Shown piece after piece: positions 1 through 64,000 of a stretch of 64,000 bases of DNA. A program made the translations under genes and the position numbers. Each line of letters begins with the position of its first letter. The first letter of the stretch is position 1. The DNA is from an uncultured Prochlorococcus sp. (GTDB lineage: Bacteria > Cyanobacteriota > Cyanobacteriia > PCC-6307 > Cyanobiaceae). The notes under the pieces are model-generated. The model was not told the DNA's origin and made no database searches. It saw only the letters and a list, made by a program, of their open reading frames with translations. The stretch spans positions 5,238 to 69,237 of the forward strand of contig CACGHD010000003.1 of the NCBI GenBank assembly GCA_902572825.1. The letters run 5' to 3'.

Positions 1-80
1 CCTTAATTGTGTAAATATCAAAAATTATATTTTACATAATAATTTAAGTGTATAATTTCAGTTAATTAAACTTTAAAAGA

Positions 81-1409
81 TTGATTTCTGATTACGAAAA
101 CATATGTGTAATTGATTCTTTTAAAAACAATGTAAGAACAAAGAAAATTCAAATTTGTTCAAAGTATTTGACTAAAAAAAATATATTTTCTGAAGAAAAT
201 ACAAAGAAATTATTTTCAAATATTTTTCTTGAAGCAAAAAATACTGATTCTCTTGAAGCTCTCCTCTGCCTTAGATGCAGGGTAAGTTATCCAATTAAAA
301 ATGCTATTGGAACACTTTATAAAAAAAATAGGTCAATTTATGAAATTGATTATTTAGATATGATGACCTATGTTTTAGATGATTATGGTGAAAATTTTCT
401 AAAGGTTTCGAATGATTCAAATAAAAATATAAAAATAATCGAAAAAGCATTTAAATGGAGCAACGTTATTAAGGTAGAGAAAAATAAATTACGTCCTTTT
501 GGGGCAAGAGTACTTTTAGATTTTAATTCTGAGCTATCAAATATAGATACCTGGACCTTTCACAAAGTTAGATCAAATTCTGAGCTTAAATCTTATTTAA
601 AAAGCTTTGGCTTAAATCTTAAAGGAACATGGTCCTTAATTTCTGAGCAAAGCCCATCAAGAGTAAGAGAGGCATGGAGACTTTATGGAGAATTACCAAT
701 TAATACGAGAGAAATAGAAAGTCTCCATAAGTCATATGTACAAAACTATAAAAAAGCTAAAACAGAATATAGAAAATATAAAAATACTATGATGGGTTGG
801 GAACCTGATCTAGAATTCCTCCAATCACTTAAACCTAAACAAAAAGATACTGTAATTCTTGAAAAGATAGGAAAAGCAATTAGAAGACTTATATCTGTCA
901 ATCAAGGTTCATCACAGAACTCAATTCAATTTGAAAATATGAGCAGAGAAGAGGTCATTAAAAATGAACTCTATACTTCTGATTTAATTTTTGATTCTGA
1001 TTCAATTGATAATGAGAAAGACATATTACAAAAAACTATAAAAGAAGCTACTTTTTCAGTAGTTAAAAATATTGTTGATAATCAATATTTGGAATTAGAG
1101 GAAAATGACACTAGAAGATTAGCCTGGGAATTATATGCAGAAGGATTTAGTCAAAGGGATATAGCAACAAGGTGTGATCATAAGCAAGCTTGGGTTAGTA
1201 AACTAATAAAAGAAAAAATCATTCTTGAGAGAATTTCCTTACTAGCGGTAACTAAATTAAAGGACTATCCTGAATTTAAAATTCTGAAAAGAGAACCTGA
1301 GAAAATTGATAATTTAATTATGCAATTGCAAATATATTTAATTTCTAAACAACCTGATTATCATAATTCAATTTTAAAAGAGGTCCTTAAGGAGGTAATA
1401 AATAAATGA
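81..1409 (+). CDS. Sigma-70-like protein of the cyanobacterial family found upstream of DUF1822 genes
   Basis: LCLRCRVS...VLDDYG...LDFNSELSNIDTWT (region-2-like) and C-terminal sigma4-type HTH LYAEGFSQRDIATRCDHKQAWVSKLI; stop overlaps next start. Confidence 0.65.
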   Translation: MISDYENICVIDSFKNNVRTKKIQICSKYLTKKNIFSEENTKKLFSNIFLEAKNTDSLEALLCLRCRVSYPIKNAIGTLYKKNRSIYEIDYLDMMTYVLDDYGENFLKVSNDSNKNIKIIEKAFKWSNVIKVEKNKLRPFGARVLLDFNSELSNIDTWTFHKVRSNSELKSYLKSFGLNLKGTWSLISEQSPSRVREAWRLYGELPINTREIESLHKSYVQNYKKAKTEYRKYKNTMMGWEPDLEFLQSLKPKQKDTVILEKIGKAIRRLISVNQGSSQNSIQFENMSREEVIKNELYTSDLIFDSDSIDNEKDILQKTIKEATFSVVKNIVDNQYLELEENDTRRLAWELYAEGFSQRDIATRCDHKQAWVSKLIKEKIILERISLLAVTKLKDYPEFKILKREPEKIDNLIMQLQIYLISKQPDYHNSILKEVLKEVINK

Positions 1410-2620
1410 TAGAAGAAAACAAAAATATAAATGAGGATAGAATAGATGCATACCCTATTCCACAAGAAGCTGTAATTTTAGATGATAAAAAGGTATTAGA
1501 TTTAAGCCAAGTAGTAATGTTGGCTATTAAGCAAATTATAAAAGACAGAGGTATAAGTTTAAAAATTAAAAAGAAGGGAAAAAATACTGCTGAAGATTGT
1601 GTTTTTGAAATAAATAATTTTTCTATTCAGGTTGTTTATACAGGAATTACTTCAGACCATATAATTGTTCCTTTGAAGAGATGGTACAAATTAAATGATT
1701 CTCCTCAAATAATACTGGCAGCAAGTATTGATGAAGAAAATAATATTATTTTCTTCAATGGAATAATTACAGCTAAAGAATTTATCAATATATTTTTAGA
1801 AAGGAATGCAAAAAATCAAACCTTTGAAATATCATTAAATCAATTTAAAGGAGGTATAAATAGACTATTAAGTTTCGTTGAAATACTTGATTCTAAAGCT
1901 TTATCAAAATCAGGATTAACTAGTAAATTAAATTCCCATGATTCTTTATTAAAAAAAATAGGTTTTTCGAGAAGAAATATATCTATTGGTGCGCTTGTTC
2001 TTGGTTCAATAATCTTTGGGCCTGCAATTCTTAAACCCAGAATTTCTTATAATTTGGCTTCAATTAAATTAAGTGAAGTTGAAATACTCTCAAATACAAG
2101 GGGTAATGATGTAGATAATATCTATCCAAAGTTATGTATATTAAGTCCTTATCTCTCTCCTTCAAAAAGTAATAAAATTCAAGTCTCTAATATATTTTTC
2201 GATAAACCTATTATTTATACACCTGATCCACTTAATGAAATTATTATTTCTAAAAATGGCAAAGTGATATGGAGTAAAAAAGGATTATCTATTAATGAAA
2301 GAATTTTAGGACCTATAAATTGGCCTATTGATCCATTAAAGCCAAATGAAGAATATATGTTAAGTCTTAGGCCAAAAGGGATACCTTCAGGGGAGTTTGG
2401 TAATATTTTGATCTCTGCGAGTCCTGAATTAATTAGATTAGATGATCTTGTTGATTCACTTGGTGAAAATAAAAATAAATGGATCAAAACAATAAATAAA
2501 ATGTTCAAAGAAGATAAAAATCTTGCTTTCGCATTACTTTTATCTAATAAATTGCCTGAATCAAATATTTTGAATGAGTATAAAAATAAATTTATTTCTA
2601 TAGAGGGTTGCGTAAAATAA
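1406..2620 (+). CDS. Putative membrane-anchored anti-sigma factor: DUF1822-like N-domain, one TM helix, DUF928-like C-domain
   Basis: IILAASIDEENNIIFFNGII..FEISLNQF resembles DUF1822; TM ISIGALVLGSIIFGPAIL; NTRG..LCILSP..P after the TM resembles DUF928; coupled to the sigma-like gene. Confidence 0.55.
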   Translation: MIEENKNINEDRIDAYPIPQEAVILDDKKVLDLSQVVMLAIKQIIKDRGISLKIKKKGKNTAEDCVFEINNFSIQVVYTGITSDHIIVPLKRWYKLNDSPQIILAASIDEENNIIFFNGIITAKEFINIFLERNAKNQTFEISLNQFKGGINRLLSFVEILDSKALSKSGLTSKLNSHDSLLKKIGFSRRNISIGALVLGSIIFGPAILKPRISYNLASIKLSEVEILSNTRGNDVDNIYPKLCILSPYLSPSKSNKIQVSNIFFDKPIIYTPDPLNEIIISKNGKVIWSKKGLSINERILGPINWPIDPLKPNEEYMLSLRPKGIPSGEFGNILISASPELIRLDDLVDSLGENKNKWIKTINKMFKEDKNLAFALLLSNKLPESNILNEYKNKFISIEGCVK

Positions 2621-2625
2621 ACTAT

Positions 2626-5355
2626 TTAAAATTTTATGGGATTCCAATCTCCGCTTAGTTGAAAAGCTGCCCAGATATAAGGCGATCTAAGTTTTTTGTT
2701 TGGATGTTTTCTAAAAAATTCTTTTGTTTCTACTAAAGCTTCTGATTTCCCTTTACCTTCTTTAATTTTTTTATAAAAATATTCCATAAATTTTGCCGTG
2801 CCATCATCACTTACCTTCCATAAGGAGAGTAAACTAGACTTTGCTCCAGCTACTGAAATTGCTCTTTTAAGTCCATATATACTATCTCCAGTACTCGGCA
2901 TTATGGCTCCTCTGCCAGAATCACATCCAGAAATAACAACTAGTTCAGTGCCCTCTAATTCCAATCTTGAAAATTCTAAAGCTGTTAAATATCCATCATT
3001 ATTTGGATTGTTTGTTTTATTATTTACACCAGATAAAACAATTCCACTCCTCATCATGGGATGAGCATTCATTTCTTTAATATTAAAAAAATAAGAATGG
3101 CTAGCTATGTGTAATATTTTAGGATTTTGATTTTTAAAAATAAATTCTTCGGTAGCATTTTTACCCATAACGAGTTCTGCTTCAATTATTTTAGAAATCG
3201 CCAATCCTTCTTTTTTAGTCCCCTTTAATGTTGGCCATTCAACTAAAGGAAATTTATTTTTTTGCCTTTTAATATCACCAAAAAGTGATTTATTATTTTT
3301 TTTACCAAACTCCGGAGCAGCAATTATGATACTTTGGTTGCTATTAGAATTTGAATTAATTTTAACTAATTCTCTGCCAGTAGTTAAAAGTCTTACATTA
3401 AAAATTTGATTCAGATATCTATTACTTTTTGGCGCCTTTAGTGCTGAAAAAGGGACTAAATTTATATCACTATCTGGAGAAATATATAGGTTTTTAAAAT
3501 TTTTGAAATCTTCGTATAGAGGATCTAAAATTGCATCTGAAATCAAATCCCATAGTTCATTTGATTTCTCTGGGAATTCTTTTACATTCAAAATAGCTTC
3601 ATTTATATATTCATTTATTTTCTTTGACTTTCCTAAATCAATAACTTTACTCTCTCCATTTGGTTTGAGAAGTATTGCTAAATATCCCTTTTCTGGGAAA
3701 GGTATATCAGTTAAATTTCTGTTTTCTGAATATAAGTATTTACCAAATTTATAATATGACTGAAATTCAATTAAAATTGAATCATTAGAAAGAACTTCTG
3801 TAATTTGATTTTTATCAATAATTCTTGGTTTATATTCAGGTATTCTCTGATATAGTTTCTTTTCTATATTTGATTTTATTATTACCTTCTTTGACCATTC
3901 TTCTGAACCTCTTTCAAATTTTGTAAGTTCTTGGTTTACTTTTTTTAATTGGCTATATAATTCATTATTTTTAGTTAAGCCTTTGATTATTTTATATTGC
4001 TTCCTTTCGATTTCCTCTAATAAACCTTGCTTATTTAATCTGCCAAATAATGCAATATCTGGATTGACTTTTCCTAAAGCTGCATGACTATAAAGAATAA
4101 GAAAATCGTCTTCATAACCTAATAGGAAATATGGCCTATCATCTAAAGGTAAAAATGGAGCTTCTCTTTGAATAACATATAAATTATTTTCTAATGCTTC
4201 TTTTAATAGATTTGAGCCATTTTGGTTGCGATTCTGTTCAAAGTATATTCCACTTAGATTAATAAGGATTTGATTTGTCAAAGGATGATATTTGCCAAGC
4301 TTTTTTTCTGATATTTCTTGAGCATCTTTATAATTTTCTTCAGCCTTTCCAAGCATTCCTAGTCCTTCATAATTTGAAGCTAAATTATTCAATGTATTAG
4401 CAACGTCAGGATGCTCACTACCTAATATTTCCTTTCTAGCTATTAGTATTTCTTCAAGAATTATTATTGCCTTCTGAAATTTATTATTTTCCTGATACAA
4501 ACCTGCAAGATGCTCTTTAGTATTAATCGTTTTAATGTGATTAGTACCTAAAATCTCTTCATCAATTTCGAGTGCTCGCTTTATAAAAGATTCTGCTTCA
4601 TATAGATAGTAATCATATTTACCTGGAGTAAATCTTTTTTGAAGATAAAGGCTTCCTAAATTAAGGAGTATCATTGAAACTTTTTCACTTTTAAATATCT
4701 TATTTTTTATAAGTATGTCTAATGCTCTTTGAAAATTAAATTCCGAAACATTCAGAAGATTTTGATTTTTATATAGTAGTCCTAAATTATTTAAGGTTGA
4801 TACCAATAAAATGTCGTTCTGACCATATATTTTTTCTTTAAGCTTCAATGCACCTTCTAACTCCAACTCTGCTTTACCTAATAAACCTTTTTCAGAATAA
4901 AGGAGACCTAAACTATTCCTTGCATCAGCCAAAGCTTTAAAATCAGGTTTTTCTTTATTTGAAAATATATCTATACTTTTCTGATAATGTATTTCTGAAT
5001 TTTTAAATTCACCTAAATTTCTATATGTTGAACCTAAATGTAAATTTGCAAAACCAGTAAGTTCATGATCTTCTCCAAAGTATATTTTAACTTTTTCAAG
5101 TATTTCTCTCCTTATTTGTAGAAGATCCTCAAATCTCTGTTCTTCTTCTGCTTTATCAGCTTCAATAAAAAGAATTTCAAATTCTTTAACTTTTGTTTTT
5201 GCATTTTCAATATTTTTTTCATACATTATTTTTTCATGCCATTTTACCTGAGCTTTTAAAGGTAAAATATCTCCACTTGAAATTAGTGAGAGCAAACAAA
5301 AAATTGATAATAAAGCTTTTGGATTATAGATTTTCAAAAGTAATTTGTTAATCAC
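2626..5355 (-). CDS. Exported TPR-CHAT (caspase-like) protease
   Basis: N-terminal signal-like segment; kinesin-light-chain-type TPRs (LGSEHPDVANTLNNLA); CHAT His (ILHIASHS) and Cys (VISGCDSG); SLWKVSD; PYIWAAFQLSG. Confidence 0.9.
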   Translation of the reverse strand: MINKLLLKIYNPKALLSIFCLLSLISSGDILPLKAQVKWHEKIMYEKNIENAKTKVKEFEILFIEADKAEEEQRFEDLLQIRREILEKVKIYFGEDHELTGFANLHLGSTYRNLGEFKNSEIHYQKSIDIFSNKEKPDFKALADARNSLGLLYSEKGLLGKAELELEGALKLKEKIYGQNDILLVSTLNNLGLLYKNQNLLNVSEFNFQRALDILIKNKIFKSEKVSMILLNLGSLYLQKRFTPGKYDYYLYEAESFIKRALEIDEEILGTNHIKTINTKEHLAGLYQENNKFQKAIIILEEILIARKEILGSEHPDVANTLNNLASNYEGLGMLGKAEENYKDAQEISEKKLGKYHPLTNQILINLSGIYFEQNRNQNGSNLLKEALENNLYVIQREAPFLPLDDRPYFLLGYEDDFLILYSHAALGKVNPDIALFGRLNKQGLLEEIERKQYKIIKGLTKNNELYSQLKKVNQELTKFERGSEEWSKKVIIKSNIEKKLYQRIPEYKPRIIDKNQITEVLSNDSILIEFQSYYKFGKYLYSENRNLTDIPFPEKGYLAILLKPNGESKVIDLGKSKKINEYINEAILNVKEFPEKSNELWDLISDAILDPLYEDFKNFKNLYISPDSDINLVPFSALKAPKSNRYLNQIFNVRLLTTGRELVKINSNSNSNQSIIIAAPEFGKKNNKSLFGDIKRQKNKFPLVEWPTLKGTKKEGLAISKIIEAELVMGKNATEEFIFKNQNPKILHIASHSYFFNIKEMNAHPMMRSGIVLSGVNNKTNNPNNDGYLTALEFSRLELEGTELVVISGCDSGRGAIMPSTGDSIYGLKRAISVAGAKSSLLSLWKVSDDGTAKFMEYFYKKIKEGKGKSEALVETKEFFRKHPNKKLRSPYIWAAFQLSGDWNPIKF

Positions 5356-5374
5356 ATTATTTTTAATTTATTTT

Positions 5375-5734
5375 TTAAAAGTAACCGAATTTAGATAATC
5401 CTTTTTTAAATTCATATTTTAAATATGTTCCACAAGTTTTTGTTGCTTCAGAAATTGTATCACCAGAATAAATTGAGGTACCTAAGCAATCGCAATAAGC
5501 TTTATATGCTGGTTTCAATATTTGATTTTTTACCTTACTATTTCCAATCTCGTTTCTTAATTTAATAAATTGTGGAGAAGAAAATCGAGGATCATTTGTA
5601 GATTTTCTAATCATATTATTGGGACATTCTCTCTTTGAATATTCCAAAAATTCTTTTTTTTCACTATTACTTAATTGAGCATCTGCTCTGATATTAAAAA
5701 AAAACAGAAAGAATAAAAATATAAAATACTTCAT
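5375..5734 (-). CDS. Small exported Cys-containing protein upstream of the CHAT gene
   Basis: Signal peptide MKYFIFLFFLFFFNIRADA; four Cys including YCDC; 19 bp before the CHAT ORF. Confidence 0.6.
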   Translation of the reverse strand: MKYFIFLFFLFFFNIRADAQLSNSEKKEFLEYSKRECPNNMIRKSTNDPRFSSPQFIKLRNEIGNSKVKNQILKPAYKAYCDCLGTSIYSGDTISEATKTCGTYLKYEFKKGLSKFGYF

Positions 5735-5768
5735 CAGAAATTTTTTTTATGATAACACGACTTTTTTT

Positions 5769-5797
5769 GGAATCAGTACTGAGAACCTACAACTATA
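5769..5797 (+). promoter_or_regulatory. Bipartite motif copy 1, GGAATCA-N15-AACTATA
   Basis: 28 nt upstream of ATG 5826. Confidence 0.75.
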
Positions 5798-5825
5798 TAT
5801 TCATAAATAAAAATAGTTACTTATC

Positions 5826-6848
5826 ATGAATCCTGTTGAGCTGATTGATTTTCTTGAAAAACTTATCTCTAAAAATTTAAATATAAGTACTATGATCTGG
5901 GGTCCTCCAGGCATTGGTAAATCAAGTATTGTTGCAGCTGCTGCAGAGAAGGCAGGTATTGATTTCATTGATCTTCGTTTAAGTCAATTAGCTCCAACTG
6001 ATTTAAGAGGTTTACCCGTCCCAGTTCATCCTAATAAGGGTGAAGAATATGGCATATCAAAATGGTATCCTCCAGAATTCTTGCCTAGAGAAGGGAAAGG
6101 AATTCTGTTTCTTGATGAATTGAATATGGCTCCACCTGTAATGCAAGGAGTCGCTCAACAATTAATACTAGATAGAAAAATTGGAAGTTATAAAGTACCT
6201 GAGGGATGGATAATCCTTTCTGCAGGAAATCGAAAGGAAGATCGTGCTTCTGTCTTTGAAATGCCATCACCTCTTGCAAACAGATTTATTCATTTAGAAG
6301 TAGAAGCTAATTATGAAAGTTTTAAAAAATATGCTGTAAATAAAAATATTTCAGAGGAAGTTACTTCATTTTTGGCATTTAGACCAAAATTACTTCATTC
6401 AATGAAGGCAGATCAAAAAGCATGGCCCTCTCCTAGGTCATGGGAAATGGCAAGTAAATTATTTAATTCGGGAATCCCAATAGATATTGCTGTTGGAGAA
6501 GGAGCGGCTTCAGAATTTAATTCATTTTTAAATGTTTATAAGAGGATTCCTAATCTTGAAATCATATTGAAAGGTAAGGGTAAAAAAATTAAATTTCCGA
6601 AACAGATTTCAGGTCAATGGGCTACAACTACAGGTCTAATATATCGATCAAAGAATGCTCATCAAGTAAAGAATGTTTTTACTTGGTTAATAGAAAACTC
6701 AACTCCAGAATGGGTTCAACTTTATGCTTCGGATATCGTAAATACCTTTAAAAATAATGGAAAATTATCTGAACTTGCAATGTGCGTTATGAATGATCCA
6801 ATAATAATTAAGTATTTTAAAGGCTTTGAAGAGATTTTAAATAAATAA
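5826..6848 (+). CDS. MoxR/AAA_5-type AAA+ ATPase
   Basis: Walker A GPPGIGKS, Walker B LFLDELN, SAGNR, PLANRF, PSPRSW. Confidence 0.9.
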   Translation: MNPVELIDFLEKLISKNLNISTMIWGPPGIGKSSIVAAAAEKAGIDFIDLRLSQLAPTDLRGLPVPVHPNKGEEYGISKWYPPEFLPREGKGILFLDELNMAPPVMQGVAQQLILDRKIGSYKVPEGWIILSAGNRKEDRASVFEMPSPLANRFIHLEVEANYESFKKYAVNKNISEEVTSFLAFRPKLLHSMKADQKAWPSPRSWEMASKLFNSGIPIDIAVGEGAASEFNSFLNVYKRIPNLEIILKGKGKKIKFPKQISGQWATTTGLIYRSKNAHQVKNVFTWLIENSTPEWVQLYASDIVNTFKNNGKLSELAMCVMNDPIIIKYFKGFEEILNK

Positions 6849-6850
6849 TT

Positions 6851-8011
6851 ATGGAAAAAACTAATGAAGAAAATCTAGCTCAATATATTAGTGCTACAAG
6901 AATTAGGTTGAGAAAGACATCGCCATTCTTTGCTGCATTATCACTTTATGCAGAAATAGATTTTAATCAACATGTTCCATTAGCACGTACTAATGGAAAA
7001 AAAATAATCTTCAATCCTAATACTTATTTTAAATTGCCACCTAAAGAAAGAGATGGAGTTTATTTACATGAACTTCTACATATGGCACTTTTACATACTT
7101 TTAGAAGAGGGATAAGAGATCCTAAAATATTTAATATAGCTGCAGATATAGTTGTAAATGGAATGATAGAAAACGAAGGTAAAGTAAAAATACCTTCATT
7201 TGGAATAAGAGATAAAAAATTAGAGCATTTAAGTGTTGAAGAGGTTTATGAAATTCTTTTAAAAAATAAAAATAACTATAAGGAAGAGTTTGACGACTTA
7301 ATTTATGAGGATAAAGATAAAGATGAATTTGAAGGAAATCCTAATAAACCTAATGGTTTGGATATAAATTCTGAGAAAGAAATAAGAAATTTCTGGAAGC
7401 AAGCAATTAACGATTCAAGATTAATAGCTAAATCAGCTGGACAAAATAAATTTCCAGATTCCTTTGAGCGAAATTTTGCAGAGATTACAGAGCCTGAAAT
7501 AGATTGGAAAATTAAGCTTTGGAATTATTTAGTAAAAACACCAAGTGATTTTGGAGATTTTGATAGAAGATTTATATATTCAGGACTTTATTTAGAAAAT
7601 CTTGAGGGAGAGAGTGTAGATGTATTTTGTTGTATAGATACAAGTGGATCAATATTAGATAGCGAAATAAATAAGTTCATGGGAGAGGTTAAAGGTATCC
7701 TAAATTCTTATCCAAATATAAACTTTAAATTATGGTATGCAGATCATAATTGTTATGGCCCTTATAAGATCGAATCATTTAATAATATTCCTCGTCCACA
7801 AGGAGGAGGAGGTACTGATTTTGAGCCATTCTTTGACATATTAAAAAATAATGAGAAAAAATATAGGCAAGGAGTTTCTATTTATCTTACTGATGGCTAT
7901 GGTTATTTCCCAGAGAAAGAACCAGAAATACCAATTTTGTGGGTAATAGTTCCAGGCGGTGCAGAAAATAGTTATTTCCCTTACGGAGAGATCATAAGAC
8001 TAACAAGTTAG
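6851..8011 (+). CDS. DUF2201-like metallopeptidase-vWA protein
   Basis: HELLH zincin motif, NIAADIVVN, MIDAS IDTSGS, GGGGTDF, LTDG. Confidence 0.85.
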   Translation: MEKTNEENLAQYISATRIRLRKTSPFFAALSLYAEIDFNQHVPLARTNGKKIIFNPNTYFKLPPKERDGVYLHELLHMALLHTFRRGIRDPKIFNIAADIVVNGMIENEGKVKIPSFGIRDKKLEHLSVEEVYEILLKNKNNYKEEFDDLIYEDKDKDEFEGNPNKPNGLDINSEKEIRNFWKQAINDSRLIAKSAGQNKFPDSFERNFAEITEPEIDWKIKLWNYLVKTPSDFGDFDRRFIYSGLYLENLEGESVDVFCCIDTSGSILDSEINKFMGEVKGILNSYPNINFKLWYADHNCYGPYKIESFNNIPRPQGGGGTDFEPFFDILKNNEKKYRQGVSIYLTDGYGYFPEKEPEIPILWVIVPGGAENSYFPYGEIIRLTS

Positions 8012-8019
8012 GCAGCTAA

Positions 8020-8047
8020 GGAATCAATTTTAATTCTTAGAACTATA
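8020..8047 (+). promoter_or_regulatory. Bipartite motif copy 2, GGAATCA-N14-AACTATA
   Basis: 28 nt upstream of ATG 8076. Confidence 0.75.
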
Positions 8048-8075
8048 TAAAAGTAATTAAATAATTATCTTTATT

Positions 8076-8576
8076 ATGAGAATTCCAAAAGAAAATCTTA
8101 CACATGAATTTGTCGCCGAGATTTTAGATTTGTTTCAGGTAAACGCAAAAACTTCTGTCAGTAATTTTGTTTTGATAAAGGATAATTATCAGTCCACAAT
8201 TCATATAAATAAAGATGAGGATTTTATAGAGTTTATTTCTACTTTAGAAGTAAGAGATTTTGGAAAAATATATTTATCTTTTCTTGAATTTATAATGAAA
8301 AGCCATAATAGAAATTTCAATGTTGATCTTGATGATTGTATTAATAAAAATGGTTCTAACGATATAACATTTTTATTTAAATATGATTTGAGAAATAAAA
8401 GTCATATTGAAGATATTGAAATCCTTAATCTACATAATTTATTTGAAAGTCTTTTATATAAAGCTAACCATATTTGTAGGGAAATATTTCTTATAAAAAG
8501 AGTAAATGAACTTAATGCTAAAGAAAAAGAATTAATAAAGGATATAAATAAACTAGAAAGAATATATAGAAAATAA
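8076..8576 (+). CDS. Hypothetical protein (possibly YbjN/chaperone-like fold plus C-terminal coiled coil)
   Basis: 166-aa ORF after motif copy 2; fold guess is weak. Confidence 0.5.
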   Translation: MRIPKENLTHEFVAEILDLFQVNAKTSVSNFVLIKDNYQSTIHINKDEDFIEFISTLEVRDFGKIYLSFLEFIMKSHNRNFNVDLDDCINKNGSNDITFLFKYDLRNKSHIEDIEILNLHNLFESLLYKANHICREIFLIKRVNELNAKEKELIKDINKLERIYRK

Positions 8577-8579
8577 AAA

Positions 8580-9101
8580 ATGGAAAAAAATAATTCAAAT
8601 ATTGATTTTTCTGAAAAAGATGAATCACCATATCTTAAATATCTTAAAGAAGGTACTAAGAAATTTTATGAAAATGATTTCTCTGGTTCTTTGAAATTGT
8701 TAAATATGGCAATAAGACTAGGCTGTAATGATAGGTATGTATTTTGGAGAAGAGGTTGCGCAAAAAGTAGGTTAGGTGATCACAAAGGAGCAAATTCTGA
8801 TTTCCGCCAATTCGGTACTCATCTAGAGACTGAATATATGCATAAATTATTAAAAGACAAAGTTTCGGAAAAGTCTAATTTCACAGATGAATGCGTTGAT
8901 TTGATTGTATGCTCATTAAACTCTCAAGAGCTAAAAGTAATAACTAATCGATTCGGTCTTGTAGATGGAATATTTAGGACTCAAAGAGAAGTGGGAACTT
9001 TTCTGGGCATAACAAGGCAAAGAGTTTCACAAATTGAATCTAAGGCAATAAAGAAGATAATGATAGCGAAGTCTTTAGAAAATTTATTTGAGAAAAAATA
9101 A
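8580..9101 (+). CDS. TPR plus sigma-70 region 4 fusion protein
   Basis: TPR (YVFWRRGCAKSRLGDHKGANSDF) and RpoD-like region 4 (LNSQELKVITNRFGL..TQREVGTFLGITRQRVSQIESKAIKKI). Confidence 0.85.
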   Translation: MEKNNSNIDFSEKDESPYLKYLKEGTKKFYENDFSGSLKLLNMAIRLGCNDRYVFWRRGCAKSRLGDHKGANSDFRQFGTHLETEYMHKLLKDKVSEKSNFTDECVDLIVCSLNSQELKVITNRFGLVDGIFRTQREVGTFLGITRQRVSQIESKAIKKIMIAKSLENLFEKK

Positions 9102-9103
9102 AT

Positions 9104-9514
9104 TCAAATATCAAAAAAACTTCTAATCAGACTAATAATCTCCAACGGTATTATATTCAACTCTAATTTATTCTCTTGAATAACTTCAGAGTCTAAATCT
9201 AAAGCCTTTTTAAAATCATCAATTCCCTTATCTAAATTGTTGATCTTAATATATGCAATTCCTCTAAGAAAGAATTCTTTTGCTCTTATGTAATTAAAGT
9301 CTCGGGGTGATATTGAACGTCTTATATATCTATAACAACCATTAGTATTTGATATATCAATGGCATAGGTAAAATCTTCTGTTGACTTTTCATAGTATTT
9401 ATTCTTAAAATATAAAATACCCCTATTATGGTAAGCAGCAAATACTTCGTAAATATTGTTGTTATTTCGTATCTGTTTTGTGTAGAAGTTAATATTTAGA
9501 TTTGGTTTTTTCAT
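9104..9514 (-). CDS. TPR protein (paralogue array)
   Basis: AYHNRG..YEKSTEDFTYAI; FFLRGIAYIKINNLDKGIDDF; shared C-terminal motif. Confidence 0.8.
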   Translation of the reverse strand: MKKPNLNINFYTKQIRNNNNIYEVFAAYHNRGILYFKNKYYEKSTEDFTYAIDISNTNGCYRYIRRSISPRDFNYIRAKEFFLRGIAYIKINNLDKGIDDFKKALDLDSEVIQENKLELNIIPLEIISLIRSFFDI

Positions 9515-9554
9515 TAATTTATTAATAGAGTTTAAATCGAGTTTTTAAATACTT

Positions 9555-9971
9555 TTAGTTCAAAGCAGCTAGATATTTAAATGTCGATTTAATATGATCT
9601 GGTAATTTTTCTATTAGATAAGTTTTTTCCTTAATTATTTTTGGATATATTTCGATTGATTTTATAAAATCATTTGTTCCTTCTTTTTTATTGCCTTTTC
9701 TAAAATGAGCGATGCCTCTTATTAAAAAAATTCTTGAAATCCAATTATTATTGTAAATTTTCTTGATTTCATAAGGTATATTTTTTTCTTTATTTAAAAT
9801 CTCTAGATAATCAAGGCATTTATTAGAGTCAGATATTACGGAATTAAATTTCTCAATTTCCAGATTTAAAAAAGCTCTCATTCTATATAAATCTAATTTT
9901 CTTTGGATAGAAATGTTTTTGTTTTTTATCTCTTTATTAATTGAATTTATTATTAGGATTCTATGCTCCAT
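9555..9971 (-). CDS. TPR protein (paralogue array)
   Basis: IFLIRGIAHFRKGNKKEGTNDFIKSIEIYP; shared C-terminal motif. Confidence 0.8.
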   Translation of the reverse strand: MEHRILIINSINKEIKNKNISIQRKLDLYRMRAFLNLEIEKFNSVISDSNKCLDYLEILNKEKNIPYEIKKIYNNNWISRIFLIRGIAHFRKGNKKEGTNDFIKSIEIYPKIIKEKTYLIEKLPDHIKSTFKYLAALN

Positions 9972-9993
9972 GTTGTCTGAATTTATTAGAAAA

Positions 9994-10509
9994 TTATTTA
10001 AGAATATTATTTTTGATTATCCCTTTAAACAATCCAGGTAAATCCTCTAAGATATTTTTATTATTTTTTAAAATATCTGGTTCTAGTTCAATACTTTTAC
10101 CAATATCTATAAGAGCCAGATCAAATCTATTTTGTTTTGCATATGAATAACCTCTCATCAAATATAGAATTGGCTTTCTTTCCATATTCAAAGCCTTAGT
10201 TAAATCCTCAATTGCTTCTCTATATTTTTCTATAATTAAGAAACATATGCCTCTTTTCTGAAGTATAAATGTCTCGCACACAAATAAATTATTTTTTCTT
10301 AAAGCCTCGGAATAGTCTTTAATAGCATAATAATAATTTTTTAGAAAAAAATTAATATTTGCCCTGTAGAAATATGCATTACATAAATTTGGACAAATAT
10401 TTATCGCTTTTCCATATTCATCTATAGCCCCTTTGAAATCTTGATATACTTTCTTAGCTCTGCCATTTCTTATATATATCCAATAATCATTGGAAGCTCT
10501 TAATTCCAT
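9994..10509 (-). CDS. TPR protein (paralogue array)
   Basis: About four TPR units, e.g. DFKGAIDEYGKAINICPN; shared C-terminal motif. Confidence 0.85.
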   Translation of the reverse strand: MELRASNDYWIYIRNGRAKKVYQDFKGAIDEYGKAINICPNLCNAYFYRANINFFLKNYYYAIKDYSEALRKNNLFVCETFILQKRGICFLIIEKYREAIEDLTKALNMERKPILYLMRGYSYAKQNRFDLALIDIGKSIELEPDILKNNKNILEDLPGLFKGIIKNNILK

Positions 10510-10532
10510 GAAACCTATTTAACTAATAAGTA

Positions 10533-10560
10533 AATAGTTTTGTATTTTTAAATTGATTCC
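10533..10560 (-). promoter_or_regulatory. Bipartite motif copy 3, GGAATCA-N14-AACTATT
   Basis: 23 nt upstream of ATG 10509, heading three tandem TPR genes. Confidence 0.75.
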
Positions 10561-10570
10561 TAGTTCTTAA

Positions 10571-11659
10571 TTAATTGCTTTTTAAAGATATATTTAAGGA
10601 TATTCTTATAAGATTTTTCATATATTCGGGTACCTCATCAAATATTGATTCTTCGTCTTTATCTAAAATTTTAGAATCTTTTAAAAACATTTCTTCAAAG
10701 TTTTTTAAAGCTTCATTATAGTTTCCTCCTAAAGTGTTAGATAAACCTTTAAGCATTAACAAAAAAGCTAATTGTTGATTTTCAAGTTTTAATTTCAATG
10801 CTTGATTCAAGGCATTCTGTGCATCAATAAATTTGCTTAATTTAATGTATGCATAAGCTTTATTTATTAAATGCATTAATTTATAAACTCCCGAATTGAT
10901 CATTATTATTTTTCCCTTATCAGATGATGTTAATCCTTTTTTGTATTCTCCAATTCTCATATATGCCCATGCTTGTTCTAAATGAGCAATCGCCATATCT
11001 TCATTTTCAAGATCTTTAGAATTTAATGCTTTTATAAAATCTCTGATTGCATTTCTATAATCCTTTGTTCTACTTTTAACAACTCCTCTTCTCACAAATA
11101 TATCTCCTTTTTTATATCCAAGATTAATGGCTAAATTAAAATCTGATATGGCACTCATGTAATTTCTTATTTTAAAAAAACACAATCCTCTATTATAAAA
11201 AGTATCGTAGTCAATTTTTATTTTATTAGCTCTATTAAAATCAAGAATAGCTTTCTTATATCCACCATATTCGTAATGACATACTCCTCTATTGAATAAA
11301 GAATTAAAATCTTTAGGTTCAATTGAAAGTGCTCTTGAGAAATATGGCACTGCTAATTTATATTCTTTTAAACTTAAATAGGCTTCAGCTAATTCATAAA
11401 ATGAAGAAAATCCTGGCTTGGGATTAAATGATAATGCTAATTTTAAGTCCGAAACTGCCTCTTTATAAAGTCCACATCTGTTACTAATTAATCCTCTTAA
11501 AAAATGGGCCTCATGATTACTTTTATCATAATAAGCTCCATAAAGATGTATTGATTTTGATAATTCATCATAAGCATTTATTAATCTATTTTTCTTTATA
11601 TATTCTTTGCCTCTAATAAGATGTGATTTCCAAATGTATATTCTAGGATTTCGTGTCAT
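10571..11659 (-). CDS. Multi-TPR protein; start revised from 11734 to ATG 11659 (MTRNPRIY)
   Basis: Many TPR units; motif copy 4 lies inside the longer call and 23 nt before ATG 11659. Confidence 0.85.
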   Translation of the reverse strand: MTRNPRIYIWKSHLIRGKEYIKKNRLINAYDELSKSIHLYGAYYDKSNHEAHFLRGLISNRCGLYKEAVSDLKLALSFNPKPGFSSFYELAEAYLSLKEYKLAVPYFSRALSIEPKDFNSLFNRGVCHYEYGGYKKAILDFNRANKIKIDYDTFYNRGLCFFKIRNYMSAISDFNLAINLGYKKGDIFVRRGVVKSRTKDYRNAIRDFIKALNSKDLENEDMAIAHLEQAWAYMRIGEYKKGLTSSDKGKIIMINSGVYKLMHLINKAYAYIKLSKFIDAQNALNQALKLKLENQQLAFLLMLKGLSNTLGGNYNEALKNFEEMFLKDSKILDKDEESIFDEVPEYMKNLIRISLNISLKSN

Positions 11660-11682
11660 TATTTTTAATTTCTTAAAATTTA

Positions 11683-11710
11683 AATAGTCCTGAAAAAATA
11701 AAATGATTCC
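11683..11710 (-). promoter_or_regulatory. Bipartite motif copy 4, GGAATCA-N14-GACTATT
   Basis: Back-to-back with copy 5. Confidence 0.7.
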
Positions 11711-11714
11711 AATT

Positions 11715-11743
11715 GGAATCATCTGTAGAGACAAAAAACTATA
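11715..11743 (+). promoter_or_regulatory. Bipartite motif copy 5, GGAATCA-N15-AACTATA
   Basis: 27 nt upstream of ATG 11771. Confidence 0.75.
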
Positions 11744-11770
11744 AGTATTTGAAATTAATAAAAATTAAAA

Positions 11771-11980
11771 ATGGCTAATTGGCATAAGGGCAGCATTAGT
11801 TCTAAAAAAATTGATGTTAAATTAAGGCTTCGTCAAATGTGTGAAGATATAGATGAAATGATCGAATATATTAATGAAGAAGAAGAAAATATTGAAAATA
11901 TTGATTCTTCAGAGATAAAAATTTTAGTGGAGGGAGCAAGAGCAGTTTTAGATTTAATAATTGCTATTAAAAATAAATAA
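11771..11980 (+). CDS. Small acidic helical hypothetical protein
   Basis: 69-aa ORF with its own motif copy. Confidence 0.6.
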   Translation: MANWHKGSISSKKIDVKLRLRQMCEDIDEMIEYINEEEENIENIDSSEIKILVEGARAVLDLIIAIKNK

Positions 11981-12054
11981 ATTTTTTAAAATGATTTAAA
12001 TTTTTATTTGCGAATTTATCTGAATAATAGTTTTTATCATTTAAAAATTAATCT

Positions 12055-12987
12055 TTACTTAAATGATATTTGAAATTTTATACGTATTATATTTTTCAAA
12101 CTTTCTGGGATTAGTTTAATAATATCCTGATTTCTGTTTATAAATTTTTTATCCTTTGAAAAACCTATGTAAAAATCGTTGATAGCATTTTCTATATTCC
12201 CAATTTTAAATTCTGCAAAACATTTATTAATATATAGCCTAGATATATCTGTGATATAGGGTTCATAAATTTCTGAACTTTCATCAATTGCCTTTTCAAA
12301 CATACTTATTGCCATATTGAAATTGCAATATTCTTGATATATTAAACCAGCATGAATATATGCTCTGTAGCAAAAAGAATTGTTTTCTATAGATTTATTT
12401 ATATCAGAAAATGCTTCTTTGATATTCCCACCTAAGTAATATGCTATTGATCTATCAGCGTATAAAAAACCAAGGTAATCTTCTTGAAGCTGATGGTATG
12501 AGCGCGGATGCTGTTTAAGAAGAAATAAAGACCAGCTGAAATTAATAATAGATTCTTCATAATTTTCTAGCTTTCTGTTAAGAAATCCCATTAGCCAAAA
12601 CAATTCAATTAAAAAATCTACTTTTTCTTTCTTTAGAAGATTTTTATCCTCTTTTATATGTTTTGTAAAAATAATAAGAGATTCATTTAAATAATAAATA
12701 TTTCCAAAATCTATTTTGTATGATAAATGATTTGCTAATTCCCATATACCTCTACTATAAGTAAAAAGTTCTTTTAGGATTTTTACAGCATTTTTTTGAC
12801 AAGACATTAAATAATATGTTCTAGCTAAAAATACTTGAATAAAATATTTTTCAATTACATTACTTGGAGGGTTATTTAATGCCGATTTGAAGCTTTTACA
12901 AGCTAATAAATATTTAGATAATTTTAATTCTTGAATACCAATATCCCTATATGTTTTCCAGTTTGGTTTATTTGTCTTCCCCATCAA
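12055..12987 (-). CDS. Multi-TPR protein (paralogue array)
   Basis: LYADRSIAYYLGGNIKEAFSDINKSIE; shared C-terminal motif; ATG at 12984. Confidence 0.85.
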   Translation of the reverse strand: MMGKTNKPNWKTYRDIGIQELKLSKYLLACKSFKSALNNPPSNVIEKYFIQVFLARTYYLMSCQKNAVKILKELFTYSRGIWELANHLSYKIDFGNIYYLNESLIIFTKHIKEDKNLLKKEKVDFLIELFWLMGFLNRKLENYEESIINFSWSLFLLKQHPRSYHQLQEDYLGFLYADRSIAYYLGGNIKEAFSDINKSIENNSFCYRAYIHAGLIYQEYCNFNMAISMFEKAIDESSEIYEPYITDISRLYINKCFAEFKIGNIENAINDFYIGFSKDKKFINRNQDIIKLIPESLKNIIRIKFQISFK

Positions 12988-13020
12988 AAAATTATATTAG
13001 TAAATATTTCTATTGGTTTT

Positions 13021-13048
13021 TATAGTTTTAAGTCTTATTAGTGATTCC
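13021..13048 (-). promoter_or_regulatory. Bipartite motif copy 6, GGAATCA-N14-AACTATA
   Basis: 36 nt upstream of ATG 12984. Confidence 0.75.
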
Positions 13049-13051
13049 TTT

Positions 13052-13621
13052 TTAATTAAAACTAAAATCGAAAGATAAATATATTAGATATTTAAGAGTT
13101 GATGAAAGTTCTTTATCCAGATTTATTTCTAAATTTTGACCTTTCCCTAATTCCATAGTTATTATTTTAAAGTTTTGTCCTCTTAGCTCATCCACTTCTA
13201 CAAAATGTCCAAAATAGTAAATACTTTTTTCAAATTTATCTAATTGATCCATTAATAAAGTTAATCCAATATATTTTGCACAAAATTCAGGATGTCCTTC
13301 AATAGCTATTTTATTTAACCAATATTCAGCTTTTTTAAATTTCTTTATTTTTATATAAGAAAAGCCTAAGAAAATAAAATCATGATCAGAGTTTTTTCTT
13401 AATTGCATCAAATCTTTGGTAAAAAATATTACCTCATGAAATTTTTCAAGATAAAAATTTATACCAATAATTTTTTTTATAACTTCAATTTTAATATTAT
13501 TTGTTGGTTTTAATAAAAGTATTTTTTTGTAAAAATATATAGCTGAATAGTATTCTTTACTAAAGCATTTTGAAACTGCTGTTTCTCTATAAGATGCAAT
13601 TAGAAGAGAATTTTCTGCCAA
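13052..13621 (-). CDS. Degenerate TPR protein
   Basis: EYYSAIYFYKKILLLKP; FIFLGFSYIKIKKFKKAEYWL. Confidence 0.7.
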   Translation of the reverse strand: MAENSLLIASYRETAVSKCFSKEYYSAIYFYKKILLLKPTNNIKIEVIKKIIGINFYLEKFHEVIFFTKDLMQLRKNSDHDFIFLGFSYIKIKKFKKAEYWLNKIAIEGHPEFCAKYIGLTLLMDQLDKFEKSIYYFGHFVEVDELRGQNFKIITMELGKGQNLEINLDKELSSTLKYLIYLSFDFSFN

Positions 13622-13651
13622 CTCAAAATACTTTTTAAAATACGGTATTTT

Positions 13652-13680
13652 TATAGTTCTAAATCTAAATTTATGATTCT
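13652..13680 (-). promoter_or_regulatory. Bipartite motif copy 7, AGAATCA-N15-AACTATA
   Basis: 30 nt upstream of start 13621. Confidence 0.7.
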
Positions 13681-13696
13681 AGATTCGCGCCATTTC

Positions 13697-14779
13697 TTAT
13701 GTAGGAAAAGTATTCTTGAAGTAAAGATAATAAGGGCGCCCTCCTTTAGAACTTCTTTTTTTCCTGCCTAATTTGTTTTTGCAAAATAATTCAGTACAAA
13801 TTCTTCTTGTGTGTTCTGGGTTGGATTTTAATTTTTGAGAAATTTCATTAATACTTAATTCTTTTTTAAATTCGGAAAAATGTGTAATTATCCTATGGCT
13901 TAGATCCTTTTTTGATGATGGAGATAATTTATATTTACCGGCATTTTTGAAAGTGAACGATAAATCCTCTTTATTTCCTTGTATATTCCATTCGTCATCT
14001 TTTTCGCAATTTCTCTTTCCTAAGCATCTAAGAACATAGTGATCTTCAAATTCTTGCTTCTTGGATTTATAAATACTCCAAATATCACTTACAGCACTTG
14101 AAATCTGTCCAGAACCTAAAATGTCATTGATGCTTACACCTTCTCTTTCCGCTTTAGTTAAGTGACTATTTATAACTATTAATATTTTTAGTTCGCTTGC
14201 AAGTTTATTTAGTTCATATAAAGCCCCTGCGAATTCAGGATCCTTAAAGCTATATTTTTCATTGGTTAATAGAGTACTGATGCTATCTAGGAGCACAACC
14301 TCATAACCATTTAGTTTTACATAGTTTCTTAATTTAGGGATATCAAGCTTAACCCAACCATCTTCAGCAAATATATAGTCCACCCCTTCTTCAATTCCCA
14401 TTAAATGGCATTTATTTAAGCAATTTTCCTCTGATTCATCTGCTTGCCACATCAATACCTTACTTTTAATAGTTTCTATCTCATTTAGGAAGTCCTCACC
14501 TCTTGATACTGCATAACCAAGTTGATAAAGAAATGAAGTTTTACCTTCGCCTTTATCCCCTGCAAGTAATACACAAGCACCTCTAGCACCAAATGAACTT
14601 ACAATCCACTCGGTAGGCTGCCTACTTTTCATGTAATGACTTATATCTTTGGGACCTTTTTCTACTTTTTCTATGGCGTTAAAGTCCTTTTTCCTTCTTA
14701 TCCCTGACTGAATTTCATAATTTAAATTATCTCTTGCCTGGGCAGAATTAAGATCAAAACCATATTCATCATTGATCAT
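13697..14779 (-). CDS. AAA_25/RepA-like (SF4) helicase with C-terminal winged HTH
   Basis: Walker A GDKGEGKT, Walker B VLLDS, SHLTK, LGSGQIS; C-terminal HTH. Confidence 0.8.
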   Translation of the reverse strand: MINDEYGFDLNSAQARDNLNYEIQSGIRRKKDFNAIEKVEKGPKDISHYMKSRQPTEWIVSSFGARGACVLLAGDKGEGKTSFLYQLGYAVSRGEDFLNEIETIKSKVLMWQADESEENCLNKCHLMGIEEGVDYIFAEDGWVKLDIPKLRNYVKLNGYEVVLLDSISTLLTNEKYSFKDPEFAGALYELNKLASELKILIVINSHLTKAEREGVSINDILGSGQISSAVSDIWSIYKSKKQEFEDHYVLRCLGKRNCEKDDEWNIQGNKEDLSFTFKNAGKYKLSPSSKKDLSHRIITHFSEFKKELSINEISQKLKSNPEHTRRICTELFCKNKLGRKKRSSKGGRPYYLYFKNTFPT

Positions 14780-15059
14780 TATGATCTCCTATGTTTTGGA
14801 CTTGTCTTAATGCTTTATCCGCGTGATACTCATATCTATTTCCTCTCTTTCTAAAAGCGCCTGCTTGGATTTTTCCAATCATTCTGTATCTACCAACTGT
14901 CTTTGGAGAACATCCAAGCAAAGAAGCTAATTCATGAGGCTTCAACCAAGTCTTATTCCTCTGAGGTGTAGTTTTGATTAATTCTTTAACAGCAATAGTA
15001 AGGTCCTCTACTTCAGCTATTAATCTGCCAATTCTTAATTGATCATTATTTAGAGTCAT
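14769..15059 (-). CDS. Excisionase-like (MerR-type HTH) protein; likely start ATG 15059
   Basis: WLKPHELASLLGCSPKTVGRYRMIGKI..RYEYH; overlaps helicase start. Confidence 0.75.
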   Translation of the reverse strand: MTLNNDQLRIGRLIAEVEDLTIAVKELIKTTPQRNKTWLKPHELASLLGCSPKTVGRYRMIGKIQAGAFRKRGNRYEYHADKALRQVQNIGDHNDQ

Positions 15060-15065
15060 TGAATC

Positions 15066-15313
15066 GATACCCAACTTGTTTGTGTTAGGTATCGGCTCCT
15101 GTCAAATGACTTTACGGAGCCTTTGCTTTACGATACGTTGCCCAACCTTTAGCTTTAGGCATGCTGTAGAGTCTCACTCTCTACTTCACTACGTCAAGTG
15201 ATCCAACTCAGGCTCTTAACCTGGCTGTTTGTAGTCGAATTCCTGGTTTTTCATACAGGTGTAGCTACATAACTAGCTCCAAAGCAAATTGTCTAGTTGT
15301 GCTTGCTGACAGG
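15066..15313 (-). ncRNA. Putative structured RNA/leader of about nine consecutive hairpins
   Basis: GC-richer than flanks; stems AAGCA/TGCTT, AGCTA/TAGCT, CCTG/CAGG, CAGG/CCTG, CACT/AGTG, GTAGAG/CTCTAC, TGCCTAA/TTGGGCA, GGCTCC/GGAGCC, GATACCTAAC/GTTGGGTATC. Confidence 0.55.
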
Positions 15314-15347
15314 TAACTAAAAATAATTCCAGCTCCTATTGTTTTTT

Positions 15348-15375
15348 ATTCTCCGTATATATCGGGCAATGTCAA
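15348..15375 (-). promoter_or_regulatory. Putative sigma70 promoter for the leader-xis-helicase unit
   Basis: TTGACA-N16-GAGAAT on the minus strand. Confidence 0.45.
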
Positions 15376-15421
15376 GATAAAATTTCCTCTAAATATTGGT
15401 ATTATGAACCTATGTTTTAAA

Positions 15422-15443
15422 TATTCGGAACTTATTCGGAACT
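15422..15443. repeat. Perfect 11-bp tandem repeat TATTCGGAACT x2, possible integrase arm-type site
   Basis: About 50 bp inside the att remnant. Confidence 0.6.
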
Positions 15444-15490
15444 TTATTTCCTCTTGCTCTCTAAAATGATTGCAATGACTGGCTTAATAA

Positions 15491-15534
15491 CTACTTTTCA
15501 AGACTAGAGCCTTAAACCACTCGACTACCCCTCC
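15491..15534 (-). repeat. 5'-half tRNA-Ser(TGA) remnant (att scar)
   Basis: Minus strand GGAGGGGTAGTCGAGTGGTTTAAGGCTCTAGTCTTGAAAAGTAG: acceptor 5' strand, D arm and anticodon arm, no 3' half; TATAAT upstream. Confidence 0.85.
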
Positions 15535-15877
15535 AACGGATTATTCAGTTGTTTCTGAACTTTAGAATTATAGTATAAGAAGGTAGTCATAGTCTATTAA
15601 GTCAACTAATAGCAATAGCTTAAACGTGTTAGAAAAAGTAAACAAATTATGGTTGATGAAATATAGGGCAACTTGCATTAATTTGTAGATATTAGTTAGA
15701 ATTAATTGATGAATTTTAAAAATGATCGAAAAATTAAATCTCATCAAATCTCCCTCAGAAATTATAGAAGAAGTAAAATTGCATGATAAAAAATTTGATA
15801 TAGAGTTTATAGATAATTAAAAACCTTTACAAATTAAAAAATTTTTTCATAATTTACATAGTCTAAAAAATATTTCG

Positions 15878-16654
15878 ATGAAATTTACTTCTTCTACCTG
15901 TATTTATAAAAATCAACTAGATATCAGATTATTAGATGAGCTTAAATTTTCTTTCTTTGATTATATAAATTTTAAAGCTAAAAGAAATTCATCTTTTAAT
16001 TTGTATGATATTGAAAAATCAGTTTTTGAATTATTTGATAATAAACTACTAGGACTTACATTAAATGAATTTAATAATTCCAAAAATATAAGTATATTTA
16101 AGGATGAATTCAAGATAATTATTAGTAAACTATTTGGTGAGGAAATTTATGATTTTCCAATTAATGTAATAAGAATTTTTCACCCTAAAATAAACGTCAA
16201 TAAATTAAATTGGCATCAAGATGAAGCTACTTGGAATCATAATTTAAAGCTTAGGAAAAGATATCCTTTTACATTTTGGATTCCCATACTTACATCAGAT
16301 TTCTCAACACTATCTGTTGAAAAATATCCTAGAAAGAAAATTTTTTACCACTCTTATGAACCCTTTCAAGGACGTTTTAAGGGAGAATATAATTCAAAAA
16401 CCAAGGATGATATTATGGTTTGTAAAAATGTTAAGCAAGGGGATTTTGTTTCATTTTCTTCGGCTACATTCCATAAAACATGGATCAAGGAAGAATCTTC
16501 ATTTGATATTAAAAATAAAAATGATAACTTTTTTAGAATTTCTGTAGATCTTAGATTTATTATGCCTAATTCAAATGAATTAAGGAACAATACAAAATTT
16601 TCTAATAGATTAAAACTTCTTGTATTAAAAAATAAATTAGTAAATTTTTTTTAA
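15878..16654 (+). CDS. PhyH-like Fe(II)/2-oxoglutarate dioxygenase
   Basis: WHQD, TFWIP, GDFVSFSSATFHK, RISVDLRF. Confidence 0.75.
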   Translation: MKFTSSTCIYKNQLDIRLLDELKFSFFDYINFKAKRNSSFNLYDIEKSVFELFDNKLLGLTLNEFNNSKNISIFKDEFKIIISKLFGEEIYDFPINVIRIFHPKINVNKLNWHQDEATWNHNLKLRKRYPFTFWIPILTSDFSTLSVEKYPRKKIFYHSYEPFQGRFKGEYNSKTKDDIMVCKNVKQGDFVSFSSATFHKTWIKEESSFDIKNKNDNFFRISVDLRFIMPNSNELRNNTKFSNRLKLLVLKNKLVNFF

Positions 16655-16656
16655 AA

Positions 16657-17535
16657 TTATTTTTTAAATTTTGACTTATCTTTAGAAAATAAACAAGTGA
16701 AATAACCAGGAAAATATTTTTTTTGTTTTAATGCTTTTAAACCCAATTTATATTGTTCCTCTTCATTCTGAATAAGTTTATCTATATTGCTCCCAGAAAA
16801 TTTATCTAGAGAGGTATTTACTAGTTCGAAATTGTATTTTTTAAATAATGGATAAATTTCTGAAATAGTATGTTGACTTTCTAGTGGATGATTAACTTGA
16901 TCTTGATACCAACTTTCATCATTTAATTCATCTCCACTAAATCCTCTTAGAGAGTGAAAAACTTGTTTTAGATATTCTTCCGATTTCTTAAGTTTTTTAA
17001 GATTTTTAAAGTGCTCTAAAAAAGGTTTTCTACCATGATAATGATAAAGTCCTATTAAAAATGAAATATTCTTATTAAATACACAAGCCTTTTTTAGAAT
17101 TATTTCTATAGCTGAAAGACAGTTTTCTGTGTGATGCAGAGAACCATTAGCAACAATAAATATTGAATCATTTTCAAATTTAAAATCATTTTCTGAAATA
17201 TCAAAAACACTTTTCAGGATAAATTCTGTAGATAATTTATATTTATTAGAATATTGAAGACCGTAAATTATTGCTGTAGGATTGAAGTCAATACCTTTAC
17301 AATTAATCTTTCTAAATCCTTTTATTGAGAATGGAAATCTATTAAGTTGAAAATTTACACTATTTATGAAGTGTCCAGGTCCGCAGCCAATATCTATTAC
17401 ATTTCTATGTTTCAAGACTAATTTCTTAACATCTGGATGATAAAAATTAATATTATTCTTTTGTTTGATAAAGTCTTTTTTAATATTAAAAGGTAATTCT
17501 TTATAGAAGTTTAAAACTATAGATCCATTTTTCAT
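16657..17535 (-). CDS. Class I SAM-dependent methyltransferase
   Basis: VIDIGCGPG, GIDFN, GSLHHT, WYQDQVNHPLE. Confidence 0.85.
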   Translation of the reverse strand: MKNGSIVLNFYKELPFNIKKDFIKQKNNINFYHPDVKKLVLKHRNVIDIGCGPGHFINSVNFQLNRFPFSIKGFRKINCKGIDFNPTAIIYGLQYSNKYKLSTEFILKSVFDISENDFKFENDSIFIVANGSLHHTENCLSAIEIILKKACVFNKNISFLIGLYHYHGRKPFLEHFKNLKKLKKSEEYLKQVFHSLRGFSGDELNDESWYQDQVNHPLESQHTISEIYPLFKKYNFELVNTSLDKFSGSNIDKLIQNEEEQYKLGLKALKQKKYFPGYFTCLFSKDKSKFKK

Positions 17536-17606
17536 TCAATTAAATTTTTAATTAATTTTTTTGTATTGAATTTGTTAAATAATAATTCATTTAATCTCTT
17601 AATTAT

Positions 17607-17720
17607 TTACCAAAGGGGGTAATTATCTTTATTTTCTTTCTTATTTGATATAAATTTCTTTCTTTTTTTTAAGAGAAAAATTAAGACTATTAAAAAAATT
17701 GAAATAATAATCAAATACAT
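17607..17720 (-). CDS. Uncalled 37-aa membrane peptide ending DNYPLW
   Basis: MYLIIISIFLIVLIFLLKKRKKFISNKKENKDNYPLW*; starts 3 bp after the SGNH stop. Confidence 0.6.
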   Translation of the reverse strand: MYLIIISIFLIVLIFLLKKRKKFISNKKENKDNYPLW

Positions 17721-17723
17721 TCT

Positions 17724-18812
17724 CTAAGAATCCCCTAAAATATCCTTAATATATTTGCTTACACTAGCATAACCATAATCAGTCATATGACCACCTCTAT
17801 CTACAAAGATCCAGTCATCTTTTTTGAAACTTTCCTTTAAATCCAAATTTGCGTCAAAAAATCTTATTTTTAGACTTTCACATATATTTTTTAATGCAGC
17901 TGAATAATCATTGTAAATTTCTTTTTTAAAAACATCTCTTGTTAATAATTTAGCTCCATATTTATCTCCATAATCAAAAATTTGTTTTTCTTCTTTAGAA
18001 GCTGGCTTAGACATCCAATCAAGAGTTGGTTGTAAAATAAATATTAAATTGAAAGGATAAGATTCTGAAAGTTTCTTCCAAATATAAAGATTTTTTTTAA
18101 GTTGACTAATTGTAAAAAGAACATCAAATGAATTATTACTAGTATCAAAAAAACTTGGTTGATTTTTTGGATAAAAGAAGAAATTTTTAAATAAATCTTT
18201 AAATGCAATATTTTCGTAGTCTATATTATCCCCATATATTGGAGATAGGAGATATTTTAAAAGTTTTCTTTTTTTTGAAATAAGTCCATTATTCATTCTC
18301 TCTGAAAATTGATTACTAAAAAAGAAGGGACTTAATTCGCTTTCTAGATCTCTGAGAGAACTAATATATAAGTCATTTAATCCACTAAATATTATTACAT
18401 TTTTGATTTTCTCAAATCTTGGAGATATTTGACTAAATAAAATAAGTTCCTGAGATGAGACATGAGCTCTACATCCAAAATTAAGAAATTTATCACTAGT
18501 TTCTTTAGAAATTATTGATGAAATTGTATTTGAGTCATTTGAAGCACCAACACCAAAAACAGTTGAACTTCCTACTATAAAAGATAATTCTTCTTCTGAT
18601 TTTTTAAAATCTGAAAAAGGTGAATATCTATTTTTTTTTACTTGGGTAAATCTAAAACCAAATTTGTCAGTATTTACAATTTTAGACTTATAGTTAGGTT
18701 TTTGAAAAAACATTATATATGGATGCCATTTGATTCCTAAATTATCATATGTTTCCATTTGAGGGGTTAGTATTTTTCTTGGATTTATTTCTTGATTAAA
18801 TTTTACTTTCAT
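17724..18812 (-). CDS. SGNH/GDSL hydrolase-like protein
   Basis: GSSTVFG, NFG, SGLND, FVDRGGHMT. Confidence 0.75.
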   Translation of the reverse strand: MKVKFNQEINPRKILTPQMETYDNLGIKWHPYIMFFQKPNYKSKIVNTDKFGFRFTQVKKNRYSPFSDFKKSEEELSFIVGSSTVFGVGASNDSNTISSIISKETSDKFLNFGCRAHVSSQELILFSQISPRFEKIKNVIIFSGLNDLYISSLRDLESELSPFFFSNQFSERMNNGLISKKRKLLKYLLSPIYGDNIDYENIAFKDLFKNFFFYPKNQPSFFDTSNNSFDVLFTISQLKKNLYIWKKLSESYPFNLIFILQPTLDWMSKPASKEEKQIFDYGDKYGAKLLTRDVFKKEIYNDYSAALKNICESLKIRFFDANLDLKESFKKDDWIFVDRGGHMTDYGYASVSKYIKDILGDS

Positions 18813-18839
18813 TATTTTTATAGAGATTTAATTTCTAAC

Positions 18840-18894
18840 ACCCCTGCAACGGGTTATTCAGTTTTTTCCGAACTTCAGAATTATAGCAAAGAAG
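18840..18894 (-). repeat. Degenerate copy of the tRNA-upstream promoter segment at about 15528-15581
   Basis: CCCCTGCAACGGGTTATTCAGTTTTTTCCGAACTTCAGAATTATAG vs CCCCTCCAACGGATTATTCAGTTGTTTCTGAACTTTAGAATTATAG. Confidence 0.8.
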
Positions 18895-19006
18895 ATTACT
18901 CTCAATTTTTAATTTATATAAATTTCTCATCCTATAATTTAAACATTTTACTATTAAAGATTTTAAAAAATATCTTTTAATTCGTCTCTAATTTTATATT
19001 CTATAT

Positions 19007-19297
19007 TTAGTCAAAATTAAGAATTTTTTTTTCTTCGTCTGTTAAAGGTATACCTTCAGCAGCTTTTTTTGCGGCTTGTCTTTTTTTAAATAAAAGTTTC
19101 GCTTTTTCCTTTTTAACTTTCTTCTCTGCTTTGTCTTTTGGTGAATTTCCACCTCCACCACCTCCACCGTAAGAGATTAAAAGATTACTATTTCGAAAAT
19201 CATCTTCATTATTCAAGTCAATTAAAGATGCATTTGCATTTGTAACAATAAATAATGAACTTAAAAAAAGAGAAACTACAGCAACTAATTTACTCAT
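19007..19297 (-). CDS. Small exported protein with Gly7 linker and Lys-rich tail
   Basis: Signal peptide ending ANA; SYGGGGGGGNSP. Confidence 0.7.
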   Translation of the reverse strand: MSKLVAVVSLFLSSLFIVTNANASLIDLNNEDDFRNSNLLISYGGGGGGGNSPKDKAEKKVKKEKAKLLFKKRQAAKKAAEGIPLTDEEKKILNFD

Positions 19298-19460
19298 TTT
19301 TGAAAATAAGATATTTATTATTTGTATTTTAGGATTTCTTTCTGGGAAATAAGATTATTGAATTTTTTGATCTGATACAAATGATATGATTTAAAGTCCA
19401 ATAATATAGTTCACATTTTTAAAATTATCTCTAATCGCTTGCAAATACTGAGGTCAACTT

Positions 19461-19503
19461 TAGATTTCAAGATTAGAGCCTTAAATCACTCGACCACCGC
19501 TCC
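19461..19503 (-). repeat. Second 5'-half tRNA-Ser(TGA) remnant
   Basis: Minus strand GGAGCGGTGGTCGAGTGATTTAAGGCTCTAATCTTGAAATCTA. Confidence 0.85.
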
Positions 19504-19939
19504 AAGGCGGTAAATTTATTTCAACTTTCTAGGTATATCAAATGATTGTGAGGGAAAATAAGATTTTTCAACAAATTCATGCGAGTTTAAAAATTGTTTT
19601 TTAAGGCTGTTCTCTTGACATTTCTGGAAATTTTTTGACATGAATTCGTAAATGAGAATATAAAAAGATGTTTGGAATTAGTTGATTAATACCCTATCTA
19701 AAACATGAATTCCGAGTTAATTCTTGGTTTTTTGCTTGGATATATTGCATGATATTTTTGACATAAATTAGAAAATATCTGTCAAACTTTAATTAGCTAT
19801 TGACAGTTAATCTAATATAAATGTAGTTGAATATCGTTTTTTTTTAATATCTTATGTCCAAAGTCAAAGGGTCTTTTATTACTTTTTATTTAGTTACTGG
19901 GCTCATTAATATAATTTATAATTATTAATTTTAGGTAAG

Positions 19940-20707
19940 ATGAATTCGCTTAAATATTTCTTAAAGTCTATAAATATAGGTTCTACTAAATCAACAAGAT
20001 TATTTTCTTTACTTATTATTAGTACAATTGTTATTCATGTTTCGGCTTGGGCAGCAAATTATAAGTTCGGAACATTTCTTGAAGTTTCAAGGTCTGCGCC
20101 TAAATTCTATAACATGTTATATCATGGGAAAGATGGAGGTTATTTTGAACATTTTCAATATATTTTATTGATTTGGTGTTCAATATTATCGTCTCTTTGG
20201 ATAGTTAATAGAAAATTTTTTGAAGCATTATCAATACCAATAATTTATTTCTATTTGTTTTTAGATGATTCCTTAAAATTGCATGATCAATTGATAAGCG
20301 ATTTTCTTCTAAAGTTATTAGATAAAGTTCCACTTTTCGACCAAAATATCGTTAGAAGCCAAGATATTGCTGAATGGATAAACTGGCTTTTTGTTTTTGT
20401 TGTTATTTTAATAATTTCATTTCCTGGCTTAAAAAGTAGATCTTTTGAAGTGAGAAAATTCATGAAGAATAATTTTATATTTTTCTTCGTTTTAACATTC
20501 TTTGGAGTATTCCTTGACTTAATAGAAGCTAATATCAATTCCTGGCTTCCAATATATTTTCGAAGCGGGATATTTAAAGAATTTCTTATTCTTATTGAAG
20601 AAATAGGAGAAATAGGGACAATCTCATTAATGTGCATTTGGTTATTTCAAATAAATGATAATGGAAAGAGAGATTTATCCCTATTTAGCTCTAGTCGTGA
20701 GGACTAG
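19940..20707 (+). CDS. Multi-pass membrane protein
   Basis: About seven hydrophobic segments; LDDSLKLHD and IEEIGE motifs. Confidence 0.75.
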   Translation: MNSLKYFLKSINIGSTKSTRLFSLLIISTIVIHVSAWAANYKFGTFLEVSRSAPKFYNMLYHGKDGGYFEHFQYILLIWCSILSSLWIVNRKFFEALSIPIIYFYLFLDDSLKLHDQLISDFLLKLLDKVPLFDQNIVRSQDIAEWINWLFVFVVILIISFPGLKSRSFEVRKFMKNNFIFFFVLTFFGVFLDLIEANINSWLPIYFRSGIFKEFLILIEEIGEIGTISLMCIWLFQINDNGKRDLSLFSSSRED

Positions 20708-20732
20708 AGTCATAAACAAGATTAAAAAGAAT

Positions 20733-20882
20733 TTAACCGAAATTCACATTTTGTTGAAATAAGCCAAACAAGTTATTACCAACAATGGCGGCGATTATTA
20801 ATACGAAAGCAACTATAGCGAAAAGAGCACTAACATCTTTTATGTCATAAGGTGCTTTAAATAAAGGTTTCTGTTCTGCCAT
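20733..20882 (-). CDS. Uncalled 49-aa membrane protein
   Basis: MAEQKPLFKAPYDIKDVSALFAIVAFVLIIAAIVGNNLFGLFQQNVNFG*. Confidence 0.65.
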   Translation of the reverse strand: MAEQKPLFKAPYDIKDVSALFAIVAFVLIIAAIVGNNLFGLFQQNVNFG

Positions 20883-20974
20883 GGTTGTCAAATCTATCAA
20901 TGCATTTGAATCATATTATCTTAATGCTTGTAAGAAGTATAAAGTTATTTTTTTTTAGTTGAAAATTAGACAAT

Positions 20975-21000
20975 AAAAAAGCCACTAAAAGTGGCTTTTT
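20975..21000. terminator. Intrinsic terminator (bidirectional form)
   Basis: AAAAAAGCCACT-AAA-AGTGGCTTTTT downstream of the DUF4278 gene. Confidence 0.85.
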
Positions 21001-21020
21001 CTATTTAATGATTTAAGAAA

Positions 21021-21122
21021 CTAGCTTGTATAAGCTTTGCCTCTGTAAGTTAGTTCATTATGCTGCTTCTTAGCTGCTTCTTTGTTCTGGACGTACTTTT
21101 GTCCTCTGTAAATTAGAGTCAT
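21021..21122 (-). CDS. DUF4278-family small protein (33 aa)
   Basis: MTLIYRGQKYVQNKEAAKKQHNELTYRGKAYTS*, two L-x-YRG motifs. Confidence 0.85.
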   Translation of the reverse strand: MTLIYRGQKYVQNKEAAKKQHNELTYRGKAYTS

Positions 21123-21129
21123 TTTTTAA

Positions 21130-21204
21130 GCTCCGGTTTCGCTTAAGTCCCCGTTCCATGGCTTAAGTCGATTTGCGGCTTGCTAAACGCAAGTTGAACG
21201 TTTT
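21130..21204 (-). ncRNA. Glutamine-II (Downstream-peptide) riboswitch
   Basis: CGTTCAAC..CGCAAATCGACTTAAGCCATGGAACGGGGACTTAAGCGAAACCGGAG directly upstream of the DUF4278 ORF. Confidence 0.85.
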
Positions 21205-21205
21205 G

Positions 21206-21219
21206 GTAGCGGTTGCTAC
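21206..21219. promoter_or_regulatory. NtcA box
   Basis: GTAGCGGTTGCTAC fits GTA-N8-TAC, between the -10 region and the riboswitch. Confidence 0.75.
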
Positions 21220-21428
21220 AAATATATAATAACATTAAAGAAAATTATTTGTCTAGCTCCTTGAAAAATAATCTTAATTTATTAATGAAAGATTAACTTC
21301 CTGATGAAAATATTTATACATTATCGCTATGAAATTATTTGCAGGTTACATTTTGTTCGTTTTTGAGAAGTATTTTTTATTTAATGAACTTTTAAATGTA
21401 AAATTCTTAGGATTATAAAATTTGTTTT

Positions 21429-21623
21429 ATGTTTTCTAGAAGCAAAAAACCTACAGTAAAAAAATCTGCAATAGTTGAAGAGACTCCATTATTTGCTCAA
21501 TTACTACCATTCGCAAACAGAATGAATGATAAGGTTCAATTAGTAAATGCTTTAGCTTTTACTTTTATTATGGGATTCTCAATTTTTGGAATTGCTCTAT
21601 GGAAACTTTCAGCGCTTACTTAA
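21429..21623 (+). CDS. Small membrane protein
   Basis: 64 aa with C-terminal TM segment. Confidence 0.6.
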   Translation: MFSRSKKPTVKKSAIVEETPLFAQLLPFANRMNDKVQLVNALAFTFIMGFSIFGIALWKLSALT

Positions 21624-21886
21624 TTATTTAATTTTTGCAAAGCATTAATTTTTGATTCTTTGTTTTTGATTATTGTTACCAACCATTTAGAGGCAAGTCC
21701 TCTGGATATTGATCTGTTTTTAAGAAATCTACATATATAGATGTGTAGATTTTTTTCATTTTTGGAATTAAATTTTTCTTCAAAATCTAATATTTCTTCT
21801 TCTGAGGTCCTTTTTCTTAGTTCATCCACTAATGCATGACTAGAGGAATCATTAAATAAGTTCCCAATATTTAGGCTTAATGTCAT
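21620..21886 (-). CDS. Conserved hypothetical picocyanobacterial protein
   Basis: 88-aa ORF downstream of nrdJ. Confidence 0.65.
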   Translation of the reverse strand: MTLSLNIGNLFNDSSSHALVDELRKRTSEEEILDFEEKFNSKNEKNLHIYICRFLKNRSISRGLASKWLVTIIKNKESKINALQKLNN

Positions 21887-21974
21887 AAATAATTCATTTC
21901 CCTATTTAAGAGGTAGCCATAATTTTAATTTTTAAAAACTAATTTATATTTTTTATTTACAAATAATTCAAAAT

Positions 21975-24308
21975 TTAATCTTTTGGTTTAGCTAGAGGGA
22001 GAAGACATTTGTCTGAATCGCAACCTGCTGGTCCTGCTTCAGATAGTTCTCCAACATCATATTTATTAAGAGCGTCAAAGAAATCGTTATTTACTTTCCT
22101 TTCTATTACCTTATTCTGCAATGATATATATTCCTCTTTACTTATTGGTTCAAAGGGTAATCTCGGGAAAGTAGCGTTAGCACTAAATCTAGCCAGCAAT
22201 GCTGCTGAAATATATCCCTCATTATTTTCTATTGCATTATGAATAGCCTTAGCTAAATCCTCGATTTCATTTTCTCTAAATTCTACGGTTGCAGAGGTAT
22301 TATGCTCTGTGTAAAATTTCTGCACTTGCATGTAAAAATCAAATTGAGCTAATGCTGAGAAATTATTGATGTCTATCTGATCTGCACCATCTATATTTGC
22401 CCAACTAACTTCTGTAGGGATTTCAACTAACCATTCTGTACATCTTGGATCAAATGGATTATCGAGCAAGCAACCATTTTCATCTTTATCAGATTGAGAT
22501 GGAACAACTGAGTAACCATAATCCATGCAAGCTAAAGCGATGGGGTCATTTTTCCTGAAAGTTATTCTTCTTATGAATCTTTGAGCCTTTGGAGGATGCC
22601 AACCCGGAGCTGCTCCAGTAAGAAGACTTTTAGTTCCAGCTGGCTGAACTGTTGTGCATCTATTTGGTCTCCTTAGATTATGCTTATCACAATATTCCCA
22701 TACAGTTTCTTTTACTATTTTTCTCCAAGAATCTAAGAATTTAGCTTCCTTTTCTTTGAAGGCCTTCCCTTCTTCGCTATTTGGCCTTCCTGCTTCCCAC
22801 CACTTCAACCATGGCGTACCAAATGCATGTACGCAGAAATCAAATAATCCAGTGAAACTTACTCCTACGATAGGATCATATTCCCTACTTTTTCTGTAAC
22901 GCTCAACTTCAAATTCATGATTAAGTAAGCATGCTACAGAAAGAGCGGCTGCTTTAAAAGCTTTTTTTTGCTCTTCAAAATTATCTGGATCAATCTGATT
23001 TAAATGAACTTCAGCCAAATTGCAATGGAAATCATTTCCCAAGATCTCCCCACAAGGGTTAAGTCCATACCGGCTCATCCTGTGGTCTAACTCTTCTTCT
23101 GAAAAAGGACCATAACTACTATTTATCCAATTTCTCGCTTCATCCTTGCCTTGTTCTGAGTAGATTTCAATAAATTCCTTTCTCAATTCATCATCTTTGA
23201 GAATATCTGCATTTGACCTTGCGATTGCTTCTGGTGCAAATTGAATGGCCCCCTCACCTGAATGGAATTGTTTTGTTACTGCATCCAAAACAGTTTGGTA
23301 AGTGGGTTTTGTATGGTAAACCCTAGTATGATTAGCCATCCTGAGGGCATCTTTATCAGGATCTATTCTCCAATTACCATTCTCATCTTGACTCCATAAA
23401 TTTTCTTTTGCTGATGCGGCTTCCTTATCATCTGAAGCAAATTGTCTCATTCCAGCACTTCTTCTTATATTCCCAGCAACTATGGTTACTGCAGCTTCAT
23501 CAATTAATAAACAACACTCTACTGTATTTAATTTCCTACCAATTGCCTTTCCAAGAAGTGATGCGACTCTAGAGTAAAGATCTTTCAATTTGATAGGATT
23601 TGCCATCCCCCCGAAACCTTTTAATGATTCTCCCGCAGGCCTAATATCTTCCAAATCAATATAAACATCAATTTCTCTTTCAAGACTCTCATTACTTGAT
23701 GCCTCAAGAAGATATTTATAGCTATCTACCCATCCTCTTCTGCTATCTCCAACTTTGATATGAAGATCTTTTCCTTTAATTTCTAGTGATGACTTTTCTT
23801 CTCTTTGATCTTTAGGAGTTATTCCAACTTCACTGACTGATTTAATGTTTATTTTGTTAATTACCGTAGGTAGGTTATTTATAAAATGAGGCTCAATTAT
23901 TGCACCTGTTCCACATCCCATCATTGCTAAGTCCATCATTAATGCGAAGGCTTCCCAATCAATTAAGTTTGTTGAGGTACAGTTGTATGCTCCTGAGAAA
24001 TTTTGGTTCTTATTAATCCAAGGGGTTCCGCCTATCCATAACCATCTTCCTGAAGGTTGAGCTTTTTGGTTACTTTGCATTTCCCTCATTAAGGTCATTT
24101 CTTCCTCAGAAAGTTTTCCTAAATCTTTTAATCCCGATAAATTCCTTTCGCCTACTTCGCTCCAGTTCTCCCTTTTGCCAGATGAAGTTTTTCTACTATA
24201 AGATCTGAAAAAAACTGGGTAAGCAGCTGGCGCAGTCTTTGGAAAATCATCTTTTTTAAGATTATTGGAATTGCTCTCAGAAAGAGCTTTATTTGGTGCA
24301 ACAGTCAC
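21975..24308 (-). CDS. nrdJ: Class II (B12-dependent) ribonucleotide reductase
   Basis: NPCGEI, CNLAE, TTVQPAGT, C-terminal GCDSDKC. Confidence 0.95.
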   Translation of the reverse strand: MTVAPNKALSESNSNNLKKDDFPKTAPAAYPVFFRSYSRKTSSGKRENWSEVGERNLSGLKDLGKLSEEEMTLMREMQSNQKAQPSGRWLWIGGTPWINKNQNFSGAYNCTSTNLIDWEAFALMMDLAMMGCGTGAIIEPHFINNLPTVINKINIKSVSEVGITPKDQREEKSSLEIKGKDLHIKVGDSRRGWVDSYKYLLEASSNESLEREIDVYIDLEDIRPAGESLKGFGGMANPIKLKDLYSRVASLLGKAIGRKLNTVECCLLIDEAAVTIVAGNIRRSAGMRQFASDDKEAASAKENLWSQDENGNWRIDPDKDALRMANHTRVYHTKPTYQTVLDAVTKQFHSGEGAIQFAPEAIARSNADILKDDELRKEFIEIYSEQGKDEARNWINSSYGPFSEEELDHRMSRYGLNPCGEILGNDFHCNLAEVHLNQIDPDNFEEQKKAFKAAALSVACLLNHEFEVERYRKSREYDPIVGVSFTGLFDFCVHAFGTPWLKWWEAGRPNSEEGKAFKEKEAKFLDSWRKIVKETVWEYCDKHNLRRPNRCTTVQPAGTKSLLTGAAPGWHPPKAQRFIRRITFRKNDPIALACMDYGYSVVPSQSDKDENGCLLDNPFDPRCTEWLVEIPTEVSWANIDGADQIDINNFSALAQFDFYMQVQKFYTEHNTSATVEFRENEIEDLAKAIHNAIENNEGYISAALLARFSANATFPRLPFEPISKEEYISLQNKVIERKVNNDFFDALNKYDVGELSEAGPAGCDSDKCLLPLAKPKD

Positions 24309-24443
24309 GATAAAAAAAAACGTATGTAAATAACCCGTACTGGAAGAATAACTCTACCTGTGGCGTCTGCAACTATTCTTACCACTATTTAACGGTTTGT
24401 GTAGAATTATGTTTAATATGAAATCTTTGTTTCAAGAAAGGAT

Positions 24444-25139
24444 ATGGAAAGAGTCCCCGAACCTGAATTAATGGAAGAAAAAGAGCAGGTCATTTCTTAT
24501 GACGAAGCTGATTTTTCAGAAGGGGAAGTTAATCTAATTAATCAAATAAATCAATATCTTTTGAAAAAAAATATTGCTTTAGGTGAAAAAGATTTAATAG
24601 TTGATTTAGGGTGTGGCCCAGGAAATATTTCTGAGAAGTTAGCAATAAAATGGCCTAATACTGCAGTCGTAGGAATAGATGGTTCTAAAGAGATGATTTT
24701 GAGAGCAGAATATAATAAGAGTATTTCTAATAATCAAAAAAAATTAAAAAATTTACGCTACATTTGTTTTGACATCAAAGACATTAAATCAAATAATTTT
24801 TTATTTAAAAAAAGAATTAGTTTACTTGTAAGCAACAGTTTGATTCATCACATTACCAATCTTGAAGATTTCTTCAACACCATAAGAATTTTATCTAGTA
24901 ATATTACTGTAAATTTTCACAAGGACTTAAAAAGGCCATTAGATGAAAAGTCTGCTTTAGAACTCAAAGCACAATGTTCAACTAAACATAATGAGATTTT
25001 AACTAATGATTATTATGCCTCTTTAAGAGCTTCTTATACTTTTAAAGAGTTAAAAAATTTCATCTTAGAGAATGATCTATCCTCTTTAGATGTGTTTGAG
25101 GAAGGTGAAAATTATTTAATAGTCTATGGTAATGTTTAA
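24444..25139 (+). CDS. Class I SAM methyltransferase
   Basis: MERVPEPELM; VDLGCGPG; SLIHH. Confidence 0.85.
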   Translation: MERVPEPELMEEKEQVISYDEADFSEGEVNLINQINQYLLKKNIALGEKDLIVDLGCGPGNISEKLAIKWPNTAVVGIDGSKEMILRAEYNKSISNNQKKLKNLRYICFDIKDIKSNNFLFKKRISLLVSNSLIHHITNLEDFFNTIRILSSNITVNFHKDLKRPLDEKSALELKAQCSTKHNEILTNDYYASLRASYTFKELKNFILENDLSSLDVFEEGENYLIVYGNV

Positions 25140-25170
25140 GAACTAAGTGAAAGGTCCTTATATTATATAA

Positions 25171-26808
25171 ATGAGCTTAGGTACTAAAATTCTAAATAAT
25201 AAAGAAATACTGGATGCGGTAAATAAAAGAAGAAATTTTGCTATTATTTCACATCCAGATGCTGGGAAAACGACTCTTACCGAGAAGCTTCTTTTGTATG
25301 GAGGTGCCATTCAACAGGCAGGAGCAGTAAAAGCTAGGGGTAATCAGAGAAAAGCAACCTCAGACTGGATGGAACTTGAGAAACAAAGAGGTATTTCTAT
25401 CACATCAACTGTATTGCAATTTGAATATGAGAGATCTGTAATTAATCTATTAGATACACCAGGACACCAAGACTTCTCCGAAGATACTTATAGAACATTA
25501 GCTGCTGCTGATAATGCAGTTATGTTGGAAGATGCTGCTAAAGGACTAGAACCTCAAACTAGAAAATTGTTTGAAGTTTGCAAGATGCGAAAAATACCAA
25601 TATTTACTTTCATAAATAAAATGGATAGACCAGGAAGAGAGCCATTTTCTTTACTTGATGAAATCGAATCAGAACTTGGATTAAATACCCTACCTATAAA
25701 CTGGCCAATTGGGAGTGGCGAGGAATTTAGAGGGGTTATTGATAGATTTTCGAGAGAGGTGATTTTATTTGATAAAGCAGTGAGAGGGAAACAATCGAAT
25801 GAGAAAAGATTAAGTCTTGAAGATAAAGAGCTATCAAAATATGTAGAGAGAGATTTACTTGAAAACTCACTTGAAGAATTGGAGGTTCTTGATGAGGCAG
25901 GATCTAAATTTGAAAAAGAAAAAGTTTTTAATGGCTCTTTAACCCCAGTTTTCTTTGGATCTGCCATGACTAATTTTGGCGTAAGGCCATTTTTAGATAG
26001 TTTTTTAAAAATGGCACAAAAACCAACTTCAAGAAATAGTAATAAAGGGGATATTGAACCTGCTAGCGATGAATTTAGTGGGTTTGTTTTTAAGCTTCAG
26101 GCGAATATGGATCCAAAGCACAGAGATAGGGTTGCTTTTATAAGAGTTTGTAGTGGCAAATTTGAAAAGGATATGTCAGTTAAACATTCCAGAACTGGGA
26201 AAACAATCAGATTATCAAGGCCACAAAAAATATTTGGGCAAGATAGAGAAGTAGTTGATGATGCCTATCCTGGGGATGTTATTGGTTTAAATAATCCAGG
26301 TATGTTTTCTATCGGAGATACTCTTTATACAGGTGCTCATTTGGAATATGAGGGCATACCATCCTTTAGTCCTGAAATATTCAGCTGGTTAAGAAATCCA
26401 AATCCCTCAGCATTTAAAAACTTTAGAAAGGGTGTTAATGAACTTCGAGAAGAAGGTGCTGTTCAGATTCTTTATGACTTTGATGAGAGTAAAAGAGACC
26501 CTATACTCGCAGCTGTTGGTCAATTGCAGTTGGAGGTTGTAACTCACAGATTAAAAAGTGAATATGGTGTAGATGCAAATCTTGAAGCAATGCCATATCA
26601 ATTGGCTAGATGGATTTCTGATGGATGGCCATCCATTGAAAAACTAGGCAGAATATTCAATTGTAAAATTGTTAAAGATTGTTGGAATAGGCCAGTTATT
26701 CTTTTCAAAAATGAGTGGAATCTAAATCAATTTGTTGAAGATAATAATCAATTAAATTTAAACAAAGTTGCTCCCGTTGTTAGTGGAGTCGAACCAATTG
26801 TTTTATAA
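25171..26808 (+). CDS. prfC: Peptide chain release factor 3
   Basis: [22 protein letters not shown]. Confidence 0.97.
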
Positions 26809-26859
26809 AGTCTTAATGGATTATAAAATTAGTTAATCTGTTAGTATTGGTAAAAAATT

Positions 26860-27534
26860 TTGGATTCAAACAGTAGTAAAAACAATAACCAAAAATCACC
26901 TTATGAAATTTTAGGTGTAAAAGAGGGTGCCGCATTTGAGGATATTCAGAAGGCTAGAGACATTAAAGTTAAAGAGGCTGGTGAAGATTTAATTTTAAAA
27001 GCGAAAATAGAATCTTCCTTTGATCAATTACTCATGGGAAGTTTGAAAGCTAGGCAGTCAGGAAATGTAAGCTATGAAGCTGTAAGTGCCTCAAAAAAAG
27101 AAAAACAAATTAATCAATTTACCAATAATAACTTCCCACTTCTTTCTAAGATAAAAAATTTAAATAATAACTCTAACAATTCAAGTCAGTATAGTCTGCC
27201 AAAAATAACTCCCCCCTCATTTGATAATCTTTCAATAAAAATATCTGTTGGGATATTATTTTTAATTTTGCTATTTATCAGTCCAGACTCTAATAATAGA
27301 CTTTTACTCTCTATCTCAACATTAATACTTACCTATACTCAAATTAAATCGGGGAAAAGATTTATAGGTTCTCTGGGTTGGAGTGTTACCTTTCTATCGA
27401 TAGGATTAATATTTGGTGGATTACTTGAAAATAATTCTTTCATTCAGGAAGTATCAAACAACTCTTTATCAATACAAAAAATTCAAAGTATTCCAGCCAT
27501 GGTTATTTTATGGCTAGGCGTAATTTTTTTATGA
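26860..27534 (+). CDS. CPP1-like J-like membrane protein
   Basis: SPYEILGV J-like N-terminus without HPD; C-terminal TMs. Confidence 0.75.
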
Positions 27535-28437
27535 TTGATTTTCTATCATTGATTTGATTTCTTCGTAATTTATAATATATTTATTCTTACAAAATTCACA
27601 AACCAACTCTGCTTTGCCATCTTTCTTGAGGATGTCCTCTAACTCGCTCTTATCAAGCATTTTCATCGCATTTAAACTTCTTTGTTTGGAACACTTGCAT
27701 TTAAAACTCACTTCTTGAGAACGAGCTTTTTCAGAGATTGATTTATCGTCAATATCGGGAAATATATTTCTAATTAACGAAAGAAGATTATCTTTTGAAT
27801 TAAATAGATCTTCGCTGAAAGAATTAATTTCTTTGCATCTTTCTTCAAGTAGTGAGACTAGCAGAGGGTCAGTATCTTTTTTAGGTAAAACTTGAGCTAA
27901 TAAGCCACCACTACAAATAACACTTTTATTTTGAATTTTTTCTCCAATAAATACAGCAGAGGGAGTTTGCTCTGAATGATATAAATATGAAGCTAAGTCT
28001 TCAGCAATATTCCCATTTACTAATTCAACGGTGCTTGTAAAGGGTTCTCCAAATCCACTATCTCTAATTACATTTAAATATCCTGTACCTAATGCTTTTG
28101 TGAAATCAAAAGAATATTTATTATTATCTATTTTGACTAGGTCCAATTCTAAATTAGGATTCCCTACATAACCTCTAACTTTCCCGTCTCTTCCTGCATC
28201 AACTAGTAATCCCTTTAAAGGTCCGTCAGATCTAACTCTTAAAGTGACTCTCCCATGCATTATTTTCATCGAGCTTGCTAAAAGCAGTGAAGCACTAAAT
28301 GCTCTGCCTAAGATACAGGTGGTTAAGTAAGAAAGGCCGTGTCTTTTTTTTGCTTCTAAAGAAGATTCTGTTGTTAAGACCGCAACTAATCTTATTCCTC
28401 CATTGGCTGCGGTAGCCCGAACTATCCTATCCTGCAT
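27529..28437 (-). CDS. hslO: Hsp33 chaperone
   Basis: CKCS...CEFC zinc motif; SEQTPS. Confidence 0.95.
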
Positions 28438-29074
28438 GATTTTCTTTCATAAAATTTTTGATTTTCCCTTTTTCCAAGAATAATATCCTAGAAGGAATTC
28501 CCTCAAATAAGGCAGGTTCATGAGTAACAATAATAATTGTATTTTTATTTTTTAAATTAAGAATTAAATTCTTCACATCATTTCTCATTGAATAGTCTAA
28601 TCCAGCAGTTGGTTCATCAAGTAAAAGAATTGAGGGGTTTCTAAGTAGTTGAACTGCTACAGCTAACCGCCTTTGTTGTCCGCCACTTAGCTGTTCTGGT
28701 GGTTGAGTGAGATTAATTTTTTTCAAACCAACTTTATTTAAAACTATTTCTATATTTTTTTCTCTTAAAGATTTATGGCCTATTTTTAATTCTTTACCAA
28801 TGGTTGTACCTATAAAGTATCTTTCAGGAAATTGGAATACTACTCCACAAAACCATCTTCTTTGTCTAGAAGACAAAATTTTATTCTTCCAAGTAATTTT
28901 TCCCTTTTGCGGATTTGTTAATCCGCTTATTATTTCGAGTAGTGTTGTTTTCCCAGAACCACTACTGCCGCAAATTAAAATGATTTCATTTTCATGAACT
29001 TTTAAATTTAAATTGTCTATTATTTTTCTTTCACCAGTTTGGGGTTGATAAGATATTTCTTTTAAATCAAGCAT
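28427..29074 (-). CDS. ABC transporter ATP-binding protein
   Basis: [19 protein letters not shown]. Confidence 0.9.
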
Positions 29075-29157
29075 TATTAATTAAGTTATAGGTATGAATT
29101 TGAATCTAGTAATAACTTACTTATAATAGCTTTAGATCTAAAAAGATATTAGTCAAT

Positions 29158-29601
29158 ATGAATATTATTTTTAGGGAAGTTGATCCTTTTAATTGTTGGA
29201 TATGGATTAGGTTTTCAGAATCACCAACTCAAGACGAAAAAAATTATTTAGATGGTGTTTTTGATAGTTGGTACGTTTTAGGAAGGTTAGGTGGATTTAA
29301 TTCTGAAAATTTGCAAACTCATGAAGAGGGTTCCGATTTAAGTTGGATGTCCTATGATAATGACCAAAAAAATGCATCTCTTCCAGCCTTAATGCATAAT
29401 TTAGGAATTATGGAATATCAAAATCTTTGGGGAAGATGTTGGGTTGATTTTGGAACTTCAGACTCCATTTCAATAGATATATTAATTAATTCTTTGAATG
29501 AGATATCAAATAATTATGTAAAAATTGAAGAGTTAATTATTGGGGGTGAAAATAATGATTGGTCAGTTGAAGAACATGAAGATTTAGTTTTCAAAGATTA
29601 A
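29158..29601 (+). CDS. DUF3531-family protein
   Basis: FDSWYVLGRLGGFNSENLQ; WGRCWVDFGTSD. Confidence 0.75.
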   Translation: MNIIFREVDPFNCWIWIRFSESPTQDEKNYLDGVFDSWYVLGRLGGFNSENLQTHEEGSDLSWMSYDNDQKNASLPALMHNLGIMEYQNLWGRCWVDFGTSDSISIDILINSLNEISNNYVKIEELIIGGENNDWSVEEHEDLVFKD

Positions 29602-29610
29602 GTGTTTTAG

Positions 29611-30384
29611 ATGGAAGACTTAACAAGATTAATTATTTCCCATGAAAGAATTGAAAATATTAAGAACAATAATTTAGAACTTTCTAAAGAAGAGGCTCAT
29701 TATTTAAATAAAGTAATGAGGATAAAAAATGGTAAAAAAATATTTATAGCTAACGGAGAGGGTTCATTATGGAAAGCTATAAAAGTTAAAAATGATTGCT
29801 TAGAAATAATTAAATCAAAACAACCTTACTTATTTCAAGAACAAGAAATTCACTTATTAGGAATAGCTGTTGTTATACCAAAAAGTGGTTTTGAGGATAT
29901 TTTAAAAATGTGTACTGAAATAGGAATTGATTATATACAGCCATTATTTTCAGAAAGACAGGTAAACAAAAATTTAAATTTTTCTAGAAAAATTTTGAGA
30001 TGGAATTTAATTATCAATGAAGCTGTTGAGCAAAGTGAGAGATTATGGAAACCATCTATTTTAAATGGAATGGATATTATTGAATGGCTAAAAAGTAGAG
30101 ATAATCAAGAAAGAGTTTCAATTTCTATAACTAGAGAAGAAACACTATATGACTTAAATCAATGGTTAAGAAAACAACAAGAATTTGGAAATAAAAAAGG
30201 AGGTATTTTTTGGAATGTAATTGGTCCTGAAGGAGGTTGGTCCGCTAAAGAAATTGATTTTTTTAAAAAAATTAATATTACCTTTGTTAAGCTTTCCGAC
30301 ACTATCATGAGAACTTCAACGGCTAGTATTAACGCATCATCAATTCTAAATCAGTGGAGAATTGATTTGAAATTAAAGAATTAG
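29611..30384 (+). CDS. rsmE: 16S rRNA m3U1498 methyltransferase
   Basis: HYLNKVMR, EAVEQSER, IGPEGGWS, IMRTSTA. Confidence 0.9.
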   Translation: MEDLTRLIISHERIENIKNNNLELSKEEAHYLNKVMRIKNGKKIFIANGEGSLWKAIKVKNDCLEIIKSKQPYLFQEQEIHLLGIAVVIPKSGFEDILKMCTEIGIDYIQPLFSERQVNKNLNFSRKILRWNLIINEAVEQSERLWKPSILNGMDIIEWLKSRDNQERVSISITREETLYDLNQWLRKQQEFGNKKGGIFWNVIGPEGGWSAKEIDFFKKINITFVKLSDTIMRTSTASINASSILNQWRIDLKLKN

Positions 30385-30390
30385 ATAAAT

Positions 30391-31128
30391 ATGGATTTAA
30401 TTAGAAATCAATTTTTTATAGGTTTTTGCATTAATTTTATTTTGATTTATATATTTTGCAGGATTCCTTTGATGACGAAAAGTGGTTGGGTAAGTGCAGG
30501 CATCTTGGGCACAATTTTGTGGGGATGTTTGTCTTGGCAGGGATGGATGTCAGTTGTAATTTATTTATTATTTGGATCCCTCGTTACCAAAATAGGTTTT
30601 AAATTTAAAAAAGCACAAGGAATTGCTGAAAAAAGAGGCGGGAAGAGAGGTCCTGAGAATGTATGGGGCTCAGCAGCTACAGGATTATTTCTTGCCATTA
30701 TGACCAAATTTAATGCTGCCAATGTAGTGATGTTTAAAGTAGGTTTTGCTGCAAGTTTTGCTGCAAAGTTGGCGGATACTTTTGGTAGCGAAATTGGAAA
30801 AAGATTTGGTAAAGACACATACTTAATTACTTCACTTAAAAAGGTGGATAGGGGAACTGAGGGAGGAATAAGTATAGAAGGAACATTAGCTAGTGTTTTG
30901 GGATCAATATTTATGGCTTTTATAATGCTTCGTCTATCAATTATTTCTACAAAATATCATTTTATAGTTGTTGTAATTTCTGGATTCTTGGCAACACTTT
31001 CCGAAAGTATTATTGGTGCTAAATTTCAAAACAAATATAAATTAAGTAATGAATTGGTAAATGCTATTCAGACAAGTATTGCTTCTGTTTTTGCTATCTT
31101 TGCTCTTATTTTATATTCATATTTTTAA
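30391..31128 (+). CDS. DUF92 membrane protein
   Basis: GPENVWGS, LADTFGSEIG, GTEGGISIEGT. Confidence 0.85.
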   Translation: MDLIRNQFFIGFCINFILIYIFCRIPLMTKSGWVSAGILGTILWGCLSWQGWMSVVIYLLFGSLVTKIGFKFKKAQGIAEKRGGKRGPENVWGSAATGLFLAIMTKFNAANVVMFKVGFAASFAAKLADTFGSEIGKRFGKDTYLITSLKKVDRGTEGGISIEGTLASVLGSIFMAFIMLRLSIISTKYHFIVVVISGFLATLSESIIGAKFQNKYKLSNELVNAIQTSIASVFAIFALILYSYF

Positions 31129-31150
31129 ATTAATAATATTTTTTAAAGAC

Positions 31151-31795
31151 CTAAGATCCCTTCCATTTTGTAAGAATCTCCCAGCTTTTAAGTCTTTGGA
31201 AAAGCCAGAAATGACCTTCAGAATTTAGATGAATTCCATCATGCGTAATCCAATTTTTACTCCTTTTATCAGAGTACATTTCTCTAAAAGTAGGAAGAAA
31301 TGGGACATTCTGATTGAGGCATACTTCCTCCATTCTCCTTTCATAAGAATTACAAAAATCATTTGAGTACCATAGACATCCTGCGAAAGGCATTTTGCTT
31401 TCGTCAACTGGTGTCAAACCAATAACAAATACATTTGTTTGAGAGTTCATTTCATTAATTAGCCTCTCTAATCCATATTCAAATCCATCTATATCTAATT
31501 GATGTCTTCCATTTATCTGACCAATTGCTGCAGTGTCGTTAAGACCTACATTTAGTAGGATTGCTTTAGGTTTATTTCTTCTCGTTTCTCCTCTAGATGA
31601 CCATTCTTTTTCCCATCTAGATGAAACTTTTTCTATCCCATCTCCCCTAACGCCAAGTTGATAAATAACTGGCCCATTTTGGTTATTAACCCAATCTTTT
31701 CTAAGCCTCTCACACCATCCACCACCCTCATTATCTCCCCATCCATAAACTGAGCTATCTCCAATTACAACAAGCTGTTTTGGTAAACTAATCAC
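31151..31795 (-). CDS. GDSL/SGNH esterase
   Basis: GDSS, GLND, DGIH. Confidence 0.9.
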   Translation of the reverse strand: MISLPKQLVVIGDSSVYGWGDNEGGGWCERLRKDWVNNQNGPVIYQLGVRGDGIEKVSSRWEKEWSSRGETRRNKPKAILLNVGLNDTAAIGQINGRHQLDIDGFEYGLERLINEMNSQTNVFVIGLTPVDESKMPFAGCLWYSNDFCNSYERRMEEVCLNQNVPFLPTFREMYSDKRSKNWITHDGIHLNSEGHFWLFQRLKSWEILTKWKGS

Positions 31796-31844
31796 TATTA
31801 CCGGAAAAAAATAATTACTTGATTTAACAAATTATTCTTACAAA

Positions 31845-33347
31845 TCAAGTTAAACTATTTTTGATTTTACCATTTATTAATTCTCCAACTATTGCGATGG
31901 AGCTATAAGCTATCAAAACTATGGTGACTTCTTGCCATGCGAAGGAACTTAGTGATTCTTGCAATTGCCAACCTAGACCAACACTTCCAATAACCCCAAC
32001 AATTGCAGTTTCTCTAATAATAATGTCAGATCTATAAGCGCAATATGCTAAGTAACTTTTTGCTTGTTGAGAAAATAAACCTAAAAGCCAACTAGTCTTA
32101 TTTGAGATTCCTAGAGATTTCATTGCAATATAATTTCTCTTGTCTTGGCTATCTAGATTTGTAAAAAGTAATTTGCTAGTAATACCAGCGTTGTGTAGTC
32201 CTAATGTTAAAGCTGCTAAAGATAAAGAAGGATTATTAAAAGTTAATAGAGTTAGAAGTATTACAGGTGTAGGTATTAAACGTAATAAAAATGCAAAAAT
32301 TTTTATAAAAATTTTAGAACTATTGTTGTTAAAAATTCCTATTACTAATGGAGGTAAACTAATTGCGATTCCTGTTGACAAAAGACTTAAAATTATTGTT
32401 TCTAATATAAGTTTTAAGAAATCAAATAATCCTAAATCTGAGCTTGATTTAAAAAGAGAACTAACGGAATTAAAATTTTCAAAATTATTATTAAAAATAA
32501 AATAAAGAAAATATGAAAAAGAAAATAAAATTGTTATGAAAAAAACTGCAATAAAAAAAATAGATAGGATTTTATTTGTAGTATTAAATTTTATTTTTTT
32601 GAATATTAATCCAGAAAGAATTATCAAAATTGCTAAGGACCATAAATAAGTCCATAACTCTCTAAAATTCAAAGTTTGGAAAGATAAAAAAATACTGGTA
32701 CCTATTCCTCCAATCCCAAAAAGTCCTAAAATCACAGTACTTCTTATTGAACACTCTAATCGATATAAACCAAAGTTTTTAAATGTATTTATTATTGGAT
32801 TCCATATTAGAGTTAGTAAAGAAGAAAATTTAGGTGCATTTATTTGATTTATAGATTCAAAATTTTTGTAGTCAATAGTTTCTAATTGTTCAGCAAAAAC
32901 TTTTGAATTTACAGCAATATAAGGTATACATATAGCTATTATTCCTATCGAAAAATTTATTCCATATATTTGCATTAATATTATTCCCCAAACCACTTCG
33001 TGTATAGATCTAATAATTGTTAGAAAAAACCTTATTATGCGGTAGAAAAAATTTGGAATATTAATGATTTTATAAAAAATATTTGAGGAAATTATTCCAA
33101 AAATTGCTCCAAAAATAATACTTACTAACCAACTAAAAAAACCAATTAAAATAGTTTCATTTAATCGTTTAATTACGGTAATAATAATTTCATTATCGAT
33201 CTTGGGATTAAATGCAGAAATTAAGAATTCTTGGAATAATTTAAATCCTCCAAAATGAATATTGTTTATTAATTGATACCCTAGAGGTATGCATACCAAA
33301 ATTGGAAGAAAAGATAATGAGGTATAGTTAAATTTTAATTTGTTCAA
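31845..33347 (-). CDS. phnE: PhnE-like ABC permease (duplicated domain)
   Basis: YRLECSIRSTVILGLFGIGGIG and IRETAIVGVIGSVGLG. Confidence 0.8.
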   Translation of the reverse strand: MNKLKFNYTSLSFLPILVCIPLGYQLINNIHFGGFKLFQEFLISAFNPKIDNEIIITVIKRLNETILIGFFSWLVSIIFGAIFGIISSNIFYKIINIPNFFYRIIRFFLTIIRSIHEVVWGIILMQIYGINFSIGIIAICIPYIAVNSKVFAEQLETIDYKNFESINQINAPKFSSLLTLIWNPIINTFKNFGLYRLECSIRSTVILGLFGIGGIGTSIFLSFQTLNFRELWTYLWSLAILIILSGLIFKKIKFNTTNKILSIFFIAVFFITILFSFSYFLYFIFNNNFENFNSVSSLFKSSSDLGLFDFLKLILETIILSLLSTGIAISLPPLVIGIFNNNSSKIFIKIFAFLLRLIPTPVILLTLLTFNNPSLSLAALTLGLHNAGITSKLLFTNLDSQDKRNYIAMKSLGISNKTSWLLGLFSQQAKSYLAYCAYRSDIIIRETAIVGVIGSVGLGWQLQESLSSFAWQEVTIVLIAYSSIAIVGELINGKIKNSLT

Positions 33348-33351
33348 CTAA

Positions 33352-34092
33352 TTAATATATTTTCTCTAAATGAATCTTCTTTAAGTTATTTCTTTTGATA
33401 TTGAAAAAAATTTTACCATCCCTTATTCCAATAACTTTATCGAAATTGTTCAGCAAATCTAATCTATGTAATGCAACTAATGCCGTCTTTGGGGATTTTT
33501 TTCTATTATTTTTATCTACATTTTCTAGCAGAAGGTTTTTAATTGTTGTTATCAATTTGGGATCTAGATTATTAAAAGGCTCATCTGCAAGTATTATATT
33601 CGACTCTTGAATTAATGATCTAGCTATAGCCACCCTTTGTTTTTGCCCCCCAGATAGTTTTCCGATTTTTTTGTCGTAAATAGAGTTATGAAGTCTACAT
33701 AATTTCATATATTTATGCGCCTTCTTAAAAGAACTTATATTTAGTAAATTTTTAAAAGCGAAATAAAAATTGTTTTCCGCTAGTAGTCCACAATTAACAT
33801 TTTGTTCTGCGGAGAGATCTTCTATTAATCTTAAATCTTGCCAAATAGTTGTTATTTTACTTTTCTGCTTTCTATCTAATTCCTCGAAACTTTCATTGAA
33901 TAATTTAACCTTACCTTGAGTTGGCTTTATAGTGCCATTAAGTACTGATATAAGTGTAGTTTTTCCTGATCCGCTTTTACCTAAAAGTGCAATTTTTTCC
34001 CCAGAATTTATTTTTAAATTTATTTTATTTAGGATCAGATCATTTTTGTATTCACATGATATATTTTCTAATTCTAAGACAGTATTATTCAT
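33352..34092 (-). CDS. phnC: PhnC-like ABC ATPase
   Basis: GKSGSGKT, LSGGQKQRVAIAR, LADEP. Confidence 0.8.
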   Translation of the reverse strand: MNNTVLELENISCEYKNDLILNKINLKINSGEKIALLGKSGSGKTTLISVLNGTIKPTQGKVKLFNESFEELDRKQKSKITTIWQDLRLIEDLSAEQNVNCGLLAENNFYFAFKNLLNISSFKKAHKYMKLCRLHNSIYDKKIGKLSGGQKQRVAIARSLIQESNIILADEPFNNLDPKLITTIKNLLLENVDKNNRKKSPKTALVALHRLDLLNNFDKVIGIRDGKIFFNIKRNNLKKIHLEKIY

Positions 34093-34982
34093 CTAATTTT
34101 ATTTAATTTCCTCCCGATTTCCTCAATATTTTTATATTGTTTTGATTCTGCCTTTATAAATCTTTTTGTATTGAACATATCTAATATCTGTTTATGTGAT
34201 TTTTGCTTTATATCTAAATTTAGAATTACTGATTTAAGTTCTTTTGTAAACCCTTCCCCGAATCTATTTTCAAGATCACCTTGAGCTACCCAATGATAGT
34301 CAAAATATTCTGGTGTGATCCAGAATAATTCTAAATTACTTGTTCTTTTGGGATTGTTTTTAAGATTGTTTTCCCAAACCTGTTTATTTAAAGCTCCAGC
34401 ATCAAATGCCCCACTATTAACTAAAGCTATAGTGGCATCATGACTCCCACTAAAACCTGCTTTTTTCCCTTTAAAATGTTTAACTTCTACCCCTGCTTGA
34501 TTTAAAAAATATTCTGGCATTAATCTTCCAGAAGTTGAGCTTTCAGAGCCAAAAGTAAATCTTAAATTCTTTAGTTTTTTAAGTCCTTTTATGTTTGAAA
34601 TTGAGTTAAGTTCTAAATTTTTGTTTACTATAAAAACACTTTTAAATTCCTTATCGATATCTCTTTGAGCTATGACAATTGAATTAGGTGTTTGTAATCT
34701 TGCTTGAACTCCTGATAAACCGCCAAACCAAACTAAATCTAAATCTTTAGTTCTAAATCCAGTTACTGCTGCAACATAATTAATAACAGGAATGTATTTA
34801 ACTTCTACATCAAGTTGTTTGGATAATTCTTTTGAAAATAAATTAAATCTTTTGTCCAAAACATCTTGGTTTTGATCAGGTATTGCTCCAACTTTTAAAA
34901 CTTTGGGATTTGAAAATACAGGTGATAAAAAAACAGAAAATAATAGATATGAACTTATTAGAAAATTCTTTAAATTAAACAT
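34089..34982 (-). CDS. phnD: PhnD-like substrate-binding protein
   Basis: GAIPDQ, SSTSGRLMP, GSHDA. Confidence 0.85.
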   Translation of the reverse strand: MFNLKNFLISSYLLFSVFLSPVFSNPKVLKVGAIPDQNQDVLDKRFNLFSKELSKQLDVEVKYIPVINYVAAVTGFRTKDLDLVWFGGLSGVQARLQTPNSIVIAQRDIDKEFKSVFIVNKNLELNSISNIKGLKKLKNLRFTFGSESSTSGRLMPEYFLNQAGVEVKHFKGKKAGFSGSHDATIALVNSGAFDAGALNKQVWENNLKNNPKRTSNLELFWITPEYFDYHWVAQGDLENRFGEGFTKELKSVILNLDIKQKSHKQILDMFNTKRFIKAESKQYKNIEEIGRKLNKIR

Positions 34983-34994
34983 AACTAAGATAAA

Positions 34995-36191
34995 TTAATA
35001 GTATTCAGAGATTGCTTTTTCAATCCGTTGTAGTCCATCTTTTATTTTAATTTCTGAAGCTGCACAAGATATTCTTATACATTGATCAGCCCCAAAAGCT
35101 TTTCCTGGTATAACAACTAATCCGTAATCTTGAAGAGCTTTATTGCAGAAATCAACAGAGGTAATTGAGGAGTTTGGTAATTTTGGAAATGCGTAAAATG
35201 CTCCGTTAGGTTCTTCAATATAAATCCCATTTATATTATTAAGGCCCTCATAGAGAAGTCTTCTTCTTTGATCATAATGGCTATTTATCATTGAGAAAAA
35301 CTCATTATTAATTTTTAGAGCCTCTACAGCACCTTTTTGAACAAAAGAGCAAACATTACTTGTACTTTGACTTTGTAATGCTGAAGATGCTTTGATTACA
35401 TCTTTTGAACCTACTAAATAACCTATCCTCCAGCCAGTCATAGCCCACCCTTTCGCAAAACCATTTATTATAAAAATCCTATCTTTTAAGTCATTTGCTA
35501 TTGAAGATAAACTGAAATGTTTAAATTCTTTTTTAAGGATTAGTTCGTAAATCTCATCAGAAAGAATATTGATATTTGGATTTTCTCTAGCTAAATCGGC
35601 AATTTTTAATAATTCTTCCTTTGACATAACTCTTCCAGTAGGGTTATTAGGAGAATTGATAATTATAAATTTAGTTTTTGAAGAGATTTTAGACTTCAAA
35701 TCTTCTATATTTATTTTGAATCCATCTTCTGCAGAAGAATTTGTAAAAACTGGCTTCCCACCCGCCAATCTAACCATCTGGGGATAACTTAACCAATATG
35801 GAGAAGGAATAATAACTTCGTCTCCAGTATTTAACAATACTTGGAAAAGATTATATATTGCTTGCTTAGCACCATTTGTGACCATTACATTTTCAAATTC
35901 ATAATTTAAATTGTTTTGAATTTGAAGTTTATTAGCAATTGCTTTTCGGAGATCTAAATTCCCCGCTGCGGGCCCGTACTTAGTAAATCCATCAAATATA
36001 GCTTTACTTGTAGCCTCTATAACTTCTTTTGGGGCATCAAAATCAGGTTCACCTGCACTTAAATTGCAAATATCTACTCCTTCTGCAGATAATTGATTTG
36101 CTTTAGCACTTATATGCAATGTAAGAGAAGGCTCAATTGAAAGTGCCCGATCAGATAAATTAACTTGACTCATTGACTTATGACTTTTCAA
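34995..36191 (-). CDS. aspC: Aspartate aminotransferase (class I PLP)
   Basis: GEPDF, SPNNPTG, DEIY, AKGWAMTGWRIG. Confidence 0.85.
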   Translation of the reverse strand: MKSHKSMSQVNLSDRALSIEPSLTLHISAKANQLSAEGVDICNLSAGEPDFDAPKEVIEATSKAIFDGFTKYGPAAGNLDLRKAIANKLQIQNNLNYEFENVMVTNGAKQAIYNLFQVLLNTGDEVIIPSPYWLSYPQMVRLAGGKPVFTNSSAEDGFKINIEDLKSKISSKTKFIIINSPNNPTGRVMSKEELLKIADLARENPNINILSDEIYELILKKEFKHFSLSSIANDLKDRIFIINGFAKGWAMTGWRIGYLVGSKDVIKASSALQSQSTSNVCSFVQKGAVEALKINNEFFSMINSHYDQRRRLLYEGLNNINGIYIEEPNGAFYAFPKLPNSSITSVDFCNKALQDYGLVVIPGKAFGADQCIRISCAASEIKIKDGLQRIEKAISEYY

Positions 36192-36334
36192 ATATGACTT
36201 TTAATAATGACAAATGCATAAATTAAGAATAAATAAAACTATCACACAATGGTTTAATTTAGTTCATTTTCTTAATCTATTTTATTTTCATGTTTTGAGT
36301 TCTTAAGATAAAAATATTTAAAGTTTTATTTTCG

Positions 36335-36838
36335 GTGAAAAGGTTAGTAATTGGGAGAGGAAGTGTATTTGCAGATTTGTTAGTAATTGGTGAGGCACCT
36401 GGAGCCCAGGAAGATTTAGAAGGAAAACCTTATGTAGGTAAATCTGGTAAGTTATTAAACGAATTATTAGTACAAGCTGGAATTGATTATAAGAAGGATG
36501 TTTATTTTTGTAATGTAATTAAATGTCGTCCACCAAATAATAGAAAACCCACGGCTAGAGAAATTAATATTCATAAACCTTGGTTATTACAGCAAATAAA
36601 GTTAGTCGATCCAAAATTTATATTACTTACTGGTTCTACTGCTATGAGAGCTATTTTAGAAGTTAAAGATCCTATAAGTAATTTAAGAGGTCAATGGATT
36701 AAAAAAGATGGGAGACAAATTATGGTAATTTTTCATCCATCTTATTTGTTGAGATTTCCTTCAAAAGAAATCAATAAACCTTACCATCTAACTTTGAAAG
36801 ACCTAGAGAATGTAAGTGGTAAACTATATGCCGTATAA
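36335..36838 (+). CDS. Uracil-DNA glycosylase family 4-like
   Basis: GEAPG, KCRPPNNR, FHPSYL. Confidence 0.9.
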   Translation: MKRLVIGRGSVFADLLVIGEAPGAQEDLEGKPYVGKSGKLLNELLVQAGIDYKKDVYFCNVIKCRPPNNRKPTAREINIHKPWLLQQIKLVDPKFILLTGSTAMRAILEVKDPISNLRGQWIKKDGRQIMVIFHPSYLLRFPSKEINKPYHLTLKDLENVSGKLYAV

Positions 36839-36873
36839 TTTAGTGAAATCCTTTTTGAATATTAAGAATTTTA

Positions 36874-38091
36874 ATGTCATTAACTCAATCTAAAGAGGTT
36901 AATAGTCTCTCCAAAAGATATTCAACTCATATTGAGAGAAGGATAACTAGAACAGTAATGGTGGGTGATATAGCTATTGGAAGTGATTATCCAGTAAGAG
37001 TTCAATCGATGATAAATGAAGATACTATGGATGTCGAAAATGCTTACTTAGCTATCAAAAGACTTCATGATGTGGGTTGTGAAATAGTAAGGTTAACTGT
37101 CCCTTCCTTAGCACATGCCAAAGCAGTAGGAGATATAAAGGCAAAATTACTAGAAAATAATATCAATACCCCCTTGGTGGCTGATGTTCACCATAATGGT
37201 ATGAAAATTGCAATGGAAGTTGCAAAACATGTTGATAAAGTAAGAATTAATCCTGGATTGTTTGTTTTTGAAAAATCAGACCCTACAAGAACTGAATATA
37301 CAGATGAGGAATTTGAAACTATTAAGCAAACAATACTTAAAAGATTTACCCCTTTAGTTGAAGTTTTAAAGGCTGAAAACAAAGCTCTAAGGATTGGAGT
37401 AAATCATGGGTCTCTATCTGAGAGGATGCTTTTTACTTATGGAGATACGCCATTAGGAATGACAGAATCTGCGATGGAGTTCGTCAAAATTTGTGATGAG
37501 CTTGATTTTCATAACATAATTATTTCTATGAAAGCTTCTAGGGCTCCGGTCATGATGGCAGCTTACAGAATGATTGCAGATAGGCTTGACTCAGAAGGAT
37601 ATAACTATCCCTTACATTTAGGAGTGACCGAAGCTGGTGATGGTGATTATGGAAGGATTAAAAGTACTGCTGGAATTGGAACGCTTTTAGCAGAGGGATT
37701 AGGAGATACCATCAGGGTTTCCTTAACAGAAGCTCCAGAAAAGGAAATACCAGTGTGCTATTCAATTTTGCAATCTTTAGGATTAAGAAAAACAATGGTT
37801 GAATACATCAGTTGCCCCAGTTGTGGTAGAACACTTTTCAATCTAGAAGAAGTTGTAGATAAAGTTAGGAACGCTACCTCACATTTGACGGGTCTAGATA
37901 TAGCAATAATGGGATGTATTGTTAATGGGCCAGGAGAAATGGCAGATGCTGATTATGGTTATGTTGGAAAAGGTAAAGGAACTATTGCCTTATATAGAAG
38001 AAAAGAAGAGATAAAAAGAGTACCTGAAGATGAGGGTGTTAATGCTTTAATCCAACTTATTAAGGATGATGGGAAGTGGATTGATCCTTAA
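36874..38091 (+). CDS. ispG: HMBPP synthase
   Basis: [28 protein letters not shown]. Confidence 0.97.
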
Positions 38092-38140
38092 GGATTTGTC
38101 AAATTTTTGAATTATAAATAAATTCTTTTTATAATAAAAA

Positions 38141-39487
38141 ATGTGGAATTATTTGAAGATAAGAAAATTGCTTAAAAAAAAATATATATTTCTGTTTGCG
38201 ACATCCTTTTCTGGGTTATTTTTAAATAATTTTGCAGAGGCAACAGTTTTAAATAATAGTTATAAAGAAGTAATTGATCATGTTTGGCAAATTGTATATA
38301 GAGATTTTCTTGATTCAAACGGCAAATTTAAAAAGTCCAATTGGATTAATCTAAGAAAAGAAGTTTTATCAAAAACATATTCAGACAGCAATGAAGCATA
38401 TGATGCGATTAGAGATATGCTTTCTAATTTAGATGATTCTTATACAAGATTTTTAGAACCTAAGGAATTTAATCAAATGAGAATAGATACCTCTGGCGAA
38501 TTAACTGGAGTTGGTATCCAAATAGTTAAAGATAAAGAATCTGATGATTTAATAATTATTTCTCCCATAGAGGGCACCCCTGCATTTGATGCTGGAATTA
38601 AAGCTAGAGATAAAATATTATCCATAGATGATATTTCTACTGAAGATATGAATATTGAGGATGCCGTGAAATTAATAAGAGGACAAAGAGGTACTAAAGT
38701 AAAGCTTGAAATTCTTAGAGGTTCTCAATCCTTTTTTAAGACTTTATCAAGAGAAAAAATTGAAATAAAATCTGTATCAAGTAAAGTCAATCAAACCAAA
38801 AATGGCTTATCAATTGGCTATGTAAGAATTAAACAATTTAATGCAAATGCATCCAAAGAAACTAGAGATGCTATTAAGGATTTAGAAACAAAAAAAGTCG
38901 CAGGATATGTTCTTGACTTGAGAAGTAATCCTGGAGGTTTATTAGAATCAAGCATTGATATCTCAAGGCACTTCATTAACAAAGGAGTAATAGTAAGTAC
39001 AGTAAGTAAAGATGGTTTAAAAGAAACAAAAAAAGGGAACGGTCAAGCTCTAACAAAAAAGCCCTTAGTTGTCTTAGTTAATGAGGGTTCTGCTAGTGCT
39101 AGTGAAATAGTTTCTGGTGCAATAAAAGATAACAAAAGAGGAAAATTAGTTGGGAAGAAAACATTTGGTAAAGGTCTAGTTCAATCCATGAGAACTTTAG
39201 TTGATGGTTCAGGTCTAACTGTCACAGTCGCTAAGTATTTAACTCCGAACGGCACTGATATAAACAAATCTGGAATTATTCCAGACATAGAAGTAAAAAT
39301 GAATATAAACCCTATACTTCAAAGGGAGATAGGAACTAGAAAAGATAAACAATATAGAGCTGGTGAAAAAGAGCTAATAAATATAATTAATAGAAAGAAT
39401 CAGATAAGCGAATTTAATCCCGACACCACAAACCTTAATGCATTCCTAAAAATTAATAAGGAAGATAAAGTATTTTCATTAAATTAA
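38141..39487 (+). CDS. ctpA: C-terminal processing protease (S41)
   Basis: PDZ domain, DLRSNPGG, SASASEI, FGKG. Confidence 0.85.
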   Translation: MWNYLKIRKLLKKKYIFLFATSFSGLFLNNFAEATVLNNSYKEVIDHVWQIVYRDFLDSNGKFKKSNWINLRKEVLSKTYSDSNEAYDAIRDMLSNLDDSYTRFLEPKEFNQMRIDTSGELTGVGIQIVKDKESDDLIIISPIEGTPAFDAGIKARDKILSIDDISTEDMNIEDAVKLIRGQRGTKVKLEILRGSQSFFKTLSREKIEIKSVSSKVNQTKNGLSIGYVRIKQFNANASKETRDAIKDLETKKVAGYVLDLRSNPGGLLESSIDISRHFINKGVIVSTVSKDGLKETKKGNGQALTKKPLVVLVNEGSASASEIVSGAIKDNKRGKLVGKKTFGKGLVQSMRTLVDGSGLTVTVAKYLTPNGTDINKSGIIPDIEVKMNINPILQREIGTRKDKQYRAGEKELINIINRKNQISEFNPDTTNLNAFLKINKEDKVFSLN

Positions 39488-40398
39488 TTACTCATATCCA
39501 GCATTCTCTTTATTGGCACATAGGCTCTTCTTATTATCTCTGGGTCTAGTTCAATAGACGGGGAATTATTTTTCAAACAATCAAGAATTTTTTCTAAAGT
39601 ATTTAATTTCATATATGGACACTCGTTACATTTACAACCTTCTACATCGGGAACTTCAATAAAAATTTTATTAGGTTCTTTCTTTTTCATTTGATGAATT
39701 ATTCCAGGTTCAGTTAGTACCATGTAAGTTTTAGATGGATCTTTACTTACGAAATCAAGCAGCTTACTTGTTGATCCAATAAAGTCTGAGAGAATTAGTA
39801 AATTTTGACTACATTCAGGATGAGCAATTACTTTTGATCCTGGATTTTGATATTTTAATTTTAGAAGTGCTTCTTCACTAAATGATTCATGAACAACGCA
39901 GCTGCCAGGCCATAATTTAAGATCTCTTCCTGAATTTTTCTGTACCCATCTCCCAAGGTTCTGATCTGGAGCAAATATTATCTTTTTATCTTCAGGTATC
40001 TTTTTAATTAATGAGACTGCATTACTGCTTGTACATATGAGATCACTTTGAGCTTTTACTTCTGCAGTGCAATTTATATAACTTACGACATAGTGATCTG
40101 GATTTTCTTCCCTGAATTTTTGAAATTTATCTGAAGGACAATCGTCTGCTAATGAGCATCCTGCGTCAATATCTGGTAATAGGACTGTTTTATTAGGGCT
40201 AAGTATTTTTGCGGTTTCGGCCATAAAGTGCACACCGCAAAAAATTATTATATCTGCGTCATTATTTGCAGCTTTCCTAGATAGATCTAATGAATCGCCA
40301 ATAAAATCTGCAATTTCCTGAATCTCTGGAGCTTGATAATAGTGCGCAAGAATAATTGCATTAGCTTTTCGGCAACGCTCCTTTATTTCAGAAATCAA
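39484..40398 (-). CDS. nadA: Quinolinate synthase
   Basis: LAHYYQ, GCSLAD, AHPEC, CPYMK. Confidence 0.95.
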   Translation of the reverse strand: MISEIKERCRKANAIILAHYYQAPEIQEIADFIGDSLDLSRKAANNDADIIIFCGVHFMAETAKILSPNKTVLLPDIDAGCSLADDCPSDKFQKFREENPDHYVVSYINCTAEVKAQSDLICTSSNAVSLIKKIPEDKKIIFAPDQNLGRWVQKNSGRDLKLWPGSCVVHESFSEEALLKLKYQNPGSKVIAHPECSQNLLILSDFIGSTSKLLDFVSKDPSKTYMVLTEPGIIHQMKKKEPNKIFIEVPDVEGCKCNECPYMKLNTLEKILDCLKNNSPSIELDPEIIRRAYVPIKRMLDMSN

Positions 40399-40501
40399 AT
40401 CCTCTTCATTTTGAACTGATTTCTGTTTTGCAGTAGAAGTTATACTGGTCAGGATTTAGAATATCTCTAAATAGATTATATGCCTTTAAACAGAAAAAAT
40501 T

Positions 40502-41335
40502 CTGACAAATTTAAAAATTGCTATTGTTGGTGACTGTCATGGTCAATGGTCTGAATTTGACTTGAAAGTTTTATCGATTATCAAACCAAATATTGTTTTA
40601 TTTGTTGGTGATATTTCTGATGGAAGTGTCAAAATAATTAAAAAAATCAATGAGATAAAAATTCCTACTTTTGTGATTTTAGGAAATCACGATAGAGGGA
40701 AAGATTCTACAGGCGAAACTCTCTCAAAGCAGATACGTATTCTTGGTGAAAAATATTGTGCATGGGATTTGAAAGTTTTTAATAATCAAATAAATTTATT
40801 ATCTGCTAGACCATGTAGCTCTGGCGGCGGCTATTATCTTTCAAAAGAAGTTAAAGGCGTTTATGGACCTATAACCGAACAAGATTCAATAAATAAAATT
40901 ATCAAATGTTCAAAAGAGACTATTGAAGAAATACCTCTAATAATTATGTCTCATGCTGGTCCTTCGGGTTTAGGTTCAGAACCTAAAAGCATTTGTGGGA
41001 AAGACTGGAAATTACCCTCTTTAGATTGGGGAGATAGAGATTTGTCTGCTGCTATTTCTCAAATACAAAAGAGAAGAAAAGTTGATCTTGTAATTTTTGG
41101 CCATATGCACAACCGGCTTAAAAGAAATCTTGGTTTAAGAGAGATGTTTGAAATTGATAGCAAAGGAACAATTTATTTCAATACTGCTGTAGTACCAAGA
41201 TATAAAACTGATGAAGATGGGAAATTGCTAATTAACTTTTCATGGATTGAGTTTGAAAATAAGGAATTAAGGCATGTTTCTCATCGATGGTATTCAGAGT
41301 CTGGTGAAATTCGTGAAGAAGATAAATTTTTTTAG
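40502..41335 (+). CDS. Metallophosphoesterase (TIGR04168-like); start probably upstream of 40562
   Basis: In-frame GDCHG motif at 40529-40543; VGD, GNHD, SHAGP, GHMH. Confidence 0.8.
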   Translation: MTNLKIAIVGDCHGQWSEFDLKVLSIIKPNIVLFVGDISDGSVKIIKKINEIKIPTFVILGNHDRGKDSTGETLSKQIRILGEKYCAWDLKVFNNQINLLSARPCSSGGGYYLSKEVKGVYGPITEQDSINKIIKCSKETIEEIPLIIMSHAGPSGLGSEPKSICGKDWKLPSLDWGDRDLSAAISQIQKRRKVDLVIFGHMHNRLKRNLGLREMFEIDSKGTIYFNTAVVPRYKTDEDGKLLINFSWIEFENKELRHVSHRWYSESGEIREEDKFF

Positions 41336-41358
41336 GATTAAATATCTCTGATCATATT

Positions 41359-42156
41359 TTAAGTATTATTGGGCTTTTCATATCTTGAAAATAATGTTTG
41401 AGACAAGATATAACCCGCAATTCCTGCGGCTGTAAAAGCTAAACCATTTTTAAATAAAGGTAATAAATCATTTGTTCTGGATATAATCGGTGCCAAACCA
41501 AAAATTCCAAATAACATTCCCCATAGAGGAGAAAGAAGAGCTAAAAATCCAATTGAAATGACTTGACCTTCTTTTCTTGGGGCAGATGCAAAACCTGCTA
41601 CTAAACCTCCAAGAATCGATGTACATAAAGTCCATACATATTGCTCTTTGGGTAGGCCAGGGACAACTTGGCATCCTCCTCTTTCGAGACAAATCTTTAC
41701 TGAATCAATTGCATCTAATACTGCACCATCCTCACCATGATCTTTAACATAGTATTGGTTACCAAATCTTGTTTGAAGTTCAACCCAAAATAACCTTGGC
41801 ATAAAATTAAAATAAGCCTCTCCGACGTTAAAGTTAAGCAAATTTCCCCCTCTAGGATCTGCAACTATCAACAAACTTGTCTCATCTAAATCCCAATAGT
41901 CCTTTATTGCACTACCAGGTGAACTTTCAAACTGAGATAAATATTTAATTTTCCACCCACTTTCAATTTCTAGATTATTGAGCTTTTCCTCTAAAGATTT
42001 TTTCTGATTAGGGCTTAATGTTTTAGCTAAATCAATTACGGGTGTTTTTTCTTCTGGTAAGAGATTTGGATTATTTATAGCGAAAACGGGTTTATGTGAA
42101 ATTAAAACTAATATAGATAGAAATATTCCTAATAAATAGTTAATCTTTGAAGGCAT
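41359..42156 (-). CDS. TPM-domain membrane protein
   Basis: TPVIDLAKTLS; WVELQTRFGN; C-terminal TMs. Confidence 0.8.
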   Translation of the reverse strand: MPSKINYLLGIFLSILVLISHKPVFAINNPNLLPEEKTPVIDLAKTLSPNQKKSLEEKLNNLEIESGWKIKYLSQFESSPGSAIKDYWDLDETSLLIVADPRGGNLLNFNVGEAYFNFMPRLFWVELQTRFGNQYYVKDHGEDGAVLDAIDSVKICLERGGCQVVPGLPKEQYVWTLCTSILGGLVAGFASAPRKEGQVISIGFLALLSPLWGMLFGIFGLAPIISRTNDLLPLFKNGLAFTAAGIAGYILSQTLFSRYEKPNNT

Positions 42157-42187
42157 AAATAAGTTTTGTCTTTTTATATTTTCGCCG

Positions 42188-43378
42188 ATGAATAGCTTAC
42201 CCGCGAATAATCCAGATTGGTTAGTAAAAAAAATAATAAAAATGGGTGGGACTATAAGTTTTTATGACTTTATGAATTTCGCATTAAATGATCCTATTAA
42301 TGGTTATTACGGCAGCGGTAAAGCTGAGTTAGGCGTTCGAGGAGATTTTGTTACATCACCCTCTTTATCTGATGATTTTGCTTTTTTGGTTGGTAAACAA
42401 ATAGAAGATTGGTTGATTCAGTTCAAAAATAGTTTTTTATCTAATCAGAAATTAGCTGTAATTGAATTTGGAGCAGGAGATGGAAGCTTTATGAGTGGAT
42501 TAATTAAATATTTTTTAGAAAATAACAAGAATTTTTTGGAAGGAGTTTCTTTTGTAATTATTGAACTTAATGCAGGGATGGTAGAAAAACAAAAAAATAA
42601 ATTGGAAGAATTTTTAAACTTAGGCATTGATATTTTATGGAAAGGTTTGGATGAAGTAGAGGAAAATAATATAAATGGAATAGTGCTTGCAAATGAGGTT
42701 TTGGATGCTTTGCCAGTAGAGAGAATAACCTTCTCAAAAGGAAAATTACTTCGACAAGCAGTTTCTATAGATAAAAAATCTCATAAATTATATTTTGATG
42801 AAATACCAATTACAAGTGAATTAAGAAAAAGTATTGAACTTGCTAAAAGTGAGTTGGGAGTCACTATTCCGCCAGAAGATGCTCTTGAAGGATGGACTAC
42901 AGAATGGCATATAGATAACTCAAAATGGTTAAAAGCTATTTATCAAAAAATTAATAATGGTATTTTATTGATTATTGATTACGCTAAAGAAGCCAAAAAA
43001 TATTATGCCTCTAAGATTTCTGATGGGACTATAGTTTCTTATGAAAATCAAAAAATGACGAATAATGTCCTAGATTCTCCTGGGAATTGCGATTTAACAT
43101 CTCATGTGTGCATAGAAACTTTAATTAATGATGCTGAGACTCTTGGATTTGATACTGTTGGAATAACTAAACAAGGAGAGGCTTTGTTGGCACTTGGATT
43201 GGCAGAGAGACTTTATGGGATTCAGAAAGAATTTAAGGAGGATTTATCGAATGCCCTTTTAAGAAGAGAGGCATTACTTAGACTCGTTGATCCTGTTTGT
43301 TTAGGTGATTTTAAGTGGTTTGTCTTAAAAAAGTTTAATGAGAAGAAAATGAATATAAATTCAACCTGTTTGCGTTAA
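42188..43378 (+). CDS. MidA/NDUFAF7-type SAM methyltransferase
   Basis: [29 protein letters not shown]. Confidence 0.85.
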
Positions 43379-44466
43379 GAAAAAAACTTTAAAAATAATG
43401 AATCTTCTACGTCATCATATATATCAACAGCACCAATTTCTTTCGGTAATATGAATCTCATTTTGCCATCACGAACTTTCTTGTCGCCCATAAGTATTGT
43501 TAGAACCTCTTCTTTATTTATTTTGGGAATTTCAGTAGGAAGATCGTAACTCTCTAATAGAATTTGCTGTCTTTCTAATTCTTCTTTAGACCATAACCCT
43601 TTCTCAATTGCTATTTTCCCCGCAATATTCATACCAATTGATATTGCCTCACCATGTAGAAATTTGCCGTATCCACATAAATTTTCAATAACGTGACCAA
43701 AAGAATGACCATAATTCAATATTGCTCTAACACCATTTTCATGTTCGTCTTGCGAAACAATATGTGACTTTGTTTTTATTGAACTATCAATTATTTTAAT
43801 TAGATATTCATTCTTGAGATTTATAAGCTCATTCTTGTTTTTTTCAATTTCTAAGTATTCGAAAAGTTCTTTATCTCTTATTACTCCGTATTTTATTACT
43901 TCGGCCATGCCTGCACTAAATTCTCTTTTGGGCAAACTTTTTAAAGTTTCTGGATCAATAAAAACTGCTTTAGGTTGATTGAAAGCTCCAATTAAATTCT
44001 TACCTTTTGGATGATTTACTCCTGTTTTTCCTCCCACAGATGAATCAACCATTGATAATAATGTTGTTGGAATCTGAATATATTCGATACCTCTCAGCCA
44101 AGTCGCAGCTGCAAAACCACTTACATCTCCAACAATTCCTCCTCCAAGGGCAATAATTATTGAATTTCTATCTAAGCCAAATTCAAATGCTACATCATAT
44201 ATTTCACTTAAGGTTTTTAAGTTTTTATATGATTCTCCAGCCTTAATAAGGAACATTTTGGCCTGAAATTTATTATTTTTTAAATTATTTAAAAATTTTT
44301 CTCCATACAAATTTGATATTTCTTCATTTGAAATAACAAGTATTTTTCTATTCTTTGTTATTCCAATTTTTAAAAGTTCTTCGCTGATATTATTCAGTAT
44401 CCCTGCTTCTAGAGTTACTTCGTATGACTTATCACCTAATGGGACTAATATTTTTCTCTTATTCAC
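43375..44466 (-). CDS. aroB: 3-dehydroquinate synthase
   Basis: [30 protein letters not shown]. Confidence 0.97.
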
Positions 44467-44591
44467 AATTGATTACCTAGTTAAAATTTATAAATATTTG
44501 GTATTAAATACTCTATATATTAGCAAAATCTAAGCTCTAGATCCTTAAAAATTCAGTTGTTAAGAATTAGAAATGGTAATAAAATCATGCT

Positions 44592-45782
44592 ATGAGTTTA
44601 AAAAAAAATATAAACGATATTAAGAAAAATTATTCCCTAGGAATAATTGGAGGTGGTCAACTGGCTTTGATGTTAACCGAGGCAGCAAAAAAAAGAGATC
44701 TAGAAGTATGTGTGCAAACAAAATCTTGTGATGATCCTGCTGGTTTAAAAGCAGATCATGTCATAGAAGCTGATCCTTTAAAGATAAGAGGTAATAAATC
44801 ATTAATGAATGAGTGTGAAAAAATAATTTTTGAAAATGAATGGATAAAAATTGATAAATTAAATTTAATTGACAATAACGATATTTTTGTTCCAAGCCTT
44901 AATGCAATTAAGCCATTAGTAGATAGGTTTTCTCAAAAAAAATTAATAGACAGAATGAATATTCCCTGCCCAAAATGGATAAGTATTGAAGATTTTAAAA
45001 ATCTCTCGGATGAGGAAATCAATAATTGGACTTTTCCTCTAATGGCAAAATCAAATAAAGGTGGATATGACGGCAAAGGGAACAGAAAAATAAAGACAAA
45101 AGAAGATTTAGATTATTTTTTAACAGAGAATAGTTCTAATGAATGGTTAATAGAAGAATGGATAGATTATGAAAAAGAACTGGCTCTTGTCGGTTCGAGA
45201 GATAGGACCGGTAAAATAAGATTCTTTCCAATAGTTGAGACGTTCCAATCAAACCATGTTTGTGATTGGGTTCTTGCACCTGGAAGAAATGAATATGATT
45301 TGAACTTATTTGCAATAAATATTTTCTCTTCAATAGTCAATGAACTTAATTACGTTGGAGTTTTAGCTATTGAATTCTTCTATGGAGATAATGGTCTTTT
45401 AATTAATGAAATAGCTCCTAGAACACATAACTCAGCTCATTTCTCTATTGAAGCTTGCACTTCAAGTCAGTTTGATCAATATGTTTGCATTTCTTCTGGG
45501 ATAATGTCACCTGAAATTAAAATGAACTGTGAAGGTGCAATTATGATAAATCTTCTGGGTTTAAAAAAGAATTTCCCAATCACAATTGAAACCAGAATTA
45601 AAATGTTATCTGAAATTGAGGGTTCTAATATTCATTGTTATGGCAAATCTCGAGAAATTCTGGGAAGAAAAATGGCTCACATCACATTTTTATTAAATGG
45701 TAAAACGCATTCAGAAAGATATGATGAAGCTCAAATTTTATTAACTATGGTAAGAGACATTTGGCCATCTCCAAATGCATAA
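44592..45782 (+). CDS. purK: N5-CAIR synthetase
   Basis: GGGQLA, GYDGKG, NEIAPRTHNS. Confidence 0.95.
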   Translation: MSLKKNINDIKKNYSLGIIGGGQLALMLTEAAKKRDLEVCVQTKSCDDPAGLKADHVIEADPLKIRGNKSLMNECEKIIFENEWIKIDKLNLIDNNDIFVPSLNAIKPLVDRFSQKKLIDRMNIPCPKWISIEDFKNLSDEEINNWTFPLMAKSNKGGYDGKGNRKIKTKEDLDYFLTENSSNEWLIEEWIDYEKELALVGSRDRTGKIRFFPIVETFQSNHVCDWVLAPGRNEYDLNLFAINIFSSIVNELNYVGVLAIEFFYGDNGLLINEIAPRTHNSAHFSIEACTSSQFDQYVCISSGIMSPEIKMNCEGAIMINLLGLKKNFPITIETRIKMLSEIEGSNIHCYGKSREILGRKMAHITFLLNGKTHSERYDEAQILLTMVRDIWPSPNA

Positions 45783-45804
45783 AAAAATAAGTTAGAGTTA
45801 GATT

Positions 45805-45978
45805 ACTGGATCTTTGGTTAAGTTCTTCTTTATGTGCTCTGATCTGACTCTCTTTCGACATGAGGAGACTGTCGTGATGCGGTAGTAAACCGATCTTGTA
45901 ATCGGAAACGAAAGCCCACTTTGAATCCTCTTCTGGCATTTCCAGGTCGATGCAGCAGAGAACTGACGGGGATCCGGT
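45805..45978 (+). ncRNA. ssrS: 6S RNA
   Basis: Terminal stem ACTGGATC/GATCCGGT, GAAACGAAAG loop, position downstream of purK as in marine picocyanobacteria. Confidence 0.85.
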
Positions 45979-46091
45979 GTTACCTACCAAAATGCTTGCT
46001 AAAACAAGCTTTTGGCGGGTATTTTATTTTTTTGGAATAACTGAGCTCTTTTTATTCTCTATCAGTGCAAATAATTTATTTGCCAAAATAC

Positions 46092-46139
46092 TTGACGATC
46101 CATTTCTAATGTATTTATATTAATAGTACACATGTATTA
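46092..46139 (+). promoter_or_regulatory. Promoter with cyanobacterial LexA box
   Basis: TTGACG-N18-TATATT followed by TAGTACA-CA-TGTATTA (46124-46139). Confidence 0.7.
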
Positions 46140-46146
46140 CTAATTA

Positions 46147-46446
46147 ATGACTTTAGGAGGAGCTAATGTTTGGACTAATTTTTCTTACGGTTATCGTAAT
46201 GAGTCCCCAAGTGGTTGGTTGCTTAGCCCAGACCGCAGCAGATTAATTTTATTTATAAGGAATAAAAAATCTCCAAGAAATAGTATGAGAATTTTTGCTC
46301 ATACATATTATGCAAATGATCTTGGTGAGCCAATGGCAATTAAATCATCCACTCAAATGTATTTGGATAATGCTTGGGATAAATGGCATGACCTTCAATT
46401 AGAAGGTTGGACTTTTGAGGAACTTGAATTACCTGAATCTGTATGA
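46147..46446 (+). CDS. DUF1651-family protein
   Basis: GWLLSPD..AWDKWHDLQLEGW. Confidence 0.75.
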   Translation: MTLGGANVWTNFSYGYRNESPSGWLLSPDRSRLILFIRNKKSPRNSMRIFAHTYYANDLGEPMAIKSSTQMYLDNAWDKWHDLQLEGWTFEELELPESV

Positions 46447-46572
46447 CTAACTTAAATCCAATCAAAAAGAAATTATCAAAAGTAGATAGAAAGATATCTA
46501 TGCGAGACCCATCAAAATTATTAGCAGAATTTTTTAATGGCGTGGTCATTGAACTTGATGAAGAATATAAAT

Positions 46573-46725
46573 ATGACTCATAAAGAATTGATAGACCAAG
46601 TTTCCGCAAATTTATTTAAACAAAGTGGAAAGTTAGAAAGCAGAAGATCTTGGTTGGCAATGAGAAATTATCTTGAACAATTAGACAGCGAACAACTTAA
46701 ATCCATGCTTAAGGACCACGGATGA
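46573..46725 (+). CDS. Small hypothetical protein (likely start MTHKELID)
   Basis: SWLAMRNYLEQLDSEQL. Confidence 0.55.
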   Translation: MTHKELIDQVSANLFKQSGKLESRRSWLAMRNYLEQLDSEQLKSMLKDHG

Positions 46726-46848
46726 TTTAAAAACTTTATTTAGTTTTTATTTTTTTCTTAATTCTTAGATAACCGTAAGTTGCAAAACCAACCAAAAACA
46801 TGTCCATGTAAATATGCCAAGTAGGAAAAATCTGGTGTATTAATTCCA

Positions 46849-47598
46849 TTAACTTTTTATTGCAACTTGCCAATAAGGATAATCTAAATTTGATTTTTCT
46901 CTAATCAATTGTAATTTTCTAGAATTTATTTTTACTACTATTCCATCTGTTGGATATTTACTAAAAAGCTTCCCTTCTAGCCATTGTTTTCTAAATACTT
47001 CAACTTGGCTCGTAAAGTTGCATGAAATATCCTTAGGGATCGTGAAGCCAAGCTTTGAAAGACTCTTTTTGGACTCATATTGGTTAAGTGTTGAATTAAG
47101 TATTTGAAATGCGCAGAAGCTAAGACTTTCAGAAAATCCCTCTTTAGCTCTTAGAAATCCAGAAGCGATTCTCTGGGAAATATTTGGACTTTGGTTGGGT
47201 GCATATAATTCACCTCTAACTTGAAGAACTCCTCGTAAAGGGAGATTATTGGGAATGTCTTGGACTTTAATAAGTTTACTAGTAACGTCTATCCCTTTTC
47301 TTGAAATTGCTTTCTCCAGGTTTCCATCCCTATATTGCAAAGCAACAGCACAACCATCAATTTTTGGTTCAATTAATAATCTGGTATCTATTAATAATCC
47401 TCTCAAAAATTCATCTATTGAATCCTTTTCTAATGAAGGTAAAACTAGTTTGTTTTTCTTTTTAAAGTAATCACAATTAGGGTTTGTTCTTAATAAATTT
47501 TTTTCAAGTTGGTCGAACTGCTTATCAGAGATTAAAGCATTACCATTTCTATAATTATCGTCATACCATTCAATTCGTTCTTCTAAATAAGTCTTCAT
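46849..47598 (-). CDS. Truncated NAD-dependent DNA ligase (adenylation domain only)
   Basis: YRNGNALISDKQFDQL, EPKIDG, VRGEL, TDGIVVK; ends at VAIK. Confidence 0.85.
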   Translation of the reverse strand: MKTYLEERIEWYDDNYRNGNALISDKQFDQLEKNLLRTNPNCDYFKKKNKLVLPSLEKDSIDEFLRGLLIDTRLLIEPKIDGCAVALQYRDGNLEKAISRKGIDVTSKLIKVQDIPNNLPLRGVLQVRGELYAPNQSPNISQRIASGFLRAKEGFSESLSFCAFQILNSTLNQYESKKSLSKLGFTIPKDISCNFTSQVEVFRKQWLEGKLFSKYPTDGIVVKINSRKLQLIREKSNLDYPYWQVAIKS

Positions 47599-47836
47599 TT
47601 AATTCGATGGCTTAAGTTTTTGGTCAGGTATCCAATTTGGTTTATCTATAAACCATTTTTCTCTATCTTCATATTTTACAGTCCACAAGAGAAATTAAGA
47701 AATTTCTTTTAGAGTTATGCCAACCAAATATCTTGTTTTTGGACTTATTGATATAAATCCAAATAATAATATTAATAAAATAAGTTTAAACATGCCTTTA
47801 ATCATTTAAAAACTCTGCGCAATTTTTGCGAACTTT

Positions 47837-48094
47837 TTAATTAATGCAATTCTTATAACCTTCAATCTTTGCTAGTTCATCAATGTTCAAACCTGTTTCC
47901 TCTAGTAAAGTTTCTCCTATATCGTCCTTATTAAATTTAGTTAAAGCTCCTTTAGTAGAGTATTTAATACATAGGTTTTTGTATTTTGCTTCTTTGACAA
48001 CAGGAGATAAATAAAAACCAAACAAGATGATAAAAGCTCCATAAGTTACAACTTTTCTATGGTTTTTCCACCATTCATAAAATTTATTGGACAC
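47837..48094 (-). CDS. Small membrane-anchored hypothetical protein
   Basis: One TM and two Cys. Confidence 0.6.
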   Translation of the reverse strand: MSNKFYEWWKNHRKVVTYGAFIILFGFYLSPVVKEAKYKNLCIKYSTKGALTKFNKDDIGETLLEETGLNIDELAKIEGYKNCIN

Positions 48095-48163
48095 GAAAAA
48101 TAAATAATTAATTTCTATTTTAAATTGATTGTCAACAAATTACTTTAGTAATTGAAGGATTGC

Positions 48164-48400
48164 TTAATTTATTGTTTTTTCATTAATAGATTTAACCCAA
48201 GAATAATATCTTGATTTTCTAATCCTTTGCTCTTTTAAGACTAATCTATCCGCAGATTCTAGAGGTGATTCTCCTTTCTCAACTTTTGTTGTAATAGATA
48301 TACCAAAACCTTTTGCTTCAATTTTTGCTATGCCGCCCTCTAAAAAAAATAAAAAAGACCAACCTTTATTCCATCCTAAATAGAAGGGATTTCGATACAT
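48164..48400 (-). CDS. Conserved hypothetical protein
   Basis: 78-aa ORF. Confidence 0.6.
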   Translation of the reverse strand: MYRNPFYLGWNKGWSFLFFLEGGIAKIEAKGFGISITTKVEKGESPLESADRLVLKEQRIRKSRYYSWVKSINEKTIN

Positions 48401-48539
48401 TGCATTCTTCCGAATATACTCTTTAATGTTATTTTCCTTTTCAAGGTGCTACTTGTATACACTATTACCAAATAAGAAGTTTACGGCAGATTATTTCTGG
48501 GATGTAAATTTCGTATTTAAATAATTTTTGAATGCATAC

Positions 48540-48586
48540 TTGACGCCTAGAAGTAGTACATTTATATTAATAGTACAACTGTATTA
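48540..48586 (+). promoter_or_regulatory. Promoter with tandem LexA boxes
   Basis: TTGACG; TAGTACATTTATATTA (48554-48569) and TAGTACAACTGTATTA (48571-48586). Confidence 0.7.
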
Positions 48587-48591
48587 TCTTA

Positions 48592-48882
48592 ATGACATCA
48601 GGAGTAGCTAATGTTCGGACTAATTTTTATAGTGGCAGCCTTATTGACACCCCAACTGGCTGGTTGTTTAACAAAAAAAGTGGTTTATTAATTCTTTTTG
48701 AGAGTTATAAGAAATCTCTATCTAATAATTTAAAAGTTTATACTCACCTTTTCTATGCAAATGAATTAGGTGAACCAGCCCAACTTAAAAATTCAAGACT
48801 ACATTCTATTGAGTGTGCTTGCGAAACATGGGATGAATTAGTTTCAGGAGGTTGGCAAATTGTTACTAGTAAATTCCACTAA
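48592..48882 (+). CDS. DUF1651-family paralogue
   Basis: Aligns with 46147 ORF (ANV.TNF, GWL, YANELGEP, W.EL...GW). Confidence 0.75.
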   Translation: MTSGVANVRTNFYSGSLIDTPTGWLFNKKSGLLILFESYKKSLSNNLKVYTHLFYANELGEPAQLKNSRLHSIECACETWDELVSGGWQIVTSKFH

Positions 48883-48884
48883 TC

Positions 48885-49118
48885 ATGTTTAAGGTAAATC
48901 CTTCAAAATGGGAATATCTAAAAGAATCCAATCTAAAACGAAAACGTACAAAGATTTGTATTACTTGCAATCACTTTCGCTACAGCACTACAGAAACTTT
49001 TGCTACTGTCTTGATATGTCCAAGATACGAAAAACGTATACCACAGGGTGATCATTTACTTAAAGGTTGTGAATATTGGCAAAAAAATATGACTATATTT
49101 TCTCCTGAAGGATCTTAA
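48885..49118 (+). CDS. Small Cys-rich (putative metal-binding) protein
   Basis: CITCNHF..CP..GDHL..GCEYW. Confidence 0.7.
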   Translation: MFKVNPSKWEYLKESNLKRKRTKICITCNHFRYSTTETFATVLICPRYEKRIPQGDHLLKGCEYWQKNMTIFSPEGS

Positions 49119-49471
49119 TTATTATCCAATTAATCTTTTCTAGGTACACATATTTAATTATGTAAACAAAGCATTATTTTATACAACTTAAAAAAATCTT
49201 TTTAAGTAATTTGAGAATTATGATTCAATTTTACTTTTCAATATTTCTATTAGTTGTGCTTACATTTTTTGCACTTTTATTAGATGCACCAGAATTGGCT
49301 ACTTTAATTCAAACATTTTAGAAAATAATAAATCAGCATTTTTACTGATTTACTTTCTTTATAAGTAAGACTTAAGTTTAACTTGTTGAATAGGAGGGAT
49401 CTAATGATTGACAGTCCACCAGAGGTGTTAGATTATAAAATTTAAATCTAGATAAAACTAATGCTAAATCT

Positions 49472-49506
49472 GGAATGAATCTTTTTTTTGGGATTCATTC
49501 CTTTTT
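49472..49506 (+). terminator. Intrinsic terminator
   Basis: GGAATGAATC..GATTCATTCC followed by T run. Confidence 0.7.
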
Positions 49507-49613
49507 AATTTCTTTATAAAAAAAATGTGAAATTATAAATATTAAGTTTAAAAAAAAATCTGTTTATATTTAAATGATTTGATGTCAAAGACACTTATAG
49601 AAAGTGATTAACT

Positions 49614-49796
49614 TTACCTGAATCCAAAACCAGTTTTTTGATCCTCCTTTTCTGCCCATTCATTCATAATTAGTTTTAGTAAACTTTTCACTTCCAAATT
49701 CGAAGCTTCAGTATCTTTTTGAAGATTTATACAAATGTTTTTAATTTCCTCATAAGCATTATCAATTAATATTGTTTTTTGATCTGGATTAGCCAT
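49614..49796 (-). CDS. Small hypothetical protein
   Basis: 60 aa ending GFGFR. Confidence 0.6.
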   Translation of the reverse strand: MANPDQKTILIDNAYEEIKNICINLQKDTEASNLEVKSLLKLIMNEWAEKEDQKTGFGFR

Positions 49797-49802
49797 AGAA
49801 TT

Positions 49803-50000
49803 TTAAAATGCTCCATTACAGTTGAAACCGCTGCAGTTAATAACCCTAAAAATATTCATTACAAAGTTGTGGAATCTTTCATCATAAAAAAATGCCCAGA
49901 TTGTAAATATAGCAAAACAAGAGACCGCAAAAGCTACATATTGAAGCCAATGTATTCCATAGCTGTCTAATCCATTTTTATCAAAATCAGAATTACTCAA
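49803..50000 (-). CDS. Small membrane protein
   Basis: One TM segment. Confidence 0.6.
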   Translation of the reverse strand: MSNSDFDKNGLDSYGIHWLQYVAFAVSCFAIFTIWAFFYDERFHNFVMNIFRVINCSGFNCNGAF

Positions 50001-50093
50001 TTGCTTTTTTTCATATAATAAAAAATTTTTTTTAAAAGGAGAGTTTGTTTTGAACGAAAGATTAATTTTTTAAAACTTTAATATAATTATATT

Positions 50094-50348
50094 TTAAATA
50101 AAACCAGGTATAATCCACCCAAAAAAACCGTAGTTTATTATCAAAGCTAAAAAACCAATCATAGCTAATCTCCCATTTGTTATTTCGGCATTTTTCCAAA
50201 ATTTACCCATATAGTTTTTTATTTTTTTCGAATTTTTATCTATCAAATAATTTGGTTCTAAAGGTTCCTGCAATCTTTTGATGGCGTATAAAGAAAATTG
50301 AATAGTTATTGCGATGATAACAATTATAAAACTAGTGAGAGCATCCAT
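50094..50348 (-). CDS. hli: High-light-inducible-like protein with extra N-terminal TM
   Basis: AEITNGRLAMIGF chlorophyll-binding motif. Confidence 0.8.
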   Translation of the reverse strand: MDALTSFIIVIIAITIQFSLYAIKRLQEPLEPNYLIDKNSKKIKNYMGKFWKNAEITNGRLAMIGFLALIINYGFFGWIIPGFI

Positions 50349-50867
50349 TTTTATATTTCATGTGTGATCAATTAGTAAGTTAAAGAGTAAATGACATTTG
50401 TATGTATTAAATATTTCCTTATTTCTGCTTATCTACAGAGGAAATTAACTTTAATTATTAATTAATGTAACATATTTTAAAAAAATTAGTATGAATTCTT
50501 ACTTTTTCTTTGGATTTCACACTTTTAAGTACTATATTGTTACATTTATGTGTCAACATTATCCTAAGACTAGTCTTAATTGAATTGCAGAATTAGCTTT
50601 AAGGTTTTTACTTTAAATCAGATAAAATATTGAAAAATTTTTATAAGAAATATATTTTCAATGTTATTTATTTAAATATTTTTAATAACTAGAAAATTAT
50701 TTTTGTTTGATTTCCGGAAGGTAGAATTTATTTCCTAATGTATATCCAATTGACATCAGAACGAAACCAATAAGTTGAGGTAAATGAGAATTTGCTAGAG
50801 AGATTTTTTCAATCATTTCTCAATGTATAAATTTCCATAATAATAAAATTTTTTAAATACTGTAAGT

Positions 50868-51053
50868 CTATTTTCTTTTTGATTCTTTAATCTCTCCAGA
50901 TTTTTTTAGTGAATTAACAAGTCTTTCATTTTCTGTTTTTAAATTTTCTAATGCAGATTTTGTGAATTGTTCTTTAGCCTCAAATTTTGCTGAACTTATA
51001 ACTTTTTTATTAGGGAGTTTTTTCTTCGGTTCTGGCTTCATATTAAACAGCAA
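50868..51053 (-). CDS. Small basic hypothetical protein
   Basis: ORF only. Confidence 0.45.
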   Translation of the reverse strand: MLFNMKPEPKKKLPNKKVISSAKFEAKEQFTKSALENLKTENERLVNSLKKSGEIKESKRK

Positions 51054-51140
51054 TTTAAAAAATTTTAGAAGTTATTTTTTTTGAGTTAGGTATTATTTTT
51101 TACAGTTTTCTGGTTAATAATATTTGTTTACATAGACAAA

Positions 51141-51353
51141 TTAATCTTTATCTTTTGGGAGCCTTAACCATCCAGTAGTCCATTCTGTTTTTAGTTTTGC
51201 CCACGAGATTCTTTTAATATCTTTTTTATTTTTGGTAGGAAAAATATCAACCCATCTATCTTCATTTTTCCCACCATAAGCTTGTACTTGAAAATGCCTA
51301 TTACCATTAATTGTTTTTGGTGCTGTCCAACACAAAGTAGGAGGCCATTTCAT
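51141..51353 (-). CDS. TIGR02450-like Trp-rich protein
   Basis: CWTAPKTINGNRHFQV..WTTGWL. Confidence 0.75.
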   Translation of the reverse strand: MKWPPTLCWTAPKTINGNRHFQVQAYGGKNEDRWVDIFPTKNKKDIKRISWAKLKTEWTTGWLRLPKDKD

Positions 51354-51534
51354 GAGAAATTTTTAAAAGTTAAAAAACTAAAGGTTGCTTTGCCCAGTTA
51401 ACACTAAACCATAATATGCAATCGTACCAAGGATAAGTATGATTCCTAGTATTCTAATAATCATGAATTAGTATTTTTAAATTCAAATTATATTAGAGAA
51501 ATTTTATAAATTTGCGTTAAAGATTTAATATTTT

Positions 51535-51744
51535 CTAATTTTTCCTTTTTTTATTTCTAACTATGGAGTGGCAAGATTCAGGATGCCATTCATTCTGAAT
51601 CTTGCCAATAAAATCATAAATAAATGAATCTGGACATCCAGTTTTATTTTGAAGTTCTGAAAGTTCTTCTTTAATGAATTCATATACACTCGTTATTATC
51701 CCTAAATTTTCTTCTTGGGTGGGAGCCCATTTTTTGTTCTCCAT
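51535..51744 (-). CDS. Small hypothetical protein (likely start MENKK)
   Basis: TGCPDSFIYDFI..EWHPES. Confidence 0.6.
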   Translation of the reverse strand: MENKKWAPTQEENLGIITSVYEFIKEELSELQNKTGCPDSFIYDFIGKIQNEWHPESCHSIVRNKKRKN

Positions 51745-51754
51745 TAATATTTTT

Positions 51755-51925
51755 TCAATTATTTTCCACAATATCGTAATAGGTTATGTCTCCATAATCA
51801 GCATCTGAACAACATAAATCTCCATATAGTTTCTCTAACAAATCGTACGCATCTGAATACTTATCAAAACTTTGAGCTGTTAATTCGTCATCCTTCCCAT
51901 CAATTCTAATTATTTTGTAGATCAT
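51755..51925 (-). CDS. Uncalled 56-aa acidic protein
   Basis: MIYKIIRIDGKDDELTAQSFDKYSDAYDLLEKLYGDLCCSDADYGDITYYDIVENN*. Confidence 0.65.
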   Translation of the reverse strand: MIYKIIRIDGKDDELTAQSFDKYSDAYDLLEKLYGDLCCSDADYGDITYYDIVENN

Positions 51926-51986
51926 ATTTTACTTAGATGCTTAAAGTATTTTTTTGATTCATTAGTTCATCTTATAAATAAAAATC

Positions 51987-52193
51987 TTATTTAGGAGTAT
52001 TAGTTGGGTAAAGCTTCTGAATTTTATTTTTCTGAATTTCAATTTTTCTTTGTTCATATTTTTTTGCCATTATTTTTCTGATAAATAATTGTGGTATAAG
52101 CCAAACTAATGCAATAGCTACAGCCATGAAAGCTGGATTTCTCCACGTTAACCTTATAGTCTCTTGAATAAATTCTTGATTGAAAATTTCCAT
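51987..52193 (-). CDS. Small membrane protein
   Basis: TM followed by QKNKIQKLYP. Confidence 0.6.
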   Translation of the reverse strand: MEIFNQEFIQETIRLTWRNPAFMAVAIALVWLIPQLFIRKIMAKKYEQRKIEIQKNKIQKLYPTNTPK

Positions 52194-52365
52194 ACATTAA
52201 ATTTTGATGATAAAAATATCTTTGCTTTCTTTTATGAAAATTTTTTTATATCACAAATTATTATAACCTTAATAAATCTTATAAGGACTTTTATAAATTT
52301 TTTCTTTTTCTAGTTTGTTTTTTTTATATTTGGATTTAGATTAATTTTTTATCTTTTAGTTTAAG

Positions 52366-53031
52366 ATGTCGACTTATCTAATTACAGGATCAAATAGGGG
52401 TATTGGATTAGAATTATGTAGGCAAATTTATAAGAGAGGAGATAATGTAATTGCAACGTGTAGGAAAGCTTCAAAAGAACTTAGAGATTTAGGAGTAAGA
52501 GTTGAAGAGAATATAGAAATTTCTTCTAATGAGTCGATAACAAATTTGTGTAAAAAATTATCTGGAGTTAATTTAGACTGCTTAATTCATAATGCAGGAA
52601 TTTATGAATTTAATTCTTTCGAAAACATAGATAAAAAAAGTATTATGCGTCAATTTGAAGTAAATGCACTGAGTCCAATATGTATGACTCAATCACTTAA
52701 ACATCTTTTAAAAAGATCTTCTAAAGTTGCTTTTATCACAAGTAGAATGGGATCTATTGAAGATAATTCATCTGGAAGTTCTTATGGATACAGAATGTCT
52801 AAAGTTGCCCTGTCAATGGCAGCAAAATCACTTTCTATAGATTTATCAAAAGAAGATATTTATGTTGCTATTTTGCATCCTGGGTTAGTGAGTACAAGAA
52901 TGACTGGTTTTACAAGAAATGGAATTAGTCCTGAAGAATCAGCAAGTGGACTTTTAAAACGTATTGATTCTTTAAATAAAAAAAACTCAGGTACTTTTTG
53001 GCATGCCAACGGTGAAGTTTTGCCTTGGTGA
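52366..53031 (+). CDS. Short-chain dehydrogenase (CsgA-like)
   Basis: TGSNRGIG, NAG, YRMSK, HPGLVST. Confidence 0.9.
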   Translation: MSTYLITGSNRGIGLELCRQIYKRGDNVIATCRKASKELRDLGVRVEENIEISSNESITNLCKKLSGVNLDCLIHNAGIYEFNSFENIDKKSIMRQFEVNALSPICMTQSLKHLLKRSSKVAFITSRMGSIEDNSSGSSYGYRMSKVALSMAAKSLSIDLSKEDIYVAILHPGLVSTRMTGFTRNGISPEESASGLLKRIDSLNKKNSGTFWHANGEVLPW

Positions 53032-53306
53032 TATCTACTCTTTTATGTTGAAGAGATTTATATATTGAATTTGTTAAAAAACTTTTAAATTTTTAACGAA
53101 TTTCTTTCCTTATTTAATTCTTTTAGTTATCTTTAAAAAAAACATTAGTAAAGGAGGTGATTCATTGTCGTATCTACCGAAAAATGCGGTTAACAAAGGG
53201 GCCGTGAATTCAGTATCTTCATCACATTCATCGGTCTCTTTTTCCTTAATCAAGAAAAAAGGTTTTATTATTAATAGATTTATATAAATCAGTCAATTAA
53301 TAATCA

Positions 53307-53342
53307 AAAACTCTGCATCTCAAGAAGTTGCAGAGTTTTTTT
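53307..53342. terminator. Intrinsic terminator
   Basis: AAAAACTCTGCA..TGCAGAGTTTTT. Confidence 0.75.
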
Positions 53343-53566
53343 ATGTATTTAATTAATTATTAAAAGTGGATTTTATCTTTTTTGTCCGAAGTAAATTAAG
53401 GCTAAAAAAGATAAAGTGCTTACCAAAGCGATTAAATACCACCCAGTTGAGGAGTTGCTAGTTACTTCTGTCATTTATTTTGATTCTTGTCGGAGGAATT
53501 GATTATTTGAGAGAAAATCACAATTGATATCATCAAAAAAACTAAAAGAATGTAAGTTACGTTCAT

Positions 53567-53821
53567 TTATAAAAAATTGCTAATTATCAAAAAGATTATT
53601 CCTAGAACTACCGTAATAATTGCTCCATCAACTAATAAGTCTTTCCATGTATAGCTTTTAAGCATCCTTGCTTTATCTTCTTCACTCATAAGGTTCTTTA
53701 ACCACGTCCAATCTAAAAGCTGTGTCAACGCAACACCAAAAATTAAATGACCAAACAAAATACCAATTAGATCAATTCTAGAAATATCTTTAGTGAGACT
53801 TGTAATAATAAAAAAGTCCAC
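53567..53821 (-). CDS. Small membrane protein
   Basis: Two TM segments. Confidence 0.6.
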   Translation of the reverse strand: MDFFIITSLTKDISRIDLIGILFGHLIFGVALTQLLDWTWLKNLMSEEDKARMLKSYTWKDLLVDGAIITVVLGIIFLIISNFL

Positions 53822-54048
53822 TAGCTTTTTTCTTTATTAGATAAGGCACCACCTTCTTCTTTGTATTTTTCCCAAGCCTCGCTTATTTTTGCTTTAGAAA
53901 AATTTTGTTTCCCCTCAGATAATTTATTTTTGAGGTTATTTAAACTATTACTCAGCTCTTTTTTTGTTGGTTCATCAAGAAAATTTGATGTTAATTTCCA
54001 TAAATACCAGCTACTAGCTAGTAAAAGAATTAATCCCAGTAATTGCAT
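53821..54048 (-). CDS. Small membrane-anchored protein
   Basis: N-terminal TM. Confidence 0.6.
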   Translation of the reverse strand: MQLLGLILLLASSWYLWKLTSNFLDEPTKKELSNSLNNLKNKLSEGKQNFSKAKISEAWEKYKEEGGALSNKEKS

Positions 54049-54138
54049 ATTAGTTTTTTACCATCCTACAACTTTTTAAATGGTTTCGATAATTTAATTA
54101 ATTAAATACCTTCAGAATTTTTTTGAGAATAATCAAAA

Positions 54139-54366
54139 TTAAAACTTTAACCAGTGGAAAAATACTCTATCCAGCAACCATATAGTTAATCCCCCTTCCA
54201 AGAAAGCTAGCCAGTACATACCATAATCTGAAAAACCCATTTGTTCTTTTACTGTTTTAATTAATTTTTTGTGAGCTTGAATGAGATCTTTCATTAATAA
54301 AAATATTTGTTTTAAAGCTGCTGCATTTCTTGAACTAAAAAACCCTTTCCATAGCAAGATAGACAC
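54139..54366 (-). CDS. Small membrane protein (start uncertain, probably MKDLIQ)
   Basis: GFSDYGMYWLAFLEGG. Confidence 0.55.
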   Translation of the reverse strand: MSILLWKGFFSSRNAAALKQIFLLMKDLIQAHKKLIKTVKEQMGFSDYGMYWLAFLEGGLTIWLLDRVFFHWLKF

Positions 54367-54563
54367 GTTTTAGTCTCATCTAATGAAATTCTTAGAAATC
54401 CTGCACCCTTACATCTAAAGCAATTTACTTTAGAAGTTGAGTATAGTTTTGACTTTATTTTAGCAGCTCGGTTTAAGTAAGAAACAGTTTCCTTACGACC
54501 ATTTGCTTGAGCAGCTTTGTTTAAAAGCTTTTTGTAGTTGACTTTAAGTTCTTGGGTATTCAT
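54312..54563 (-). CDS. Small protein with DnaJ-type zinc finger
   Basis: CFRCKGAG and CLSCYGKG. Confidence 0.75.
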   Translation of the reverse strand: MNTQELKVNYKKLLNKAAQANGRKETVSYLNRAAKIKSKLYSTSKVNCFRCKGAGFLRISLDETKTCLSCYGKGFLVQEMQQL

Positions 54564-55017
54564 CTTTTAATTGAAACAAGTTTTCAAATATAGGTAAAAA
54601 AAAGCAATAAATAATTAAAATAAGCCCTATGAATTTACCGTTTATATTTCTAATCTGATCTCATATTGAGATTAAGTTAATATAACAGATATTTTTTTTT
54701 AATGTTTATTATGGAAATACAATTTTTTTTAAATAGAAAATTTACATTCGATGAACTAATTTAAAATATCTAAAAACAAAATATAAATTAAAGAGATTCC
54801 TTGTAAAATGCTATTTTGGTGAATCGAAGAAACTATCCAGCTTTTTTTAAATTTTTAACTAAAAAATCATTTTCGTTAGTAAGTACATCAAACTTTGATT
54901 TCTTAATTTTTTCCTTGATTTCAGTAGTCGGATTTTTTTTTATTTTGTTATAAATCATAGTTTATATAAGTCAAACAAAAAAATGACCTCTAAATCTTAC
55001 TGATCGACAAAACAAAA

Positions 55018-55128
55018 TGTGGATATATTTTTTTTAAAAGAGAAAATATTTTATTTTGCACATAGAAGATTTAATTCAATCAACATATTGTGGAAAACCC
55101 TGTTGAAAAACACTAAAAAAGTGGATAA
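55018..55128. promoter_or_regulatory. Cluster of co-oriented DnaA-box-like sites
   Basis: TGTGGATAT 55018, TGTGGAAAA 55089, TGTTGAAAA 55101, AGTGGATAA 55120. Confidence 0.5.
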
Positions 55129-55490
55129 CTCTCGGGGAGCATGATCAAAACAAGCTTTTCTGGAATAATTTTTAAGTATTAATACTTCATCAAGTAAAGT
55201 TTAAATATAGTTTAAGATGCTTCATAATCTATTGTTATAACTGTGGGATCATTACTTTTATATTTGTAAAAAAAGATTTTTCTAGAAACTCGTGTTGAGA
55301 AAAAAATAAAAAAATTATTTTTGAATGATGTATCAAATTGACAAATAAAGTTAAGAAAAATAAATGGAAACTTGAATTTTTGAATATTTGTCTCATCTGT
55401 TTAAATTAAGTCTTGATTCGGTTTTCTCTATGGCAACACTTCTCAAACGCAAGATTAATCAAATAGGTTTGTAGGAATTAAATATTTAAA

Positions 55491-55727
55491 ATGAAAGAAG
55501 AAAAAAAGGGATCAAAAAAATGTTCTGGGAAGAAAAACATTATGTTTGCCTATGGTTTTATACAACTAAGTTCTGGTTTCGTCTCTGCTATAGCATTGGC
55601 TGTGATTGCTTTTGGGTTCTGTTCAGTAAAGAAAGAGTCTAAACTTTTTAATAAATGTGTTGCCGAAATTATTGAAGATGGTGGTACTAATTCAGAAGCG
55701 GTAAGGTTTTGCAATGGGGGAAATTAA
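55491..55727 (+). CDS. Small membrane protein
   Basis: TM; FNKCV..AVRFCNGG. Confidence 0.65.
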   Translation: MKEEKKGSKKCSGKKNIMFAYGFIQLSSGFVSAIALAVIAFGFCSVKKESKLFNKCVAEIIEDGGTNSEAVRFCNGGN

Positions 55728-55748
55728 AAGTCTTAACAGAACAATTAA

Positions 55749-55991
55749 ATGGATTCGACAAGTGATTTGATTATTGACTCATTAAAAGAAGAGCCAATTG
55801 GAGAGACTAACCATTTTACTTGGTTTATAACAGATATTGGTATTGTTGCCCTATTTAAAAAAGATGAGGACTTTGAAACTTACAGTTCAAATGTCGAAAT
55901 TGAGGCAAATAAAATTGCTTTGGATATAACCAAAGAAGAGAAAGAGTACCTTAAAATAAAAGAGAGACAGCTTTTCTTGTTTTATTCATAA
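55749..55991 (+). CDS. Hypothetical protein
   Basis: 80-aa ORF. Confidence 0.6.
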   Translation: MDSTSDLIIDSLKEEPIGETNHFTWFITDIGIVALFKKDEDFETYSSNVEIEANKIALDITKEEKEYLKIKERQLFLFYS

Positions 55992-56011
55992 TCTAGGATA
56001 TAGCCCTTAAT

Positions 56012-56206
56012 TTAGTAAGATGGCTCTAGGTTAAAGGCTTGCTCCATAATATTGTTTTCGCTAATCAATTCGTAGGTTAGCTCTTTATTTAGTGCATTTA
56101 TATAAGATGTATAAAGTTTTCCCCAAACAAATTCAAATTCATCTTTACTTAAATTCTTGAAAAGAATTTCTCCTTTGAAGTAAATGTGATAAGAATCATT
56201 CATCAT
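56012..56206 (-). CDS. Hypothetical protein
   Basis: YHIYFKGEILFKNLSKDEF..W. Confidence 0.6.
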   Translation of the reverse strand: MMNDSYHIYFKGEILFKNLSKDEFEFVWGKLYTSYINALNKELTYELISENNIMEQAFNLEPSY

Positions 56207-56300
56207 GGAAAATAAATCTTACCCTTTTTAACGCAGTGAAATATGTATGTAGTATTAGGTGCTACTAAAAAGAAATTTATATTTAGGTGTTAGAAACTTT

Positions 56301-56612
56301 TTAGGCTATCCTTGTATTCATTTTTTGTTTTTTGAATAATCCGACTGTCTCATCAAGATCCATACATGGCTGAATACTTATATCCATTAACCTTCTCCAG
56401 GGATGCCATTGCTTCCAAATTGTCTCAAGAGAATCTGCACTCACTACAGAATGTCCAATACCATTTTGAACCATAAAAATCCAAGAATGAACCTCATAGT
56501 TTTCAGGTCTGTTTTGGGGCCCACCTGATTCGTACCAATTAATTAGCATTTCTGCTCCTTCTTCTTGATCCTCGCCATCTGTAAATTCGTAGGAAATCAA
56601 ATACCTTTGCAT
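56301..56612 (-). CDS. DUF3303-family protein
   Basis: G..VVSADS..IWKQWHPW..ISIQP. Confidence 0.7.
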   Translation of the reverse strand: MQRYLISYEFTDGEDQEEGAEMLINWYESGGPQNRPENYEVHSWIFMVQNGIGHSVVSADSLETIWKQWHPWRRLMDISIQPCMDLDETVGLFKKQKMNTRIA

Positions 56613-56895
56613 ATAGATTATTATTAAAATCTTTAAACTATTTTAACTCTAGATTTAGATATTGCCTCGCAATTTAATTAATGCTATGAAGTTTATAGAA
56701 GTGATTGTTATAAATGATCGAAAGATTTGGGAAAATCAAAAAGAATATTTTGACTAATCTATCATTTATCAATAGGACAATCTTGAAGTATTTTCAAAAC
56801 CATGATCTGTTCGTATAGCTCCAGTTAAAAGATAAAATTTGATACTTTTTAAAATACCTTAAATTAGTTACCATATTTGTACTGTATAGAAATCA

Positions 56896-57279
56896 ATGAT
56901 AAATAAAAAGGATCAAAGCGATCCAATTGATAATTTAGAGTATGAAAAAATTCTAGAAGAAGAAATAATTAATTCGTACGAAAGTAAATTTCAGAAAGAT
57001 ACTACAGAAGATATTAAAAAGATTAAATTCTACAGACTTAAAAGAACTCCATTAGAAATATTAAATAGGTCATTTTTCTTTTTCTTTATTGGAAGTTTTC
57101 TATTCTCTTTGTTTTTAGCTTATTCAGAAAGTAAGTTGTGGTTCATACTTTATGTAATAAGTGCATTGTCATGTGTTTTTTATACTCCTAATAGAAAAGC
57201 ACTTAAAGAATTAATAGCAGCTTGGCCAAATATAGAGGATCTCATTAAAGGCAGGAGTTTGTGGAGAAAAGGGAAGTAA
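56896..57279 (+). CDS. Membrane hypothetical protein
   Basis: Two TM segments. Confidence 0.65.
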   Translation: MINKKDQSDPIDNLEYEKILEEEIINSYESKFQKDTTEDIKKIKFYRLKRTPLEILNRSFFFFFIGSFLFSLFLAYSESKLWFILYVISALSCVFYTPNRKALKELIAAWPNIEDLIKGRSLWRKGK

Positions 57280-57589
57280 ATAGATTATGAAACCGTTAAA
57301 TGCATTTAAAAAGTGGTTATTAAATATTCTTGTACCATATATTGAAGGTACCAACAATAAAAAAGAGGATAAAAAATGAGCCTTATACAGCCTGTAATTA
57401 TTGTTGAAATTTTTTTGTTTTTGGGAGTTTTTTTATGGGTTAGGAAACTAAATAGTAAACAAAGTAGGCAACCATCTCTATCAAAAAAAATAATTAAAAA
57501 TCTTAAATTTTAGAATTTTGATCACAAAATAAGGAATTTTTATAAAGAGTTCAAATTCATGGGAAAATTCTTTCCTTTTTTCTCTCACT

Positions 57590-57988
57590 TTGTATGTGAA
57601 ATCGGTTAGAACATCTACATCGTTCTTAAAAAATATGGTTTCCTCCATTCAAGGTCTTGCTCCAATAACCAATCCATTAAACAGTGTCTTAATAGAAAAG
57701 AAACTAATAAATGTTGATCAGAAGTTTATTCAACTTGTTTCTCTGGCAGAAGGGTTACCTCGGACAGAAGTTATTGAAAGTGGAAGGAATTATTGGAGAG
57801 GTGTTTGTAGAAGCTTGATTTTTAGATTTCCTGACGATCTTGAAATTTTAAAGCTTGATGTAAGAAGTTATGTAGATAGATCAAAAGGAATTATTCAGAT
57901 AAGATCTGCAGCAAGATTAGGGCAATCAGATTTAGGCGTTAATCTAAGAAGAGTGGAATACTTGTTTAATCAATTAGAAAAATTTTAA
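57590..57988 (+). CDS. DUF1499-family protein
   Basis: SLIFRFPDDLE; RSAARLGQSDLGVNLRRV. Confidence 0.8.
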   Translation: MYVKSVRTSTSFLKNMVSSIQGLAPITNPLNSVLIEKKLINVDQKFIQLVSLAEGLPRTEVIESGRNYWRGVCRSLIFRFPDDLEILKLDVRSYVDRSKGIIQIRSAARLGQSDLGVNLRRVEYLFNQLEKF

Positions 57989-58065
57989 TTAATCTATTTT
58001 TTATAAATTCAAGGTTCTTTTTACTAAATAGGTGTGCTTTAATTTATAAGAATATTTGAATTGCC

Positions 58066-58197
58066 ATGGTAAAGATAATCTTAGTTGGAATTATTGTCGC
58101 GCTTGTATATTCTCAACCTGACCTTCGTCTTACAGTGGCTGATTGGTTAAAAGCAGCTTCTGATTTTCTTATTGAATCAGTACAAGTAAAACCTTGA
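58066..58197 (+). CDS. Uncalled 43-aa membrane protein
   Basis: MVKIILVGIIVALVYSQPDLRLTVADWLKAASDFLIESVQVKP*. Confidence 0.55.
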   Translation: MVKIILVGIIVALVYSQPDLRLTVADWLKAASDFLIESVQVKP

Positions 58198-58380
58198 ATT
58201 AATTTTTAATGAAGCATTAAAAAAGACCTGAGATAGTGATCATTTGTTTAATGCAAACAGCTACGAAAATAAATATTATTATCCTGCTTAATATATATTT
58301 CACTTAAACAAATAAATAGTTTTAGGAACATAATAGAAAATTTTTTTGAAATTTTTGAATAGTTAACGATAATAAGGGAT

Positions 58381-59436
58381 ATGAAGCTTAGATTATTTGA
58401 GTTCTATTTTATTAAAGACTATTTAAGGCCTTGGTTTGGTCTTATTTATTCTTTATTCTTTCTGTTTTTTTTAGGTGCAATTGGCTATCGAATAACAGAG
58501 GGATGGGAATGGAGTGATTGCTTATGGATGGTTCTGATCACAATAACCACTATTGGTTTTGGAGAAGTTCAACCTTTAAGTCCTGAAGGCAGGATTGTAA
58601 CTGTTTTAGTAATCGTTGGCGGATTAATCTTTATTCAATTTACTTTTCAAAAAGCTGTAAGATTATTCGAATCCGGCTATTTTCAAAGAGTAAACGAATT
58701 ACGTTTTAAAAGACTTCTTAGAAAAATGGAAAATCATGTAATTTTGTGCGGATATGGGAGGGTAGGTCAGGAAATATCTAACCAAATAAAAACGCAAAAT
58801 ATTCCTATTATCGTTGTTGAGAGTGACGAAGATAGAAAAAAGATTGCGGAAGAAAATGGTTTAGAAGTTCTTTGTGCAGATGCAACTCTTGATGAGACTT
58901 TAAAACTGGCAGGATTAGAAAAATGCAAAAGTTTGGTTGTTACCTTACCTAATGACGCTGCTAATTTATATGTTGTTTTAAGCGCTAAAGGTATAAGAAG
59001 TTCTATAAGAGTAATAGCAAGAGCAGGAACTGAAGAAGCAGCAAGTAAGTTGAGATTAGCCGGGGCAAGTATAGTTGTAAGTCCTTATATAGCTGCAGGA
59101 AGAGCAATGGCATCAATGGCTTTAAGGCCAATAGCTATTGACTTTCTTGATCTGCTTGCAGGAAGTGAATGTGAAATTGAAGAATTTGAATTAAGTAATG
59201 ATATTAGTCTTTTTGAAACAGCAGAGAAAAGATCACTTTCTGAACTTGGAATAGGCAAAAAGAGTGGAGCAAAAATTTTAGCTATTAAAGAAAATGAAAA
59301 ATTGTTCACTAATCCAGGAGGGAACTTTATACTTCAACCAGGTCAGGTTTTAATAGCATTTGGTAGTAAAGAACAACTAAATATTTTGAACGGTTTATTA
59401 GGAAATCTTGTTGTAGCAGTAGAGTTATTAAAATAG
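58381..59436 (+). CDS. Potassium channel with RCK (TrkA-N/C) domains
   Basis: TTIGFGE selectivity filter; CGYGRVG. Confidence 0.92.
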   Translation: MKLRLFEFYFIKDYLRPWFGLIYSLFFLFFLGAIGYRITEGWEWSDCLWMVLITITTIGFGEVQPLSPEGRIVTVLVIVGGLIFIQFTFQKAVRLFESGYFQRVNELRFKRLLRKMENHVILCGYGRVGQEISNQIKTQNIPIIVVESDEDRKKIAEENGLEVLCADATLDETLKLAGLEKCKSLVVTLPNDAANLYVVLSAKGIRSSIRVIARAGTEEAASKLRLAGASIVVSPYIAAGRAMASMALRPIAIDFLDLLAGSECEIEEFELSNDISLFETAEKRSLSELGIGKKSGAKILAIKENEKLFTNPGGNFILQPGQVLIAFGSKEQLNILNGLLGNLVVAVELLK

Positions 59437-59490
59437 ATAGATCGAGATTCAGAATTAATTGCTAAATTGATTTTGAGTGGAATAAATTAA

Positions 59491-59844
59491 ATGAAAATAT
59501 TTAAATTTCTATTCGTTATTCCTGTAATAACTTTAATAGTTATTTATCAAACTTCTTTGCAAAATAGATATCTAATGGCTTCTGATATTAGAGATGGAGA
59601 GACAATTTTTAGAAATGTTTGTGCAAGCTGCCATTTAAGAGGTGGATCAGTCGTTCTTAAGGGATCTAAATCATTAAAACTTTCCGACCTTGAAAAAAGA
59701 GGAATAGCAGATGTAAATTCAATAACAATTATTGCCAATGAAGGGATTGGTTTTATGAAGGGTTATAAAAATAAATTGAAGGATGGAGAGGATAAGGTTC
59801 TTGCACAATGGATCATTCAAAATGCAGAAAAGGGTTGGGAGTAA
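59491..59844 (+). CDS. Cytochrome c6-like protein
   Basis: Signal peptide, CASCH haem motif, GIGFMKGY. Confidence 0.85.
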   Translation: MKIFKFLFVIPVITLIVIYQTSLQNRYLMASDIRDGETIFRNVCASCHLRGGSVVLKGSKSLKLSDLEKRGIADVNSITIIANEGIGFMKGYKNKLKDGEDKVLAQWIIQNAEKGWE

Positions 59845-60021
59845 ATGAAAAGTTTGCTTCTTTAATATGTTTGTGTGAGGAAAATTAAAGAAGCATTTTA
59901 TATTAAATAAAAAGGTTTAAGGACAAATTAAAAAGCTAATAAGATCAAATAAAAAAAATTATTGAATGTGAAGTAAATATGAAATAATTAAATCAAATAA
60001 ATTTGATTATATAAAATATAT

Positions 60022-60765
60022 TTGTTGGGTTTACAAATGACTATTAAAGATCATAAAAGTTTGCAGGGCTCAAAAATTCTTCTAGTAGAGGATGATAAGA
60101 GTATTAGGCTGACAGTTAGTGAATCACTGAATGGCGAGGGTTTTCAAGTGTTAACTTTTAAAGATGGTTTAAGTGCCTCAGATTTTATTGGCGATAATAC
60201 TAGAAATGATATAGATCTTATAATTCTTGATTTGATGTTGCCAGGGCTTAATGGATTAGAATTATGCAGAAAAATAAGAAATGAAGAAAACTATACACCC
60301 ATATTAATTTTGAGTGCTAAAGATAATGAATCAGACCGGGTTCTTGGATTAGAGGTTGGTGCTGATGATTATTTAACAAAACCTTTTGGTCTAAATGAAT
60401 TAATTGCCAGATCAAGAGCATTAATAAGAAGATCCAAGCGTAATAAGAAATATTTAGACAAAACACAAACTATCATCGAGTTTAATCATATAAAAATGTT
60501 TTTAGAAGAATGCAGAGTAACTTCTTTTGATAGGGAAATAACTTTATCTCCAAAAGAATTTAAACTATTAGAGTTATTTATGAAAAGTCCAAAAAGGGTA
60601 TGGTCAAGGGATTTAATTCTTGAAAAAATATGGGAAATTGACTTTATTGGTGATACTAAAACAGTTGATGTGCATGTTAGATGGCTTAGAGAAAAATTAG
60701 AAGAAGATCCTTCTGCGCCAAAACTTCTGAAAACTGTAAGAGGTTTTGGATATAAGTTTGGATGA
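60022..60765 (+). CDS. phoB: Phosphate regulon response regulator
   Basis: OmpR family (LDLMLP, GADDYLTKPF, TVDVHVRWLREK); next to pstS. Confidence 0.9.
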   Translation: MLGLQMTIKDHKSLQGSKILLVEDDKSIRLTVSESLNGEGFQVLTFKDGLSASDFIGDNTRNDIDLIILDLMLPGLNGLELCRKIRNEENYTPILILSAKDNESDRVLGLEVGADDYLTKPFGLNELIARSRALIRRSKRNKKYLDKTQTIIEFNHIKMFLEECRVTSFDREITLSPKEFKLLELFMKSPKRVWSRDLILEKIWEIDFIGDTKTVDVHVRWLREKLEEDPSAPKLLKTVRGFGYKFG

Positions 60766-61919
60766 AAATGAAAACACTTCAAGAGGTATTAACTTTCTTT
60801 TTTAAGAAATGGAAAACCAAGGTTAAAGGATTTTCAAAAAATAATAAAAATGTTGAATTAACTAAAAATAAGAACCAACAAATTTTTGATTTTCCATTTG
60901 ATAAAGTTAAACCACAGCAAATTTTGTCTTGGTTAGATTATTCATCTCAAGGATGGATGATTTTGTCATCTGATCTAACAATAAAATTTATCAATCAGAA
61001 AGCTTTATCTCATATTAAGTTTATTAAATATAAAGATGTTATTGGAAAAGCAATTAATGATATTAATGAGCTCGACGTTGTAAGAAATAAAATTCTATAT
61101 TCAAGAAAAAAAGATTTCCCAATCAGCCTAGATTGCACCATTTCGGGGGAACCCATTTCTTTAAATATTGTTAGAGCGAGGAAAAAAAATTATTTAATAT
61201 TGTTGGAGAGTAAGTTATCAATTGAATCCTTAAAAAAAAGACAGAATCAATTAATCAATGATGTGTCTCATGAACTGAAAACCCCTCTTACATCTCTTAT
61301 TTTAATAGGCGAAAGACTGGAAGCCGTAGTATCAAAGAAAGATAGATATCTTGTTAAAAGACTTAAGAAAGAATCTAAAAGATTAAGAAAAATGGTCGAA
61401 GAAACTTTAGAACTTTCTAAGCTGGAAAGTAAAGAAACTTTTCAAGAAAATAAAAAAGTATCTATTTCAGATTTAGTGATGGAATCTTGGCAAACCTTAA
61501 AACCACTTGCAGAAAAGAAAGATGTAAAAATAAATTTACTGATACCAACAAAATATTTTATATCTGGAGATATTGAAAATTTAAAAAGAGCTTTTATAAA
61601 TATTTTGGATAATGCTATTCGTTATTCCCCAATTAATGAAATAATTCAAATTGAAATTTTTAAAAGAGATAGTTCTGTAGTTATAAGAGTTAGAGATAAA
61701 GGTATTGGATTAGAAGAGAACGAATTTAATGATATTTTTTCTCGTTTTTATAGAGGTGATCCATCAAGGACTAAAATCAAGAAAAGTGGTAGTGGTTTAG
61801 GTCTTTCAATAACAAAAAAAATAATTAATAACAATAAAGGTTTTATAAAGGCTTTTAATCATAAGGATGGTGGAGCAATTTTTGAAACCATCTTTCCCTG
61901 TCTTAATACAGATTTATAG
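60762..61919 (+). CDS. phoR: Phosphate sensor histidine kinase
   Basis: SHELKTPL, NILDNAIRYS, DKGIG, GSGLGL. Confidence 0.9.
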   Translation: MKMKTLQEVLTFFFKKWKTKVKGFSKNNKNVELTKNKNQQIFDFPFDKVKPQQILSWLDYSSQGWMILSSDLTIKFINQKALSHIKFIKYKDVIGKAINDINELDVVRNKILYSRKKDFPISLDCTISGEPISLNIVRARKKNYLILLESKLSIESLKKRQNQLINDVSHELKTPLTSLILIGERLEAVVSKKDRYLVKRLKKESKRLRKMVEETLELSKLESKETFQENKKVSISDLVMESWQTLKPLAEKKDVKINLLIPTKYFISGDIENLKRAFINILDNAIRYSPINEIIQIEIFKRDSSVVIRVRDKGIGLEENEFNDIFSRFYRGDPSRTKIKKSGSGLGLSITKKIINNNKGFIKAFNHKDGGAIFETIFPCLNTDL

Positions 61920-61940
61920 GAAAAATTAAAAAGTTAAGAA

Positions 61941-61969
61941 AAAAAGACCTGCTTAACGCAGGTCTTTTT
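61941..61969. terminator. Bidirectional terminator between phoR and porin
   Basis: AAAAAGACCTGC-TTAAC-GCAGGTCTTTTT. Confidence 0.85.
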
Positions 61970-62002
61970 GATGTGTGTATGATTTCTAAATTAAATTTAG
62001 AT

Positions 62003-63214
62003 TTAGAACTTGAATTGTGATTTAACCATAATTCCTGTTTCATCCAAATCTTCTGAGTTACTAGGGTCAGCTTCAATAGAATAAATAAGTGGAGTGATTG
62101 TAATTCCATCATTTACTGCGTATGAATAATAAACTTCATACATCATCCTTTCAGGTATTGCACCACCGGATTCAGTCATTGATCCATAAGTACCTATAGC
62201 AGCACCTAGTTCTCCTGGTCCAACATCACCATTTATCCCAACGAAGAATGCTTCTGTTTCGTTTTGAGCTGGTGCTTGATTATCAAGTTCACCGGTTTCA
62301 TAACCAGCACTGATGTTTACACCGTTATCAAATGAATAAAAACCATTAAGTGCTGTGTATGTATTGTTGTTAACAGCACCATCTTCGACTATTCCGTAAG
62401 TAAGAGATACACCATAGTTATCAGCTATATATGCTGCGTTGAGGCCGTAACCATCTTGACCTTCCTCAGTCATAAGGCCATCTGCCTCGTCACCTGCATA
62501 ACCAAGAGCAGCAGTAAAGCCGTTGCCAAAGTCATACTCAAAACTAAGGTGTGCACCACCCTCATCAACAGCTGCATTTGGAGCTCCACAATCATCTAGA
62601 GTGTCACCTGGACCGCCGTAAGCGCATGCAAATGTGAACTGTTTGCTTGCGTCAAGGCCGTCACCAACCAAAACAGTGATGTTATCACCTAGTGGAAATT
62701 TGTATCCAATACCATCAACTTTTAGATTATCTGATGTTTCATCCATGCCCGCAATTTCATCAAGTGCGTGAATAGAGTTTTTTGTCGCTGAACCGGAGTC
62801 GATAGCAATACTTAAACTATCATCACCAGTAAAACTAGTTTTTAGTTTGGTTTGGAAGCTATATGCGAATTCGAGGTCTTCATTACCATCGGTAAGTCCA
62901 GTAGTGACACTTTGGCCATCAACAGCACCGAGTCCAAAGATGGCTTTAAATGATGCAGTAGTTGTATCTGAGAAACCGCCGGCTTCAAATTCATTTTGTT
63001 TAACCTCAAGACCATCTACACGGCCCTTAAGATTTGCAATGTCTTCACTAACTTGGTTAATGAATGTTTTACTGTCAATTCTTGAAGATTTTTTGGGACT
63101 ACGAACGTAGCCACTCATTTCTTCAACATTGACTATATCGGAAGCTTGAGCAGACAAAGGAACTAATAGTCCTAATGTTGCAGGAGCCACAAGTAAGCTT
63201 TTAAAAAGTTTCAT
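62003..63214 (-). CDS. Outer-membrane porin (Som/PhoE-like); likely start MKLFKSLL
   Basis: Signal peptide, coiled coil LKGRVDGLE, FSDTT, terminal KSQFKF. Confidence 0.9.
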   Translation of the reverse strand: MKLFKSLLVAPATLGLLVPLSAQASDIVNVEEMSGYVRSPKKSSRIDSKTFINQVSEDIANLKGRVDGLEVKQNEFEAGGFSDTTTASFKAIFGLGAVDGQSVTTGLTDGNEDLEFAYSFQTKLKTSFTGDDSLSIAIDSGSATKNSIHALDEIAGMDETSDNLKVDGIGYKFPLGDNITVLVGDGLDASKQFTFACAYGGPGDTLDDCGAPNAAVDEGGAHLSFEYDFGNGFTAALGYAGDEADGLMTEEGQDGYGLNAAYIADNYGVSLTYGIVEDGAVNNNTYTALNGFYSFDNGVNISAGYETGELDNQAPAQNETEAFFVGINGDVGPGELGAAIGTYGSMTESGGAIPERMMYEVYYSYAVNDGITITPLIYSIEADPSNSEDLDETGIMVKSQFKF

Positions 63215-63265
63215 GAACCTCACACGTAAAAATGGATATATATCCATGCGTATGTAAACGCATTA

Positions 63266-63466
63266 AGGTTAAGAAATGAGTAAGAATTAAAGTTAAAAAG
63301 AAAAATTTAACTTAACCTTAAACTCCCCTTAAATTAACGGAAAATTTTCTACAAATTTCAAAATTTTTATTAAAAAAAGTTAAAAATAAATCTAATTTTC
63401 TTATTAAATATTTTCAAAATAGAACGAAAATGATCTAATCAAGATTTAGTTTAAGAGAGGGTTAAG
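63266..63466. promoter_or_regulatory. Pho boxes in the porin/pstS divergent region
   Basis: CTTAACCT at 63311 (+) and 63266-63273 (-); AGTTTAAG/GGGTTAAG at 63448/63459 with 11-bp period. Confidence 0.75.
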
Positions 63467-63561
63467 AACTAATTAATTAATGGATAAACTTTTCTTTAAA
63501 AAATATTTGTGTACAAATTCAATGCTATAAATATGGAGTCTATCATTTGATCATTTAAACA

Positions 63562-64000
63562 ATGAAATTAGCTAAAAAAGCTCTTTTATTAGCTTCAACA
63601 ATGACTCTGGTTGCTTCTTGCGGAACCTCTACTTCTTCAGTGAGGTTAAGTGGAGCTGGAGCATCTTTCCCTGCCAAGATTTACACTAGATGGTTCAAAG
63701 ATTTATCAAATGATGGAGGTCCAAAAGTAAATTATCAAGCTGTTGGTTCTGGTTCTGGAAGAAAAGCATTTATTGATGAGACTGTAAACTTTGGTGCTTC
63801 TGACGATCCTATGAAAGACAAGGATATAGCAAAAGTTACTAGAGGTTTAGTTCAGATACCTATGGTTGGTGGAACTATCGCTTTTGGTTATAACTACGAT
63901 TGCGATTTGAAACTTACTCAAGAGCAGGCAGTACAAGTTGCAATGGGTATGATAAGCGATTGGCAGGAAGTTGGATGCGCTCCTGGAAAATTGACTTGGA
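63562..64000 (+). CDS. pstS: Phosphate ABC substrate-binding lipoprotein (runs off the window)
   Basis: MKLAKK..VASC lipobox; SGAGASFP; YQAVGSGSG; FGASD. Confidence 0.95.
   Translation, partial: MKLAKKALLLASTMTLVASCGTSTSSVRLSGAGASFPAKIYTRWFKDLSNDGGPKVNYQAVGSGSGRKAFIDETVNFGASDDPMKDKDIAKVTRGLVQIPMVGGTIAFGYNYDCDLKLTQEQAVQVAMGMISDWQEVGCAPGKLTW

Follow-up and report, generated by a model that had tools for sequence, protein, structure and literature searches.

In the type III-E craspase system (Csx29/Csx30/CASP-sigma), a TPR-CHAT protease is reportedly thought to free a sigma factor. The closest working analogue of the locus described here is the DdvA/DdvS pair of Myxococcus xanthus, a TPR-CHAT anti-sigma and ECF sigma factor that control a defence island; phage Mx4 caused no cleavage in that system (PMC11506125). 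In Anabaena, PatU3, an anti-sigma candidate, is a substrate of the CHAT protease HetF (PMC9457339, PMC13342950), whose CHAT domain cuts after an arginine (PMC9457339). Gene neighbourhoods combining an ECF sigma factor, DUF1822 and an EACC2-caspase were catalogued in 2021 (Kaur, Iyer, Burroughs, Aravind; PMC8195603); in its available part that work is purely computational and assigns neither a promoter nor a regulon nor an anti-sigma function. A survey of cyanobacterial sigma factors gives only the primary-type (A.1) family for 14 Prochlorococcus species (PMC11119718), and the text available for PMC2758279 contains no statement on missing sigma groups. All of these accounts, and the comparisons below, hold for the available parts of the sources.

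We have analysed a 64,000-nt stretch of Prochlorococcus DNA (the window) that carries a sigma-like gene, ORF81, an overlapping gene, ORF1406, a TPR-CHAT protease gene and seven copies of a two-box DNA motif. The best explanation of the locus as a whole, to which we assign a probability of about 0.57, is that ORF81 is held at the membrane by ORF1406, is released through the CHAT protease and serves a regulon marked by the motif. The sigma gene, DUF1822-type gene and caspase-fold protease recall the catalogued neighbourhoods, and the caspase-CHASE2 membrane protein described there (PMC8195603) is encoded in Cyanobium-type relatives; the Prochlorococcus form, in contrast, has no caspase-CHASE2 gene but a membrane-spanning fusion. 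With DdvA/DdvS the predicted arrangement shares a single-pass anti-sigma, a periplasmic TPR-CHAT, an ECF sigma factor, private promoters and a second cut by RseP; in DdvA, however, the TPR-CHAT part lies inside the anti-sigma and the binding domain is a small zinc bundle (PMC11506125), whereas here the protease has a gene of its own, the binding domain is nuclease-like and of about 150 aa, the sigma factor has double the length and the cargo is neither CRISPR nor CBASS. HetF/PatU3/HetZ is alike in its long ECF-type sigma factor with insertions, co-transcribed inhibitor, CHAT protease and 16-17 bp spacer; its boxes (TCCGGA / TGnA) differ from the island motif, its role is developmental rather than mobile, and HetF, unlike the TPR-CHAT protein here, has a membrane helix between the CHAT domain and periplasmic TPRs. 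Unlike in the craspase, the protease here is likely exported and the trigger cannot be a guide RNA; no Cas genes were found among the genes scanned. A literature search found no description of this Prochlorococcus sigma/anti-sigma/CHAT system. The idea is nevertheless not as novel as a sequence-only reading of the same DNA implied: the neighbourhood had already been catalogued (PMC8195603), and the logic is known from DdvA/DdvS and HetF/PatU3/HetZ.

ORF81 and ORF1406 overlap by 4 nt, and the TPR-CHAT gene is convergent to them (Table 1). The right border is marked by a 41-nt fragment of tRNA-Ser(TGA), 97.6% identical to the intact tRNA-Ser(TGA) on contig C7 of the same genome and lying beside excisionase-like and helicase-like genes. 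ARAGORN found no tRNA in the window. No integrase was found between the excisionase-like gene and the fragment or elsewhere on this contig (C3); an integrase-like gene (phrog_1, E 5e-5) adjoins the intact tRNA on C7, a separate contig. Leftward of the window, contig C3 ends after 5.2 kb, and the left border is therefore not visible; three further motif copies lie in that part (C3:456+, 2383+, 5239-), and the unit is therefore larger than positions 81 to 13,680. The tRNA-integrated element proposed earlier thus stands as to the partial tRNA and the excisionase- and helicase-like genes, and falls short as to a tRNA in the window, an integrase and a visible left border. Tycheposons are similar in having excisionase- and helicase-like genes, a partial tRNA, tRNA linkage and cargo of about 19 kb or more (bioRxiv 10.1101/2020.12.28.424599); in the present unit no integrase was found at this end and the left border is out of view, and the words "sigma" and "TPR" are absent from the main text of that preprint in its available form. 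Phage carriage was not seen (a tblastn search of 50,697 phage records gave no match); viral contigs gave one distant match, and plasmids nine weak ones, in filamentous cyanobacteria. Four metatranscriptome runs contained 5-10% of the sequence words, in contigs that are short, scattered, shallow and blind to starts and strand.

Table 1. Features of the locus in window coordinates.
Feature	Position	Strand	Basis
ORF81, predicted long ECF-like sigma factor, 442 aa	81..1409	+	AlphaFold model, structure matches, profile
ORF1406, predicted single-pass anti-sigma, 404 aa	1406..2620	+	Hydropathy, model, complex prediction, fusion pattern
Codons of predicted membrane helix, residues 191-209, basic residues before	1976..2032	+	Hydropathy 1.93
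Arg232 codon, candidate cut site, outer side of membrane	2099..2101	+	Alignment
TPR-CHAT caspase-like protease, 909 aa, His753/Cys811, likely exported	2626..5355	-	Pfam
119-aa protein, hydrophobic N-terminus, directly upstream of and co-oriented with CHAT gene	5375..5734	-	No Pfam family
Motif copy, 57 nt before ATPase start	5769..5797	+	
AAA+ ATPase (own label: MoxR-like), 340 aa	5826..6848	+	Pfam AAA/AAA_5; phrog_1297 E 5e-83
DUF2201_N putative metallopeptidase + vWA-like, 386 aa	6851..8011	+	Pfam E 3e-27, 5e-17; phrog_1314 E 4e-73
Motif copy, 56 nt before 166-aa gene	8020..8047	+	
166-aa protein, family not recognised in Pfam	8076..8576	+	
173-aa protein, C-terminal sigma70 region 4, TPR-like N-terminal part	8580..9101	+	Sigma70_r4 E 4e-10
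Three small TPR genes (171, 138, 136 aa), one run	9104..10509	-	
Motif copy, 51 nt before 171-aa TPR gene	10533..10560	-	
TPR protein, 362 aa from motif-fitting ATG; longest frame from 11734	10571..11659	-	
Motif copy, back to back with copy 11715..11743	11683..11710	-	
Motif copy, 56 nt before 69-aa gene	11715..11743	+	
69-aa acidic protein, no family; relatives behind motif in other genomes	11771..11980	+	
TPR protein, ~310 aa	12055..12987	-	
Motif copy	13021..13048	-	
TPR-like protein, 189 aa, weak TPR matches	13052..13621	-	
Motif copy, AGAATC variant, 59 nt before 189-aa gene	13652..13680	-	
AAA_25 helicase/primase-like gene (mobile-element replication module)	13697..14779	-	Pfam E 4e-15; phrog_239 E 1e-7
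Excisionase-like helix-turn-helix gene	14769..15074	-	HTH_17 E 6e-5; phrog_7735 E 3e-4
5' 41 nt of tRNA-Ser(TGA), attachment-site-like, right border of unit	15495..15535	-	Sequence identity

The motif has the consensus TTGGAATCA…AGAACTA(T/A)A. The seven copies reported from the letters alone were confirmed: under a strict pattern the window holds six against 0.013 expected, and under a loose one seven against 0.11 (300 Markov shuffles), and nine of the ten strict matches in the whole genome (1.33 Mb) fall within one 18-kb stretch. A scan with the sigma70 consensus returned 85 sites against 92.7 expected. The ORF81 profile was matched by 27 of 285 genomes of the genus, about one in ten, and motif and gene occur together: at least two exact copies were present in 10 genomes, nine of which carry an ORF81 gene (Fisher p 1.5e-9, a value that is overstated because kin genomes are not independent). 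Against this, genome G228 (82% complete) carries three copies, spread over two contigs, but lacks an ORF81 match; of the 20 genomes with a full-length ORF81 relative, 11 have fewer than two exact copies (with looser copies where examined); and the motif pattern is found in just 8 of 37 high-GC loci. Single exact matches in genomes without ORF81 are mostly two near-identical strings repeated across many genomes; they look like shared chance matches and were set aside.

The genes that follow the motif bear on what the switch would serve. In relatives it precedes a type XIII retron, whose first paired RNA arm begins 8 nt past the second box, a ShosTA-like pair and an HNH nuclease gene; most of the motif-led genes, however, code for TPR proteins, peptidases, small proteins that are exported, a DNA ligase and a DnaB-like helicase. 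No more than 5 of 25 genome units have a recognised defence operon following the motif, four of these being one near-identical retron lineage, and among 15 window proteins scanned PADLOC found no defence family except via the shared sigma4 domain. We give even odds to an anti-phage or anti-predator purpose. A switch for envelope or protein stress, or for cell-surface interaction, to whose convenient promoter the retron and ShosTA-like genes were locally recruited, would fit both the prevailing kinds of motif-led genes and the window cargo, and is rather less likely than not; it has to accommodate two unrelated defence-type systems and a nuclease gene behind the motif, the strong matches of the ATPase/vWA pair to phage families, and the defence island controlled by DdvA/DdvS (PMC11506125). 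The TPR-like and region 4 parts of the 173-aa protein are also combined in one relative (protein 24); this protein was rejected as a reader of the motif because its relatives occur in only a few motif-bearing loci.

ORF1406 probably acts as an anti-sigma factor. The predicted layout is a cytoplasmic N-domain, one membrane helix and an exported part with an Ig/FnIII-like and a helical domain; the Prochlorococcus protein is a fusion of a sigma-binding domain, the helix and an exported domain. It has a single hydrophobic stretch, and a comparable one is present in 20 of 23 Prochlorococcus-type rows. The N-domain takes a nuclease-like alpha/beta fold in the model, and its alignment lacks a CHCC motif. 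A complex of this domain with ORF81 was predicted with a score of 0.79, the best of three controls reaching 0.00 (the mark for this score is reached by 116 of 157 solved complexes versus 2 of 215 mismatched pairs). The runs share 82% or more of their contacts, pLDDT of the partner is at least 75, and the N-domain covers both the sigma2 and the sigma4 regions, in keeping with the pairing suspected at the outset. In 33 of 34 loci the N-domain gene is directly behind a long sigma-like gene, and it is because of this gene order that we link ORF1406 to DUF1822. The sequence-only reading had called it a single-pass DUF1822-like protein coupled to the sigma-like gene. The overlap and the one helix bear this out, but there is no Pfam match to DUF1822 (PF08852) and the profile match is weak (hhalign 0.7% for the N-domain and 26% for Cyanobium-type relatives, with core strands in register); an Atlas lead of 0.89 links the ORF1406 type to a cluster with 11% DUF1822. 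The outer domain likewise has no Pfam match to DUF928 (PF06051) and an hhalign probability of at most 0.5%, which comparison in global mode did not improve. On the outer side of the membrane, Arg232 is conserved in all 46 aligned sequences and sits in an R-G/S word preceding a cysteine. Of 25 DUF928 proteins, 14 have a similar word before a cysteine, as does the exported gene of Cyanobium-type loci, and the alignment makes Arg232 a candidate cut site.

On balance we favour the TPR-CHAT protein as the gate of the switch. It matches CHAT (PF12770) at E 4e-60, along with TPRs; the convergent orientation and the His/Cys pair seen earlier were upheld, and the signal peptide is a reading of its only hydrophobic stretch, at residue 15, which would make the protein likely exported. 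In Prochlorococcus-type CHATs the catalytic His and Cys are kept, and the residue after the His is Ser or Ala rather than Gly, which leaves their activity uncertain. Alternatively, the sigma factor, anti-sigma and motif may work as proposed while the TPR-CHAT protein is an output or a non-cutting partner, ORF1406 being freed by a ligand or a host periplasmic protease. We consider this unlikely. It is suggested by relatives in which the motif heads a gene run including TPR-CHAT (L026 site 1289; L240 sites 6659 and 8868) and by several loci whose CHAT genes number two or three and differ in length. The TPR-CHAT gene is nevertheless present in 27 of 34 loci, including all 17 low-GC Prochlorococcus loci, where other cargo changes; no motif copy lies upstream of it in this genome, as expected of a standing sensor (the 119-aa gene and the ORF81-ORF1406 pair have none either); and the invariant outer arginine would be left to explain.

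The AlphaFold model of ORF81 (pLDDT 81.6) predicts an alternative sigma factor with a sigma2-like part at residues ~37-179 and a sigma4-like helix-turn-helix at ~335-385. Sigma factors fill the top seven structure matches (Z 6.3-7.6, each score middling), the sigma2-like region aligning with 8vjl_B (Z 7.6, rmsd 3.2, 96 aligned) and 5h6x_B (Z 6.6, rmsd 3.0, 94 aligned); the fold on which the earlier proposal depended is thus present in the model. Of 22 loci with DUF1822, 12 have a gene in front of it that the ORF81 profile matches (E 6e-21 to 2e-5), and Pfam Sigma70_r4 was above cut-off in 5 of 5 tested ORF81 relatives upstream of DUF1822. If ORF81 were instead a two-domain DNA-binding activator or repressor sitting on both boxes, with transcription by a host sigma factor, one could understand why ORF81 itself has no sigma match in Pfam or NCBIfam, why its profile finds only MarR/HTH matches among PDB sequences (best E 0.02) and why the second box looks like an AT-rich -10. 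The sigma2-like fold of the N-terminal half, the 16-17 nt spacer with its fixed distance to starts, and the protein-language look-alikes, which are cyanobacterial sigma70-family clusters, make that quite improbable. Foldseek returned nothing at E 0.001 or better for the ORF81 and ORF1406 models (E 0.4-0.6 for ORF81). Homology to HetZ/PatU was not detected (hhalign probability at most 3.6% for HetZ and 0.2% for PatU, from shallow HetZ/PatU alignments); the HetZ family NF037963 has no match in genome G000, and no HetZ structure is among the ORF81 fold matches.

That ORF81 and the motif regulon form one system is highly probable, the motif being the cognate -35/-10-like promoter that ORF81 would recognise. 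In 25 genome units, 80 of 112 motif sites have the first ATG 45-79 nt downstream on their own strand; the opposite strand gives 7, random positions give 2.8, and a lone GGAATC gives 13 of 236. Upstream of each of the eight further ATPase gene copies available (proteins 66-86% identical, some of the copies sharing a genome or coming from kin genomes), both boxes are kept while the spacer differs. In some relatives the motif lies inside the sigma gene, 76 nt before the inhibitor gene, which is similar to the HetZ-driven patU promoter. A recombination (cassette) site or chance AT-rich repeat, which would suit a motif preceding exchangeable genes in a mobile region, is very improbable given the shuffle and strand controls, the free spacer, the divergent back-to-back copies at 11710/11715 and the copy just before the retron RNA start.

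Under the membrane-held sigma reading, ORF1406 would hold ORF81 at the membrane, and freed ORF81 would start transcription at the motif, which precedes cargo genes by about 50-65 nt and travels with ORF81. The TPRs may sense an outside cue, upon which the CHAT domain would cut ORF1406 after Arg232, outside the membrane, and a site-2 (RseP-type) protease would cut the remaining helix and release the sigma factor; the genome encodes an M50 site-2 protease (E 5e-56). The output would be an inducible, exchangeable set of threat-response genes for TPR proteins, the ATPase/vWA-peptidase pair, small exported proteins and an M48 peptidase, joined in some genomes by a retron or ShosTA-like pair. The CHAT-CHASE2 gene is present in 16 of 17 high-GC loci, is absent from all 17 low-GC loci and is not found in the window; the membrane-spanning fusion is present in 16 of the 17 low-GC loci, where the CHAT-CHASE2 relay of Cyanobium-type loci is absent. 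The Prochlorococcus form is most likely the product of a deletion in an operon of four genes (sigma, DUF1822-type, CHAT-CHASE2 and exported protein), the signal peptide of the exported gene having become the membrane anchor of fused ORF1406; a two-protease relay would thereby have been shortened to one. Of the CHAT-gated defence circuit originally proposed, the sigma-like fold, predicted binding, promoter-like motif and its occurrence with ORF81 have held up in computation; relatives add anti-phage-type operons behind the motif, and the window cargo matches no defence family. Only tentatively do we go as far as a mobile outside-in immune switch in Prochlorococcus, the commonest phototroph of the ocean, with an exported caspase-like sensor that cuts ORF1406 at Arg232, a freed sigma factor of a type not reported from this genus and plug-in 29-nt promoters.

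If such an immune switch exists, a retron, toxin-antitoxin pair, nuclease or TPR array would join it by gaining a 29-nt promoter, and costly defences would be plug-in and silent until attack; DUF1822-type proteins would be nuclease-fold anti-sigmas and DUF928-type proteins exported protease substrates in one widespread cyanobacterial relay. The analysis points to a divergent sigma family, missed by standard profiles, in 27/285 genomes of the genus, and links the module to control of retron and toxin-antitoxin expression. With a promoter consensus, a predicted binding domain and a named candidate cut site, the catalogued sigma/DUF1822/caspase module becomes directly testable in a minimal three-gene form, and an orthogonal protease-gated sigma/promoter pair would also serve cyanobacterial engineering as a tool.

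The motif that precedes the cargo genes consists of GGAATC, 16-17 free bases and ACTAT(A/T). The first part of the window (1-13700) holds six strict or seven loose copies, versus 0.013 and 0.11 expected from 300 third-order Markov shuffles, which bears out the seven copies upstream of cargo counted in the sequence-only reading. Nine of the ten strict matches in the whole genome (1.33 Mb, 79% complete) fall within C3:456-18285, C3 being the contig of the window (C3:5238-69237), and in this genome a start codon is found 51-64 nt downstream of each copy, on the same strand, with the exception of the copy at C3:456. Three copies lie to the left of the window and precede an M48 peptidase gene, the gene of a 469-aa TPR protein and a 146-aa gene; the last is also preceded by a weaker fourth copy.

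A weight matrix built from the 10 sites of this genome was used to scan 25 genome units, which were selected for carrying the ORF81 gene or the motif and several of which are close kin. The scan retrieved 112 sites (11 of them from the genome under study) with the consensus TTGGAATCA followed by AGAACTA(T/A)A and a spacer of 16 nt at 39 sites and 17 nt at 73. At 80 of the 112 sites the first ATG of a same-strand ORF is located 45-79 nt downstream, versus 7 on the opposite strand and 2.8 at random places (maximum 8 in 300); GGAATC without the second box has an ATG in range in 13 of 236 cases. As judged from sequence, the motif is real and behaves like a promoter.

Retron loci allowed an independent check. 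In four genomes (G261, G279, G228 and G361), a motif site is present 287-288 nt upstream of a HEAT-ARM/SWIM/reverse transcriptase (RT) operon classed by PADLOC as a type XIII retron (E 6e-144 for RT and 6e-150 for SWIM); the G361 copy of the operon is truncated by a contig end. The sequence between the motif and the operon is predicted to form a retron-like RNA (z -9.9), in which 7 of 85 pairs are changed on both sides, all owed to one sequence. The outer paired arm of the predicted RNA starts 8 nt past the second box of the motif, which is where a transcript would start.

The motif had been expected to travel with ORF81 homologues and not to be kept where they are lacking. The ORF81 profile matched in 27 of 285 genomes of the genus (20 matches full-length with E <1e-100), and the exact pattern GGAATCA-N15/16-ACTATA was present in 35, with at least two copies in 10; the reversed control pattern gave 4 matches in total. 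Nine of the ten multi-copy genomes carry the ORF81 gene, and whenever gene and sites are on one contig, they are no more than about 18 kb apart. Only G228, which is 82% complete and has its sites on short contigs, combines multiple motif copies with no ORF81 match. In three genomes whose only ORF81 relative is a distant paralogue of 545-569 aa, no motif site was found near the paralogue, which is accompanied by a pentapeptide-repeat gene and a trypsin-TPR gene. The pattern occurs in 8 of 37 loci with GC >0.45, one of which, a Cyanobium record, has three sites 52-72 nt upstream of starts; the other 29 may use a different consensus.

Pfam and NCBIfam returned no sigma match for ORF81. When its AlphaFold model, built from 71 relatives (pLDDT 81.6, pTM 0.54), was compared with 48,161 chains, the top seven matches were all sigma factors (Z 6.3-7.6, each middling alone), and sigma2 regions align to the model at an rmsd of about 3 over 91-96 residues. 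Foldseek also placed sigma factors in the top four positions, but with E 0.4-0.6. With a deeper ORF81 profile, the gene directly upstream of DUF1822 was matched at 12 of the 22 full-length DUF1822 loci of other cyanobacteria (E 6e-21 to 2e-5), and Sigma70_r4 was above the cut-off in all five DUF1822-adjacent relatives tested. Protein-language look-alikes are cyanobacterial clusters that are either unnamed or labelled sigma70. At E 0.001 the family numbers 610 representatives among 1.84 billion. The likeliest identity of ORF81 is a sigma factor. A HetZ homologue was also considered as its identity and was discarded, no homology being detectable.

Of 34 genome loci, 33 have a gene with the ORF1406 N-domain. 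In low-GC, Prochlorococcus-type loci this domain is fused to the outer domain (16 of 17, the remaining one being cut by the contig end) and the CHAT-CHASE2 gene is absent (0 of 17), whereas in high-GC, Cyanobium-type loci a CHAT-CHASE2 gene follows in 16 of 17, and 12 of 17 encode the outer domain separately, in a gene whose start resembles a signal peptide. In the alignment, the membrane helix of ORF1406 coincides with the signal peptide of the separate exported gene. Given fusion in the former and separate genes in the latter, ORF1406 is a fusion, which would most simply have arisen by deletion of the CHAT-CHASE2 gene, a direction that we infer.

The modelled N-domain has a PD-(D/E)XK nuclease-like fold, a label drawn from the matched structures (best Z 8.1, rmsd 4.4, 128 residues aligned); the middle, which includes hydrophobic stretch 191-209, is unmodelled and is followed by an Ig/FnIII-like domain. 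The predicted fold would point to a nuclease origin of DUF1822-type anti-sigmas. The predicted complex of ORF81 and the first 188 residues of ORF1406 reached a score of 0.79 across three runs versus 0.00 for the best of three controls. Of solved complexes, 116 of 157 attain the mark of this score, as do 2 of 215 mismatched pairs; with custom alignments both counts are approximate. The runs share at least 82% of contacts, with a partner pLDDT of at least 75, and the predicted interface involves residues 75-83, 157-194 and 373-413 of ORF81, i.e., both of its ends. The sigma-like fold of ORF81 and its pairing with ORF1406, both proposed in the sequence-only reading, were recovered in models. The predicted complex supports binding of ORF81 by the N-domain; ORF1406 is likely an anti-sigma.

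His753 and Cys811 are present in the TPR-CHAT protease, whose N-terminus contains a single hydrophobic stretch. A TPR-CHAT gene is present in 27 of 34 loci, including all 17 low-GC ones; the proteins have the His motif, usually the Cys motif, and N-termini that are hydrophobic by eye. Both residues are kept in 9 of 9 Cyanobium-type CHAT-CHASE2 proteins. In ORF1406, Arg232, located 23 residues outside the membrane helix, is invariant in all 46 sequences, as is Cys244, and Cys402 is nearly so; 14 of 25 DUF928 proteins, like the Cyanobium-type exported gene, have a similar R-G/S word before a cysteine. The CHAT domain of HetF cleaves PatU3 after Arg117 (PMC9457339), and an M50 site-2 protease is encoded in the genome. 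From the CHAT His/Cys pair, the invariant Arg232, the HetF precedent and the M50 protease, the likeliest chain would run from an outside cue through a cut of ORF1406 after Arg232, presumably by CHAT, and an intramembrane cut to sigma release. In several relatives the sigma gene itself contains a copy of the motif, 76 nt upstream of the ORF1406-type gene, an arrangement absent here that would give negative feedback.

The neighbourhood and its working logic are already known: ECF sigma, DUF1822 and caspase protein neighbourhoods were described computationally in 2021 (PMC8195603), and the logic has precedents in DdvA/DdvS of Myxococcus (PMC11506125) and HetF/PatU3/HetZ of Anabaena (PMC9457339, PMC13342950). 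The literature, supplements aside, yielded no description of the three-gene form of Prochlorococcus or of its promoter and regulon.

GC of the first 14 kb of the window is low (0.24-0.33). At the right end, a 41-nt 5' piece of tRNA-Ser(TGA) accompanies a helicase-like and an excisionase-like gene, which in part matches the tRNA-integrated element proposed earlier; no integrase was found there, and the contig stops short of the left end. An integrase-like gene adjoins the intact tRNA-Ser(TGA) close to the end of another contig, C7. Related modules are located near tRNA-Thr, -Pro or -Ser genes or fragments, varying by genome, which shows, at the level of gene context, movement between islands rather than an intact, active element here. 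Repeats around the tRNA-Ser fragment, flanking a 3.3-4 kb block, are probably traces of further integrations. Small proteins of 115-122 aa on C3 and C7 (29% identity) match no family except phrog_34910 and may represent a mobile-element hallmark gene.

Coordinates of features in the window and in related loci (L, gene loci; G, genomes)
Feature	Record	Coordinates	Remark
ORF1406 N-domain	window	1406-1960	predicted restriction-endonuclease-like fold
ATPase and DUF2201/vWA genes	window	5826-8011	
TPR-sigma4 protein	window	8580-9101	small; TPR-like part and group 1/2-type sigma4 domain, in motif-led unit
Repeat pair	window	15527-15573/18840-18886	
Repeat pair	window	15470-15536/19439-19505	
Three enzyme-like genes	window	15878-18812	in repeat-flanked block
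Second tRNA-Ser fragment	window	19465-19504	
Small protein	L001 (C3)	3896-4243	
Small protein	L254 (C7)	3570-3938	
Sigma-like paralogue and own ORF1406-like partner	L150	8670-11416	no motif
Same	L151	7996-10808	no motif
Same	L152	8499-11269	no motif
Retron-like ncRNA	L145 (G261)	7619-7856	long hairpin and paired ends, directly 3' of motif copy, upstream of type XIII retron operon
Same	L141	3712-3949	
Same	L149	3331-3567	
Same	L251	11433-11670	
ShosT-like/ShosA (DprA-like) pair	L133 (G181)	11106-13146	behind motif copy; E 3e-17, 1.5e-68
DnaB-like helicase and ATP-dependent DNA ligase	L240	6712-7605	behind motif
Same	L141	11343-12215	behind motif
Same	L145	5298-6167	behind motif

Motif-led cargo of the window comprises an AAA+ ATPase and its DUF2201 peptidase/vWA partner, whose genes strongly match phage families phrog_1297 and phrog_1314, together with TPR proteins, the TPR-sigma4 protein, which could dampen or redirect host transcription, and two unknowns. 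PADLOC analysis of 15 window proteins revealed no defence family match except via sigma4. Across all units, 76 motif-led proteins were taken as representatives of 85 clusters, with the core genes and a number of doubtful short ORFs omitted. Their clear defence matches were the retron XIII set and the ShosT/ShosA pair, whereas one HNH nuclease and one AAA protein matched by domain only; Pfam identified M48 peptidases, a DnaB-like helicase, DNA ligase, a DUF4116 repeat protein and many TPRs. On these sequence matches, which amount to two systems and come from 5 of the 25 units, a role of the regulon in defence is plausible; PADLOC itself mixes candidate and tested systems.
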